Part shown: positions 1-64,000 of the stretch, one piece after another | Position numbering within the stretch: position 1 is the stretch's first letter | How the letters are laid out: the number at the start of each line of letters is the position of its first letter | NCBI GenBank assembly: GCA_002269645.1 | Contig: NIVC01000001.1 | Span: 1,178,001-1,242,000, forward strand | DNA: 64,000 nt | Reading direction: 5' to 3' | Origin: Macrostomum lignano | Lineage: Eukaryota | Position numbers and translations under genes: made by a program | Notes under the pieces: model-generated | Seen by the model: the letters and a program-made list of their open reading frames with translations, nothing else | What the model was told of the DNA's origin: nothing | The model's database searches: none

Positions 1-432
1 GAGCCGTCCGCTCCGCCTGCGCCTCCGCCAGCCTACGACGAAGCGACATCGGCGAGCACGGAGGAAACCGCGCCAGCAGCAGCCAATCAGGACAGTGATC
101 GGCGGAAAGCGTTGCTAACTGCCGGCGGTCTCCTAGCAACCGGCCTGTTGCTAGGGCCAGACTCCGGCTGGTCTTGGGGCTACGGCTGGGGCGGCTCCGG
201 CGCGGTCAGCGGCCCGGTGTTCCAGGATATCGACGAGCGCGAACTGCTGGCCTACTGCCTGCCGGCCAGAGGCCTGCGCGGCATAGCGGGCCCGGCCGGT
301 TGCGGCAACCGGGGCAGCATGAGTCACCGCTACAACCGGGCCTATCAGAGGTTCAATAGCGATTTGGGCAACGATTTGGATCGCTGGGAAGAGGACCAGG
401 TGAATAAATTAGTATATAGACTAGCGCACTAA
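1..432 (+). CDS. 5'-truncated coding exon of unknown protein (PPxY motif, hydrophobic Gly/Trp-rich segment)
   Basis: Frame 1 is open from base 1 to TAA at 430-432 and GC-rich: EPSAPPAPPPAYDE...ALLTAGGLLATGLLLG..WSWGYGWGG. Possible donor CAG|GTGAAT at 399/400 (phase 0) could join the exon at 1052. Confidence 0.6.
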   Translation, partial: EPSAPPAPPPAYDEATSASTEETAPAAANQDSDRRKALLTAGGLLATGLLLGPDSGWSWGYGWGGSGAVSGPVFQDIDERELLAYCLPARGLRGIAGPAGCGNRGSMSHRYNRAYQRFNSDLGNDLDRWEEDQVNKLVYRLAH

Positions 433-534
433 GCCACCCCCATGGGGGCTTAGTAATATTTGATCCAGCAGTTCCAAAACGATTTTCTCATCGCTAGATT
501 TTTTGTATTATTTCGACACATATCGGCTTTATTT

Positions 535-690
535 CTCTAGTTTCATATTTTTTATTCATATCGGCTTAAAAATTTCTCTAGTTTCATACTTTTCGATACA
601 TATCGGCTTTCTTTCTCTAGTTTCATACTTTTCGATACATATCGGCTTTCTTTCTCTAGTTTCATACTTTTCGATACATATCGGCCTAAT
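535..690. repeat. 39-bp tandem repeat, about 4 copies
   Basis: Unit TTCTCTAGTTTCATACTTTTCGATACATATCGGCTTTCT; explains ORFs 503..790 and 556..774. Confidence 0.85.
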
Positions 691-829
691 TTCTCGGCCA
701 GACGGTTCTCGAAAAAAACCCAGACAGACAGTCAGACAGACAAAAATCGCAAAAGTAGTATATAGATATATCATTATATCTGCAAGTTAAGCGGAATCGG
801 CTGTGGTTAGTAATATAATTTCTGGGGCT

Positions 830-985
830 GTGGGCACCCTGGCGCAACGCCATTGGCGAAATCGTCCCACACCCAATTGCTGACTCCTGAGCACATACAT
901 GTACAAGTGCGCGCGGATCTGTACGCTGGCGCGCACTCATACACACGCTCCCACAGCGTGTACAGCGGCCCTGTACTCTCAATTA
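830..985 (-). mobile_element. Partial copy related to the SINE family at 4575 and 40550
   Basis: Shares GCTGACT(T)CC..CTGAGCA and CACAG..GTGTACAGCGGCCCT with those copies; no tRNA head seen. Confidence 0.4.
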
Positions 986-1051
986 TTCAAGTAATTGATA
1001 GGTCAGTATAGAAATCAATCATTTATCAATCACACTGAGTCCACCAATCAG

Positions 1052-1876
1052 CAAGTCAACTCCGAATACCCGTTGGCGCAGGACCGACGCGCTGCCCGGC
1101 GTCGTTCCGACGCCGCTGCCGACGAAGCCGGCCGGGCCACCACCGCCGAGGAGCTCGGCGCTTCCCTGGCCGTCGTTTCGGCAGCTGCCGCCGCCGCCGC
1201 CGGGGCTGAGTACTGCGCCAGCAGCCTGCAAGACTTCTACGATATTGGCGACATCCATGGAGGCTACGGCGTCAACGAACTGGGCGACGCGTCCAACACG
1301 GCGATGCTGATGGCTGCTGCTGCGGCAGCTGACGATGAAGATCAATTCGGACACGAACTGTCGAGTTCGCGCATCGCCGGCGGCTGTTGCCCGGACACGG
1401 AGGCCACCTTCGTTAGCGACGACGCTGCGATGTCGGTGGCGGCGACTGCTGCAGACGTCGATGTCGATGACGCGCTGACAACCGCGGCCCTGATGGCGGC
1501 CGACGAGGATCTTCGCAACGAGCTGGTCTGCAAGGAACTTGACGACCTCCATCTGGCCGCCGTCGACGACATCGACGCTATCGGCGGCCGTGGCGCTGAT
1601 CGGGACGCCGACGACACCGACGACTTGCACCTGCTGTACTCGGAGCACCTGGACGCCAGCGACGGCCACTGCCAGGGTGAGTGTGGCGGCGACCCCTACG
1701 ACTGTCGGGACGCTGCCGCCGAATTCGAGGATCTGCTGCGCGACGAAGAGGACGAATTGGCGGCCGAGAAGCTGGAGGACGAGGTTGACTACTATGACGA
1801 CAGGTACGGCGACGACTACGGCCACGGCGACGACGGATTTGGCGGTGACGATTTTGGACGAGATGACGACTTTTAA
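1052..1876 (+). CDS. Asp/Ala-rich acidic coding exon, unknown protein (possibly last exon of the gene starting before base 1)
   Basis: GC-rich ORF 995..1876. Acceptor CCAATCAG at 1051 is phase 0, matching the donor at 400. Ends YYDDRYGDDYGHGDDGFGGDDFGRDDDF*. Confidence 0.6.
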   Translation, partial: QVNSEYPLAQDRRAARRRSDAAADEAGRATTAEELGASLAVVSAAAAAAAGAEYCASSLQDFYDIGDIHGGYGVNELGDASNTAMLMAAAAAADDEDQFGHELSSSRIAGGCCPDTEATFVSDDAAMSVAATAADVDVDDALTTAALMAADEDLRNELVCKELDDLHLAAVDDIDAIGGRGADRDADDTDDLHLLYSEHLDASDGHCQGECGGDPYDCRDAAAEFEDLLRDEEDELAAEKLEDEVDYYDDRYGDDYGHGDDGFGGDDFGRDDDF

Positions 1877-2004
1877 TTGACAGCGACAGCAGTTTTGAAG
1901 CTCTGGAACTGATTAAACATCTTAACTAATTGGGGTTCATCAACGTTCTCTGCAAATTTGCACTACTGGTTTGCATGGTGTTGATGGCTACTACGGCCTT
2001 CAAG

Positions 2005-2325
2005 ATGTCCTGAGGGTATCTTGTGTTTGTCCTGAGACTTTTTTGAGGCTGTCTGAGGATGTCCTGAGGTTGTCCTGAGGCTGTCTTGAGGATGTCCTGA
2101 GATTGTCCTTAGGCTGTCTGAGGGTGTCCTGAGATTGTCCTGAGGCTGTCTGAGGATGTCCTGAGATTGTCCTGAGGCTGTCTGAGGATGTCCTGAGATT
2201 GTCCTGAGGCTGTCTGAGGATGTCCTGAGATTGTCCTGAGGCTGTCTGAGGATGTCCTGAGATTGTCCTGAGAATGTCCTGAGGCTGTCCTGAGGATGTC
2301 CTGAGAATGTCCTGAGGATGTCCTT
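2005..2325. repeat. 32-bp minisatellite
   Basis: Unit CTGAGGATGTCCTGAGATTGTCCTGAGGCTGT. Confidence 0.9.
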
Positions 2326-3294
2326 GGCCTGAAAGCCAACAGGAATAATATGACTATTATCTACTATTAGTAGTTTAACTTTTCAGATAAATTTGAATTT
2401 TTTATTTCTTTTTAACGTCAGCAGTAATCCGCGTCCGTGTTGTCGCTTTCAGTTGTCTATATTGTGTCTTTTTTTCCAATTTGCTGCTTCCACGTTGTGT
2501 CTTTGTTCAGCTGAACTTTTGAAAACGCTTCCTTTGTGTCTTTGTAGCGGGGATTAAAAAAATTTTTTTTGTGCGGTGTTGAACTGATCTAGTCTCATTT
2601 TTTATATTCTATGATTATTGCATTACAATACATGATTATTGCATTACATTACATGATTATTACATCTATCTATAGAGACTCAAGAGAGGCAGTTAAGAAA
2701 TTCGAAATTGAAAACTGAATAAAATCAAATTAAGTACCAACATCTCTGCCCCTGCTGACTCGATGATTACAGATTATGCTCATTTTTACTTTTCATAATA
2801 TTAGTATTATATATTGTGTATTATAACACAAATATGTATATTCTGTTAACAATGTTCTCAATCTTTATTAGTCTCTCTCTGTGTTTACTGCTGCCTTATA
2901 CATACTCTGTACATATTCTATGTCTTTAACTATATATATGCCTATTTTTATTATTTAAAAAATGTCGCTTTCTCTATTAAAATCATTTCCTAGCCGCTGT
3001 TGTTGTTTTCGTCATTTTTTAATTTTCTAAAGCCAATTTATATTGTGTTTAAGTTTGTCTCTGTCGGTCAGCAGTTTATTCATATTTTTGCATATAAACA
3101 TCATTGTTCTAACTTATGTGACAGTATTATTTTTTTACTTTCTATTATTATATATCTAGTCCTAGCTAGTGACTTTTTTGTTTGTATTTTATACTACCAG
3201 CTCCTTGCCTTGCGTAGGTTTATTGATCCAGGGTTCACTGAAGTCCTCACTGGTTGATTTTTGTTGAGTTTTAATACCGAATTCGAGTTATGAA

Positions 3295-3545
3295 AATCCC
3301 CATTTTTTCCAATTGTAAAATCTTAATTCTTCCTACCGAAAAAATCCCCATTTTTCCACTGTAAAATCCCAATTATTCCCACTGTAACATCCCAAATATT
3401 CCAACTGTAAAATCCCAAATATTCCCACTGTAAAATCCCACTGCCACATCCCAATTATTGTTACTGTAAGATCCCAATTATTCCCACTGTATAATCCCAA
3501 TGATTCCTACTGCAGAGTCCCAATTGTTCCTACTGTAAAATTCCA
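3295..3545. repeat. Degenerate ~24-bp tandem repeat
   Basis: Recurrent TTCCCACTGTAAAATCCCAATTAT. Confidence 0.7.
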
Positions 3546-4097
3546 ATCCTTCATTGAACGGGGTCGCAAGTAACAAACCTTGCTAAATCATATTTTCCAA
3601 GTTTGCATCTTGTTTGCACAAAAATGAAAGAATTCCAATTTGTTTAGTTGGATTTTTAGCAGTGCGATAGTGTCTATGCTTACCCATATCATATTTCAGA
3701 CAAGAAAGATTTTATCAGGCAGATATTACAGTTGAATCAAAACCTTCTTAAAGCTTTTTAAAGCAAGCATTGCAATGTTAATAAAGATGCATATTTTTAC
3801 TATATTTGTAATTATTTTGTGTCAATTTCTATTTAACTGTCTTTTTTCTGTTTCTATTTGCACCTTTTTTGCACAAAGTAGATTTTTCTACTGTCGTTTA
3901 ATATTCTAATGTATTTTTTGAGTACAGCCATTGCACAGGACCATGCTCTTATATGCTTTTTAACAATATATATAGTTGGATAATTAGGTATACAATACAA
4001 TATTATATAATTATTTTGTTGAGACTTGTAGTTTAATTTTATTCATCAAAACCTGATTGATAGATGAAGCTCATGAAGACAAGTAGCTTTGAACACT

Positions 4098-4517
4098 CTG
4101 TACAGGAAGGGCTGTGGTCTAGCTGTACAGGAAGGGCTGTGGTCTAGCTGTACAGGAAGGGCTGTGGTCTAGCTGTACAGGAAGGGCTGTGGTCTAGCTG
4201 TACAGGAAGGGCTGTGGTCTAGCTGTACAGGAAGGGCTGTGGTCTAGCTGTACAGGAAGGGCTGTGGTCTAGCTGTACAGGAAGGGCTGTGGTCTAGCTG
4301 TACAGGAAGGGCTGTGGTCTAGCTGTACAGGAAGGGCTGTGGTCTAGCTGTACAGGAAGGGCTGTGGTCTAGCTGTACAGGAAGGGCTGTGGTCTAGCTG
4401 TACAGGAAGGGCTGTGGTCTAGCTGTACAGGAAGGGCTGTGGTCTAGCTGTACAGGAAGGGCTGTGGTCTAGCTGTACAGGAAGGGCTGTGGTCTAGCTG
4501 TACAGGAAGGGCTGTGG
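4098..4517. repeat. Perfect 25-bp minisatellite, about 17 copies
   Basis: Unit TGTACAGGAAGGGCTGTGGTCTAGC. Confidence 0.95.
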
Positions 4518-4574
4518 TATTAGGCACCGCTCTTGGCTCCTTTCCATCATTATGAATACCCAAATATATCAATC

Positions 4575-4838
4575 TTATAGGCATTGCTGCCCATACCGCT
4601 GACTTCCCTGAGCAGGCACACAAGCGCACAGGCACATACTCACACAGGAGTGTACAGCGGCCCTAACTTTATTTATCGTACACTTCACTGTGCCTTGGGG
4701 GTTGGCCTTCAAAGGCATTAATTGCACGAGCAGAGCCAAGCCGAGATTCCAATTCAGCCCCAAATTAATGTGACTGCACTTGGAATCGAGCCTGGGCCGC
4801 TGGCACATGAGAGCGTTGCGCTAGACCACAAGGTTACC
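4575..4838 (-). mobile_element. tRNA-derived SINE, family A
   Basis: Minus strand starts GGTAACCTTGTGGTCTAGCGC...GGCTCGATTCC (A and B boxes). Body is nearly colinear with 40595-40905. Confidence 0.75.
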
Positions 4839-5215
4839 AACCCAAAGCTTTGGTTGTTGAGGTTAGAGTTAGGGTTTAGATTAGAGCAAAGATTTAGGGT
4901 ATGGTTTAGGAGTATGTTTAGGTCATGTTTAGGTTAAGGTTTCAGTTTGTCAGTTAATTCGTAGCAGTCGAAATAGCAGTAGCAGTAGCAACTGCAGAGT
5001 CTCTGATTCTCATTTGATGCAGTTCTGTTGGAGGTTGAGAAAGCAATTTAGTCCTCGACACATGCGCTGTTTAGCATTGTTGGGTAGCGAATCTCTGTAA
5101 CCATGGAAACCGACATTGACTGCATGCCAAGCTAACTCCGGTCGGCCCGAGGTGGCAGCCACTGACGCCTGTTTTTGGTGCATCTCTCTGCCGCTGACTT
5201 CCCAGCCGCCAGCTG

Positions 5216-11237
<6,022 letters not shown>

Positions 11238-11799
11238 TTGATTGACTGACTTTGGCTTAATGGTTGATCGATTGATTGATTGATTAATTGGTTAATAGAA
11301 TTACAGATTTTCTGGTAGATTAGTGAATATTGATTGTCTTGTTGGTTGTTTTAAGTCAGTTTAATTACTGTCTGTCTGGTTGGTTAAATAGACTGTTCAA
11401 CTTGTGTGATCGATCGGTTGCTTAGTTGGTTTGTTTATTCAATAATTAGCAGATCCATTGCGAAGCTGACTAATTAGGATAAGATCGTTAAGCAATCGAT
11501 AATGAATTATTGAGTGGAGTTCGACAATGATGGTATTGTTGTTTGGTTTTCTGATGTATCAATTTCATTGTGATATTTTCATATTACATATATTTTGTTG
11601 CCGTTAAGTCCATTTGTTTGTTCAATCACCTGTGTCTGGCTAATCTCAATCTGAGTTCCTACTTGTCTAATTGCTTTACTTGCATGCATGTACGAGCGTA
11701 TTTATGTGTGGCACATTTGCATGTAAGCTACTTTCAGTTAAGTAGAAAGTTAAATAGGAAGCATTTTAATGTATTTTGGGACAGAACTCAATTATTTGA

Positions 11800-12185
11800 C
11801 CCCCTACCCCGTAGCTTGGCCCTCCGACCGCGTCTTTCCATACAAATCCTCTCTAACCCCACCCCGCCGCCCAATTTTTATTGCCTTCCTCTGTATTCCG
11901 CTTAAAGCTGCCATGTACATTTAGACAGACTCGTTACCCCCCCCCACTAGCTGAACGCCTCCGACTGCGTCTCCTCGCATCTTTCCACACAAAACCTCTA
12001 CCCCCGCCCCGCCGCCCAATTTTTATTGCCTTCCTCTGTATTCCGCTTAAAGCTGCCATGTACATTTAGACAGACTCGTTACCCCCCCCCCACACTAGCT
12101 GAACGCCTCCGACTGCGTCTCCTCGCATCTTTCCACACAAAACCTCTACCCCCACCCCGCCGCCCAATTTTTATTGCCTTTCTCG
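11800..12185. repeat. ~125-bp direct repeat, about 3 copies
   Basis: CCGCCGCCCAATTTTTATTGCCTT recurs near 11865, 12010 and 12160. Confidence 0.8.
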
Positions 12186-12861
12186 ACGTACATTTCTAGT
12201 GGCGCTGGCTAATGTACATTACGGCTGCACCAATCACGAGTTGTTAAAATCATCCACAAGTGGTTTTCTTCTCGTGAAATAGCTTACGCTTGCTTCCTTG
12301 CTACTAAACTGAAAGTAGAGAAACTTTTCTATCAGAAAATACGCCAGTTATTATAGAATCTGTGATGCGGATTTTGGAACGGAATTATTGTTATTATATA
12401 TTAGTTTTATCGCAGTATCGTTAATTATAATATCTGTTATGCTTTGCGATCTCTTTCCCACCATTAGTTTTCCGTTGACTGATTACCGCCAATTAAAACT
12501 CTTGTGTGTAGCATTGGCAACGATACTCGTAGTTATATTCAGTAGTACATGGATGTACTTTTATTTGGTATTGTGATTGTTTTTTGAACAATTAATTTAT
12601 AATTCGCCTAAGTGAATTTAGTGAAGCACCGGCTTCTGTGTACATTTATTCTACGAGACGTCTGGTAAAGATTTGCCTGTATGAATATGATGGCGTGGAA
12701 ACTTAATAATGATAATTTTAAAGTTTTTGGTGGCAATTAACTCTGTTTTGGTTATTTTCTTTGAATAGTGTCCAGAAAATTGTATTTAGGTAGACTATTG
12801 GAGGTTGCTCACACAAACTTTAAACTATCCGCAAAACTTTTCTCTTATTTTATACGCATGA

Positions 12862-13515
12862 GCTAGATTAGCAATCCATTCTAGATTAGCAATCCCTTCT
12901 AGATTAGCAATCCATTCTAGATTAGCAATCCCTTCTAGATTAGCAATCCATTCTAGATTAGCAATCCATTCTAGATTAGCAATCCCTTCTAGATTAGCAA
13001 TCCATTCTAGATTAGCAATCCATTCTAGATTAGCAATCCCTTCTAGATTAGCAATCCATTCTAGATTAGCAATCCATTCTAGATTAGCAATCCCTTCTAG
13101 ATTAGCAATCCATTCTAGATTAGCAATCCCTTCTAGATTAGCAATCCATTCTAGATTAGCAATCCATTCTAGATTAGCAATCCCTTCTAGATTAGCAATC
13201 CATACTAGATTAGCAATCCATTCTAGATTAGCAATCCCTTCTAGATTAGCAATCCATTCTAGATTAGCAATCCCTTCTAGATTAGCAATCCATTCTAGAT
13301 TAGCAATCCATTCTAGATTAGCAATCCCTTCTAGATTAGCAATCCATTCTAGATTAGCAATCCCTTCTAGATTAGCAATCCATTCTAGATTAGCAATCCA
13401 TTCTATTCCTGCATTCTTGTGGGCTAGATTAGCAATCCATTCTATTCCTGCATTCTTGTGGGCTAGATTAGCAATCCATTCTATTCCTGCATTCTTGTGG
13501 GCTAGATTAGCAATT
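12862..13515. repeat. 18-bp satellite changing into the 39-bp satellite
   Basis: CTAGATTAGCAATCC(A/C)TT repeats. From about 13385 the unit gains CTATTCCTGCATTCTTGTGGG. Confidence 0.95.
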
Positions 13516-15121
13516 TTTGGAGTTTAAGGGGTCTTTTAGCTAGAATATTTGTTAGTTATGAAAATCTATTACTGTTTCATTTAAGCTTTATAACTTTTCA
13601 CTCCGTGAGATTTAAGTGTCCCCATTTTGTTGTTATTAAGGCACTCCAGTTCTAATTTTATATACTCGTATGATTGAAGCTTAGCAACAATCTATGCGAA
13701 TGATAAATATGAATCACAGTCGAATGACTTCGCCAATCCTACGTTGGGGTTAACTTTCTTAAGTAGTAGTTAGTTCTAAGTCTAGTTATGGGAAGCTGGT
13801 TTTCCTAGCTTTTTCCCTTAAACTAGCAGTGGGGGGTTAATCTGGTTAGATTTTTCTACATTAAATTATAATGCCTTTGCCCAGCTGTCGCGAACCCTGT
13901 CTCTGTCAGCATATCAGATTAAAGCAGCTAAGTGGAAAATGACAGGTGTTTATCTAGGATATTTAGCCTCTTATTTTTCTCTGATGGGGCTGTTACTGAC
14001 GGGAACGAAGGGTTATTAGTTCCTGAGATTTGAGCTTTGATCTTTGCTCGCGTTCGGGAATGAGAACTGATGACGATCGGCCAGTACTCTAGCAGTAATC
14101 TGATGTTGAAGATCTTCTCGTGTCGAGTAACCTTCGGAGCAAGGATATTCCAGTGTCAGATCTGTGTAGATTCTCAACTTTATTCGAATATTTTAGCCTA
14201 ATAAGATATTATATATTAAATATCCGGTTTTCCCTGTTCGTAAACTTTTTTCTAATCTATATCTGAACCTAATAACACAAATATTGGTGTCAATGGTAGA
14301 CGTCATGCCTGTTTAAAGGACGCCAATATTGGTGTCAACAGAGACGCCATGCTTGGTTATGGACGCCAATTGTGGTGTCAAAAGCTTCATTCTTGATTAT
14401 AGACGTCAATACAGACAGTCTTGAATGGTCCTAAGTGACGTTAAATTAGGTAGCGCCTCAAATGCTATCAGTGGAAAACTGACTGATCAATGAAAGAACG
14501 GTGAATTTGCTTAATGTGAAGCTGTAGTGCAGGTGTAATCGTATATTAGAATCGTGATTTGCAATCATCAATTTGCTACCAAGCGTGCATCGAATCGCGA
14601 GATTAGTAAAAAGAATAACGAAGTACTGACTAACATTGAAAACAAAAAAATATCTGCTCATTATTTGAGAGAATTTGCGATCAAAAATGTGAACTATCGA
14701 GATGATGTGAAGATACAGGTAGTAGTTAACACTATTTTGTCCGTGATGGTATAGTGAAAAGCTCAAAATTGAGATAAATAATCATCTTAATGAGCGTAGT
14801 AAACAACGCTCTTTGCGAAATGTTAATGACTTAAAATATAGTGAGGTCGGGCAAAGTGCTCTGGTCCAAAGTGACTAAATTTAACGGTTGTAGAAGAAAA
14901 AGCTCGTCAATTTTGTGCCATCTAGAGCAGCTGTTAGGTGTTGTGTTTGAGAGACAACGAGACTTCTGCTTTTAGCTCGTAGCATAATGCGCAACAAACA
15001 CTGTCCTGTCGGAACTTTTAAGTCGATTTTTAAGTTAAGCTTTAGCACACTATTGCTATCGACGAATGAATCTGGTGCATAAACAGTAAATATTCTCTGC
15101 TGTCATTGCTGCGAGAATAGT

Positions 15122-16381
15122 TTATACGGCGCTTTCGCAACGCCCTAACGACTGCAGTCTGATAACATTGGCGCCATGTCCTACAGCGTGCATTCGTCGC
15201 CTACCACCAACGCTGGCCGTGGCGCTAGCGGTGCCGCCGGTGACTCCACCGCCAGCGCCGCCGTTCACTCCTGCGCCTCCTTGGCAACGAAAGGTGCAGA
15301 TAATAATCTTGCGAAACTTCGGGCAGGACATGAAAAGATAGATCGGATTCACGGCGCAGTTGGACAGGGCTAGGCAGCTTATCGCGTCCTCAATCAGTAT
15401 AAACACGGAGGTGTCCACTCCGGTAGACAAGGCAGCCACCAGTCCGAACGATTCGCCATTAATAAGAGCCATTATGTTCCGAATCTGCATGGTCAGATGA
15501 TGCGGCAGCCAGGAGACGGCGAATATGCTAGCCATTGTGACGCCGAGGCGCATAATCTTCTTAGTGCGATTAACCGCCGCGTTGTTGTTAAACTGCACCA
15601 GCTGGGAGTTCACCTCACGTACAGTTCGGATTATCTTCGCGTAGCTATAGATTATTATGCTCAAGGGCAAGACGTACAGCAGCATAATGCTGACTGCATC
15701 ATACACTACGGCCATTAAGCGACTATTCATATTCTGCAGGCACATCTGCGTCAGCTGGGTAGCATTGGTGAGTGGCGCAAATGAGAATGACATTAGGCTG
15801 CTTACATCGGTAACGCGAGAGAACTTAGCTACAGGTGAGCCAAATGAGATTGCTACCAGCCAAACTACCAGAATCATCTTGCAGGAGGTTGTTCGCGAAG
15901 CCTTGCTGTTGCTGGCTAGTCGGTTTGCGCTGATACCGATGGAGCGCTCCAGAATCATTGCCGTGTGATTAAAAATGCTGGCCGCAGCTGTTGACACCAT
16001 GGCCGTTTCAACTAGTCGGCAGAGTCCTTCTCCCAGCGTCCAGTGGGTAGATACAATTTTCTGACTGGCTCCCGGTATGCAGATTGCAGTCATGAGCAGG
16101 TCCGTAAACACCAGGTTTAGTAGAAAGTATTTTTCAGAAACCCGATGCGATTTGAGTACAGCTAATAGAAGCAAACCGTTGCTAACCAGCGAGGTGGCGC
16201 CGATGACTGCGTATAGAACCAGCATCACGATGCGCCCCACCGAGATCTCTTGCACTGTGACAGTCTTGATGAAGGCCTCGACACGAAGACTGTCGTTAGC
16301 AGTCATGGTCATTAATAATTCTTCGACGCTAATCGACATGCTTGTGTGCGGTTTATTCAGTGCGGCTCGAGTAGTCAGCAT
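15122..16381 (-). CDS. Intronless rhodopsin-class (peptide-receptor-like) GPCR
   Basis: 419-aa ATG ORF with 7 hydrophobic segments: SN (TM1), LNLVFTDLL (TM2), WTLGEGLC, LERS (DRY site), W..P (TM4), YVLP (TM5), FAVSWLPHH (TM6), SNCAVNPIY (TM7). Confidence 0.92.
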   Translation of the reverse strand: MLTTRAALNKPHTSMSISVEELLMTMTANDSLRVEAFIKTVTVQEISVGRIVMLVLYAVIGATSLVSNGLLLLAVLKSHRVSEKYFLLNLVFTDLLMTAICIPGASQKIVSTHWTLGEGLCRLVETAMVSTAAASIFNHTAMILERSIGISANRLASNSKASRTTSCKMILVVWLVAISFGSPVAKFSRVTDVSSLMSFSFAPLTNATQLTQMCLQNMNSRLMAVVYDAVSIMLLYVLPLSIIIYSYAKIIRTVREVNSQLVQFNNNAAVNRTKKIMRLGVTMASIFAVSWLPHHLTMQIRNIMALINGESFGLVAALSTGVDTSVFILIEDAISCLALSNCAVNPIYLFMSCPKFRKIIICTFRCQGGAGVNGGAGGGVTGGTASATASVGGRRRMHAVGHGANVIRLQSLGRCESAV

Positions 16382-17930
16382 TCCCTGCTTACTGCACCGA
16401 AGAAACGAAACGTCTCCTCTTTATCAATTTTCCTTTCTCAACTGAGCTGTTGCTAAGATCACGTCAACCAATCAGGTGTCTTGTATAGGAATATACCTCT
16501 TTTTCGTCTAATACAGTCGAAAGATGGCTTCGGATACAAAATCAACTCCTTGCGCGTTAATTAAAAAACGTAGAAGGTATATTTTCTGCTTTTTAGCCAT
16601 ATCAATCGTTGAGATATTCTTCTCTTTAAGTTTCTCATTTTATCTCATTTTGACAGCAATCTTGTCAGGACTACAAAATTCAATTTAAAAAACGATTTTT
16701 CTGCTTAGCTTAGCTACGAATCCAGAATGAACAAGTTGTGAAAGAAGCGTTTTCTATAGCCAGCTGCGTTTCTTTTTCGGAAGTGAAAAAATATCCTGTG
16801 CCTGCTAAGTGAATCTTTCCAAGCAGCCGAAGAATTTTGTCGGGTCTGCTTTTAGTTTCTATGGCGCGTGCATATATATGCACATACTTTTTGTTTATTC
16901 CATTCGCCTAGATTTGCTCTGGAACTGTCCGAAGTTATAGTTTTTTGCTTGGCCTTGGGCCCTTCGTTTCATCTGTTTGAGTGCAGCGTTTTTTGGCAGT
17001 TGGGCAGTCAAATTGCAGGGTCTGCTCCCGAGGGGTCTCTTAGAATTAAAGTGACATGTTCAGACATAGGGTGTATGTATCGAGATAGAATTTCTGCAAG
17101 AGACTGAATAAGAAAGACGGGCGGATGATAAGATGAAGCTGAGGCAGCGAAGAAATTCACCCAGAAGAACTCCCTCGGAGCATTAATATGCCGTTGACAG
17201 TCAAATAGCTCAAGGGCAAAGAACTGCTCTGGCCAAGAGAAAACAGATTCTTCTTGTCCCGTTCGTCTCGACTTGCCAAATTAGTTTTGTTTTACAACTC
17301 TGTAAGCACCATCAGCACACAGTGGGTTGTCTTTGTATTTGCTTGTTCTTTCCGTCTTCTTCCGGACTTTTTTTCTGATCCTCCGTGCCGTCCTAAGCAC
17401 TGTTGGTTATGAAAACGAGTGGCTGACATTTTGCCTGTGCAACTCCCACAAATGAATCTGAAATGACGGCTGAGGCTCCGCCTTTAGCTTTCTCCCTCCA
17501 TCCCTCCTTCCTTTCTTACTTTCTTGCCTACTTACTTACTTATTTACTTGAGTTACTTGTGTACCTCTTAATTACTTTATTTTTAGCTTTCGAATTAACA
17601 AAATAGCCAAAGACAGCTTTTTTTGTCTAAAATTCATGTGGATAGAGTTCTATGATACACTTTTCCCTTCTGCTGCCTCTCTTCTGTTTTTTGTTCCTTT
17701 TGATCTTTGCTGCTCATGGCCCAGTGGAGATCCAACTTACGACTTAGTTGCACCGCAGCTGCCGAGCAAATCCTGCAGCAAAACATATTTTAAAGCTACT
17801 AAACATTTTCCTGATCGATCGAGCGTGTTAACACTTTGTTTTTTATAGACAGCTGTAAATGCGGATGACCCTGTGTTCATAGGCTTGCTCCCAGGGGGGG
17901 GGGGGTCAAACCCACCGATACTAAAATATC

Positions 17931-18299
17931 TAGATGGGCCACCCAGGCATATATACTTAGTAAAACAGCTTTCTACTTTCAGTTCAGTAGCAGAGAAGAA
18001 TACATAAGCTGTTTTATAAAAAATTAAAGGCAGATAAAATGACTTTGATCAGTTTAGAAGCCAAGCTATGTACAAATGTACATAGCTCGTACCAGCTTTG
18101 GGCTGGAATTCCAAAGAAAGGCAATCAAAATGGGAGCAGGGCGGGCGGGGAGTTCTGTGAAAAGGCGGTTGGAGGGTTTATGCTGGGGGTAAGAGCCAGT
18201 AAATAAGCATTGGCTTTAAAAATACGTTAAAATGCTTCTGTTTAACTTACTACTAAACTGAAAGTAGCTTGCACGCAAATGTGCTGTGTAGCCCATCTA
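17931..18299. mobile_element. MITE-like element, copy 1
   Basis: Imperfect TIRs TAGATGGGC...CTACTTTCAGTTCAGTAG and CTACTAAACTGAAAGTAG...GCCCATCTA. Second copy at 59277-59681; fragment near 12290-12340. Confidence 0.7.
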
Positions 18300-19431
18300 T
18301 TTATTCTAGTATCTGTGGTCAAACCCTGGCTTTGTCATTGCTAAGCAGTGTGGCGGCTCACGGAATCGAACCAAAGTCGAAAGCCTATTTTATAGCATAA
18401 GTAAAAAATGACAATTGGCTTCCCATAAATTCTGCCCGACCTATCCGCCCAAATTAGGGAAAGTTATCAATGAATCGACATTTCTTTAAGAAGAAAATCG
18501 TACTCGTAATAGCTACGGCATGACACCCCGAATTGCTTGTGAAAATGTATTCAGAGCACGTACTGCTACGAGCATAAAAATATATTCCGACTTCATGGAG
18601 GCCCGAGTATAATAGAAGTACATTGTCAGCACTGCAATTCTAGCGTCCAGCAGCTTGAGTAGACAATGAGCTACGTGATTAAAACAATGGTAGATTAGTG
18701 TGTAGCTGAGTTAAGTAATGGCCGAAATACGATCGCGCGTTTCCTGCCTATTGTTTAACAAAGCTGCGCTGTACATTTACTCGTTTTTCGCTCAGCAAAG
18801 AAGTCATTATTCCACGCTCATTTCACGCTGATGCATAGTTAAGGAGGGGAGGTTAGTTACTACAGGTGTGAAAGCAGTCGCATGAGGAACTGCGTACATG
18901 GGCAGCAACTGCAAAATAATGGGAGGGGCAAAACTAATTGCTCTTGTGTCCAGGTGAAAAGCATTTCATGTCAAAGATGACAAAGAATAAGCGTGTGAAG
19001 TTTTGTGTGTCTTTGCTTTTAAACTGTTTATCGTTTTAAATTTGTTTGTTAATACACAAAACTTGGTACAACCCTCGTCGTTACCATAGTTGCCTGGAAA
19101 CAAACTACGCCTCGGCACCATAGCCATATGTCCCTGATCCAAAGTCTGTCTTACAGTCTGCTCAACTACAGTTGCTTCTAGCATGAGCTTGTCTAGAGCA
19201 GAGTAAATAATCTGCCTGCATATCATATGACATTAAATAGCCAGGCTTGACAAAATTAGTAAGCAGCCTCCTTAGATGCCTCCTTCTTTGCGCCTAAGAA
19301 TCACTGTCTGCAGCTCTGATAGTCATTAAAATAATTCGATTTCTGCTTATGCAGCTTCAGTTTTCTGCCTTTAATTATCCTATTCTGATCCAGCAAGCAA
19401 GGATTAATAATAATATAGTCCTGAATTCACA

Positions 19432-20560
19432 TGGGCTAGATTAGCAATCCATTCTATTCCTGCATCCTTGTGGGCTAGATTAGCAATCCATTCTATTCCT
19501 GCATCCTTGTGGGCTAGATTAGCAATCCATTCTATTCCTGCATCCTTGTGGGCTAGATTAGCAATCCATTCTATTCCTGCATCCTTGTGGGATAGATTAG
19601 CAATCCATTCTATTCTTGCATCCTTGTGGGCTAGATTAGCAATCCATTCTATTCTTGCATCATTGTGGGCTAGATTAGCAATCCATTCTATTCCTGCATC
19701 CTTGTGGGCTAGATTAGCAATCCATTCTATTCTTGCATCCTTGTGGGCTAGATTAGCAATCCATTCTATTCCTGCATCCTTGTGGGCTAGATTAGCAATC
19801 CATTCTATTCCTGCATCCTTGTGGGCTAGATTAGCAATCCATTCTATTCTTGCATCCTTGTGGGCTAGATTAGCAATCCATTCTATTCTTGCATCCTTGT
19901 GGGCTAGATTAGCAATCCATTCTATTCCTGCATCCTTGTGGGCTAGATTAGCAATCCATTCTATTCCTGCATCCTTGTGGGCTAGATTAGCAATCCATTC
20001 TATTCTTGCATCCTTGTGGGCTAGATTAGCAATCCATTCTATTCCTGCATCCTTGTGGGCTAGATTAGCAATCCATTCTATTCCTGCATCCTTGTGGGCT
20101 AGATTAGCAATCCATTCTATTCTTGCATCCTTGTGGGCTAGATTAGCAATCCATTCTATTCTTGCATCCTTGTGGGCTAGATTAGCAATCCATTCTATTC
20201 CTGCATCCTTGTGGGCTAGATTAGCAATCCATTGTATTCCTGCATCCTTGTGGGCTAGATTAGCAATCCATTCTATTCCTGTATCCTTGTGGGCTAGATT
20301 AGCAATCCACTCTATTCCTGCATCCTTGTGGGCTAGATTAGCAATCCATTCTATTCCTGCATCCTTGTGGGCTAGATTAGCAATCCATTCTATTCTTGCA
20401 TCCTTGTGGGCTAGATTAGCAATCCATTGTATTCCTGCATCCTTGTGGGCTAGATTAGCAATCCATTCTATTCTTGCATCCTTGTGGGCTAGATTAGCAA
20501 TCCATTCTATTCTTGCATCCTTGTGGGCTAGATTAGCAATCCATTCTATTCTTGCATCAT
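19432..20560. repeat. 39-bp satellite array just upstream of XPG
   Basis: Unit TGGGCTAGATTAGCAATCCATTCTATTCCTGCATCCTTG; explains ORF 19468..20571. Confidence 0.95.
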
Positions 20561-20666
20561 TATTAGTGTAAACAACTGAAGATTGTCAGTTGATATTCTC
20601 AAGAGTTTCCGATCACTCTACAGCCCAGCATGCGTCACTATTTACCGTTCCAGCTCTCGAGTCCGC

Positions 20667-27951
<7,285 letters not shown>

Positions 27952-28171
27952 CTTGTACTTTTATCCAACCAGCGTGCTTATATTTTCAATGGTTCCGGTA
28001 CATGCCAAGCTTATGCGCATTTTTCGTAATACAAAATACAATGCATGATATTTGACCGCTTGAATGCGTGTGATTGAAGCTGTTTTATTCCTCCGTCTGT
28101 ATTTTAGCGGGCGTGAATTCGGTCAGCCAAATGCTTATGAGAATTTTTTTCTGTTGTTTTTTGGGGCACAT

Positions 28172-29478
28172 GCAGATTAGCAATCCACTCTATTCCTGCA
28201 TCCTTGTGGGCTAGATTAGCAATCCATTGTATTCCTGCATCCTTGTGGGCTAGATTAGCAATCCATTCTATTCCTGCATCCTCGTGGGCTAGATTAGAAA
28301 TCCATTATATTCCTGCATCCTTGTGGGCTAGATTAGCAATCCATTCTATTCCTGAATCCTTGTGGGCTAGATTAGCAATCCATTCTATTCCTGCATCTTT
28401 GTGGGCTAGATTAGCAATCCATTATATTCCTGCATCCTTGTGGGCTGGATTAGCAATCCATTCTATTCCTGCATCCTTGTGGGCTAGATTAGCAATCCAT
28501 TCTATTCCTGAATCCTTGTGGGCTAGATTAGCAATCCATTCTATTCCTGCATCCTTGTGGGCTAGATTAGCAATCCATTCTATTCCTGAATCCTTGTGGG
28601 CTAGATTAGCAATCCATTCTATTCCTGCATCCTTGTGGGCTAGATTAGCAATCCATTCTATTCCTGCATCCTTGTGGGCTAGATTAGCAATCCATTCTAT
28701 TCCTGCATCCTTGTGGGCTAGATTAGCAATCCATTATATTCCTGCATCCTTGTGGGCTAGATTAGCAATCCATTATATTCCTGCATCCTTGTGGGCTAGA
28801 TTAGCAATCCATTCTATTCCTGCATCCTTGTGGGCTAGATTAGCAATCCATTCTATTCCTGAATCCTTGTGGGCTAGATTAGCAATCCATTCTATTCCTG
28901 CATCCTTGTGGGCTAGATTAGCAATCCATTATATTCCTGCATCCTTGTGGGCTAGATTAGCAATCCATTCTATTCCTGCATCCTTGTGGGCTAGATTAGC
29001 AATCCATTCTATTCCTGAATCCTTGTGGGCTAGATTAGCAATCCATTCTATTCCTGCATCCTTGTGGGCTAGATTAGCAATCCATTCTATTCCTGCATCC
29101 TTGTGGGCTAGATTAGCAATCCATTCTATTCCTGCATCCTTGTGGGCTAGATTAGCAATCCATTCTATTCCTGAATCCTTGTGGGCTAGATTAGCAATCC
29201 ATTCTATTCCTGCATCCTTGTGGGCTAGATTAGCAATCCATTATATTCCTGCATCCTTGTGGGCTAGATTAGCAATCCATTCTATTCCTGCATCCTTGTG
29301 GGCTAGATTAGCAATCCATTATATTCCTGCATCCTTGTGGGCTAGATTAGCAATCCATTCTATTCCTGCATCCTTGTGGGCTAGATTAGCAATCCATTCT
29401 ATTCCTGCATCCTTGTGGGCTAGATTAGCAATCCATTCTATTCCTGCATCCTTGTGGGCTAGATTAGCAATCCATTAG
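28172..29478. repeat. 39-bp satellite array just downstream of XPG
   Basis: Same unit and orientation as 19432-20560. Confidence 0.95.
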
Positions 29479-30049
29479 CATACCAGATTAGCAAGGAGCA
29501 AAAGTTGGTGAACATAATTTATCTGAATATTCAGATGCAACATTAAATTAAATGATTCTGTTTATTTGTCACAACAGAGGTGTGAAAAGGAAAAAAGTGG
29601 AACCGTGTGGATTTGAATTAGAAAACATTGAATTTGAAGCCTTTAAAGTTTAGCATTTAAAGCTTCTACGTTTGTAGTTGAATATCGCAGCAGGAAAGCA
29701 CCGTGAATTGATTACAGAACTGGCTGCAGTTATATTAACGAATGTACATTAAGTGAATTGGCTAGATTATTAATATTATACTCGTACATTGTGTGTCTGG
29801 GTTGTTGGGCAGATGTACAACTATATATATATATTCCTATATTTGGAATTCTACTCATAGTAGTAATGAATAGCTACTGTGATAGATGGCCAGACAACAG
29901 AATGATAAGACTGATAAAAGCAGTGCCAATAGCTTGATTAAAATAATTTTATAAAGCAGCAAGCAAAATATTCGATATTTGCCAGCAGCCGAAGAAGTCT
30001 GCAGGCTCTTTGAGCAATTTTTAAGCACGCGTCTGATGAATAGACCCTA

Positions 30050-30175
30050 CTAGAGATACTAGACCCTACTCAGGGATACTAGACCCTACTCAGAGTTACT
30101 AAAACCTACTCAGAGATACTCGACCCTAGTCAGAGATACTAGCTAGTCAGAGATACTCAGAGCTAGACCCAGTAG
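30050..30175. repeat. 20-bp tandem repeat
   Basis: AGAGATACTAGACCCTACTC. Confidence 0.75.
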
Positions 30176-30275
30176 TATCTACTTGCAAGTACTCAAATCC
30201 CAAACGAGTTGCATGTAATAGATTAGCAGTCCTTAATTACGAGTAAAAGACAATAAATAACTCTGCACCAGCCAA

Positions 30276-31897
30276 TCAGGAAGTGCCAGGCTTGGTCTCA
30301 GTGAAGCTGGTGTGCCCAGTAGACTTGGCGTGCTGTCTGGCCTCAGCTTCTCCCCTCAGATAGACGCCGCAGTCGCCGCATCGCAGCTGAAATTTCGACA
30401 TGTCGGTGAACTGGCCGGCCGACTTGGCCTCCTTGCCGAGCTCCAGAGCTTTGGCGTCCACCGGTTCGTCGCTAACTGGAAATCGAGTTGTCAATCCGCC
30501 TGCGCCTTCCAGGGTTTCCATGGCAACAGCGTCGTAGTGAATGCCGTCGTAGATAAGGAAGATTTTATGGACGGCATTCTCGGCTGGGTAGGAGTCCATG
30601 CGGCCCGTCTGGGTGTCGATAACGTTGATTTGAACGCCGAGCCGGCGGCACAGAATCGACAGCTCAATGGCGCCGCCCCAGCTGTTTGGCGACAGAATCC
30701 ACTGGCAGTAGGCGGGGTTCTCGCGGTCCAGGAAGGCGGCCGTGTAGGTGGCCGGGTCCGCTGACACCTGGTGCGATCGTGGGAGGCGTTGCGGTGACTT
30801 TTAATGAGTTGTGTGGATTGGGAAGAATCCGTAACAGCATGGGAAGAATCTGTGAAGCAGGAAGAATCTGTGAATCAGGAAGAATCTGTGAATCAGGAAG
30901 AATCCGTAACAGCATGGGAAGAATCTGTGAATCAAGAAGAATCTGTGAAGCAGGAAGAATCTGTGAATCAGGAAGAATCTGTGAATCAGGAAGAATCTGT
31001 GAATCAGGAAGAATCTGTGAATCAGGAAGAATCTGTGAATCAGGAAGAATCTGTGAATCAGGAAGAATCTGTGAATCAGGAAGAATCTGTGAATAAGGAA
31101 GAATCTGTGAATCAGGAAGAATCTGTGAATAAGGAAGAATCTGTGAATATGGAAGAACATGTGAATCAGGAAGAATCTGTGAATAAGGAAGAACATGTGA
31201 ATCAGGAAGAATCTGTGAATAAGGAAGAATCTGTGAATATGGAAGAACATGTGAATCAGGAAGAATCTGTGAATAAGGAAGAACATGTGAATCAGGAAGA
31301 ATCTGTGAATCAGGAAGAATCTGTGAATCAGGAAGAACATGTGAATCAGGAAGAACATGTGAATCAGGAAGAATCTGTGAATCTGAAAAAAATGTGAATA
31401 AGGAAGAACCTAAATCAGATTTCAGCACAGCAGGGCAGCCTCACCGCTTGCGCAATGGCCTGCCGCATTGGAGCAGCTGAGTCTAGATCAACCGCAGCCC
31501 GATTAGACACGCAGAAGTCGATAGCCAGGAACAGGCAAGAGTTATTAGCCGGGATAGTTTGCACAGAGAGAAACCCGGCTCCGGACTCAACTTGGCTGCT
31601 CAGCACCGAGTCCAATTGAGCAGCTTTCTCTCGCTGCCACTGAGTGCTCCGTTTAGCTTCAACAATGAGAGCCTCGCCGCTGGTCAGGCCCAGACTGGAC
31701 AGAGTGCTGGCTGGCTGGCTCAGGTCCAGCGGCTTGGGCGGGTAGCCGAATTTCACGTGCAGCTCGTGATCCCGGCCGATCTTGGCCGCTGAGTAGATTG
31801 CTTCGGCTAAGTCGCCGGCCGAACTGCCGGGCGTCAGGCTGTCCAGCGTCACCTGGCCGCCTGTGCTGATGCGACAACGAAGGCGCAGAGCCGCCAT
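30276..31897 (-). CDS. YOD1: OTU deubiquitinase OTU1/YOD1 (UBX-like domain, OTU, C2H2 zinc finger)
   Basis: Exons 31897-31445 and 30767-30276, phase 0. MAALRLRCR, KFGYPPKPL, PANNSCLF (catalytic Cys), WGGAIELSIL, GIHYD (His), CGDC..HAKSTGH. Confidence 0.93.
30815..31410. repeat. 18-bp minisatellite in the YOD1 intron
   Basis: AATCAGGAAGAATCTGTG. Confidence 0.9.
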
Positions 31898-31954
31898 TAA
31901 GGTGTGACTGTCGGTTGCTGAAACACGGGTAGAAAAGGTCAAAAGGGGCAGGCA

Positions 31955-32435
31955 GTTCACTGAATGGTCAGATGAGGCTGGCACTTCATTGAATGGTTAG
32001 AGGAGACTGAAAGTTCACTGAATGGTCAGAGGAGGCTGGCACTTCACTGAATGGTCAAAGGAGGCTGGCACTTCATTGAATGGTTAGGAGACTGAAAGTT
32101 CACTGAATGGTCAGAAGAGGCTGGCAGTTCACTGAATGGTCAGAGGAGGCTGGCACTTCACTGAATGGTCAGAGGAGGCTGGCACTTCATTGAATGGTTA
32201 GAGGAGACTGAAAGTTCACTGAATGGTCAGAGGAGGCTGGCAGTTCACTGAATGGTCAGAGGAGGCTGGCACTTCATTGAATGGTTAGAGGAGACTGAAA
32301 GTTCACTGAATGGTCAGAGGAGGCTGGCAGTTCACTGAATGGTCAGAGGAGGCTGGAAGTTCACTGAATGGTCAGAGGAGGCTGGAAGTTCACTGAAAGG
32401 CTAGAAGAGGCTGGCAGTTCACTGAAAGGCCAGAG
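31955..32435. repeat. ~29-bp minisatellite
   Basis: TTCACTGAATGGTCAGAGGAGGCTGGCAC. Confidence 0.9.
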
Positions 32436-32835
32436 GATACCTTTGTGGCATAAAAATGAAATTTTGCACTTAATTCCACATATGGCTTGCATGGTTGTCA
32501 AGGAGTAGTATTAGCTGAGTAGTATTAATCCCTTATATATTTGAGCTCACTAAGTATCTCATTGATTATAAAAAACTCAAGACACGCACATAGAGACAAA
32601 TTCGAATACAAAATGAGTTAGAGACAGGTGTTAGATGTCCCACTTCAGTCACAGACATTCCTAAGTCCCTAAATATTAAGACAAAGAAGCAACAAGTAAA
32701 AAAGCACGTTTGCTATACTACTATTATAAGTAACTTAAGTAGAAAAGCATAGCAAAGTCACGCAAAGCTAGGTAAGTCCGTCCCATATCTAGCCTTAAAC
32801 TGAATAGCTCGTAATTATAATAATTATTTAATCAA

Positions 32836-33804
32836 TTAATAATCATCGTCGTCTGAATCAATGGCAGCCCTGCGCCGGTCGAACTTGACATTCACAGACT
32901 TGCTGGAGCCGGAGCCGCCGGCCGATTCAAGTATCTGCTTCAGCTGCTCCTCGGACACTTTGTCCGCTATTTGGCCTGACCGGGCCATGGCTATCAGACG
33001 CTGTTCCACCTGGGGTAGGCAGTTGTGAGCATTATTCGATTAATGTTTAATTAGTATGGAAAAAATGCGTTCGACTACTCTTCTTCAGTAGGAAATTTTG
33101 CGCTTTTTTACGATCTGCATGAATATGATAGAAAAATTAAAAATCTATTTACTTTCTAAAAGACATTTAAAGTTTTTAAATTTTCAAAAATCGCCTCGCC
33201 TCCTCCTCTGTCTCCCATCTTTCTGTTTGCAGCTGCACCTAAATCATGTGCGTTGGCAAAGCGAGCAACCCCCCCCCCCCTAAACTGAGTTTCCTCCGCC
33301 TAACTTTATTCTCTCTCTTTACTGCTCTCTCATTGGCTGAGCCAGATTAGGCCTGCCCCCCTAAGCTGAGTTTCGATCGTCCAATTTTAACCTCTCTCCT
33401 TACTGCTCTCTCATTTGCTGAGCCAGATTGGGCCTGCCCCCCCCCCAAGCTGAGTTTCGATCGTCCAATATTGACCTCTCTCCTTACTGCTCTCTCATTG
33501 GCTGAGCCAGATTGGGCCTGCCCCATAGGCTGAGTTTCGATCGTCCAATTTCGACCTCTCTATACTGCTCTATCATTGGCTAGGACAGTCTGTAGGCAAT
33601 ATTAGCGTGTATTCTCACCAATGCAGCCTTCTCAGGCTTAGTCATAGCTAAAGTATTCAATCTTGCCCTGGCCGCCTGATCTAGGATTTGGCTCAGCATC
33701 ACATTCTTCATCTCAGCCCGCTGTTTCTCCTCTTCCTGACGCTGGCGCTGCTGCTCAGCCTGCTGGGCCAGCTGCTGCTGCTGCTGTTGAGAACTGTTTG
33801 ATGC
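32836..33804 (-). CDS. PDCD5: Programmed cell death protein 5, last two exons (first exon not located)
   Basis: Not in the ORF track. Exon 33804-33619 (..EMKNVMLSQILDQAARARLNTLAMTKPEKAAL) and exon 33009-32836 (VEQRLIAMARSGQIADKVSEEQLKQIL..VKFDRRRAAIDSDDDDY*), both phase 0. Confidence 0.92.
33280..33590. repeat. ~80-86-bp tandem repeat, 4 copies, in the PDCD5 intron
   Basis: CTGAGTTTCGATCGTCCAAT...CTCTCATTGGCTGAGCCAGATT. Confidence 0.8.
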
Positions 33805-36549
33805 CTGGAAATTAGCGATTGAAAATTTTAGATCATTCTATCCTGGTAATTTTTTAAACTATTTCCATTGGAACTACAAGCAAGAGGCTACCCTGTTATA
33901 ATCTACTTTGTATATTATAAAAGAGTAATAAGGCTTTTAGTTAGTTAAGTTTTTAGAGACAAAAAAACAATGTGTAATTTGGCCAAATGATGATAGCTAG
34001 CTAGGTTAAATTGTTATCAGATCCAAAGAGAACAACTCTGATATATATTTAAAATCTTATAAGTTATAACCCATATCTTTAAATGATCATATATCAATAC
34101 ATAATAGGCCAATATAAAAAGCAAAGTCATATATAAGAATGCAAAGTTATCATTTAAGATGAAAAATATTGCCACCAAAATTTGCATCAGTTAATACCAA
34201 CCTATAGCTTTTTGCCAAAATCAATGGTTGCTAGAATAGACATGATTATAACAAGCATAGGCATAGGTCTAGATATATACTCTTAAACTAAAGGGTTATA
34301 CCTATTTGTTGATATTTAATTTGTTAATAGGCCTAAAAATAAAATATAAGCAATTGGTAGAAGTCAAATTTGTCAATATAAAACTATTTGAACAAATTTG
34401 TCAACGAGGTAGACTTATTTAAAGTTATTTTTTAACTTATGCTAGTATTAATAAATTAATAGATGTTGATGAATTTGGTGGCACTTAGTGTTTGGAGCAA
34501 CATATAATGCAAATTTTTGTACCTACTGAACATTTTTATGCCTTAGTTTTTTAGAGGTTTATATGCAGCTATATTGCATGCATAACTAGATAAAAAAGCC
34601 ACCCATTTAATAATCTGCTTTCTATTTGCTATAACACTATAACATTTGCTATAACAACCACAAAAGAAGAGCAAAAACCAATTTTTCTTTCCATGAAATT
34701 TAAATTGGAATTTTTTGGTTGTTTTTTTGTTTTGGCTAGCTGTTTTATATTATTACATAAATGGTCACAAAGTAGAAACACAAGCTAGTTTAGTCATATC
34801 CTAACCCTAAAGCCTAAACAACATTCTAGAAAATTATTTGTTCTTTGAGGATTTTTGGCAGCTTGCTTACAAGAATCAAGGCAATATCCAAGCTAGCCAT
34901 TTTATCAGCTAATACATCTTCCATTTCAGCACTTCCTCAATAACTTGCTAGGCTTTTTCATCTCTTGCTTTTGAAAGTTTTTATGTTTTTTTACATATGG
35001 ATTTAATCTTTTTCTCATAGTTTTTAATGGCACCCAGTGGCTTTCAATGCACTATGACTAACGCTAAGCAGCAGCTGATTTGCTGACCCTTTCTCTTTTA
35101 GCTTTGTCTTCTCCTTCTCAACTAGCTTCTTTTTAAGACTAGGAATTTGTTTACACTTACAGTCTTGCTCTTCCACTTGAACTTCCAGAATGTTTTCAAT
35201 TTTCTAGCAAAATGGAAATTTGACTAGGCCTAATATTTTGTGCCACTCAGGGGTACAATAATTTATACCATTATTTTACATTTTGTGCATTTGCACCTGC
35301 TAGCACCAGATTTGTGCCTGGCAGAAATTTGTGCCTCACTCCAAATACTGGTCACAGTAAGTTGTAACAACATTGATGTCAACAAAAGATAGAAAGAGCA
35401 AAGGTGATAGTTTTGAGCTTTTTGGAAGAAAAGAAAACTTAAGGAATTGAGTATTTGGTATAGCTACATTTATTTACAGTAATGTATTATATATAACTGG
35501 AAAATTCTGGAAGTTTCATTAATTAAAACAAAGTGAATTGCATTCAATACTAATGTGTAATGTAATTTTACAATAAAAATACATTATTAAATTTGACTAG
35601 GCCTAGTACAAATTATGTATGACTATAGTCAGGATTTTAAAGTAAAATTAATATTTAATTAAATTAAAAGAAATTTATAGAATGAACTTTAACTTTGCAC
35701 TAAAAAGTATTTTCTAAAGATTCTATTCTAAAAATAAATCTAGTGTAGTGTACATGTGCTTTCTAAATTTGAATATGCTTTATACTACAATTTTGATAAT
35801 TTTGACTTTGATTGTTAAATATCCTAGGGACGTAAGCTTTCTAGAACCAAAAATGGTCAAGATTTTCATAATTCATAGTGAAACACAATACAAGTTTTGG
35901 AATTATTATTATTACATTAAATCATACAACACAAAATTAATTAAGTACTAACATGCGCAACTGCTGTAATGTAATTGTAGAGTAGTAGTAGTAAGTTTGG
36001 CTCAGGCAGGAAGCCTGTTTGGCCAGTATGAGTCAGTGTATTTAATAAAAATTCAAAAGTAGAAGGAAAACCAAGTGCATAAGTAGTTTTGCAATAATAT
36101 AGTATTTGAAAGAGCGCCTTAATTTTTCTATGAAACTTCGAATAATTTTTTGTAGATTTGTTTCCTATAAATTAGTTTGAACTTAACATTAAAATAAATA
36201 TTAATTCTAAGTCTACCTAAGTTTGTATAAGCACCTGTACTTCGTAAAAAATCTTTTTTAGTCATATAATTAAACTTTATAAGCTGTTATGTTTGCTGAT
36301 CGACATTTAGTATCAATAGTAAATTAAAAAATTCAAATCGACTCGACGAGGGAAGCTATATATATAGCTTTCAGACTGCTTTTTAAGAAGCTTCCTAGTT
36401 TTGCTCTTTATCTTTGACTTTGCCTTTGCCACTGTAAGGCTTTCCACACACACACACACAATTATAAATTAAGCATAAAAATCCAGACTATTGCATTAGA
36501 ACTAGCTATCATTGATTTTATCTTTTTCGTGAATAAAATCTTCTCAGCT

Positions 36550-37071
36550 ATGGATTCTTTATCGCTTCCAAGTGCTGTTCTTCACATAGTTAAAGCACTC
36601 GGTCTTCAGCCATTACCAATGGAAGGAGGATTCTATAAGGAAATGTTCCGAAGCCATAATACTGTGTCTTTCGCTGATTCTCTCCATGCTACAAGCACAA
36701 ACATCTACTATCTAATAACCAGCTCGCAATTTAGCCGTTGGCACAAGCTGCTTCAGGACGAAACCTGGTCCTATCTTGGAGGCACTTCAACAGCTACAAT
36801 GGATTTGATTTCACCTGATGGAAACCATAGTCAGGTCTTTTTTGGTGAATTGAATCGAGTGGCTCACAACAGCAGCAGCACACGGCAGCACACTCTATGC
36901 TTTACTGTGCCTGCAAAAACTTGGTTTACTGTACATTGTGATTCTACTGCTGAAGACACCTATGCACTCTTTTCGTGTGTTTGTGCACCTGGTTTTGAGT
37001 TCTCAGATGCTGAGTACTCTGACTCAGCTGCTTTGAGTAGAATTTTTCCAAACTGCAATGATATTTGTTAA
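36550..37071 (+). CDS. Intronless cupin_5/DUF985 (YML079W-like) protein
   Basis: LGLQPLPMEGGFYKEMFRS, STNIYYLI, FSRWHKL..DETW, FTVPAKTWF, YALFSCVCAPGFEFSD. ATG at 36550. Confidence 0.85.
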   Translation: MDSLSLPSAVLHIVKALGLQPLPMEGGFYKEMFRSHNTVSFADSLHATSTNIYYLITSSQFSRWHKLLQDETWSYLGGTSTATMDLISPDGNHSQVFFGELNRVAHNSSSTRQHTLCFTVPAKTWFTVHCDSTAEDTYALFSCVCAPGFEFSDAEYSDSAALSRIFPNCNDIC

Positions 37072-37885
37072 TTTTTACTGGAATTTAATTCTATTTTCTA
37101 CATGGTTTAACTTTTTTAGTTGTAGCTAGCCTAACTGTTACAGTTTTGGTTTTTAACCAGTTCTAAAGCTCTGTGAGTAAAGAACAATAAGCTCCAACAT
37201 TAAAATAGGCCTGTCACCTTCTCTTTACTCCCATTTTCATAGCCTTACTCCCATATCCAAATGTATTTAGTTAATTAAGCCTGTCCTTTTCTTTACTTCA
37301 TATATTAATAGTTAATAACATTGACAAAAATTATTTTTTGGATTTAGGAATTTTTCCATTTTTTATCATATTTACACAATATTTCATCTACTAGTTTTAG
37401 AATCTCTTGTTATATAGACTTTTTTAATTTTCTGTAATCATTCTTTCTAAATATATACCATATAGACCTTATTCAAAATATAAGGCTCTATCCTAAATGA
37501 AAGGCCTAATATATCAATTCAAATAGAAAAATCTTTGTCTTGTTAATTTTGCTACATGTATAAAGCCAGCAGCTATGCTGCTTGCAATCACAACAGAAAT
37601 ATGCTATCAAATCTTAGACCTATAAACAGCTTCACAGAGTGTATCTAAGACCTTTGGCTTTAGTTTAATTTGTGCTCCAACTTCTAGTTTTATTGTTTCA
37701 AATGTGTCATATGAAGTCTATCTGGAACTGAAGCCTTCCCAGTGAAATAGTGGGTTGGACTTGATATACACTTAGGCACCTGCAATATGATGACATCACA
37801 GATTACATGTAGGTTGGGTGCCATGCAGCATCTTTCTCCAGTAGTCATATGGCTGGGGCTCAATGTAGTTGAGCCTCATATATTT

Positions 37886-38237
37886 AAATAAAGCTTAAGA
37901 TCAACATTTATGGCGAAAACCAACGCGTTTCAACCCACTAGGGCCGTCGTCAGGGTATATTTTATTACTGAACGAAACACTCAATATAAATAAGCAAACG
38001 ATTGTACTATCTCAGGTGTCAAATTGAAAACGGGAGGGTAACCAATGTACGAAAACATAAAAAACTGGGGGTTGGAGTTAAGCGAGAATAATGAGAGAGA
38101 GAGAGAGAGAGAGAGAAGGCAAACAGATGTAAAAAAACAAAATGTACGCGCAACAAAAAATAGTCAAACTCAAAACATACTATGAATTAGACAAACGCGT
38201 TGGTTTTCGCCATAAATGTTGATCTTAAGCTTTATTT
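37886..38237. mobile_element. Penelope-like element remnant: inverted pLTR ends with a minimal hammerhead motif
   Basis: 45-bp inverted repeat at 37886-37930 and 38193-38237. Minus strand 37958-37915 reads ACC-CTGACGA-CGGCCC-TAGT-GGGTT-GAAACGCGTT-GGT. Confidence 0.7.
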
Positions 38238-38984
38238 ATTTGCTAGTAATTAAGCGAGCAACTCTACCTCATATATTTGGTCCCTACTGCCACCCAGAAG
38301 TAGTCCTTGCATGACATATCAATAAATTGTATAATTTCAGAATGTATTTCACCTCGGTGTGCTCTGCACTGAGCCAAGTATAAGTATTATGTAAGTATTA
38401 CACTTTGTTATACATTCGACAGATGTGGAGCGACATTATGTGCAATACTCAACTGACTGGACCTTTAAAGAGCATCTGCGATTCTCCAAGAAGTACATGT
38501 AAAATGAGAGGTAACCATAAGCTCGACGAATGACAGGAGCAAAAAGACAGAGGCGCCCACCGGCCCAAGACAAAGTATTGACATCCCTTAGGTTAATTTG
38601 CGACCCTCCAAAATTAAAATTCCTATAGTAGGCCACTGCCTTCAAGTGCTTTTACTTAGTGGTTTTTGTGTGGAGTAGAGCCAGATATTTAATTATATAG
38701 TTTTCGTATACTGCTACTAAGGACTCGTGTCTTGAGTCTAAGTGCAACTAATTGTATAATGACTTTTACCGCCTCGGAACAATTAAATGCCGGTATATTT
38801 GCAATTTGTTTAAACATGACGCGAAGAATCGCGTGTATATTAAAATAATCAAAATGACCGGTATAATTTAAAAAGAGCAGGTTAATTAAAAAGCAGTAAT
38901 TCAAATGCAGAGTTGATACATAGCTACGCCGCACAACGTGAGCAAGCAATGGCAAAAGTAAAGACAATATGCCATGTCACGATG

Positions 38985-40362
38985 TCACCGCCGTTTAAAC
39001 AGACGCGACGATTTCACTTCTTCGCTGTAGCGAGCTGAAATGCAAATGATGCAAAATAAAGCACGGAGTTCATTAGAAACCGGATGCCTATGAGAGCTGT
39101 TCGCAGCTGCACTGACTCACCATGATCGCAAGGAATAATAAAAAACCGGGGAACAATGCCGCAGGCGGTGGCCCAGCACTGGCACTCAACTGCGCTGGGT
39201 AACCCGCCAGCTGCGCACATTGCGAATTTGACGCGAAATTCTGCGCAACACGCGGCTGCGTCAGGCTTGCCGCAGAGCTTTAAAAGAAAAATACTAATTA
39301 TATATCAGCCGATAACTGATTCAGTAATTTAGCACAATAGCAAGCAATCTAGTAGGCAGCTACCTTTTCAGACAGCAGATCATCACTGAGCGATACTAAC
39401 TTGATCGAATCCGCTTGCGCCAGGTACTTTAAACAGGTGGGCGACAGGTAGCGATTGCCTTTAATTAGGACAGGTGTTTTTTCAAATAATGTTTTGATGA
39501 TTTTTAATTGATGCAGATTGACAGTAGGAAGTTTTTTACGAGTAATAGTTCTTTCCGCAGGTAAGTACTAAATAATTTACTACCGTCTGCCAAGTACAAA
39601 ATCCTAGCTATACTCACCTGCTAGCATTAGAAACGCGAGCTGATTAGTTTGCTTGTACCTGACCGGGGCAGTCAGTGTGCGAACACCTTCAGATGTCAAG
39701 TCGTTGTGAGAAACATCCAGGTACCGGAGACTGTCAATATAAAGATAGGAGTGCAAATTTGTACAGCTGGTAGCTTTTCGATGACCGCTACAGCCAAATG
39801 CAGACAGGCAAACAGATAGACAGACAGACAGACGGACAATTAGTCAGACAAGTACCAAGGCAGACGGACCAAAGTTCAACAATAGTGAGTGGCGCTCATA
39901 CCGCCTATTAGCCGCAATGACTGGCACAAGCGGGTGCTGGTCCCACAGCCGGACACCGCGAATTGACACCCTGCGCAGCCAGCGCATCAGCGGCAGAACC
40001 AGCAGCAGCCGATTGCACAAAGGTGACCCCGGCTCCACCTGAATGAAGTCCAAGCACAGACAGGTGCAAAAACTGTCGCTAAACGCCTGGTCCATGAGCC
40101 GACAGACGCTAACTAACCGATTATCAGGGTCGCAGCTCCTATTCTCAAGCTGCTCAACTGCAGTCGCACTGCAGAAGCGTTGCAGCATGTCCAAGCCCAG
40201 GTGCTCGGGCACGAATGCCAGCGAATCAACTTGGTGCAGCCGAGGACCGATGAATCTGCAGCAGATGACTGTCAGGCTCTCGGGCTGGTGCATCGCTGCT
40301 GACTGGCTGCAGTAGAAATTTGAATTCCTCTGTAATAATGGCCTCCTTTGTAATGCTATCAT
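38985..40362 (-). CDS. LRRC42: Leucine-rich repeat protein LRRC42-like
   Basis: Phase-consistent exons 40362 (or 40293)-39902, 39730-39618, 39458-39364, 39277-39121, 39034-38985. Motifs ESL..HQVDSLAFVPE and LRYLDVSHNDLTSEGVRTLTAPVR (LRRC42 has GVRKMTAPVR). Confidence 0.82.
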
Positions 40363-40549
40363 AATCAAGAAGAGTGAGGCGCAACCATATTCTAAGGGAA
40401 CTCAAGGACCCATACAGTAGTCTCCGCACAGCGGTCTGCTATAAACATACCTGCCTACTATCAGCATAACCTCAGCTTATTAAGTCTAAAACTTGCAGAA
40501 AGTACTACCCGCAAAAACTGATCAGGAAAATGCTCTATTAGCTCGTATT

Positions 40550-40907
40550 ACAAGCCGGGGGCTCTGAGAGCGACATTGTCACACAACCAGCGAGAGGCAT
40601 TGCTGCCCATTCCGCCGACTCCCCTGATCAGGCACACACTCACACAGGAGTTTACCAAGGACCACTGTAGTAGACCTCTACTACAGTGGTCCTTGGAGTG
40701 TACAGCGGCCCTAACTTTATTTATCGTTAGGCAAGTACACTTCACTGTGCCTTGAGAGTTGGTCCTCAAGCTTGGAGTTAATTGCACGAGCAGAGCCAAG
40801 CCGAGATTCCAATTTAGCCTTCAAATTAATGTGACTGACTGCACTTGGAATCGAGCCTGGACCGCTGGCACATCAGAGCGCCGCACCAGACCACTGGGCT
40901 ACGTCCC
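40550..40907 (-). mobile_element. tRNA-derived SINE, family A, carrying a hairpin insertion
   Basis: Minus head GTAGCCCAGTGGTCTGG...GGCTCGATTCC; body matches 4575-4838. Confidence 0.75.
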
Positions 40908-41465
40908 GATCAGAAAAGTAGGAAATTTTAACTAGGAACTTTATAGAATGCTAAAATAATCTAGCTAGCTCTAGCAAAATTTTGTTATAAAAAGAAAAAT
41001 AGCAACCGATCAAAGTTCATTTAAAACAACACAAAAAATCTGTGTATTTCAGTAGCACTATAATTTAAAAACTTTTTCAAGCCAAAAAACAAAACAAAAC
41101 GACAACTAGAAAAAAACAAATAATAACAAAAATGCTGACAAATAAAAAACGGCAAATGCTTATAAACAGAATGACACTCTAAATAGCTAATATTCTATTT
41201 TGAACCTTCTTGGAAGAAAAAAGTTACGTAAACACCTAATATACTACTGTTCCCAATAGTAGCCGAAAATACTTAAAAATCTGAAATATTTATAAAAACG
41301 ACATTTAATTTGTTTTATCGCTAGTGCATTTTGCATGCGTTAGAGAACGCACATCGCTGAATGGGGGGGGGGGGTTTCGCCATAGACAAATTTGGTAGTA
41401 GAACCTTCAGCTGTCTTTTCTTCTGGAGTCCGGGCGGTTTCTCTGGCCAACTGCAAATCCCCAGA

Positions 41466-46341
<4,876 letters not shown>

Positions 46342-46522
46342 ACATTATATAATTATTTTAAATACCATTCTTAAAACTATTTTTACTACTTCAGCTGAAA
46401 ACAATAATTACTACTACATGTAGTAGCATATACAAAAAATACACATTATTAATAGTAAAAATTCACATACTTCCCCATATTTTAATGTAAAATAGTCAGT
46501 AAAAGTGTATTATTATTAATTT

Positions 46523-46747
46523 TTATAAGATTATATAAAGGACCGCAGGGACCGCGCAGGCGTGGCCAGGGACGATCAGCCCACTACGTCGACTGCCTTT
46601 TTGAAGATGCGCGAGCACCTAGCCAGGCGGCCGGTGTGAAGCACATTAGAGACCTGGCTCTGAAACGCACGATTTAATGCTCCCCCCTTTTGGCTACTCC
46701 TGTGGCTGGCGTGGGGCGTAACTATTATTATTATTATAAGATTATAT
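46523..46747 (+). mobile_element. 5'-truncated LINE 3' end (RTE-like) with 14-bp target-site duplication
   Basis: TTATAAGATTATAT at 46523-46536 and 46734-46747 flanks a GC-rich insert encoding GPQGPRRRGQGRSAHYVDCLFED...* with a (TAT)n tail. Confidence 0.7.
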
Positions 46748-49700
46748 GTATATTAAAAGAATACAAGTAACAAGAGAATGGTAGGTATTTGTATAATATT
46801 TATATTTTTTGATAGTACAGTTTTTCCAGACAATATTATTCTGGGGGAATCCAAGTCAAGCCTAAAGGCTATATGTAGAAACACTGAAGCATCTATGGTC
46901 AAGCTTAACTAAAAATTCAAGGCTTGTTCTTTTTTACAACATATATAGTATTCAAGGAATTGGGACTATTTAGCAATTCTATCAAGATCAGACAACAATA
47001 GACTAGATTATAGACATTTATCAACTTTAATTCCAAAATGAAAGAGCTTTTTAAAGCTTTTTTAACCTATCCTAGCAAATAATAGACACCAGACAAGATA
47101 GGAAATTGAAAAGGAAATCTCTAGGCTGGGAAAAATTATAGAAAAAATATGTAACTTGATTAAAACCTTGCAGATTAATTTGTTTCTATTTATATCAATG
47201 TCTAAAACTAACCTAAGACTTGTTACATGTTTTGTTTCTCAAATGACAAAAAGAAGTAATTTTATAGAAAATTTTAAATAATTGCTTAGGCCTATTAGTT
47301 CTTGGTATTTTTCCCCTGTTTGTCACCTTTAATGAAAATCTTAACTTCCATTAATGGCAAAAAATAGCATTAAAACAAAAAGTCTTAACCTATTAACTCT
47401 TAATTTTATTAAGTTAGTTGAAATTTAACTGATAATCATTAATCTATTAAAGTTAACACAGATAATATAGAAATCATACACTTTTTTCAAAATAGACTTC
47501 TATAATGCACTGTCTTTGCTTTTTTACCTTTATAGCAAAACACAGAGGTCATCTAAGAGATTTACAAGCAAAAAAGTAATAAATAATAATTAAAAAACTT
47601 TTATGTATAATACTACTAAAAGTAAGCATATGGTAAAAAAGTACCTCATTTATTTGAAAGTTGAAAGCTAATTAGTTATTAATAAACTTCAAATAGGAAG
47701 GTTCTTTCAGTAGCATTAGCAGGCAGAGCAGAAAGTTGCAAAAGATTGGGAGAGAAGTGAATCAAAGTGACTCATGCTCATGCGCAAGCAATAAAGTTCA
47801 TAATTTTAATTCATTATTAAAGTTCATTAGTAAGAAGTTGTTACATTTGCATGATTATTGTTATAAACAAAGAGATCAATTAGGCATTTAAAGTAAATAT
47901 GAATACATTTGTAATGTTGTAACTTCTTGTCAGACTTATATTTTTGTTCTTTCTTTGCATCTTTGGTTATTGATATTGCCATTAACGTTAACAATGAATT
48001 TGTTAATAACTCACAAAAATTATTAATGCAAATTTGTTAATCCATTAGTACCAAAAAATCTTGATGGCAGTCCATTAACGTTAATGAAAAATCTTAATGC
48101 TTAATAATGCTTATTAATGGATTAATGCTTATTAATGGACTAGTGCCCAACACTGGTATTTTCAGACATTTAAAAAAATCTTTAAGATCTTAAGTCAAGA
48201 TGTTGTATTTAATATATTGTCAAGATTTGAGACAATGTATAAAACTATGATAGACTTCTAAAAGATGTCAAATAATTTTAATCTATCAAAAACCTATACA
48301 AAATTTAATTTAACTAAGTATATTTAATGGATATCATAAAATATATATCAAATACTATTAGACAATCACTTTCTATTACTTTCACCCAAGTTAGAATATA
48401 CAAGTATGACTAGTAGGCCTAGTGCAAGCTAGGCTTACTGTCTAGCCTACACAAATGCTATTTTTTATCTTTTATTTATAATTTTTTATATTAAGCCCAT
48501 ATATTAAAGGCTAAATTAGATAGAAAACTCTTCCAAAAATGGATATAGCTAGAGCATAAAAATGAAATTCAGAAAAATCACACAAACTATTAAACACAAA
48601 ACACCCCTGAATAGTTTAAATTATACTGATCTATGACATGTGCTAAAAAAATCATAGGTCAAAATGTTAAAAAATAATATAAAATCATATCAATGAATGA
48701 ATTAGGTTAACTAATCAGCACAAAAACTTTTGATGCAACGAAAACTAACGATTTACTTGTAAATCACTAAAAATTCAAATATTCAGCATTGTGATATGAT
48801 GATAAAATGCAAATATTCCATGCAATGCAAGGACTTTATATTTAAAGGGCGTGAAATTTTCACTGGTTCTACAGTGAATAAAATATCTAATAATTTCTTT
48901 TCAAGAGCCCCTAGCGATTTATTTATTGCTGCACTATAATGATACTGACAACTACAGCTAGGCGACTTAATTCAAATCAGTTGTCAAAGTGGCGCAGCCT
49001 GGTGGTGGGAGAGAGCGCTTGCAAAATCGAGCATGCGATTGCAATTCGAAAATTGTTTGATGACGTGCGTTAAAACAAAAGCGTAGAAAAATAGACCTAT
49101 TAAGACGGATAAAGTAGCTTCTGTTATAATTTTTTCCTCACTTTTAAGTAATCTTACAACTGTTGGTTAAGAATATAATTTCGCAAAAACTTTTGCAGAT
49201 TTTTTGCCAATTATTTTTTAGTTTGACGGTACACATGTACAAATTTTCAGAACTACGTCTCAAACTAATTTTCCTGTATATATAGGTACTTAGGAGAGCA
49301 AAACATTATTTTTTAAACTTGAAGGGCCAGAAGAATCACATAAAAGGGAAATATAAGGCAAAATAAAGGTGTTTGTGCTTTCTCACGTACGAGAACAGCC
49401 GCGATAACTGCCTGCATGGCTAAAAAATCATTAAATACTATCAGTTCATCTGACTGCATGCAGCTTTGACTATAGTTTATATCTGATTTTAAGGACCTAC
49501 AAGTGTTCGAGCTAGCATGGGAACCGCTAAGCTATATACATGTAACTGTACTAAATCGAACAAAAATTGACAGTTCTTTTTATTACAGGGTCATGAACAT
49601 GTGATCGAACGCTTACAATAGAATAGAATATTCACAGAATGGGAGTAATTTGTCTATGTTGCGGATTATAAGGTCGTTTGAATTAAGTCTTACTCACCAG

Positions 49701-49819
49701 AGGAATTTTTCGAGATTGAGCAAAATCGATTTTTTTCATACGGCCTATCACATGTACATGTATAGTCGCTAGTGCCGTGCGCATATTATAACTTCTTATA
49801 CGAGCTATATGATTCCCAG

Positions 49820-50568
49820 GATTCGAAAATTCGGCTCTAAGTTACTCAACGATAGCCCCTTGTTACTCACTGATTCACTAAGTTACTCAATGATCTCCAA
49901 AAGTTACTCAATGATGATCCCCAAGTTACGAGTACTCATTATTTGATTCACAGAGCTACTCCGATCACTGATTCCCTATAAGTTACTTAATGATTCCCAG
50001 ATTTATTTAGTATCTAAGAACTGCCTTAGATGTAGACGTGTAGTTTTGTCACTCATTTTTGAATTTCTTGGGAAACCATCGGAGTTACTTGGGAACTCAT
50101 TGAATAACTTTGGTAATTATTGATCGTAACTTGCGGAATCATTGAGTAACTTTGGAAATCATTGAGTAACTTTGGAAATCATTGAGTAACTTTGGGAATC
50201 ATTGAGTAACTTTGGGAAAAATTGAGTAACTTTGGGAAAAATTGAGTAACTTGCGGAATTATTGAGTAACTTGCAGAATCATTAAGTAACTAACTTGCGG
50301 AATCATTAAGTAACTTGCGGAATCATTAAGTAACTTGCGGAATCATTAAGTAACTTGCGGAATCATTAAGTAACTTGCGGAATCATTAAGTAACTTGCGG
50401 AATCATTGAGTAACTTGCGGAATCATTAAGTAACTAACTTGCGGAATCATTAAGTAACTTGCGGAATCATTGAGTAACTTGCGGAATCATTGAGTAACTA
50501 AGGAAATCATAGGAGAATTGAACAAACTCACAAAAATACCAACTGCAGGAAATTTCCGATTTCGAATC
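49820..50568. mobile_element. Foldback-like element with inverted arrays of ~20-bp subrepeats
   Basis: Ends GATTCGAAAATTCGG and CCGATTTCGAATC. The left arm has AAGTTACTCAAT repeats; the right arm has ATTGAGTAACTT repeats. Confidence 0.6.
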
Positions 50569-51419
50569 TGCGTCACTCGGCATGGAAAATTCCGTGAACT
50601 AATTAGCTAATCAAAGGCAGTTGCCAGCAGGCGATGAGCAAGTCAATTATTTAAGACAGCGACGACTCAATAAAAAATTCTTCTGAACAACCGAAAAACT
50701 GCGAATATTGCAGGCATCTCCTGGGAGCAGATTAATCTGGAGGCGGGTGCCAAACAGATAACAGGGCCGACCCTCATTAGCAATTTATTGGATTGACAGT
50801 GGCGGCTCGCTCACGGCAGCTCAAAATTATGGCAAAAATTTTAATGAAATTTTAATGACTGACAAGTCGCCACGGGATCGCTGGGCGTTTCGTGCCGCCT
50901 CATTTTTCTTTGGGCCTGATCGCCATTTTAATCTGGTCGATCTGCTGACGCAAATCGAGCAGCGGGTCGTCGCGGGGTGCCGGTCTCGCCCCATGGCTGC
51001 AGGTTGCAGATATCCGGAATTGTCGCCGTGGGACCTCCGCGCTCAGGCAACCCACCGCCCCTGGGGCCCGGCGCCAGGGACCTCTTGAAAGCTTGAAATT
51101 TGGAAACGAAACTCAAGCAGGGGATTGACGGGGGTTCTGTTGGCATGCAAAAATGCTTAATACCCGAAAAATTGTAACTTATTACCTCAGCAATGGTTAC
51201 AAGTAGCCCCTCCCTGACTCACGCTGTCCCGCTGTAGCATATAAATCAAGCACTTGTCATCGGTGACTCATTTGAGCGTGAATGAATTTAAAAAAGAATG
51301 GAAATGCCACACAATTGTAGTCACTTCATCAGGGGCGTCGCCAGGATCATTGAAGGAGCTTTTTTTCATAGGCGTTTTTTAACTTGGCAATTTTTTATCT
51401 CACTCGGCGCCAACTTTTG

Positions 51420-51790
51420 TTTGACTGGGCGCCACTTTTTTATTTGACTGGGCGCCACATTTTTAGTTGATTGGGCGCCATTAGAGCTGACTGGGCGCCA
51501 TTAGAGCTGACTGGGCGCCAGTATAGCTGACTGGGCGCCAGTATAGCTGCCTGGGCCCCAGTATAGCTGCTTGGGCGTCAGTATTGCTGCCTGGGCGCCA
51601 GTATTGCTGCCTGGGCGCCAGTATTGCTGTTGTGGGCGCCAGTATAGCTGCCTGGGCGCCAGTATAGCTGCCTGGGCGCCAGTATAGCTGCCTGGGCCCC
51701 AGTATAGCTGCTTGGGCGCCAGTATAGCTTCCTGGGCGCCAGTATAGCTGCCTGGGCGCCAGCAGTATAGCTGACTGGGCGCCAGTAAGA
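51420..51790. repeat. 20-bp minisatellite
   Basis: CTGGGCGCCAGTATAGCTGC. Confidence 0.88.
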
Positions 51791-52239
51791 GGCTCCCCAA
51801 GTGCATTCCTCAATGCAGCTGTTCCTATCGAGTTAGCAACAATAGCCATATGCTTCGCATCATCACTGACGGTGTAGTGTTGAGTCTGATCATTTCTTGC
51901 TTTTTCTATGCTCGGTTTCTGCAAACTGCGGTATTTTGAATTAAATTAATAAGTCTCAGCTGCATATTAGTGAGGGCAAGCAAGGGGCATTGCCATTGAC
52001 TCTGTGGAAGGGTGGTGTTTAGCAACAAAAACCATGGTTTTTTAAGTAAAACTTTTCACGTATTTATATGCACTACGAGATTTTCGATAACCAGTTTAGC
52101 CACTAAATATGAGAATACGATGCACAGGTAACATTGAGGCAAGTAGGAAAAATAAAACTTTCTGCTGATCATTGTTACATTTGGAGGTTAAACCAGGTGG
52201 AGGGACAACCAGTTTATTGCAGGGAGGCAATTACCAGTT

Positions 52240-52660
52240 AGGGGGGCAAACCACTTGGGGATAAACCAGTTGGGGGGACACTAGTTGGGGGGAATTAGTT
52301 GGGGGACAGGTGGAGGGCAAACAGGGACGAAGCAGGTGGGGGACAAAGCAGGTGGGGGACAAAGCAGGTGGGGGACAAAGCAGGTGGGGGACAAACCAGG
52401 TGGGGGACAAACCAGGTGGGGGACAAAGCAGGTGGGGGACAAAGCAGGTGGGGGACAAAGCAGGTGGGGGACAAACCAGGTGGGGGACAAAGCAGGTGGG
52501 GGACAAAGCAGGTGGGGGACAAAGCAGGTGGGGGACAAAGCAGGTGGGGGACAAAGCAGGTGGGGGACAAAGCAGGTGGGGGACAAAGCAGGTGGGGGAC
52601 AAACCAGGTGGGGGACAAACCAGGTGGGGGACAAACCAGGTGGGGACAAAACAGGTGGAG
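52240..52660. repeat. 16-bp G-run minisatellite
   Basis: AGCAGGTGGGGGACAA. Confidence 0.9.
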
Positions 52661-52833
52661 ACAAAACTTCGCAGTGAGGCCAGTGGCCAATAGCAGCGAA
52701 CGGTTTGGCGGCTTTCTACAAAAAAGCAGAAAAGCCAGCCCGTACTGGTGGAAGCCAATCAAATTTGCTACAATTCGCCGTCCAGGTGCGCAGCCTCAGG
52801 GATCCCTGGCTCGGGCACGGGCGGAGCGGTCTG

Positions 52834-52839
52834 TATAAA
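52834..52839 (+). promoter_or_regulatory. Candidate TATA box of the neuropeptide gene
   Basis: TATAAA in GC-rich context, 115 nt upstream of ATG 52949. Confidence 0.5.
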
Positions 52840-52948
52840 TGCGCCCAACGCTGGCAGGCAGTTCGGTCGCGTCCCAGCCATCGAAGTCTCCCGCACAGCT
52901 CCCGATCAGCAATCAAATCCAGTCAAATCAACTCAGAGCTCAACAACA

Positions 52949-53720
52949 ATGCGCGTCGGAGTCATCGGTCTCGTCCTCTGCGCCGTGCTGGTGCTGATGC
53001 AGTGCGCCTTCGCCCAGCAGTTCCACTTTAGCCACGGAGTTAACGGTAACTGCAATTCATATAATGGCCGTTTGTTACATTAAACTTGCTGATTGAATGG
53101 GCTTTCACAGTTTTCATTTACCACAAACAAATACATAAAATAAAATATCCACAATGAATTGCTACCATTTCAGGAGTTAACGGTAAAACTTCTCAGTTAA
53201 TTACCTCTACATTTACTTGTACAATGTACATGTACCGATTATTATTTGCTTTGGCAACAAATCACTCGCTTGTATTGCCGCTGTGCCTTATAACTAACAA
53301 TCACTAATTTGATTGAGTACATATAGCCCTACTCAAGTTACGTGCGACAACTAATTGTACTTCAATGTAACGTCGCAGGTTGGAAGCCCGGCAAGCGCGG
53401 CCTGGCCGAGGAGGGCCACGCTGGCCATCAGATCTTCCGGCTGAAGAAAGGCTACCACTTCTTCCGGCTGAAGAAGGACCAGGAGTGCGCCATCGGCGAG
53501 GAGGCCCGGGCGCTGCTGGCCGATATTGTGGTCAGTTTTTGGCTTCTGTTAAAAAACGCGCATCAATACCAGCAAACTATAAAACCAGCAAACTCTACTA
53601 TAAGTAGAAAAATACGAATATTTGTATTTTTTCTCTCCGTTTGTACAGAAATCTGCCCAGAGCGGCTCGCTGTGCCCGGCAGACAGGCAGGTGATTTCCG
53701 CGTTCGTGCAGAACCTCTGA
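52949..53720 (+). CDS. GnRH/corazonin-like neuropeptide precursor with extra xxFRL peptides
   Basis: Exons 52949-53045, optional 53174-53182, 53379-53530, 53649-53720. Signal peptide MRVGVIGLVLCAVLVLMQCAFA, then QQFHFSHGVN(GVN)GWKP-GKR, GLAEEGHAGHQIFRL-KK, GYHFFRL-KK and a tail with two Cys. Confidence 0.88.
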
Positions 53721-53964
53721 GAACGGCATCGGGACAGCTGATGGCAGCCAGATGATTTGTCAGCATCGGCATCGTCAGCAGCAAGACAACTGCACACTTT
53801 TTATTGTCTTAACTGTGACTGATATATGGAATAATCAAATATACGAGGCATGCTTGTGAAGATGGAATGATTGAATATTCGCCATCGTTACAGCAGTTTG
53901 ACCTCATCTAACAGTGTTGCATGAAACAATTGTAACTGCTTTTTAATTATTCTGGAGTTCAGAA

Positions 53965-54420
53965 AGTGGAGTGCCACTGATGGGGGAGAGAGGAGACTGG
54001 GGAGGCAGAGTGACACTGATGGGGGAGAGAGGAGACTGGGGAGGCAGAGTGACACTGATGGGAGAGAGAGGAGACTGTGAGACAATGTAGAGTGCCACTG
54101 ATGGGGGAGAGAGGAGACTGGGGAGGCAGAGTGATACTGATGGGGAAGAGAGGAGACTGGGGAGGCAGAGTGATACTGATGGGGAAGAGAGGAGACTGGG
54201 GAGGCAGAGTGATACTGATGGGGAAGAGAGGAGACTGGGGAGGCAGAGTGACACTGATGGGGAAGAGAGGAGACTGGGGAGGCAGAGTGACACTGATGGG
54301 GAAGAGAGGAGACTGTGACATAGAGTGACACTGATGGGGAAGAGAGGAGACTGGGGAGGCAGAGTGACACTGATGGGGAAGAGAGGAGACTGGGGAGGCA
54401 GAGTGGAACAGATGGGGAAG
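53965..54420. repeat. 39-bp purine-rich minisatellite
   Basis: GAGTGACACTGATGGGGAAGAGAGGAGACTGGGGAGGCA. Confidence 0.9.
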
Positions 54421-54764
54421 CTGAGAAGAGATCGAGGATACTGATGTAGAGGATACATATAATGTAAAAAAGCAGCAAAGCAATGAGACACGGTAAGATT
54501 GCAACATATATTACAGACGATAAACTTTATGTTAAAATTGTACCGTTTGAAATGAGGATTTGCGCGCGGCACAAAGGTGTGCATCAGCAAAGTATGATTA
54601 TTATTATTAACAATATTTTCGTAAAATAAAATGCAACACTTGCATTGCACTGCGCATACAGAGGCATTGTGAACCGAACCAATTTGCGCAGAAATTTTAT
54701 AAGCAAAAATACCAACAAGGTTTACACTCTTATGGACCAATTTATGTCGATGTGCAAAACCCGC

Positions 54765-55243
54765 CTAACAGGTGGGATAATAATCCTCAATGGGATAGCC
54801 CATATTCTAACAGGTGGGATAATAATCCTCAATGGGATAGCCCATATTCTAACAGGTGGGATAATAATCCTCAATGGGATCACACTTGTCTAAACAGATG
54901 GGATAATAATCCTCAATGGGATCACACTTGTCTAAACAGATGGGATAATAATCCTCAATGGGATCACACTTGTCTAAACAGATGGGATAATAATCCTCAA
55001 TGGGATCACACTTGTCTAAACAGATGGGATAATAATCCTCAATGGGATCACACTTGTCTAAACAGATGGGATAATAATCCTCAATGGGATCACACTTGTC
55101 TAAACAGATGGGATAATAATCCTCAATGGGATCACACTTGTCTAAACAGATGGGATAATAATCCTCAATGGGATCACACTTGTCTAAACAGATGGGATAA
55201 TAATCCTCAATGGGATCACACTTGTCTAAACAGATGGGATAAT
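54765..55243. repeat. 42-bp minisatellite, array 1
   Basis: AATCCTCAATGGGATCACACTTGTCTAAACAGATGGGATAAT. Confidence 0.92.
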
Positions 55244-55292
55244 GAAAGATTATTAAACGCCTATTTTGTGTAGAAATCATGAGACAATAATA

Positions 55293-55403
55293 TTGTGTCT
55301 ATGGTTTTAGGCCCTGATAATGCTCAAATGACACTCGTGACTTTGCTCCTGCTTCGCCACTCGTGACTTTGAGCATTATCAAAGCCTAAAACCATAGACA
55401 CAA
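55293..55403. mobile_element. 111-bp palindromic MITE-like hairpin
   Basis: TTGTGTCTATGGTTTTAGGC..TGATAATGCTCAAA pairs with TTTGAGCATTATCA..GCCTAAAACCATAGACACAA. Confidence 0.6.
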
Positions 55404-55927
55404 CTAACCATTATCAAACGGTTGATAATGCATGACTAAATTTAGATACCGTCTATGGTAATTCGTCAGAAACTTTGGTCTTAAATGTTCTAAGTTACAG
55501 CGAAGACTTCTCAGTTTTTCATTTTAAGCCGTCTTCGCTTGCCTGCCTTAAACATGACCGCTACGCATCTTATCAATTGGTCTCATCTGCCGGTTGATAG
55601 TCTCGATGGCGTTTCATCCAGCGAATACATCGTCAAGCACGATGGACGTGAGTAACCAGAACATTACACTCAGTAGGCAGAACGTCTCAACTATCTTCAC
55701 GGATTGTCATTTCTCTGGCTGCACTTTCAACTTGAATGGTTAGAGACATCTGCGTCATTGAGAATTGCAACTATAAACAACTAAAAACTGTAAACTGTTC
55801 ATTGCTTAACCATTGAAGCTGAAAAATAAACTCGCAGTTCCACCATAGTCTATGGTAGATGTTGAAAAGTTGGCGTTTGATAATCACAAAATTACACAAC
55901 GAGAAATAATAAGAGAAAGAATGTGAC

Positions 55928-56537
55928 AATAATCCTCAATGGGATCACACTTGTCTAAACAGATGGGATAATAATCCTCAATGGGATCACACTTGTCTAA
56001 ACAGATGGGATAATAATCCTCAATGGGATCACACTTAATCTAACAGGTGCGATAATAATCCTCAATGGGATCACACTTGTCTAAACAGGTGGGATAATAA
56101 TCCTCAATGGGATCACATTTAATCTAACAGGTGCGATAATAATCCTCAATGGGATCACACTTGTCTAAACAGGTGGGATAATAATCCTCAATGGGATCAC
56201 ATTTAATCTAACAGGTGCGATAATAATCCTCAATGGGATCACACTTGTCTAAACAGGTGGGATAATAATCCTCAATGGGATCACACTAGTCTAAACAGAT
56301 GGGATAATAATCCTCAATGGGATCACACTAGTCTAAACAGATGGGATAATAATCCTCAATGGGATTACACTTGTCTGAACAGGTGGGATAATAATCCTCA
56401 ATGGGATTACACTTGTCTGAACAGGTGGGATAACAATCCTCAATGGGATTACACTTGTCTGAACAGGTGGGATAACAATCCTCAATGGGATTACACTTAA
56501 TCTAACAGGTGGGATAATAATCCTCAATGGGATCATA
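55928..56537. repeat. 42-bp minisatellite, array 2
   Basis: Same unit and orientation as 54765-55243. Confidence 0.92.
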
Positions 56538-56680
56538 TAGTTCTATACAAAGCGGGAAATGATTAAAAGCATAGCGATTGAATATCGGAGCTGCAGTGAA
56601 AGGTCCAACTGTGCAATGAAGTTGGGTACGTTAGTAGGGGTTGGTATCGACAGTGCGGTCAGCTGACAGGCAACGCTGTC

Positions 56681-57013
56681 TCAGGGCAGGAAGGCCGGCC
56701 TGATGACCCACTCGGGGGTGCCGGCAGGAATCGGTCGCTGACTCCGGGTGGCCTCGTCGCGGACGCACTTGCCGAGCTGGGCGCGCTGCTTCACCGTGGC
56801 AAAGCGGCGCATGAACGCCTCGTCAAGGCTCCGCTTGATGTCGCGCACCCGGTCAGACTCCCAGGCCAGACAGCGGACTCGCAGCGTCTCGTCCTCTTCT
56901 TCCTCATCTGATGAGGTCAGATCGCGGGTGAGCACGATTCGGTACTGCTCAAGATCGTCAGGCGACAGGTTCGGCAGCAGAGTCTCGAAGGCCTTCTGAC
57001 GGCGGCTCAGCTT
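56681..57013 (-). CDS. Constant terminal exon of a C14orf93-like protein
   Basis: Acceptor CCTAAATATGCAG|AAG, phase 0. KLSRR..LSPDDLEQY..LTSSDEEEE..LRVRCLAWESDRV..LD..RSQRPIP..PEW resembles the C14orf93 C-terminal domain (recalled, not aligned). Confidence 0.72.
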   Translation of the reverse strand, partial: KLSRRQKAFETLLPNLSPDDLEQYRIVLTRDLTSSDEEEEDETLRVRCLAWESDRVRDIKRSLDEAFMRRFATVKQRAQLGKCVRDEATRSQRPIPAGTPEWVIRPAFLP

Positions 57014-57264
57014 CTGCATATTTAGGTGCAGGAATGTAGAGAAGCGGCATGAACTACTGTAAGTAGCGAAATTGAATTTTACATATTTTCAGAAATTTTA
57101 CTTCATAAAATCTTTCCAAACAGCTGAAATTGATAAATATTAGGTGTTAAATTGACGGCGCAAAATCCGACAGTGTGGAATCTGGCACAAACTAGGTAGG
57201 CCATGGTGAATGACCACAGAATGATCCTTTTGATGAGTATCAATAAATTCAATGATATTGCTGA

Positions 57265-57790
57265 TTGAGTAGCGGAGCTCACTCAGGGACATTGGGGATT
57301 GAGTAGCGGAGCTCACTCAGGGACATTGGGGATTGAGTAGCGGAGCTCACTCAGGGACATTGGGGATTGAGTAGAGGTGCTCACTCAGGGACATTGGAGA
57401 TTGAGTAGAGGTGCTCACTCAGGGACTCACTCAGGGACATTGGGGATTGAGTAGCGGTGCTCACTCAGGGACATTGGGGATTGAGTAGCAGAGCTCACTC
57501 AGGGACATTGGGGATTGAGTAGCAGAGCTCACTCAGGGACATTGGGGATTGAGTAGCGGAGCTCACTCAGGGACATTGGGGATTGAGTACCCAGAGCTCA
57601 CTCAGGGACATTAGGGATTGAGTAGCGGAGCTCACTCAGGGACTCACTCAGGGACATTGGGGATTGAGTACCCAGAGCTCACTCAGGGACATTGGGGATT
57701 GAGTACCCAGAGCTCACTCAGGGACATTGGGGATTGAGTACCCAGAGCTCACTCAGGGACATTGGGGATTGAGTAGCAGAGCTCACTCAG
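57265..57790. repeat. 34-bp minisatellite
   Basis: GAGTAGCGGAGCTCACTCAGGGACATTGGGGATT. Confidence 0.9.
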
Positions 57791-57824
57791 ACTCTCCAAC
57801 CAGTAAGTAGCAAGACCCTCTCAC

Positions 57825-57910
57825 CCGCTTCCATCTGCCACTCTTTGCAGCAGACTTTCTACGCACAATAATCCACTTAAGTTCGTAAGCAAAGTATTTT
57901 GAAATATTGC
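57825..57910 (-). CDS. Variant cassette exon (86 nt, phase 1->0)
   Basis: TTTTCAG|GC...CGG|GTGAGA; NISKYFAYELKWIIVRRKSAAKSGRWKR. Confidence 0.75.
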
Positions 57911-58124
57911 CTGAAAATTGAATTATCAGAATTAAACTATTTTCAAGCAGAGTATAAAAAGCAAAAAACTTACAATACTATTCAAGCGAGTTTGCCATGT
58001 CAGCCCAAAAGAGCTACGTTTAATTTTTTTATATTTAATAAGACTTGATGGCACAATAATTTTTTGGTAGATCATTTTAAGTTTCAGTACTACTTGCATT
58101 AGTAAATGTGTATGCAGAAGATGG

Positions 58125-58620
58125 AAACAGTGTACAGTAAGGGAAGACTCAGTGTCAATGTACATTGGTGGGGCTTGTGCCAGTTCAGCGGGGGAAGAGA
58201 GACAGTGTACAGTAAGAGAAGGCCCAGTGTCAATGTACATTGGTGGGGCTTGTGCCAGTTCAGCGGGGGGAAGAGAGACAGTGTACAGTAAGAGAAGGCC
58301 CAGTGTCAATGTACATTGGTGGGGCTTGTGCCAGTTCAGCGGGGGGAAGAGAGACAGTGTACAGTAAGAGAAGGCCCAGTGTCAATGTACTTTGGTGGTG
58401 GTTGTGCCAGTTCAGCGGGGGGAAGAGAGACAGTGTACGGTAAGGGAGGGCCCAGTGTCAATGTACATTGGTGGGGCTTGTGCCAGTTCAGCGGGGGAAG
58501 AGAGACAGTGTACGGTAAGGGAGGGCCTAGTGTCAATGTACATTGGTGGGGCTTGTGCCAGTTCAGCGGGGGAAGAGAGACAGTGTACAGAAAGTCGAGG
58601 CCCAGTGTCAGTGTACACTT
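58125..58620. repeat. ~76-bp minisatellite
   Basis: GACAGTGTACAGTAAGAGAAGGCCCAGTGTCAATGTACATTGGTGGGGCTTGTGCCAGTTCAGCGGGGGGAAGAGA. Confidence 0.9.
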
Positions 58621-58688
58621 GAAAAAAAATCTAGTCAAAAACCGATCTGGAAGGATGCCTTGTGGCTGTTTTAAATTCTCATAATTAC

Positions 58689-58783
58689 CGACTTCACTCG
58701 ATAAGAGCGCCAGGCACGCCTTCGCTTATCCATAACAAATTTTCTCTCCGAGTCAAATGACGTCTTCATCTTGTCGCTGGCAG
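58689..58783 (-). CDS. Variant cassette exon (95 nt, phase 1->0)
   Basis: TTCCCCCAG|CT...TCG|GTAATT; ASDKMKTSFDSERKFVMDKRRRAWRSYRVKS. Confidence 0.72.
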
Positions 58784-58897
58784 CTGGGGGAATCGATTTG
58801 TAATAGATAATAACACAAATAAAATTTACAGTGGGAAACTAAAGCTTAGCAAGGGCAGGGATTGACAGAGACAGGCAGCTTAAGACAGGCGACTGAC

Positions 58898-58983
58898 CAC
58901 GCGCAATCGGGCAGACTTTCTGGCTGTCCGCCGGTTGTACAAAATCATATGGGCCAATCGGCTGTGAAAAATTTCCACGTTAG
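58898..58983 (-). CDS. Variant cassette exon (86 nt, phase 1->0)
   Basis: TATTTTAG|CT...GTG|GTCAGT; NVEIFHSRLAHMILYNRRTARKSARLRV. Confidence 0.78.
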
Positions 58984-59059
58984 CTAAAATAATTATAATA
59001 GCAATATAATTCATATACTCAAACAGATAACTGCAGTAAATTAGCGCACAAGTCCACAC

Positions 59060-59160
59060 CGAAAATGCTGCTGCCTTAAAAAGCGCTGCAATATGAATTT
59101 GATAATTCCTATCGTCCAAATTTTGAATAATGCTGTTTTTAGCTTGCAAGTGGGAGATGG
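59060..59160 (-). CDS. Possible divergent variant exon (101 nt, phase 1->0)
   Basis: CTTATAG|CC...TCG|GTGTGG; ISHLQAKNSIIQNLDDRNYQIHIAALFKAAAFS. Phase fits but it lacks the basic pattern. Confidence 0.35.
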
Positions 59161-59276
59161 CTATAAGCATTGAAAATGAATTAAATGGAAATTGTCATTG
59201 AAACCTTCAAAACCTCCAGGAACTCCATCTCCGCACACACAGTGCACATCGCAGACATCGCTATCAATAGAATCAC

Positions 59277-59681
59277 AGACTATGCCACCCAGGCATATTC
59301 AATACATATTTAGCAAAACAGCTTTCTACTTTCAGTTCAGTAGCAAACAAGAATACATAAGCTATTTTATAAGAATAAAGGCGGCTGAAATGACTGATAA
59401 ATTTAGAAGCCCAAGCTTGCAGGCGTAAACAGCTTGCTAATTAGTTAAGCAATGATGTACATTAGCCAGTCCACTGAAATGTTCACTGAAATGTCCACTG
59501 AAATCCACTGAAATGCTTTAGGCTGGAATTCCGAGAAAGTCAATAAAATTGGGCGTCTTAAGCTAGGGGGGTAAGAGCCAATAAATAAGCCTTGGCTTTA
59601 AAAATAGCATAAAATGCTTCAGTTTAACTTCCTACTGAACTGAAAGTAGCTTACACGAAATGTGCTGAGTGGCCCATCTAG
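59277..59681. mobile_element. MITE-like element, copy 2, inside the exon array
   Basis: Colinear with 17931-18299: CTACTTTCAGTTCAGTAG, GGCTGGAATTCC, GGGGGTAAGAGCCA, CTGAAAGTAGCTT..GCCCATCTA. Confidence 0.7.
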
Positions 59682-59763
59682 TTCTTATCTATCTCACGTA
59701 GATCTTTGGTGCACACACAGACAAACTGGCAGGCCACACACATCTTTCAACACAGGCACTAAC

Positions 59764-59849
59764 CACGCGGAGTCGGCCAGCTCGTTTAGCAGTTCTCCGA
59801 TTAGACAATACAATATTGCCCAGCCGCCTGTGGAACTGTTCTGTGCTGG
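59764..59849 (-). CDS. Variant cassette exon (86 nt, phase 1->0)
   Basis: TATTTTAG|CC...GTG|GTTAGT; STEQFHRRLGNIVLSNRRTAKRAGRLRV. Clear paralog of 58898-58983 with many third-position differences. Confidence 0.78.
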
Positions 59850-60044
59850 CTAAAATATTTCATGAGAAAATTTTTATATATGCATATATGCTAATGTATA
59901 GATCTGCTTTAAAAAGCAAATTAGCAGAATGCTGTCACAGTGCTGCCAAAAAACGCTGCTGCTTTTTTTATTTTAAAAAAAATTGCATGGTACAGTCGTG
60001 TTTTACACTGCTTCAGAGGCCAGGGACCACTGGAAGGTCAGATG

Positions 60045-60415
60045 TTCAGGACTAACCAAGCTGTTCAGCCTCAGGTACTCAGGACTAACCTAGCTGTTCA
60101 GCCTCAGGTACTCAGGACTAACCTAGCTGTTCAGCCTCAGGTACTCAGGACTAACCTAGCTGTTCAGCCTCAGGTACTCAGGACTAACCTAGCTGTTCAG
60201 CCTCAGGTACTCAGGACTAACCTAGCTGTTCAGCCTCAGGTACTCAGGACTAACCTAGCTGTTCAGCCTCAGGTGTTCAGGACTAACCTAGCTGTTCAGC
60301 CTCAGGTGCTGAGGACTAAACTAGCTGTTCAGCCTCAGGAGCTCAGGACTAACCTAGCTGTTCAGCCTCAGGTGTTCAGGACTAACCTAGCTGTTCAGCC
60401 TCAGGTGCTGAGGAT
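60045..60415. repeat. 33-bp minisatellite
   Basis: TCAGGACTAACCTAGCTGTTCAGCCTCAGGTAC. Confidence 0.92.
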
Positions 60416-60458
60416 TTCTAGAATTAATCAAAACGTCCTACTAAAATAAGCAGCTTAC

Positions 60459-60544
60459 ACTTTTTGTTCTGAACCATTTCTTAGCACTTTTGCGATGCTT
60501 CTCAATGGCAATGCGCTGAGCAGTGAACCAGGCGGAGCAAGTCT
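60459..60544 (-). CDS. Variant cassette exon (86 nt, phase 1->0)
   Basis: TTAAACTAG|AG...AGT|GTAAGC; TCSAWFTAQRIAIEKHRKSAKKWFRTKS. Confidence 0.78.
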
Positions 60545-60689
60545 CTAGTTTAAAAAAGTTATTAAGGTAAAAAAAAACTTTTAAAAAGACGACGCTAAAA
60601 ACCAAGGCCTATTCACAACCATAGCGTCAAAGAGGTTTCAACAGAAACAAACAGATTTCACCCCATACTACTACAAGTAGGCAGCTTAC

Positions 60690-60784
60690 ATTACGAATTC
60701 GACCGGATTTTTTTGCACTTTTACGATTTCTCTGCACTGTAACGCTCTGCGATTGAAACCACGTGAGTAGCCTGTCCGTCAGCT
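60690..60784 (-). CDS. Variant cassette exon (95 nt, phase 1->0)
   Basis: GCGTCAG|AG...AAT|GTAAGC; LTDRLLTWFQSQSVTVQRNRKSAKKSGRIRN. Confidence 0.76.
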
Positions 60785-60932
60785 CTGACGCGTCATTAAA
60801 ATATTGTTCGATAAAGCTGGTTGAATAAAAATTAGCTAATTCTGAGAAATTATAAACATCGCGTTGTAGAGGCTTGCGTGCAATAGAAAATATTGAAAAA
60901 AAGTTTTTTATTTAAAAAAACCAGGAATTTAC

Positions 60933-61018
60933 TGTTTTCCATCGTTTGGATCGTTTGGCACTGATTCTATGCTTAGCCATGGTGACGCCCTGGGTGACAA
61001 AATATCTATTGATTGCGC
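60933..61018 (-). CDS. Variant cassette exon (86 nt, phase 1->0)
   Basis: TCCGTCAG|GC...ACA|GTAAAT; AINRYFVTQGVTMAKHRISAKRSKRWKT. Confidence 0.78.
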
Positions 61019-61124
61019 CTGACGGATTGCGGCGGGGTGTTGCACTTTTAAAAACACTTATTTAACAAAATAAACAGCTAACAGAAATATAGTACGCGTT
61101 GGAGAGGCAATTTTCACAACTTAC

Positions 61125-61210
61125 AGCCTTTTGCCTGTTACTCTTGCGCCAAATTAATCTGGATCGCAAACTAGATTGCTGCAGGAAACCGTATTCCTTC
61201 TGACACGTGG
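61125..61210 (-). CDS. Variant cassette exon (86 nt, phase 1->0)
   Basis: CTCACGCAG|CC...GCT|GTAAGT; TCQKEYGFLQQSSLRSRLIWRKSNRQKA. Confidence 0.72.
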
Positions 61211-61431
61211 CTGCGTGAGTGCGGAATATTTGTTTCTTAGAATTTATATTTAAACTATCGTTTGTTATAACTTACTTTAATAAAACAAACCTATGATCTC
61301 AAAATAGCTGGTTTCACAAACTCTCAAACCTAGTTCACTATTGATTCGATTTTATAAATGTAATTTTAGAAAAAAATCTATTGTTTCGAAGTTTCCGGAT
61401 ATTGTAATCTCTTAATTGTAGATCACTTAAG

Positions 61432-62265
61432 CGTCTGTCTAAATGCACATAGGGTTGAGACTAGGGTCTGTTTAAATGTACATAGGGTTGGGACTAGGGT
61501 CTGTTTAAATGTACATAGGGTTAGGACTAGCGTCTGTCTAAATGTACATAAGTGTTGAGGGTGATGACTAGCGTCTGTCTAAATGTACATCGGGTTGGGG
61601 GTGATGACTAGAGTCTGTTTAAATGTACATAGGGTTGGGGGTGATGACTAGGGTCTGTTTAAATGTACATAGGGTTGGGGTGATGACTAGGGTCTGTTTA
61701 AATGTACATAGGGTTGGGGTGATGACTAGGGTCTGTTTAAATGTACATAGGGTTGAGGGTGATGACTAGCGTCTGTTTAAATGTACATAGGGTTGGGGGT
61801 GATGACTAGCGTCTGTTTAAATGTACATAGGGTTGGGGGTGATGACTAGGGTCTGTTTAAATGTACATAGGGTTGGGGGTGATGACTAGGGTCTGTTTAA
61901 ATGTACATAGGGTTGGGGTGATGACTAGCGTCTGTCTAAATGTACATAGGGTTGGGGGTGATGACTAGCGTCTGTCTAAATGTACATAGGGTTGGGGGTG
62001 ATGACTAGCGTCTGTCTAAATGTACATAGGGTTGGGGGTGATGACTAGCGTCTGTCTAAATGTACATAGGGTTGGGGGTGATGACTAGCGTCTGTCTAAA
62101 TGTACATAGGGTTGGGGGTAATGACTAGCGTCTGTCTAAATGTACATAGGGTTGGGGGTGATGACTAGCGTCTGTCTAAATGTACATAGGGTTGGGGGTA
62201 ATGACTAGCGTCTGTCTAAATGTACATAGGGTTGGGGGTAATGACTAGCGTCTGTCTAAATGTAC
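61432..62265. repeat. 40-bp minisatellite
   Basis: ATGACTAGCGTCTGTCTAAATGTACATAGGGTTGGGGGTG. Confidence 0.92.
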
Positions 62266-62711
62266 TTAAGCCGGAAAGCAGAAAATTACAGAATTCTAGA
62301 ATACTTAAAAGACGGTCACGTGATTCTACGATCTGGAAACCTCAACAAAAGATTTTTTTTAAATACACGACTGATTTTTTAAATAGATTTTCCATCTTAC
62401 TTGCGCACCTTTCTAATCATCTTTGAATTTCTTAAACTGGATTCCCCCAGCATTAAATATCGACCTGATTGACTGACTTTTTTAAACTATCAGGTTAGCT
62501 AGTATCTTAAATATAACGAGATTTATAGCATTAGCAGAAGTCTACAAAATCGGAGCGCATTTTACTATTATTATCACTAATACGCTCGTATAATACAATT
62601 TGTGGGACAATAAAAATGACTACAACATTGAAGCCAATGCACAGAGGCCTGGTGAAACCCCGGTTCCAGCAACTCGCTTGGCATGCTAAATCAATCGGAG
62701 CCGAGAAAAAC

Positions 62712-62797
62712 CATTGTTCGCCTGTAAAATTTGGCCACATTCCTACGATTAGACAGAACTGGCTGCCTATACTGTAAGTAGACGGAGCTTAGCACGG
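62712..62797 (-). CDS. Variant cassette exon (86 nt, phase 1->0), weak donor
   Basis: TATTTTGCAG|CC...ATG|GTTTTT; VLSSVYLQYRQPVLSNRRNVAKFYRRTM. Shares VLSNRR with 59764-59849. Confidence 0.55.
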
Positions 62798-62894
62798 CTG
62801 CAAAATAGGCGATTGTGAGTGCCGAGAGATGCTCAGCTGTGCTGCTGCGACTGGGCTTGCGTTGCTTAATGTCTGATTGGCACTGCGGCTTGGC

Positions 62895-63435
62895 CCAGTG
62901 GGAGGCTGGCCCAGCAACTGACACTCTGGGAGGCTGGCCCAGCAACTGACACTCTGGGAGGCTGGCCCAGCAACTGACACTCTGGGAGGCTGGCCCAGCA
63001 ACTGACACTCTGGGAGGCTGGCCCAGCCAACAACTGTGGATCTGGGAGGCTGGCCCAGCAACTGAGGATCTGGGAGGCTGGCCCAGCCAGCAACTGTGGA
63101 TCTGGGAGGCTGGCCCAGCAACTGAGGATCTGGGAGGCTGGCCCAGCAACTGACACTCTGGGAGGCTGGCCCAGCGACTGAGGATCTGGGAGGCTGGTGG
63201 CCCAGCAACTGAGGATCTGGGAGGCTGGCCCAGCCAGCAACTGTGGATCTGGGAGGCTGGCCCAGCAACTGAGGATCTGGGAGGCTGGCCCAGCCAGCAA
63301 CTGTGGATCTGGGAGGCTGGCCCAGCAACTGAGGATCTGGGAGGCTGGCCCAGCCAGCAACTGTGAATCTGGGAGGCTGGCCCAGCCAGCAACTGTGAAT
63401 CTGGGAGGCTGGCCCAGCAACTGAGGATCTGGGAG
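62895..63435. repeat. 28/32-bp minisatellite
   Basis: GGGAGGCTGGCCCAGC(CAGC)AACTGAGGATCT. Confidence 0.9.
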
Positions 63436-64000
63436 GGGGCCCATGTACACGTAAGTCTAGTATTCGTTATTAAAGTCTGTCTAAATCTGCAGATTTTTAA
63501 GAAGTGTTGCAAGCATAACGCAAAACTCAAATCGAAATCCAACAGCAAACATGAGAGCCAACAAGCCTACACCAACTGACGCTAATATAGTATAGTTGGA
63601 GAAAACGACAAACAAAATGTTAAATTTATAATTTTAGGGAAAAATTAATTAGGATAATTAATGCATACAATGGGCCGCACTTCTTGAACAGCCGGGACGC
63701 CAAAGTTCTGGCGCAGTGGGAGTCTGCACACCAATTTTAGAACCAAGTAGTATATGTAGCTCAATATAAATTGCATTGACTCAATCATTTTTTACGATTA
63801 TAAATCTGAGACACCTGGGCAGCGGCAGTTATAATTAATTTTAAGCGATTTTTACGGCAGACTTGCAAACACTCGCTGGTTTCTTTCTTTCTCTGTAAAC
63901 CTCTGCAACGCTATAGCTTAATAATTCAATTGAATACGCGGCACTATAAGTTCATTTAAATAGACATGTTCCGTACAGGTAAGAAATGCACTAAATATTT

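What the first reader, a model, noticed from the sequence alone, without database searches (positions are those of the whole stretch)
52949..53720. GnRH/corazonin-like prohormone whose mature peptide length may be toggled by a 9-nt microexon
Seen: exon 1 ends CACG-GAGTTAACG|GTAACT. An identical 9-mer GAGTTAACG sits in the intron at 53174-53182 between TTTCAG and GTAAAA, forming a perfect in-frame microexon. Skipping gives pQQFHFSHGVNGWKP-amide; inclusion gives pQQFHFSHGVNGVNGWKP-amide. Established: molluscan GnRH/corazonin-type peptides read pQNYHFSNGW(HPG)amide, so even the short form carries a 3-residue insertion in the conserved core. Inference: microexon duplication has produced alternative splicing inside a mature neuropeptide, which could tune receptor selectivity.
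Basis: partly seen in the sequence, partly recalled or inferred. Interest (0 to 1): 0.75.

Follow-up and report, generated by a model that had tools for sequence, protein, structure and literature searches.

The report
Microexon inside a flatworm corazonin/GnRH-type neuropeptide
This is the corazonin/GnRH-type neuropeptide gene of the flatworm Macrostomum lignano; a 9-base mini-exon that adds Val-Asn-Gly to the middle of the hormone appears in RNA-based gene models of sister copies, and this copy carries a second copy of it fused to exon 1, but no data show it making the doubly extended peptide.

Summary
The window is Macrostomum lignano, gene Mlig008027g1 (PAA94807.1, annotated 'hypothetical protein'). 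It is a three-exon prohormone related to Schmidtea grh-1 and Stylochoplana GnRH-2 (E 5e-10 and 1.6e-11), a type now classed as corazonin-type.

The decisive evidence comes from three near-identical sister loci (g2, g4, g6).
- Their exon 1 ends CACG|gtaact, without the 9-mer.
- All keep the intronic cassette tttcag|GAGTTAACG|gtaaaa.
- The RNA-guided models of g2 and g4 include it (HGVNGWKPG); a partial g6 model skips it, giving the canonical HGWKPG.

So the microexon is probably real, and VNG is a Macrostomum-specific insert. The intronic cassette is shared by all copies, and the exon-1 copy is special to this homeologue. This copy therefore cannot make the canonical 11-mer. It makes the 14-mer, or the 17-mer if the cassette is still spliced in. 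No VNGVNG product exists in any database searched, and RNA reads could not be examined. Receptor tuning is untested.

Verdict: a new variant of a known kind, moderately interesting, resolvable from public RNA-seq.

The parts
52834..52840 (+). TATAAAT box upstream of the annotated 5' end; identical in all four copies
   Evidence: invariant columns of alignment A1
52949..53014 (+). Signal peptide MRVGVIGLVLCAVLVLMQCAFA. Predicted cleavage is AFA|Q by the -3/-1 rule, so the Gln that would become pyroglutamate is the first residue of the propeptide
   Evidence: inference from the von Heijne rule and from orthologues whose peptide also starts directly after the signal sequence
53015..53036 (+). Exon-1 part of the mature peptide, QQFHFSH plus the first base of a Gly codon; identical in all four copies
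53037..53045 (+). 9-nt extension GAGTTAACG fused to the end of exon 1. It is present only in this homeologue and encodes (G)VN(G); it makes VNG constitutive here and removes the ability to make the canonical peptide
   Evidence: (9-column gap in g2/g4/g6)
53046..53173 (+). Intron 1a (128 nt; 83 nt in the sister loci). Donor ACG|GTAACT, acceptor ctaccatttcAG. TGC at -14, 63-nt AG-exclusion zone. Stem arms 53045-53060 and 53154-53166
53174..53182 (+). 9-nt cassette microexon GAGTTAACG, phase 1 on both sides, donor ACG|GTAAAA. It lies in the longest perfectly conserved intronic block (53151-53197, 47 nt)
   Evidence: the inclusion models P0003/P0002 and the skip model P0004 at sister loci
53183..53378 (+). 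Intron 1b (196 nt); CTAAT branch-point-like motif at -28 of the exon 2 acceptor
53379..53530 (+). Exon 2: (G)WKP, then G (amide donor), KR (dibasic cleavage site), then the associated peptide with HQIFRLKKGYHFFRLKK and the first Cys
53531..53648 (+). Intron 2 (GTCAGT...TGTACAG), phase 0
53649..53720 (+). Exon 3: C-terminal part of the associated peptide with the second Cys; stop TGA at 53718-53720
   Evidence: the reconstructed protein equals PAA94807.1 from its Met onward

Best explanation
The locus is one homeologue (Mlig008027g1) of the corazonin/GnRH-type prohormone gene of Macrostomum lignano. A signal peptide is followed directly by one copy of the peptide, then Gly-Lys-Arg (amidation and cleavage), then a Cys-containing associated peptide. 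The first intron is phase 1 and splits the Gly codon of the conserved Gly-Trp pair. Inside that intron lies a 9-nt cassette exon (GAGTTAACG). When spliced in, it inserts Val-Asn-Gly and regenerates a Gly on each side, so pQQFHFSHG and GWKP-amide stay intact and only the spacer between them lengthens.

In the three sister copies, exon 1 lacks the 9-mer. There the cassette decides between the canonical 11-mer pQQFHFSHGWKP-amide and the 14-mer pQQFHFSHGVNGWKP-amide. In the window copy a second copy of the cassette has been fixed onto the end of exon 1. The most likely route is templating from the cassette, either from a spliced transcript or by template switching through the shared ACGGTAA. VNG is therefore constitutive in this copy. 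The canonical peptide cannot be made here, because CACG|GAGT is not a donor. The retained intronic cassette would give a 17-mer (VNGVNG) if it is still recognised.

Shown: the sequence anatomy, the homology, and the difference between loci. Shown indirectly, through published RNA-guided gene models: inclusion and skipping at the sister loci. Inferred: the direction and mechanism of the 9-nt transfer, peptide processing, and any use of the cassette in this copy.
For: - Identity and family. The 100% hit is PAA94807.1 of M. lignano. HMMER against 1.84 billion representatives finds only flatworm relatives: Stylochoplana GnRH-2 (1.6e-11), Schmidtea grh-1 (5e-10), Schmidtea spp-19, and three M. lignano spp-19-like families.
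- Peptide similarity. The skip form matches Capitella pQAYHFSHGWFPa at 8 of 11 residues and the molluscan pQNYHFSNGW... series. Tian et al. list the Lottia peptide of this series as CRZ-type. Thiel et al. report that the Platynereis peptides first named GnRH-1 and GnRH-2 were renamed corazonin-1 and -2.
- The cassette. Alignment A1 shows that exon 1 of g2/g4/g6 ends CACG|GTAACT with no 9-mer, while the cassette and its AG/GT flanks are identical in all four loci. Exact reconstruction shows P0003 and P0002 equal exon 1 + cassette + exon 2, P0004 equals exon 1 + exon 2, and P0001 equals the window's extended exon 1 + exon 2.
- Provenance of the models. They come from BLAT-mapped de novo transcripts (1% near-best filter) plus STAR/StringTie/TACO.
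- Conservation. The cassette lies in the longest perfectly conserved intronic run between the homeologues: 47 nt, against about 10% mismatch elsewhere in introns 1a and 1b.
- The 14-nt repeat is non-random.
- The orthologues have no insert.
- Pfam. Only the skip isoform gives even sub-threshold AKH/GnRH hits; the VNG form gives none.
Against: - No RNA reads could be inspected; all splicing evidence is second-hand from one annotation.
- The g6 skip model is partial, ending inside exon 2. It could come from reads aligned across the junction with the 9 nt treated as an insertion.
- The g2/g4 inclusion models could in principle be a g1-derived transcript cross-mapped onto near-identical paralogues.
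- No VNGVNG protein is on record. TACO's isoform-frac of 0.75 makes that absence weak evidence.
- Without an outgroup, the direction (gain in g1 or loss in g2/g4/g6) is not settled.
- Part of the 'perfect microexon' look follows automatically if the repeat arose as a duplication spanning the donor site, because the GTAA comes along with it.
- The 47-nt conserved block is only slightly longer than other intronic runs of 35-42 nt.
Confidence: 0.65

Rival explanations
1. The intronic 9-mer is never spliced. It is an inert by-product of a duplication that spanned the exon-1 donor, such as a target-site-like duplication around an inserted segment. On this view the window copy makes only the 14-mer, the sister copies make only the canonical 11-mer, and the g2/g4 'inclusion' models are mapping artefacts of g1 transcripts.
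For: - Direct repeats flank intron 1a: 7 nt (ACGGTAA) in the sister loci and 14 nt here.
- A repeat that includes ACG|GTAA supplies the downstream donor automatically, so only the upstream AG needs explaining.
- Intron 1a folds as a hairpin with inverted-repeat-like ends in the sister loci: z = -2.97, with 2 of 200 shuffles folding as well. That would fit an inserted element.
- The transcripts of all copies cluster at 95% or more, and multimapping was allowed.
Against: - The BLAT filter kept only alignments within 1% of the best. g1 and g2 transcripts differ by about 2.7% in the 5' flank/UTR and about 5% plus indels in the 3' UTR, so a g1 transcript should not have been retained at g2/g4.
- The acceptor context (TGC at -14, ccatttcag, 63-73-nt AG-exclusion zone) is at least as good as that of constitutive exon 2.
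- The cassette sits in the longest conserved intronic block.
- No other copy of intron 1a was found in the 64 kb plus 28 kb available, so a mobile-element origin is unsupported.
- If g1 were ancestral, the sister copies would have had to restore the exact canonical HGW by a precise 9-nt deletion.
Confidence: 0.2
2. One reading: in this copy the cassette is alternatively included. One gene then toggles between a 14-mer (VNG) and a 17-mer (VNGVNG), and the two forms differ in receptor selectivity.
For: - The cassette and 47 nt around it are identical to those of the sister loci, where inclusion is annotated. The same signals are therefore present here.
- The intron-1a stem that pairs the donor region with the region just upstream of the cassette acceptor is kept, with an A-U pair here where the sister loci have G·U.
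- Polyclad flatworms are reported to have one GnRH-type and three corazonin-type receptors, so several receptors may be available for several ligands.
- The starfish corazonin-type ligand HNTFTMGGQNRWKAG-NH2 shows that a longer spacer before Trp is compatible with receptor activation in this family.
Against: - No VNGVNG product exists in the annotation or in the 15-billion-protein collection.
- The only model for this locus skips the cassette.
- Intron 1a here carries a 45-nt insert, and its fold is no better than shuffled sequence (z = -0.15).
- There are no receptor or peptide data of any kind.
Confidence: 0.15
3. The 9-nt extension of exon 1 in the window is an assembly or polishing artefact, and this copy is really like its sister copies.
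For: The assembly is PacBio-based, highly redundant and repeat-rich. One sister locus (g4) already shows a 1-nt homopolymer difference that shifts the reading frame.
Against: - Long-read errors are mostly single-base indels, not an exact in-frame 9-nt copy placed precisely at an exon-intron boundary.
- The window locus is otherwise a coherent, roughly 10%-diverged homeologue with its own substitutions and indels throughout.
- Its annotated protein agrees with the extended exon.
Confidence: 0.05

Closest known systems
Flatworm GnRH/corazonin-type prohormones: Schmidtea mediterranea grh-1 (ADC84439.1) and Stylochoplana pusilla GnRH-2 (BCO16381.1)
   Same: - Signal peptide followed directly by Q-x-x-H-F-S-x-(G/D)-W-x-P-G-K-R.
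- The same associated peptide with HQ(I/M)FRLKKG(Y/F)H(F/Y)FRLKK and two Cys.
- About 100 aa in length.
- Significant homology, E 5e-10 and 1.6e-11.
   Different: Neither orthologue has residues between Gly/Asp and Trp. The M. lignano gene adds VNG through a 9-nt cassette, and in this copy through a fused exon-1 extension. The gene structures of the orthologues could not be examined.
Lophotrochozoan 'invertebrate GnRH' peptides, now classed as corazonin-type (octopus pQNYHFSNGWHPGa, Capitella pQAYHFSHGWFPa, Lottia pQHYHFSNGWKSa)
   Same: The skip form pQQFHFSHGWKPa has the same length and core. It matches the Capitella peptide at 8 of 11 residues. Nomenclature is covered.
   Different: The products this window can encode carry one or two VNG units inside the core. 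No receptor pairing is known for M. lignano.
Starfish corazonin-type peptide ArCRZ, HNTFTMGGQNRWKAG-NH2 (Tian et al. 2016)
   Same: An amidated 15-mer with a longer spacer between the N-terminal F-T/S motif and the Trp-Lys pair (...GGQNRWKAG against ...HGVNGWKP-G). It is a proven ligand of a corazonin-type receptor.
   Different: The longer spacer in the starfish peptide is encoded constitutively. It is a deuterostome lineage, so the resemblance in length is an analogy and not homology of the insert.
des-Gln14-ghrelin
   Same: A precedent for alternative splicing that changes the length of a mature peptide hormone from within. [quoted passage not shown]
   Different: That case is a splice-site shift removing a single residue. 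It is not a free-standing cassette microexon, and the family and phylum differ.
Neuronal microexon programme (SRRM3/4, eMIC domain)
   Same: A 3-27-nt in-frame cassette in a gene expressed in neurons. UGC lies close to the 3' splice site (here at -14), and the AG-exclusion zone is long, at 63-73 nt. These cues are described for eMIC targets.
   Different: Known targets are mostly intracellular proteins, not the bioactive core of a secreted peptide. The cues here are short and could be chance. The presence and role of an eMIC factor in M. lignano were not tested.

Membership tests
Corazonin/GnRH-type prohormone (lophotrochozoan 'invGnRH' / CRZ-type) | Significant sequence homology of the whole precursor to named members | tested here: met
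   E 1.6e-11 to Stylochoplana GnRH-2 and 5e-10 to Schmidtea grh-1, in a library of 1.84 billion proteins
Corazonin/GnRH-type prohormone (lophotrochozoan 'invGnRH' / CRZ-type) | A single peptide copy directly after the signal peptide, starting with Gln (pyroglutamate) | tested here: met
   ...QCAFA|QQFHF...; -3/-1 rule; same position as in the orthologues. No dedicated signal-peptide predictor was available.
Corazonin/GnRH-type prohormone (lophotrochozoan 'invGnRH' / CRZ-type) | Contiguous core x-[FY]-H-[FY]-S-x-G-W in a peptide of 11-12 residues | tested here: not met
   Met only by the skip isoform of the sister loci (QQFHFSHGWKP). Every product the window copy can encode has VNG or VNGVNG between G and W. 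The family homology stands, but the peptide is an atypical member.
Corazonin/GnRH-type prohormone (lophotrochozoan 'invGnRH' / CRZ-type) | C-terminal Gly plus a dibasic site, for amidation and cleavage | tested here: met
   P-G-K-R at 53387-53398, aligned with PGKR of both orthologues. Actual processing is not testable here.
Corazonin/GnRH-type prohormone (lophotrochozoan 'invGnRH' / CRZ-type) | Curated Pfam models GnRH (PF00446) and Adipokin_hormo (PF06377) | tested here: inconclusive
   The skip isoform gives E 0.11 and 0.04, below the curated cut-offs. The VNG isoform gives no hit. The named flatworm GnRH-2 is equally sub-threshold.
Corazonin/GnRH-type prohormone (lophotrochozoan 'invGnRH' / CRZ-type) | Activation of a corazonin-type or GnRH-type receptor | not testable with these tools
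   Needs synthetic peptides and expressed receptors
Alternatively spliced cassette microexon | AG...GT flanks, length a multiple of 3, reading frame kept | tested here: met
   tttcag|GAGTTAACG|gtaaaa; phase 1 on both sides; Gly regenerated on each side
Alternatively spliced cassette microexon | Transcript evidence for inclusion | tested here: met
   Indirect. The RNA-guided models PAA68647.1 (g2) and PAA46590.1 (g4) can only be built by including the cassette. No reads were inspected.
Alternatively spliced cassette microexon | Transcript evidence for skipping from the same kind of locus | tested here: inconclusive
   One partial model, PAA82237.1 (g6), skips it. An alignment artefact cannot be excluded.
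Alternatively spliced cassette microexon | Use of the cassette in the window copy itself (VNGVNG mRNA) | not testable with these tools
   No such protein in the collection.
eMIC/SRRM-dependent neuronal microexon | UGC near the 3' splice site, long AG-exclusion zone, dependence on an eMIC factor | tested here: inconclusive
   TGC at -14 and an AG-exclusion zone of 63 nt (73 nt in g2) are present, but they are weak cues. The regulator was not examined.

The most novel reading that the evidence does not exclude
A Macrostomum-specific 9-nt microexon sits inside the receptor-binding core of a corazonin/GnRH-type neuropeptide. Together with a homeologue that has hard-wired one copy of it, it would give one animal a graded series of ligands of 11, 14 and 17 residues. 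The termini would be identical and the Val-Asn-Gly spacers would differ. Splicing and gene copy would both set which ligand is made, and the ligands would be read differently by the several corazonin/GnRH-type receptors that flatworms possess.
Probability: 0.15. Interest if true: 0.8.

Novelty: new variant of a known kind. Interest (0 to 1): 0.55.

Why it matters
Diversity in small amidated neuropeptides is normally attributed to gene duplication, multi-copy precursors or alternative large exons. A cassette microexon that lengthens the core of an 11-residue hormone while keeping both termini would be a different route to ligand diversity. I found no described case in the literature I could search; the nearest precedent I found is des-Gln14-ghrelin.

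The recent genome duplication of M. lignano adds a natural experiment. One homeologue still depends on splicing for the insert, and the other has fixed it in exon 1. Comparing the two would show how an alternative microexon becomes constitutive.

The system is testable. M. lignano has public RNA-seq, transgenesis and RNAi. The three predicted peptides differ by 270.13 Da each.

The gene is also currently labelled 'hypothetical protein', so the analysis supplies a missing annotation for a flatworm model organism.

Tried and rejected
- Canonical peptide from the window copy. I looked for another donor. Joining CACG to GTTGG would need a GA-AG intron, and GGA|GTTAAC is out of frame with the only acceptor. 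Rejected.
- VNGVNG isoform. The homology search returned one cluster of four NCBI proteins, none with VNGVNG.
- Literature. The strings QFHFSHG and HFSHGW found no mention of the M. lignano peptide; HFSHGW retrieved only two reviews listing the Capitella peptide. Searches for Macrostomum neuropeptide, GnRH or prohormone papers found nothing on this gene. A combined search for microexon, neuropeptide, mature peptide and alternative splicing gave 0 papers.
- Mobile-element origin of intron 1a. There is no second copy in the window or in the three loci. The TIR/TSD reading stays speculative.
- RNA structure as evidence of function. The intron-1a hairpin is significant in the sister loci (z = -2.97) but not in the window copy (z = -0.15), and only two lineages are available, so covariation cannot be tested.
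- Intron number as a GnRH-versus-corazonin criterion. The main text and the supplement of Tian et al. contradict each other, so it was not used.
- Rfam and tRNA scans of the window found nothing.
- Outgroup sequences from other Macrostomum species were not present in any collection available.

Full report
**1. The observation**

- The ORF starts at ATG 52949.
- Exon 1 ends ...TTTAGCCACG-GAGTTAACG|GTAACT at 53045.
- The same 9-mer lies at 53174-53182 between ...ctaccatttcag and gtaaaac.
- Exon 2 starts at 53379 (cgcag|GTTGGAAGCCCGGCAAGCGC) and ends at 53530 (|GTCAGT).
- Exon 3 is 53649-53720.

The 9-mer occurs nowhere else on either strand of the window. The identity runs for 14 nt (GGAGTTAACGGTAA), which gives 2 matches where 0.02 are expected by chance. 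Skipping the cassette yields a 106-aa protein with QQFHFSHGVNGWKPGKR. Inclusion yields a 109-aa protein with QQFHFSHGVNGVNGWKPGKR. The repeat is real.

**2. What the gene is**

The spliced protein is 100% identical to PAA94807.1, 'hypothetical protein BOX15_Mlig008027g1' of Macrostomum lignano, on the 2.68-Mb scaffold of assembly GCA_002269645.1. An exhaustive HMMER search of 1.84 billion representatives found only seven proteins, all from flatworms.
- Stylochoplana pusilla 'gonadotropin-releasing hormone-2' (QNMHFSNGWQPGKR; E 1.6e-11).
- Schmidtea mediterranea 'GnRH-like-1', grh-1 (QSYHFSNDWLPGKR; E 5e-10). Collins et al. detected grh-1 mRNA in restricted CNS cell populations.
- Schmidtea spp-19.
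- Three M. lignano spp-19-like families that keep the associated peptide but lack the N-terminal peptide.

All share HQIFRLKKGYHFFRLKK and two Cys (alignment A2). The peptide without VNG, pQQFHFSHGWKP-amide, matches Capitella pQAYHFSHGWFPa at 8 of 11 residues and fits the molluscan pQNYHFSNGW... series. Peptides of this series were first named GnRH. Current nomenclature treats them as corazonin-type: Tian et al. list the Lottia peptide as CRZ, and Thiel et al. report the renaming of the Platynereis peptides. A 2026 review states that GnRH/corazonin peptides and receptors exist in polyclad flatworms. I found no paper that describes the M. lignano gene. Pfam gives only sub-threshold AKH/GnRH hits, and only for the form without VNG.

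**3. The sister loci change the picture**

The 90% cluster holds three more annotated proteins. g2 and g4 read HGVNGWKPG. g6 reads HGWKPG, with no insert. I fetched their loci and aligned them with the window.
- In all three sister loci, exon 1 ends AGCCACG|GTAACTGCAG. The 9-mer is absent from exon 1.
- The intronic cassette tttcag|GAGTTAACG|gtaaaa is present and identical in all four loci.

Exact reconstruction shows how each annotated protein is built.

| Locus | Protein | Construction | Peptide core |
|---|---|---|---|
| g2 | P0003 | exon 1 + cassette + exon 2 + exon 3 | HGVNGWKPG |
| g4 | P0002 | exon 1 + cassette + exon 2 | HGVNGWKPG |
| g6 | P0004 | exon 1 + exon 2, cassette skipped; partial model ending inside exon 2 | HGWKPG |
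| g1 (window) | P0001 | extended exon 1 + exon 2 + exon 3, cassette skipped | HGVNGWKPG |

g2, g4 and g6 are 99.5-99.8% identical to one another. They are recent copies, which fits the extra large chromosomes of the DV1 line. The window locus is collinear with them but only about 87-90% identical in flanks and introns, so it is a diverged homeologue.

**4. How good the splicing evidence is**

The GenBank annotation was built in several steps.
- De novo transcripts were mapped with BLAT, keeping only alignments within 1% of the best.
- RNA-seq was mapped with STAR and assembled with StringTie.
- The results were merged with TACO at isoform-frac 0.75, which keeps roughly one isoform per locus.

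Three consequences follow.
- The inclusion models at g2 and g4 rest on RNA that contained the 9 nt. A g1 transcript differs from g2 by about 2.7% in the 5' flank/UTR and about 5% plus indels in the 3' UTR, so it should have failed the 1% filter. Cross-mapping still cannot be excluded without reads.
- The skip model at g6 is partial and could be an alignment artefact.
- The absence of a VNGVNG model for the window locus says little.

Independent sequence cues are modest.
- The cassette lies in the longest perfectly conserved intronic run between the homeologues: 47 nt (53151-53197), against about 10% mismatch in introns 1a and 1b. Other runs reach 35-42 nt.
- Its acceptor (aattgctaccatttcag) is at least as pyrimidine-rich as that of constitutive exon 2 (gtaacgtcgcag).
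- A TGC sits at -14, and the AG-exclusion zone is 63 nt here and 73 nt in g2. These features are described for eMIC-dependent neuronal microexons. Each is weak on its own.

My estimates are as follows.

| Claim | Probability |
|---|---|
| The cassette is truly spliced in at the sister loci | about 0.8 |
| Both inclusion and skipping occur | about 0.6 |
| The window copy produces appreciable VNGVNG mRNA | about 0.35 |

**5. Mechanism**

The first intron is phase 1 and splits the Gly codon before Trp (G|GT). The cassette reads G|GA GTT AAC G|GT. It inserts Val-Asn-Gly and regenerates Gly on both sides. The N-terminal pQQFHFSHG and the C-terminal GWKP-amide are kept in every isoform, and only the spacer grows.

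The sister copies can therefore give the canonical 11-mer or a 14-mer. The window copy has the cassette sequence fixed at the end of exon 1. It cannot give the 11-mer, because CACG|GAGT is not a donor. It gives the 14-mer when the cassette is skipped and a 17-mer when it is included.

Processing is inferred from three things: the AFA|Q signal-peptide cleavage, the G-K-R motif, and alignment with the orthologues. The starfish corazonin-type ligand HNTFTMGGQNRWKAG-NH2 shows that a longer spacer before Trp can be compatible with receptor activation in this family. That is an analogy only.

**6. Origin of the two copies (inference)**

In the sister loci a 7-nt direct repeat, ACGGTAA, brackets intron 1a plus the first 6 nt of the cassette. 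This looks like an insertion at the old donor site that duplicated the donor. On that reading the ancestral gene was CACG|GTAAAAC... and encoded the canonical peptide, as the orthologues do.

The window's extra 9 nt can be produced from the cassette in two ways.
- From a spliced transcript. Exon 1 gives full homology on the left, and ACGGT gives microhomology on the right.
- By two template switches within the locus, through GG and then ACGGTAA.

The opposite polarity would have the 14-nt repeat ancestral and a 9-nt deletion in the sister lineage. That requires an unexplained earlier VNG insertion, followed by a deletion that restores exactly the canonical core. I consider it less parsimonious, but only an outgroup can decide. 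No other copy of intron 1a was found, so a transposon origin is unsupported.

**7. Comparison with known systems and novelty**

The family is known in flatworms, so membership by homology is clear. The contiguous-core criterion is not met by any product of this window copy. Alternative splicing that changes the length of a mature peptide hormone from within has a precedent in des-Gln14-ghrelin. A free-standing 9-nt cassette inside the core of a corazonin/GnRH-type peptide, together with a homeologue that has fixed it, was not found in the literature I could search. I file it as a new variant of a known kind.

**8. Verdict**

The family is right and the microexon is probably real. The direction of duplication is probably reversed. 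The annotated toggle is 11-mer versus 14-mer in the sister copies. VNGVNG and receptor tuning are unsupported.
- The question can be settled from existing public RNA-seq with three diagnostic strings, and by peptidomics at [M+H]+ 1380.660, 1650.792 and 1920.925.
- Interest is 0.55.

Noticed in passing
window 53427-53477 (exon 2); P0005-P0010: The associated-peptide motif HQIFRLKKGYHFFRLKK, bounded by dibasic sites, is conserved across all flatworm relatives. That includes Schmidtea spp-19 and three M. lignano families that lack the N-terminal corazonin/GnRH-type peptide altogether. It may be a second bioactive product or a sorting or structural element.
   Followed up: partly
window 52949-53720 vs L002 5136-5865: Between the homeologues the CDS has 1 synonymous difference in about 73 synonymous sites, against about 10% mismatch in introns 1a and 1b (P about 0.004). 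GC3 is 0.87 and intron 1 GC is 0.35. This points to strong codon constraint or exon-limited gene conversion; conversion would fit a transcript-templated origin of the 9-nt extension.
   Followed up: partly
L002 5223-5300 (intron 1a of sister loci); window 53045-53060 with 53154-53166: Intron 1a of the sister loci folds into a hairpin: z = -2.97, with 2 of 200 shuffles folding as well. It pairs the exon-1 donor region (GGUA...GCAGUUCAU) with AUGAAUUGCUACC just upstream of the cassette acceptor. The stem is kept in the window copy, with A-U where the sister loci have G·U, but the fold is not significant there because of a 45-nt insert.
   Followed up: partly
L003 about 1760-1770 (exon 2 of g4): The g4 copy has a 1-nt shorter C run (GAGG-CCGGG) that shifts the frame and truncates the annotated protein (...EEAGRCWPIL). 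It is either a pseudogenising mutation or an assembly error. The partial g6 model ends at the homologous position.
   Followed up: no
L001 5997-9689: The g6 locus carries about 3.7 kb just downstream of the gene that is absent from the otherwise 99.8%-identical g2 locus.
   Followed up: no
window 15122-16381 (-): Uninterrupted 419-aa ORF for a rhodopsin-family GPCR (7tm_1, E 3.5e-34). The best solved-structure matches are galanin receptor 1 and NPY Y2 (E 4.5e-22, 2.5e-20). It is a peptide receptor gene about 37 kb from the prohormone gene, and it is not GnRH-receptor-like.
   Followed up: partly
window 6139-7386 (+) and 10296-11237 (+): ORFs with a RUN domain (E 2.3e-13) and a Rubicon homology domain (E 6e-39). 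They are probably exons of one Rubicon/PLEKHM-like gene, separated by a 1.5-kb (TCTG)n array at 8661-10227.
   Followed up: no
window 36529-37071 (+); 45392-45895 (-): A Cupin_5/DUF985 ORF (E 1e-30) and a protein-kinase domain fragment (E 4.2e-30). These are further genes in the window.
   Followed up: no
window 13385-13514, 19432-20558, 28174-29476: The same 39-nt minisatellite unit (...AGATTAGCAATCCATTCTATTCCTGCATCCTTGTGGGCT...) forms three separate arrays. TRF returned 52 high-scoring rows for the window overall, including arrays on both sides of the prohormone gene (50082-52658 and 53969-56535). This fits the repeat-rich M. lignano genome.
   Followed up: no

What the first reader, a model, noticed from the sequence alone, without database searches (positions are those of the whole stretch)
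56681..62797. Dscam-like array of mutually exclusive exons diversifying a basic helix in a C14orf93-like protein
Seen in sequence (minus strand, mostly invisible to the ORF track): nine small open exons with AG/GT ends at 62797-62712, 61210-61125, 61018-60933, 60784-60690, 60544-60459, 59849-59764, 58983-58898, 58783-58689 and 57910-57825. Seven are exactly 86 nt and two are 95 nt, and all are phase 1->0. Each fits one shared terminal exon (57013-56681, KLSRRQKAF...), but no two can be joined in frame. Their peptides align, with aromatic residues near positions 5-6, Arg at 17, often S/T-A at 19-20 and a basic end: AINRYFVTQGVTMAKHRISAKRSKRWKT, TCSAWFTAQRIAIEKHRKSAKKWFRTKS, NISKYFAYELKWIIVRRKSAAKSGRWKR, STEQFHRRLGNIVLSNRRTAKRAGRLRV, NVEIFHSRLAHMILYNRRTARKSARLRV. 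Established: Dscam uses mutually exclusive exon clusters, and lola and mod(mdg4) splice variable DNA-binding domains. Inference: the joined product resembles the C14orf93 C-terminal region (ACVAYF...RR...MSDEE...LD), so this locus may make 9 or more isoforms differing only in a putative DNA/RNA-recognition helix. I know of no such array described in this family. The upstream constant exon was not found and probably lies beyond 64000.
Basis: partly seen in the sequence, partly recalled or inferred. Interest (0 to 1): 0.93.

Follow-up and report, generated by a model that had tools for sequence, protein, structure and literature searches.

The report
Flatworm gene with nine swappable exons
The 3' half of an uncharacterised Macrostomum lignano (flatworm) gene holds nine tandem copies of one small exon, of which exactly one must be spliced in to make the full protein, so the gene can produce up to nine versions differing only in a basic helix; this is a large alternative-exon array of a known kind, in an animal group and protein family where none has been described.

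Summary
All nine minus-strand segments have AG/GT ends, are 86 or 95 nt long, are open only in phase 1->0, and join in frame to the terminal exon at 57013-56681.

The window is Macrostomum lignano (Mlig_3_7, NIVC01000001.1). RNA-seq-derived gene models for this gene show three splice patterns:
- constant exon -> cassette 61210 -> terminal exon
- constant exon -> cassette 61018 -> terminal exon
- all cassettes skipped, which shifts the frame and truncates the protein

Including one cassette is productive in 9 of 9 cases. Including 0, 2 or 3 never is.

All nine cassettes are intact in two other genomic copies. They carry fewer substitutions than their intron flanks and no indels in the cleaner copy (L008). 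Paralogues hold arrays of 1, 2, 3 and about 6 cassettes, also with single-cassette isoforms. An oyster homologue has one exon of the same phase class.

AlphaFold places the cassette inside one long basic helix of a confident domain with no PDB match.

There is no C14orf93 or Pfam signal, no evidence for nucleic-acid binding, and no docking/selector RNA signal. RNA evidence covers only 2 of the 9 cassettes.

Verdict: a real mutually exclusive exon array, a new member of a known kind.

The parts
62798..64000 (-). 3' part of the intron between constant exon 3 and the first cassette. Exon 3 lies outside the window and ends 17 nt beyond 64000. The intron contains a 28-nt-unit minisatellite at 62899-63443.
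   Evidence: The window is 100% identical to L009, with window 64000 = L009 11520. Exon 3 ends at L009 11503, TGG CGC A|GTAAGT. Minisatellite.
62712..62797 (-). Cassette 1 (86 nt, T+VLSSVYLQYRQPVLSNRRNVAKFYRRTM). The weakest member, with a GTTTTT donor.
   Evidence: AG/GT ends and a single open frame. Best non-training candidate of 2,645, but only E=0.24. Intact in L007 and L008 with 1 substitution. No RNA-based model uses it.
61125..61210 (-). Cassette 2 (86 nt, T+TCQKEYGFLQQSSLRSRLIWRKSNRQKA). Probably the ancestral type.
   Evidence: Used alone, joined to the terminal exon, in P0001, P0088 and P0138. tblastn gives 100% identity over the 28 cassette residues. 50% identical to the single cassette of paralogue P0003/L001. 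The two substitutions against L007/L008 are both synonymous.
60933..61018 (-). Cassette 3 (86 nt, S+AINRYFVTQGVTMAKHRISAKRSKRWKT).
   Evidence: Used alone in the GenBank RNA-based models P0133 (L007) and P0135 (L008). Their CDS ends lie 7 nt into the terminal exon, giving GKQS*. Leave-one-out E=2e-3.
60690..60784 (-). Cassette 4 (95 nt, K+LTDRLLTWFQSQSVTVQRNRKSAKKSGRIRN).
   Evidence: leave-one-out E=4e-7. Intact in L007 and L008.
60459..60544 (-). Cassette 5 (86 nt, K+TCSAWFTAQRIAIEKHRKSAKKWFRTKS).
   Evidence: E=1.4e-3. Intact in L008; 1-nt gap in L007.
59764..59849 (-). Cassette 6 (86 nt, T+STEQFHRRLGNIVLSNRRTAKRAGRLRV).
   Evidence: E=2e-5. Identical in L007 and L008. The AlphaFold model of this isoform has pLDDT 94.7, with the cassette inside helix 2-43.
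58898..58983 (-). Cassette 7 (86 nt, T+NVEIFHSRLAHMILYNRRTARKSARLRV). The closest relative of cassette 6 (54% aa identity).
   Evidence: E=1.4e-4. Identical in L007 and L008.
58689..58783 (-). Cassette 8 (95 nt, T+ASDKMKTSFDSERKFVMDKRRRAWRSYRVKS). Divergent.
   Evidence: Leave-one-out E=0.16 and 0.056, the best non-training candidate. Identical in L007 and L008.
57825..57910 (-). Cassette 9 (86 nt, S+NISKYFAYELKWIIVRRKSAAKSGRWKR).
   Evidence: E=3e-4. Resembles the unannotated cassette L005 9089-9174 of paralogue P0002, ACRSQFINETKWIGIRRRSAARCNKLKQ.
56681..57013 (-). Shared terminal coding exon (phase 0, KLSRRQKAF...PAFLP*, stop at 56683-56681). It encodes the rest of the long helix and the conserved alpha/beta C-terminal domain.
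   Evidence: Conserved across 80+ homologues. The oyster homologue has a 333-nt terminal exon starting at the same KL.

Best explanation
This is the 3' half of a Macrostomum lignano gene (GenBank BOX15_Mlig025180g1 on NIVC01000001.1; full product like UniProt A0A1I8HID5). It belongs to an unnamed protein family.

The ancestral gene had one penultimate exon: phase 1->0, length 2 mod 3, encoding the first ~28 residues of a long basic alpha-helix. That state is still seen in oysters and in the paralogue at L001. In this gene the exon has been duplicated in tandem to nine diverged copies.

A productive mRNA carries exactly one copy between constant exon 3 and the terminal exon. Zero, two or three copies shift the frame and give either a premature stop or a protein lacking the C-terminal domain. 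The gene can therefore make up to nine isoforms, identical except for about 28-31 residues of one helix.

Shown here:
- homology of the cassettes;
- the frame logic;
- conservation of the cassettes across genomic copies;
- two different single-cassette isoforms and one skipped isoform in RNA-based models;
- arrays in paralogues;
- helical placement of the cassette.

Inferred:
- that most of the other seven cassettes are used;
- that the variable, strongly basic, small-residue-rich C-terminal half of the cassette is an exposed binding surface whose specificity differs between isoforms;
- that exclusivity is enforced mainly by frame and mRNA surveillance rather than by a dedicated RNA switch.
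For: Anatomy and frames.

Homology among cassettes.

Identity of the locus.

RNA-based provenance of the GenBank models: StringTie/TACO plus de novo transcripts (PMC5730564).

Isoforms of this gene:
- exon 3->61210->terminal in P0001, P0088, P0138;
- exon 3->61018->terminal in P0133, P0135;
- all cassettes skipped in P0136, P0137, matching the predicted frameshift peptide exactly.

Paralogues:
- L002 has two cassettes (95 and 77 nt), each used alone by P0004 and P0098 respectively.
- L003 has about 6 candidates, two of them used alone (P0104, P0005).
- L005 has 3 and L001 has 1.
- P0110 is a skipped form.

Purifying selection, window against copy L008: 7/792 exon substitutions against 33/1066 in 60-nt flanks (p=0.001), and 0 against 28 indel columns (p=2e-7). 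All AG/GT sites are kept.

Ancestral single exon in oyster: 110 nt, phase 1->0.

Structure: the cassette sits in helix 180-228 of the full protein at pLDDT above 90. The isoform with cassette 59849 scores pLDDT 94.7 and pTM 0.85.
Against: - RNA-based models support only 2 of the 9 cassettes. No reads could be examined.
- The model at the window's own locus skips all nine.
- Cassette 62797 has marginal homology and a weak donor.
- The genomic copies differ by only about 1-3% in unique sequence, so the selection test rests on few changes (4 synonymous, 3 non-synonymous).
- L007 carries 1-nt gaps in two cassettes. These may be assembly errors or real decay.
- AG/GT-flanked open segments of this size are common by chance.
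- No docking/selector signal was found.
- The protein's function is unknown.
Confidence: 0.72

Rival explanations
1. Only two or three cassettes (61210, 61018, perhaps one more) are live alternative exons. The others are decaying relics of exon duplication that the spliceosome ignores.
For: RNA-based models exist only for 61210 and 61018. 62797 has a weak donor and marginal homology. L007 has 1-nt gaps in two cassettes. Open AG/GT segments are common by chance.
Against: The cassettes share only 14-54% aa and about 30-60% DNA identity, yet all nine keep one open frame, a length of 2 mod 3, AG/GT ends and invariant R17/R25. Against L008 they have no indels, where flanks have 28 indel columns. 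Cassette types recur in paralogues, for example 57910 and L005 9089. The annotation pipeline kept only dominant isoforms (isoform-frac 0.75), so absence from the models says little.
Confidence: 0.18
2. The regulated event is mainly on/off: include any cassette to make full-length protein, or skip all to make a truncated protein without the C-terminal domain. Under this reading the cassettes are functionally redundant.
For: The skipped form is the annotated product at two genomic copies of this gene (P0136, P0137) and occurs in a paralogue (P0110). Its stop lies in the last exon, so by the usual exon-junction rule it would escape NMD (the rule is established knowledge).
Against: Redundancy would not explain why nine strongly diverged sequences are maintained, why several paralogues keep distinct cassette types, or why conserved anchor positions alternate with variable ones.
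Confidence: 0.08
3. Chance open segments or fragments of dispersed repeats with no shared gene.
For: The structural criterion alone is expected about 5 times in the locus. The locus is rich in minisatellites.
Against: Leave-one-out homology. Two cassettes sit in annotated spliced products with the shared terminal exon. None of the cassettes overlaps a tandem repeat.
Confidence: 0.01

Closest known systems
Arthropod mutually exclusive exon clusters (Dscam1 exons 4/6/9, Mhc, MRP/ABCC, 14-3-3 zeta)
   Same: Tandem arrays of homologous exons of equal or near-equal length and the same phase. One is chosen per mRNA, and the choice swaps a defined structural segment of the protein.
   Different: - Here the lengths are 2 mod 3, so the frame alone enforces exclusivity. 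Dscam cassettes preserve the frame and rely on docking/selector RNA pairing, for which no clear signal was found here.
- Different phylum (flatworm).
- Uncharacterised intracellular-looking protein rather than an Ig receptor.
- Arrays recur with different sizes (1, 2, 3, about 6, 9) across paralogues.
Vertebrate tandem-duplicated exon substitutions (e.g. SCN-alpha exon 5a/5b, ATE1 7a/7b; abstracts listed)
   Same: Origin by tandem exon duplication, homologous substitution of a protein segment, and ancient intron positions.
   Different: Those are nearly all pairs. This is a nine-member cluster and a lineage-specific expansion.
lola / mod(mdg4) variable C-terminal modules
   Same: One constant part combined with alternative variable parts.
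   Different: In lola and mod(mdg4) whole alternative 3' terminal modules are used (zinc fingers/FLYWCH, some by trans-splicing). Here the variable exons are internal and share one terminal exon.
C14orf93 (RTFC / 4931414P19Rik)
   Different: There is no detectable Pfam or profile similarity. The papers found describe C14orf93 as a secreted factor and thyroid gene (abstracts), not a nucleic-acid binder.
Uncharacterised oyster proteins (e.g. Crassostrea angulata LOC128156365, C. virginica LOC111121825)
   Same: True homologues of the C-terminal module: basic helix, KLxxR, acidic S/D/E patch, WES...LD, and a P..W C-terminus. The terminal-exon start is the same, and the penultimate exon has the same phase class.
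   Different: A single penultimate exon, with no array.

Membership tests
Mutually exclusive exon (MXE) cluster derived from tandem exon duplication | Two or more adjacent exons that are homologous to each other | tested here: met
   Leave-one-out profiles recover six cassettes at E<=2e-3. The other three are each the top non-training candidate among 2,645.
Mutually exclusive exon (MXE) cluster derived from tandem exon duplication | Same splice phase and compatible length, with canonical splice sites at each copy | tested here: met
   All are AG/GT and phase 1->0, at 86 or 95 nt. These features are conserved in two other genomic copies.
Mutually exclusive exon (MXE) cluster derived from tandem exon duplication | Mature transcripts contain exactly one member of the cluster | tested here: inconclusive
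   Met for two cassettes through RNA-seq-derived gene models: 61210 (P0001/P0088) and 61018 (P0133/P0135). An all-skipped form also exists. Reads could not be examined for the other seven, or for double inclusion.
Mutually exclusive exon (MXE) cluster derived from tandem exon duplication | Joint inclusion or complete skipping is non-productive (the frame/NMD type of exclusivity) | tested here: met
   1 cassette: 9/9 productive. 0 cassettes: frameshift. 2 cassettes: 0/36. 3 cassettes: 0/84.
Dscam-type docking site / selector sequence mechanism | One intronic docking site complementary to a selector next to each variable exon | tested here: inconclusive
   The best candidate 12-mer (TGTTTGGAAAGA, in the last intron) pairs with flanks of 6/9 cassettes against 2-4 in shuffles. 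It is purine-rich and pairs with polypyrimidine tracts. The region upstream of exon 3 was not scanned.
C14orf93 protein family (Pfam family model) | Significant match to the family's profile, or retrieval of named C14orf93 proteins by a profile search | tested here: not met
   No Pfam hit for the joined isoforms at E<=1, for 85 family members at E<=0.01, or for 10 members at E<=10. The profile search returns no C14orf93-named protein.
Nucleic-acid-binding basic-helix proteins (e.g. bZIP-like) | Profile or fold similarity to a known DNA/RNA-binding domain | tested here: not met
   No Pfam hit. Foldseek against PDB and BFVD gives best E of about 0.4-1. The PDB sequence-profile search returns only designed helical repeats. 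Binding itself cannot be tested with these tools.

The most novel reading that the evidence does not exclude
The whole Macrostomum family forms a combinatorial recognition repertoire. It has at least 15 paralogues, several in tandem, with arrays of 1 to 9 cassettes. Dozens of alternative basic helices would be grafted onto one conserved, structurally novel domain. Cell-type-specific or stochastic cassette choice would then set different nucleic-acid or protein targets, making this a non-arthropod, intracellular analogue of Dscam-style isoform diversity.
Probability: 0.12. Interest if true: 0.85.

Novelty: new member of a known kind. Interest (0 to 1): 0.6.

Why it matters
Large mutually exclusive exon clusters of five or more members are, to my knowledge, essentially an arthropod speciality. 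A nine-member cluster in a flatworm would be an independent case of this diversification strategy, especially as smaller clusters recur across paralogues of the same family.

The gene family is also uncharacterised. Its C-terminal domain is confidently predicted, shared with molluscs, and matches no Pfam family or PDB fold. The array marks one helix of that domain as the part evolution varies, which gives a concrete starting point for working out what the family does.

M. lignano is a transgenic, RNAi-amenable model (PMC5730564), so the prediction can be tested directly.

There is a practical point too. GenBank annotates the window's own locus only as the frameshifted, cassette-less form, and two sister loci as truncated products. 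The gene is therefore mis-represented in current annotation.

Tried and rejected
- Word-indexed homology search with a joined isoform found nothing. The exhaustive HMMER search was needed.
- Exact-protein look-up of the terminal-exon ORF and of P0001 found nothing on record.
- Pfam on isoforms and on the family gave no family. This rejects the C14orf93 label at the level testable here.
- Foldseek of both models against PDB and BFVD, and a profile search against PDB sequences, found no relative.
- The docking/selector complementarity scan was inconclusive. Inspecting cassette flanks by eye showed only local similarity between the donors of 60784 and 60544.
- Paralogue loci L004 and L006, and the middle tandem gene on L009, could not be resolved into clear arrays.
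- UniProt auto-names of family members (CUT, BEN, ARID, PDZ, FHA and others) were considered as hints of variable DNA-binding fusions. I rejected them because the sequences are ordinary family members with no Pfam support.
- Literature searches found no prior description.

Full report
**1. Observation.**

Reading the minus strand from 64000 to 56400 and extracting the nine claimed segments confirms every coordinate.
- Each segment has AG immediately upstream and GT immediately downstream.
- Seven are 86 nt and two are 95 nt.
- Only the frame corresponding to phase 1->0 is open. The other two frames carry stops in 9/9 and 5/9 segments.
- Each segment joins in frame to 57013-56681 (KLSRRQKAF...PAFLP*).

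The aligned peptides share invariant R17 and R25. Positions 2, 5/6, 13/14 and 20 are hydrophobic, with A20 nearly invariant. Positions 18, 21, 22 and 27 are basic, and positions 19 and 23 are small.

**2. Is it more than chance?**

The structural criterion by itself is weak. AG|86 nt open in phase|GT occurs about once per kb per strand in this window, so about 4.9 are expected in the locus against 11 seen. The support comes from homology.
- Leave-one-out profiles against the six-frame window recover 61018, 60784, 60544, 59849, 58983 and 57910 at E = 4e-7 to 2e-3.
- With a broader profile that includes paralogue cassettes, the left-out 58783 (E 0.056), 61210 (E 0.093) and 62797 (E 0.24) are each the best non-training candidate among 2,645 AG/GT candidates on both strands. 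The next candidates score E = 0.8-2.
- No other cassette exists elsewhere in the window.
- None of the cassettes overlaps the intronic minisatellites.

**3. What gene is it?**

Pfam finds nothing in the joined products, and the word-indexed search finds nothing either. An exhaustive HMMER search with the nine aligned isoforms gives 87 hits. The top hits are all Macrostomum lignano.

The window is 100% identical over 12 kb to GCA_002269645.1 contig NIVC01000001.1 (locus L009, with window 64000 = L009 11520). On L009 the gene has this structure:

| Feature | L009 coordinates |
|---|---|
| Exon 1 | 10001-10624 |
| Exon 2 | 10878-10946 |
| Exon 3 | 11410-11503 |
| Cassette array | between exon 3 and the terminal exon |
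| Terminal exon | 18507-18839 |

Exon 3 ends TGG CGC A|GTAAGT, which is phase 1, 17 nt beyond the window end.

**4. RNA-based isoforms of this gene.**

The GenBank annotation of this assembly derives from a genome-guided transcriptome: StringTie/TACO plus de novo transcripts, with isoform-frac 0.75 and then de-duplication (PMC5730564). Three splice patterns appear.

1. P0001, P0088 and P0138 (UniProt entries) read ...AEVWR-T-TCQKEYGFLQQSSLRSRLIWRKSNRQKA-KLSRRQKAF.... This is exon 3 -> cassette 61210 -> terminal exon. It skips 62797 and the seven downstream cassettes.
2. P0133 (PAA82238, locus L007) and P0135 (PAA68648, L008) read ...AEVWR-S-AINRYFVTQGVTMAKHRISAKR..., which is exon 3 -> cassette 61018.
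   - Their CDS ends (L007 13502, L008 19608) lie 7 nt into the terminal exon.
   - The odd C-terminus GKQS* is exactly GGA AAA CA|A AGC TGA, meaning 61018 spliced to 57013 but read out of frame.
   - In L007 the cause is a 1-nt gap inside 61018. In P0135 the shift appears to begin in exon 3 (...AVS-RALQQTLKFGA against ...AVSG-IAANAEVWRS). I inferred that from the peptide, not from the DNA.
3. P0136 and P0137 (P0137 is the model at the window's own locus) end ...AEVWR-KAEPPSEGLRDSAAEPVA*. This is exactly the product of exon 3 joined directly to the terminal exon.

The junction residues T and S predicted from A+CC and A+GC match the models.

**5. Frame logic.**

| Cassettes included | Productive combinations | Outcome |
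|---|---|---|
| 1 | 9/9 | Reaches the natural stop |
| 0 | 0 | Frameshift, stop 53 nt into the last exon |
| 2 | 0/36 | 22 have a stop before the last junction; 14 hit TGA at nt 5-7 of the terminal exon |
| 3 | 0/84 | All have premature stops |

Exclusivity at the protein level is therefore built into the exon lengths.

A scan for a shared docking site complementary to the cassette flanks was inconclusive. Introns between neighbouring cassettes are 106-1501 nt. In my judgement that is too long for steric exclusion, although I did not compare it with M. lignano's minimal intron size.

**6. Conservation.**

Two further genomic copies, L007 and L008, are colinear with the window at about 88-92% identity overall. 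All nine cassettes keep AG/GT, length and frame in L008. L007 has single-base gaps in 61018 and 60544.

| Window against L008 | Cassettes | 60-nt flanks | p |
|---|---|---|---|
| Substitutions | 7/792 | 33/1066 | 0.001 |
| Indel columns | 0/792 | 28/1066 | 2e-7 |

Four of the exon changes are synonymous and three are not. Deep divergence between cassettes (14-54% aa identity) combined with retained frame and anchor residues argues for long-term constraint.

**7. Family context.**

M. lignano has at least 15 paralogues. Three of them sit in tandem on this contig.

| Locus | Paralogue | Cassettes | Single-cassette isoform evidence |
|---|---|---|---|
| L001 | P0003 | 1 (86 nt, 50% identical to 61210) | - |
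| L002 | P0004/P0098 | 2 (95 and 77 nt) | Each used alone, by P0004 and by P0098 |
| L005 | P0002 | 3 (86, 86, 77 nt) | One resembles 57910 |
| L003 | P0005/P0104 | About 6 candidates (101, 86, 110, 95, 110, 77 nt) | Two used alone, by P0104 and P0005 |

All lengths are 2 mod 3. P0110 is a skipped, frameshifted form of another paralogue.

Outside flatworms, the C-terminal module occurs in oysters as 'uncharacterized protein LOC...' and in many anonymous fragments. The module is a basic helix, KLxRR, an acidic SSDEE patch, RVRxLxWES...LD, and ...P..W. The Crassostrea angulata gene has a single penultimate exon of 110 nt, phase 1->0, followed by a 333-nt terminal exon starting KL. The exon architecture is therefore old, and the array is an expansion in the flatworm lineage.

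**8. Structure and function.**

AlphaFold2 with a 68-sequence alignment gives pLDDT above 90 for residues ~125-323 of P0088. The cassette (about residues 186-213) lies inside one helix, 180-228, which starts in exon 3 and ends in the terminal exon. A small alpha/beta unit follows.

The C-terminal module carrying cassette 59849 instead models at pLDDT 94.7 and pTM 0.85, with the cassette in helix 2-43. The cassettes are therefore structurally interchangeable.

The N-terminal half of the cassette carries the conserved hydrophobic stripe. The C-terminal half is strongly basic with small residues. I infer that the first half anchors the helix to the domain and the second half is an exposed, variable binding surface. 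The ligand, whether nucleic acid or an acidic partner, is unknown.

Foldseek against PDB and BFVD and a PDB sequence-profile search found no relative.

**9. The C14orf93 claim.**

No Pfam family of any kind matches the family. No protein named C14orf93 is retrieved by the profile search. The papers found describe C14orf93/RTFC/P19 as a thyroid-related, secreted factor (abstracts). The label is not supported here. A very remote relationship cannot be excluded without an HMM-HMM comparison.

**10. Verdict.**

This is a real array of tandemly duplicated alternative exons that behaves as a mutually exclusive cluster. It swaps about 28-31 residues of a basic helix in a conserved but uncharacterised domain.
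- RNA-level proof exists for two cassettes and for skipping.
- Use of the remaining seven is inferred from conservation.
- It is a new member of a known kind of system.
- No prior description was found in the literature held.

Noticed in passing
window 56681-64000 (= NIVC01000001.1, L009 11520-18839): GenBank annotates this locus (BOX15_Mlig025180g1, PAA94808) only as the cassette-less, frameshifted 274-aa product. Two sister loci are annotated as truncated products caused by 1-nt frameshifts. None of the nine cassettes is annotated at the window's own locus.
   Followed up: yes
L007 (copies of cassettes 61018 and 60544): Single-base gaps sit inside two cassettes in one genomic copy only. These could be PacBio assembly errors or real decay of that copy; I could not tell which.
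   Followed up: partly
L009 1-8470, upstream of the window's gene (outside the window): Three family paralogues lie in tandem in the same orientation: the P0038 gene, a middle gene, and this gene. The middle gene has 4.2 kb between its exon-3 equivalent and its terminal exon, with only weak cassette candidates.
   Followed up: partly
window 57263-57790, 58127-58617, 60046-60414, 61430-62265, 62899-63443; also 56000-56535 and 54752-55280: Five of the array's introns each hold a different minisatellite, with units of 28-76 nt at 84-98% identity. A 42-nt-unit array lies just 3' of the gene (56000-56535), and repeat-derived ORFs with the same peptide motif at 54752-55280 suggest a second block of it. 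Minisatellites are abundant throughout the window, for example at 8634-9542, 19468-20571, 22774-23642 and 28204-29478. Whether they promote exon duplication or affect splicing is unknown.
   Followed up: no
window 60690 and 60459 (donor flanks): The donors of cassettes 60784 and 60544 are followed by similar sequence, GTAAGCTGCCTACTTGTAGTAG and GTAAGCTGCTTATTTTAGTAGG. A related CTACTTACAGTAG lies 50 nt upstream of the terminal exon. This may be a remnant of the duplication unit or a regulatory element.
   Followed up: no
UniProt entries of the family: WormBase-ParaSite-derived UniProt entries for ordinary family members carry unrelated automatic names: CUT, BEN, ARID, PDZ, FHA, Ras-GEF, Rab-GAP, DDT, 'DNA-directed DNA polymerase'. 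Pfam supports none of them in the sequences checked, so the names look unreliable.
   Followed up: partly
P0138 (UniRef A0A1I8G3J9, 885 aa): One model of this gene (cassette 61210 isoform) runs from ...PAGTPE straight into about 550 residues that look like a retroelement ORF. This suggests an insertion at the 3' end of another genomic copy, or a mis-join.
   Followed up: no
window 6139-46341: Other genes in the window by Pfam: Rubicon-homology-domain protein (10296-11237, +), rhodopsin-type GPCR (15122-16381, -), XPG-like nuclease fragment (26585-27247, +), OTU1/YOD1-like deubiquitinase (30276-31984, -), Cupin_5/DUF985 (36529-37071, +), and a polo-like kinase (42092-46341, -).
   Followed up: partly
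cassette residues 16-25 (all nine cassettes): The motif N/H-R-[RK]-[ST]-A-[KR]-[KR]-S-x-R, with its small residues on a basic helix, reminds me of bZIP basic regions. That is my recollection only. Pfam bZIP models do not hit, and no zipper follows: the helix ends at a proline.
   Followed up: partly
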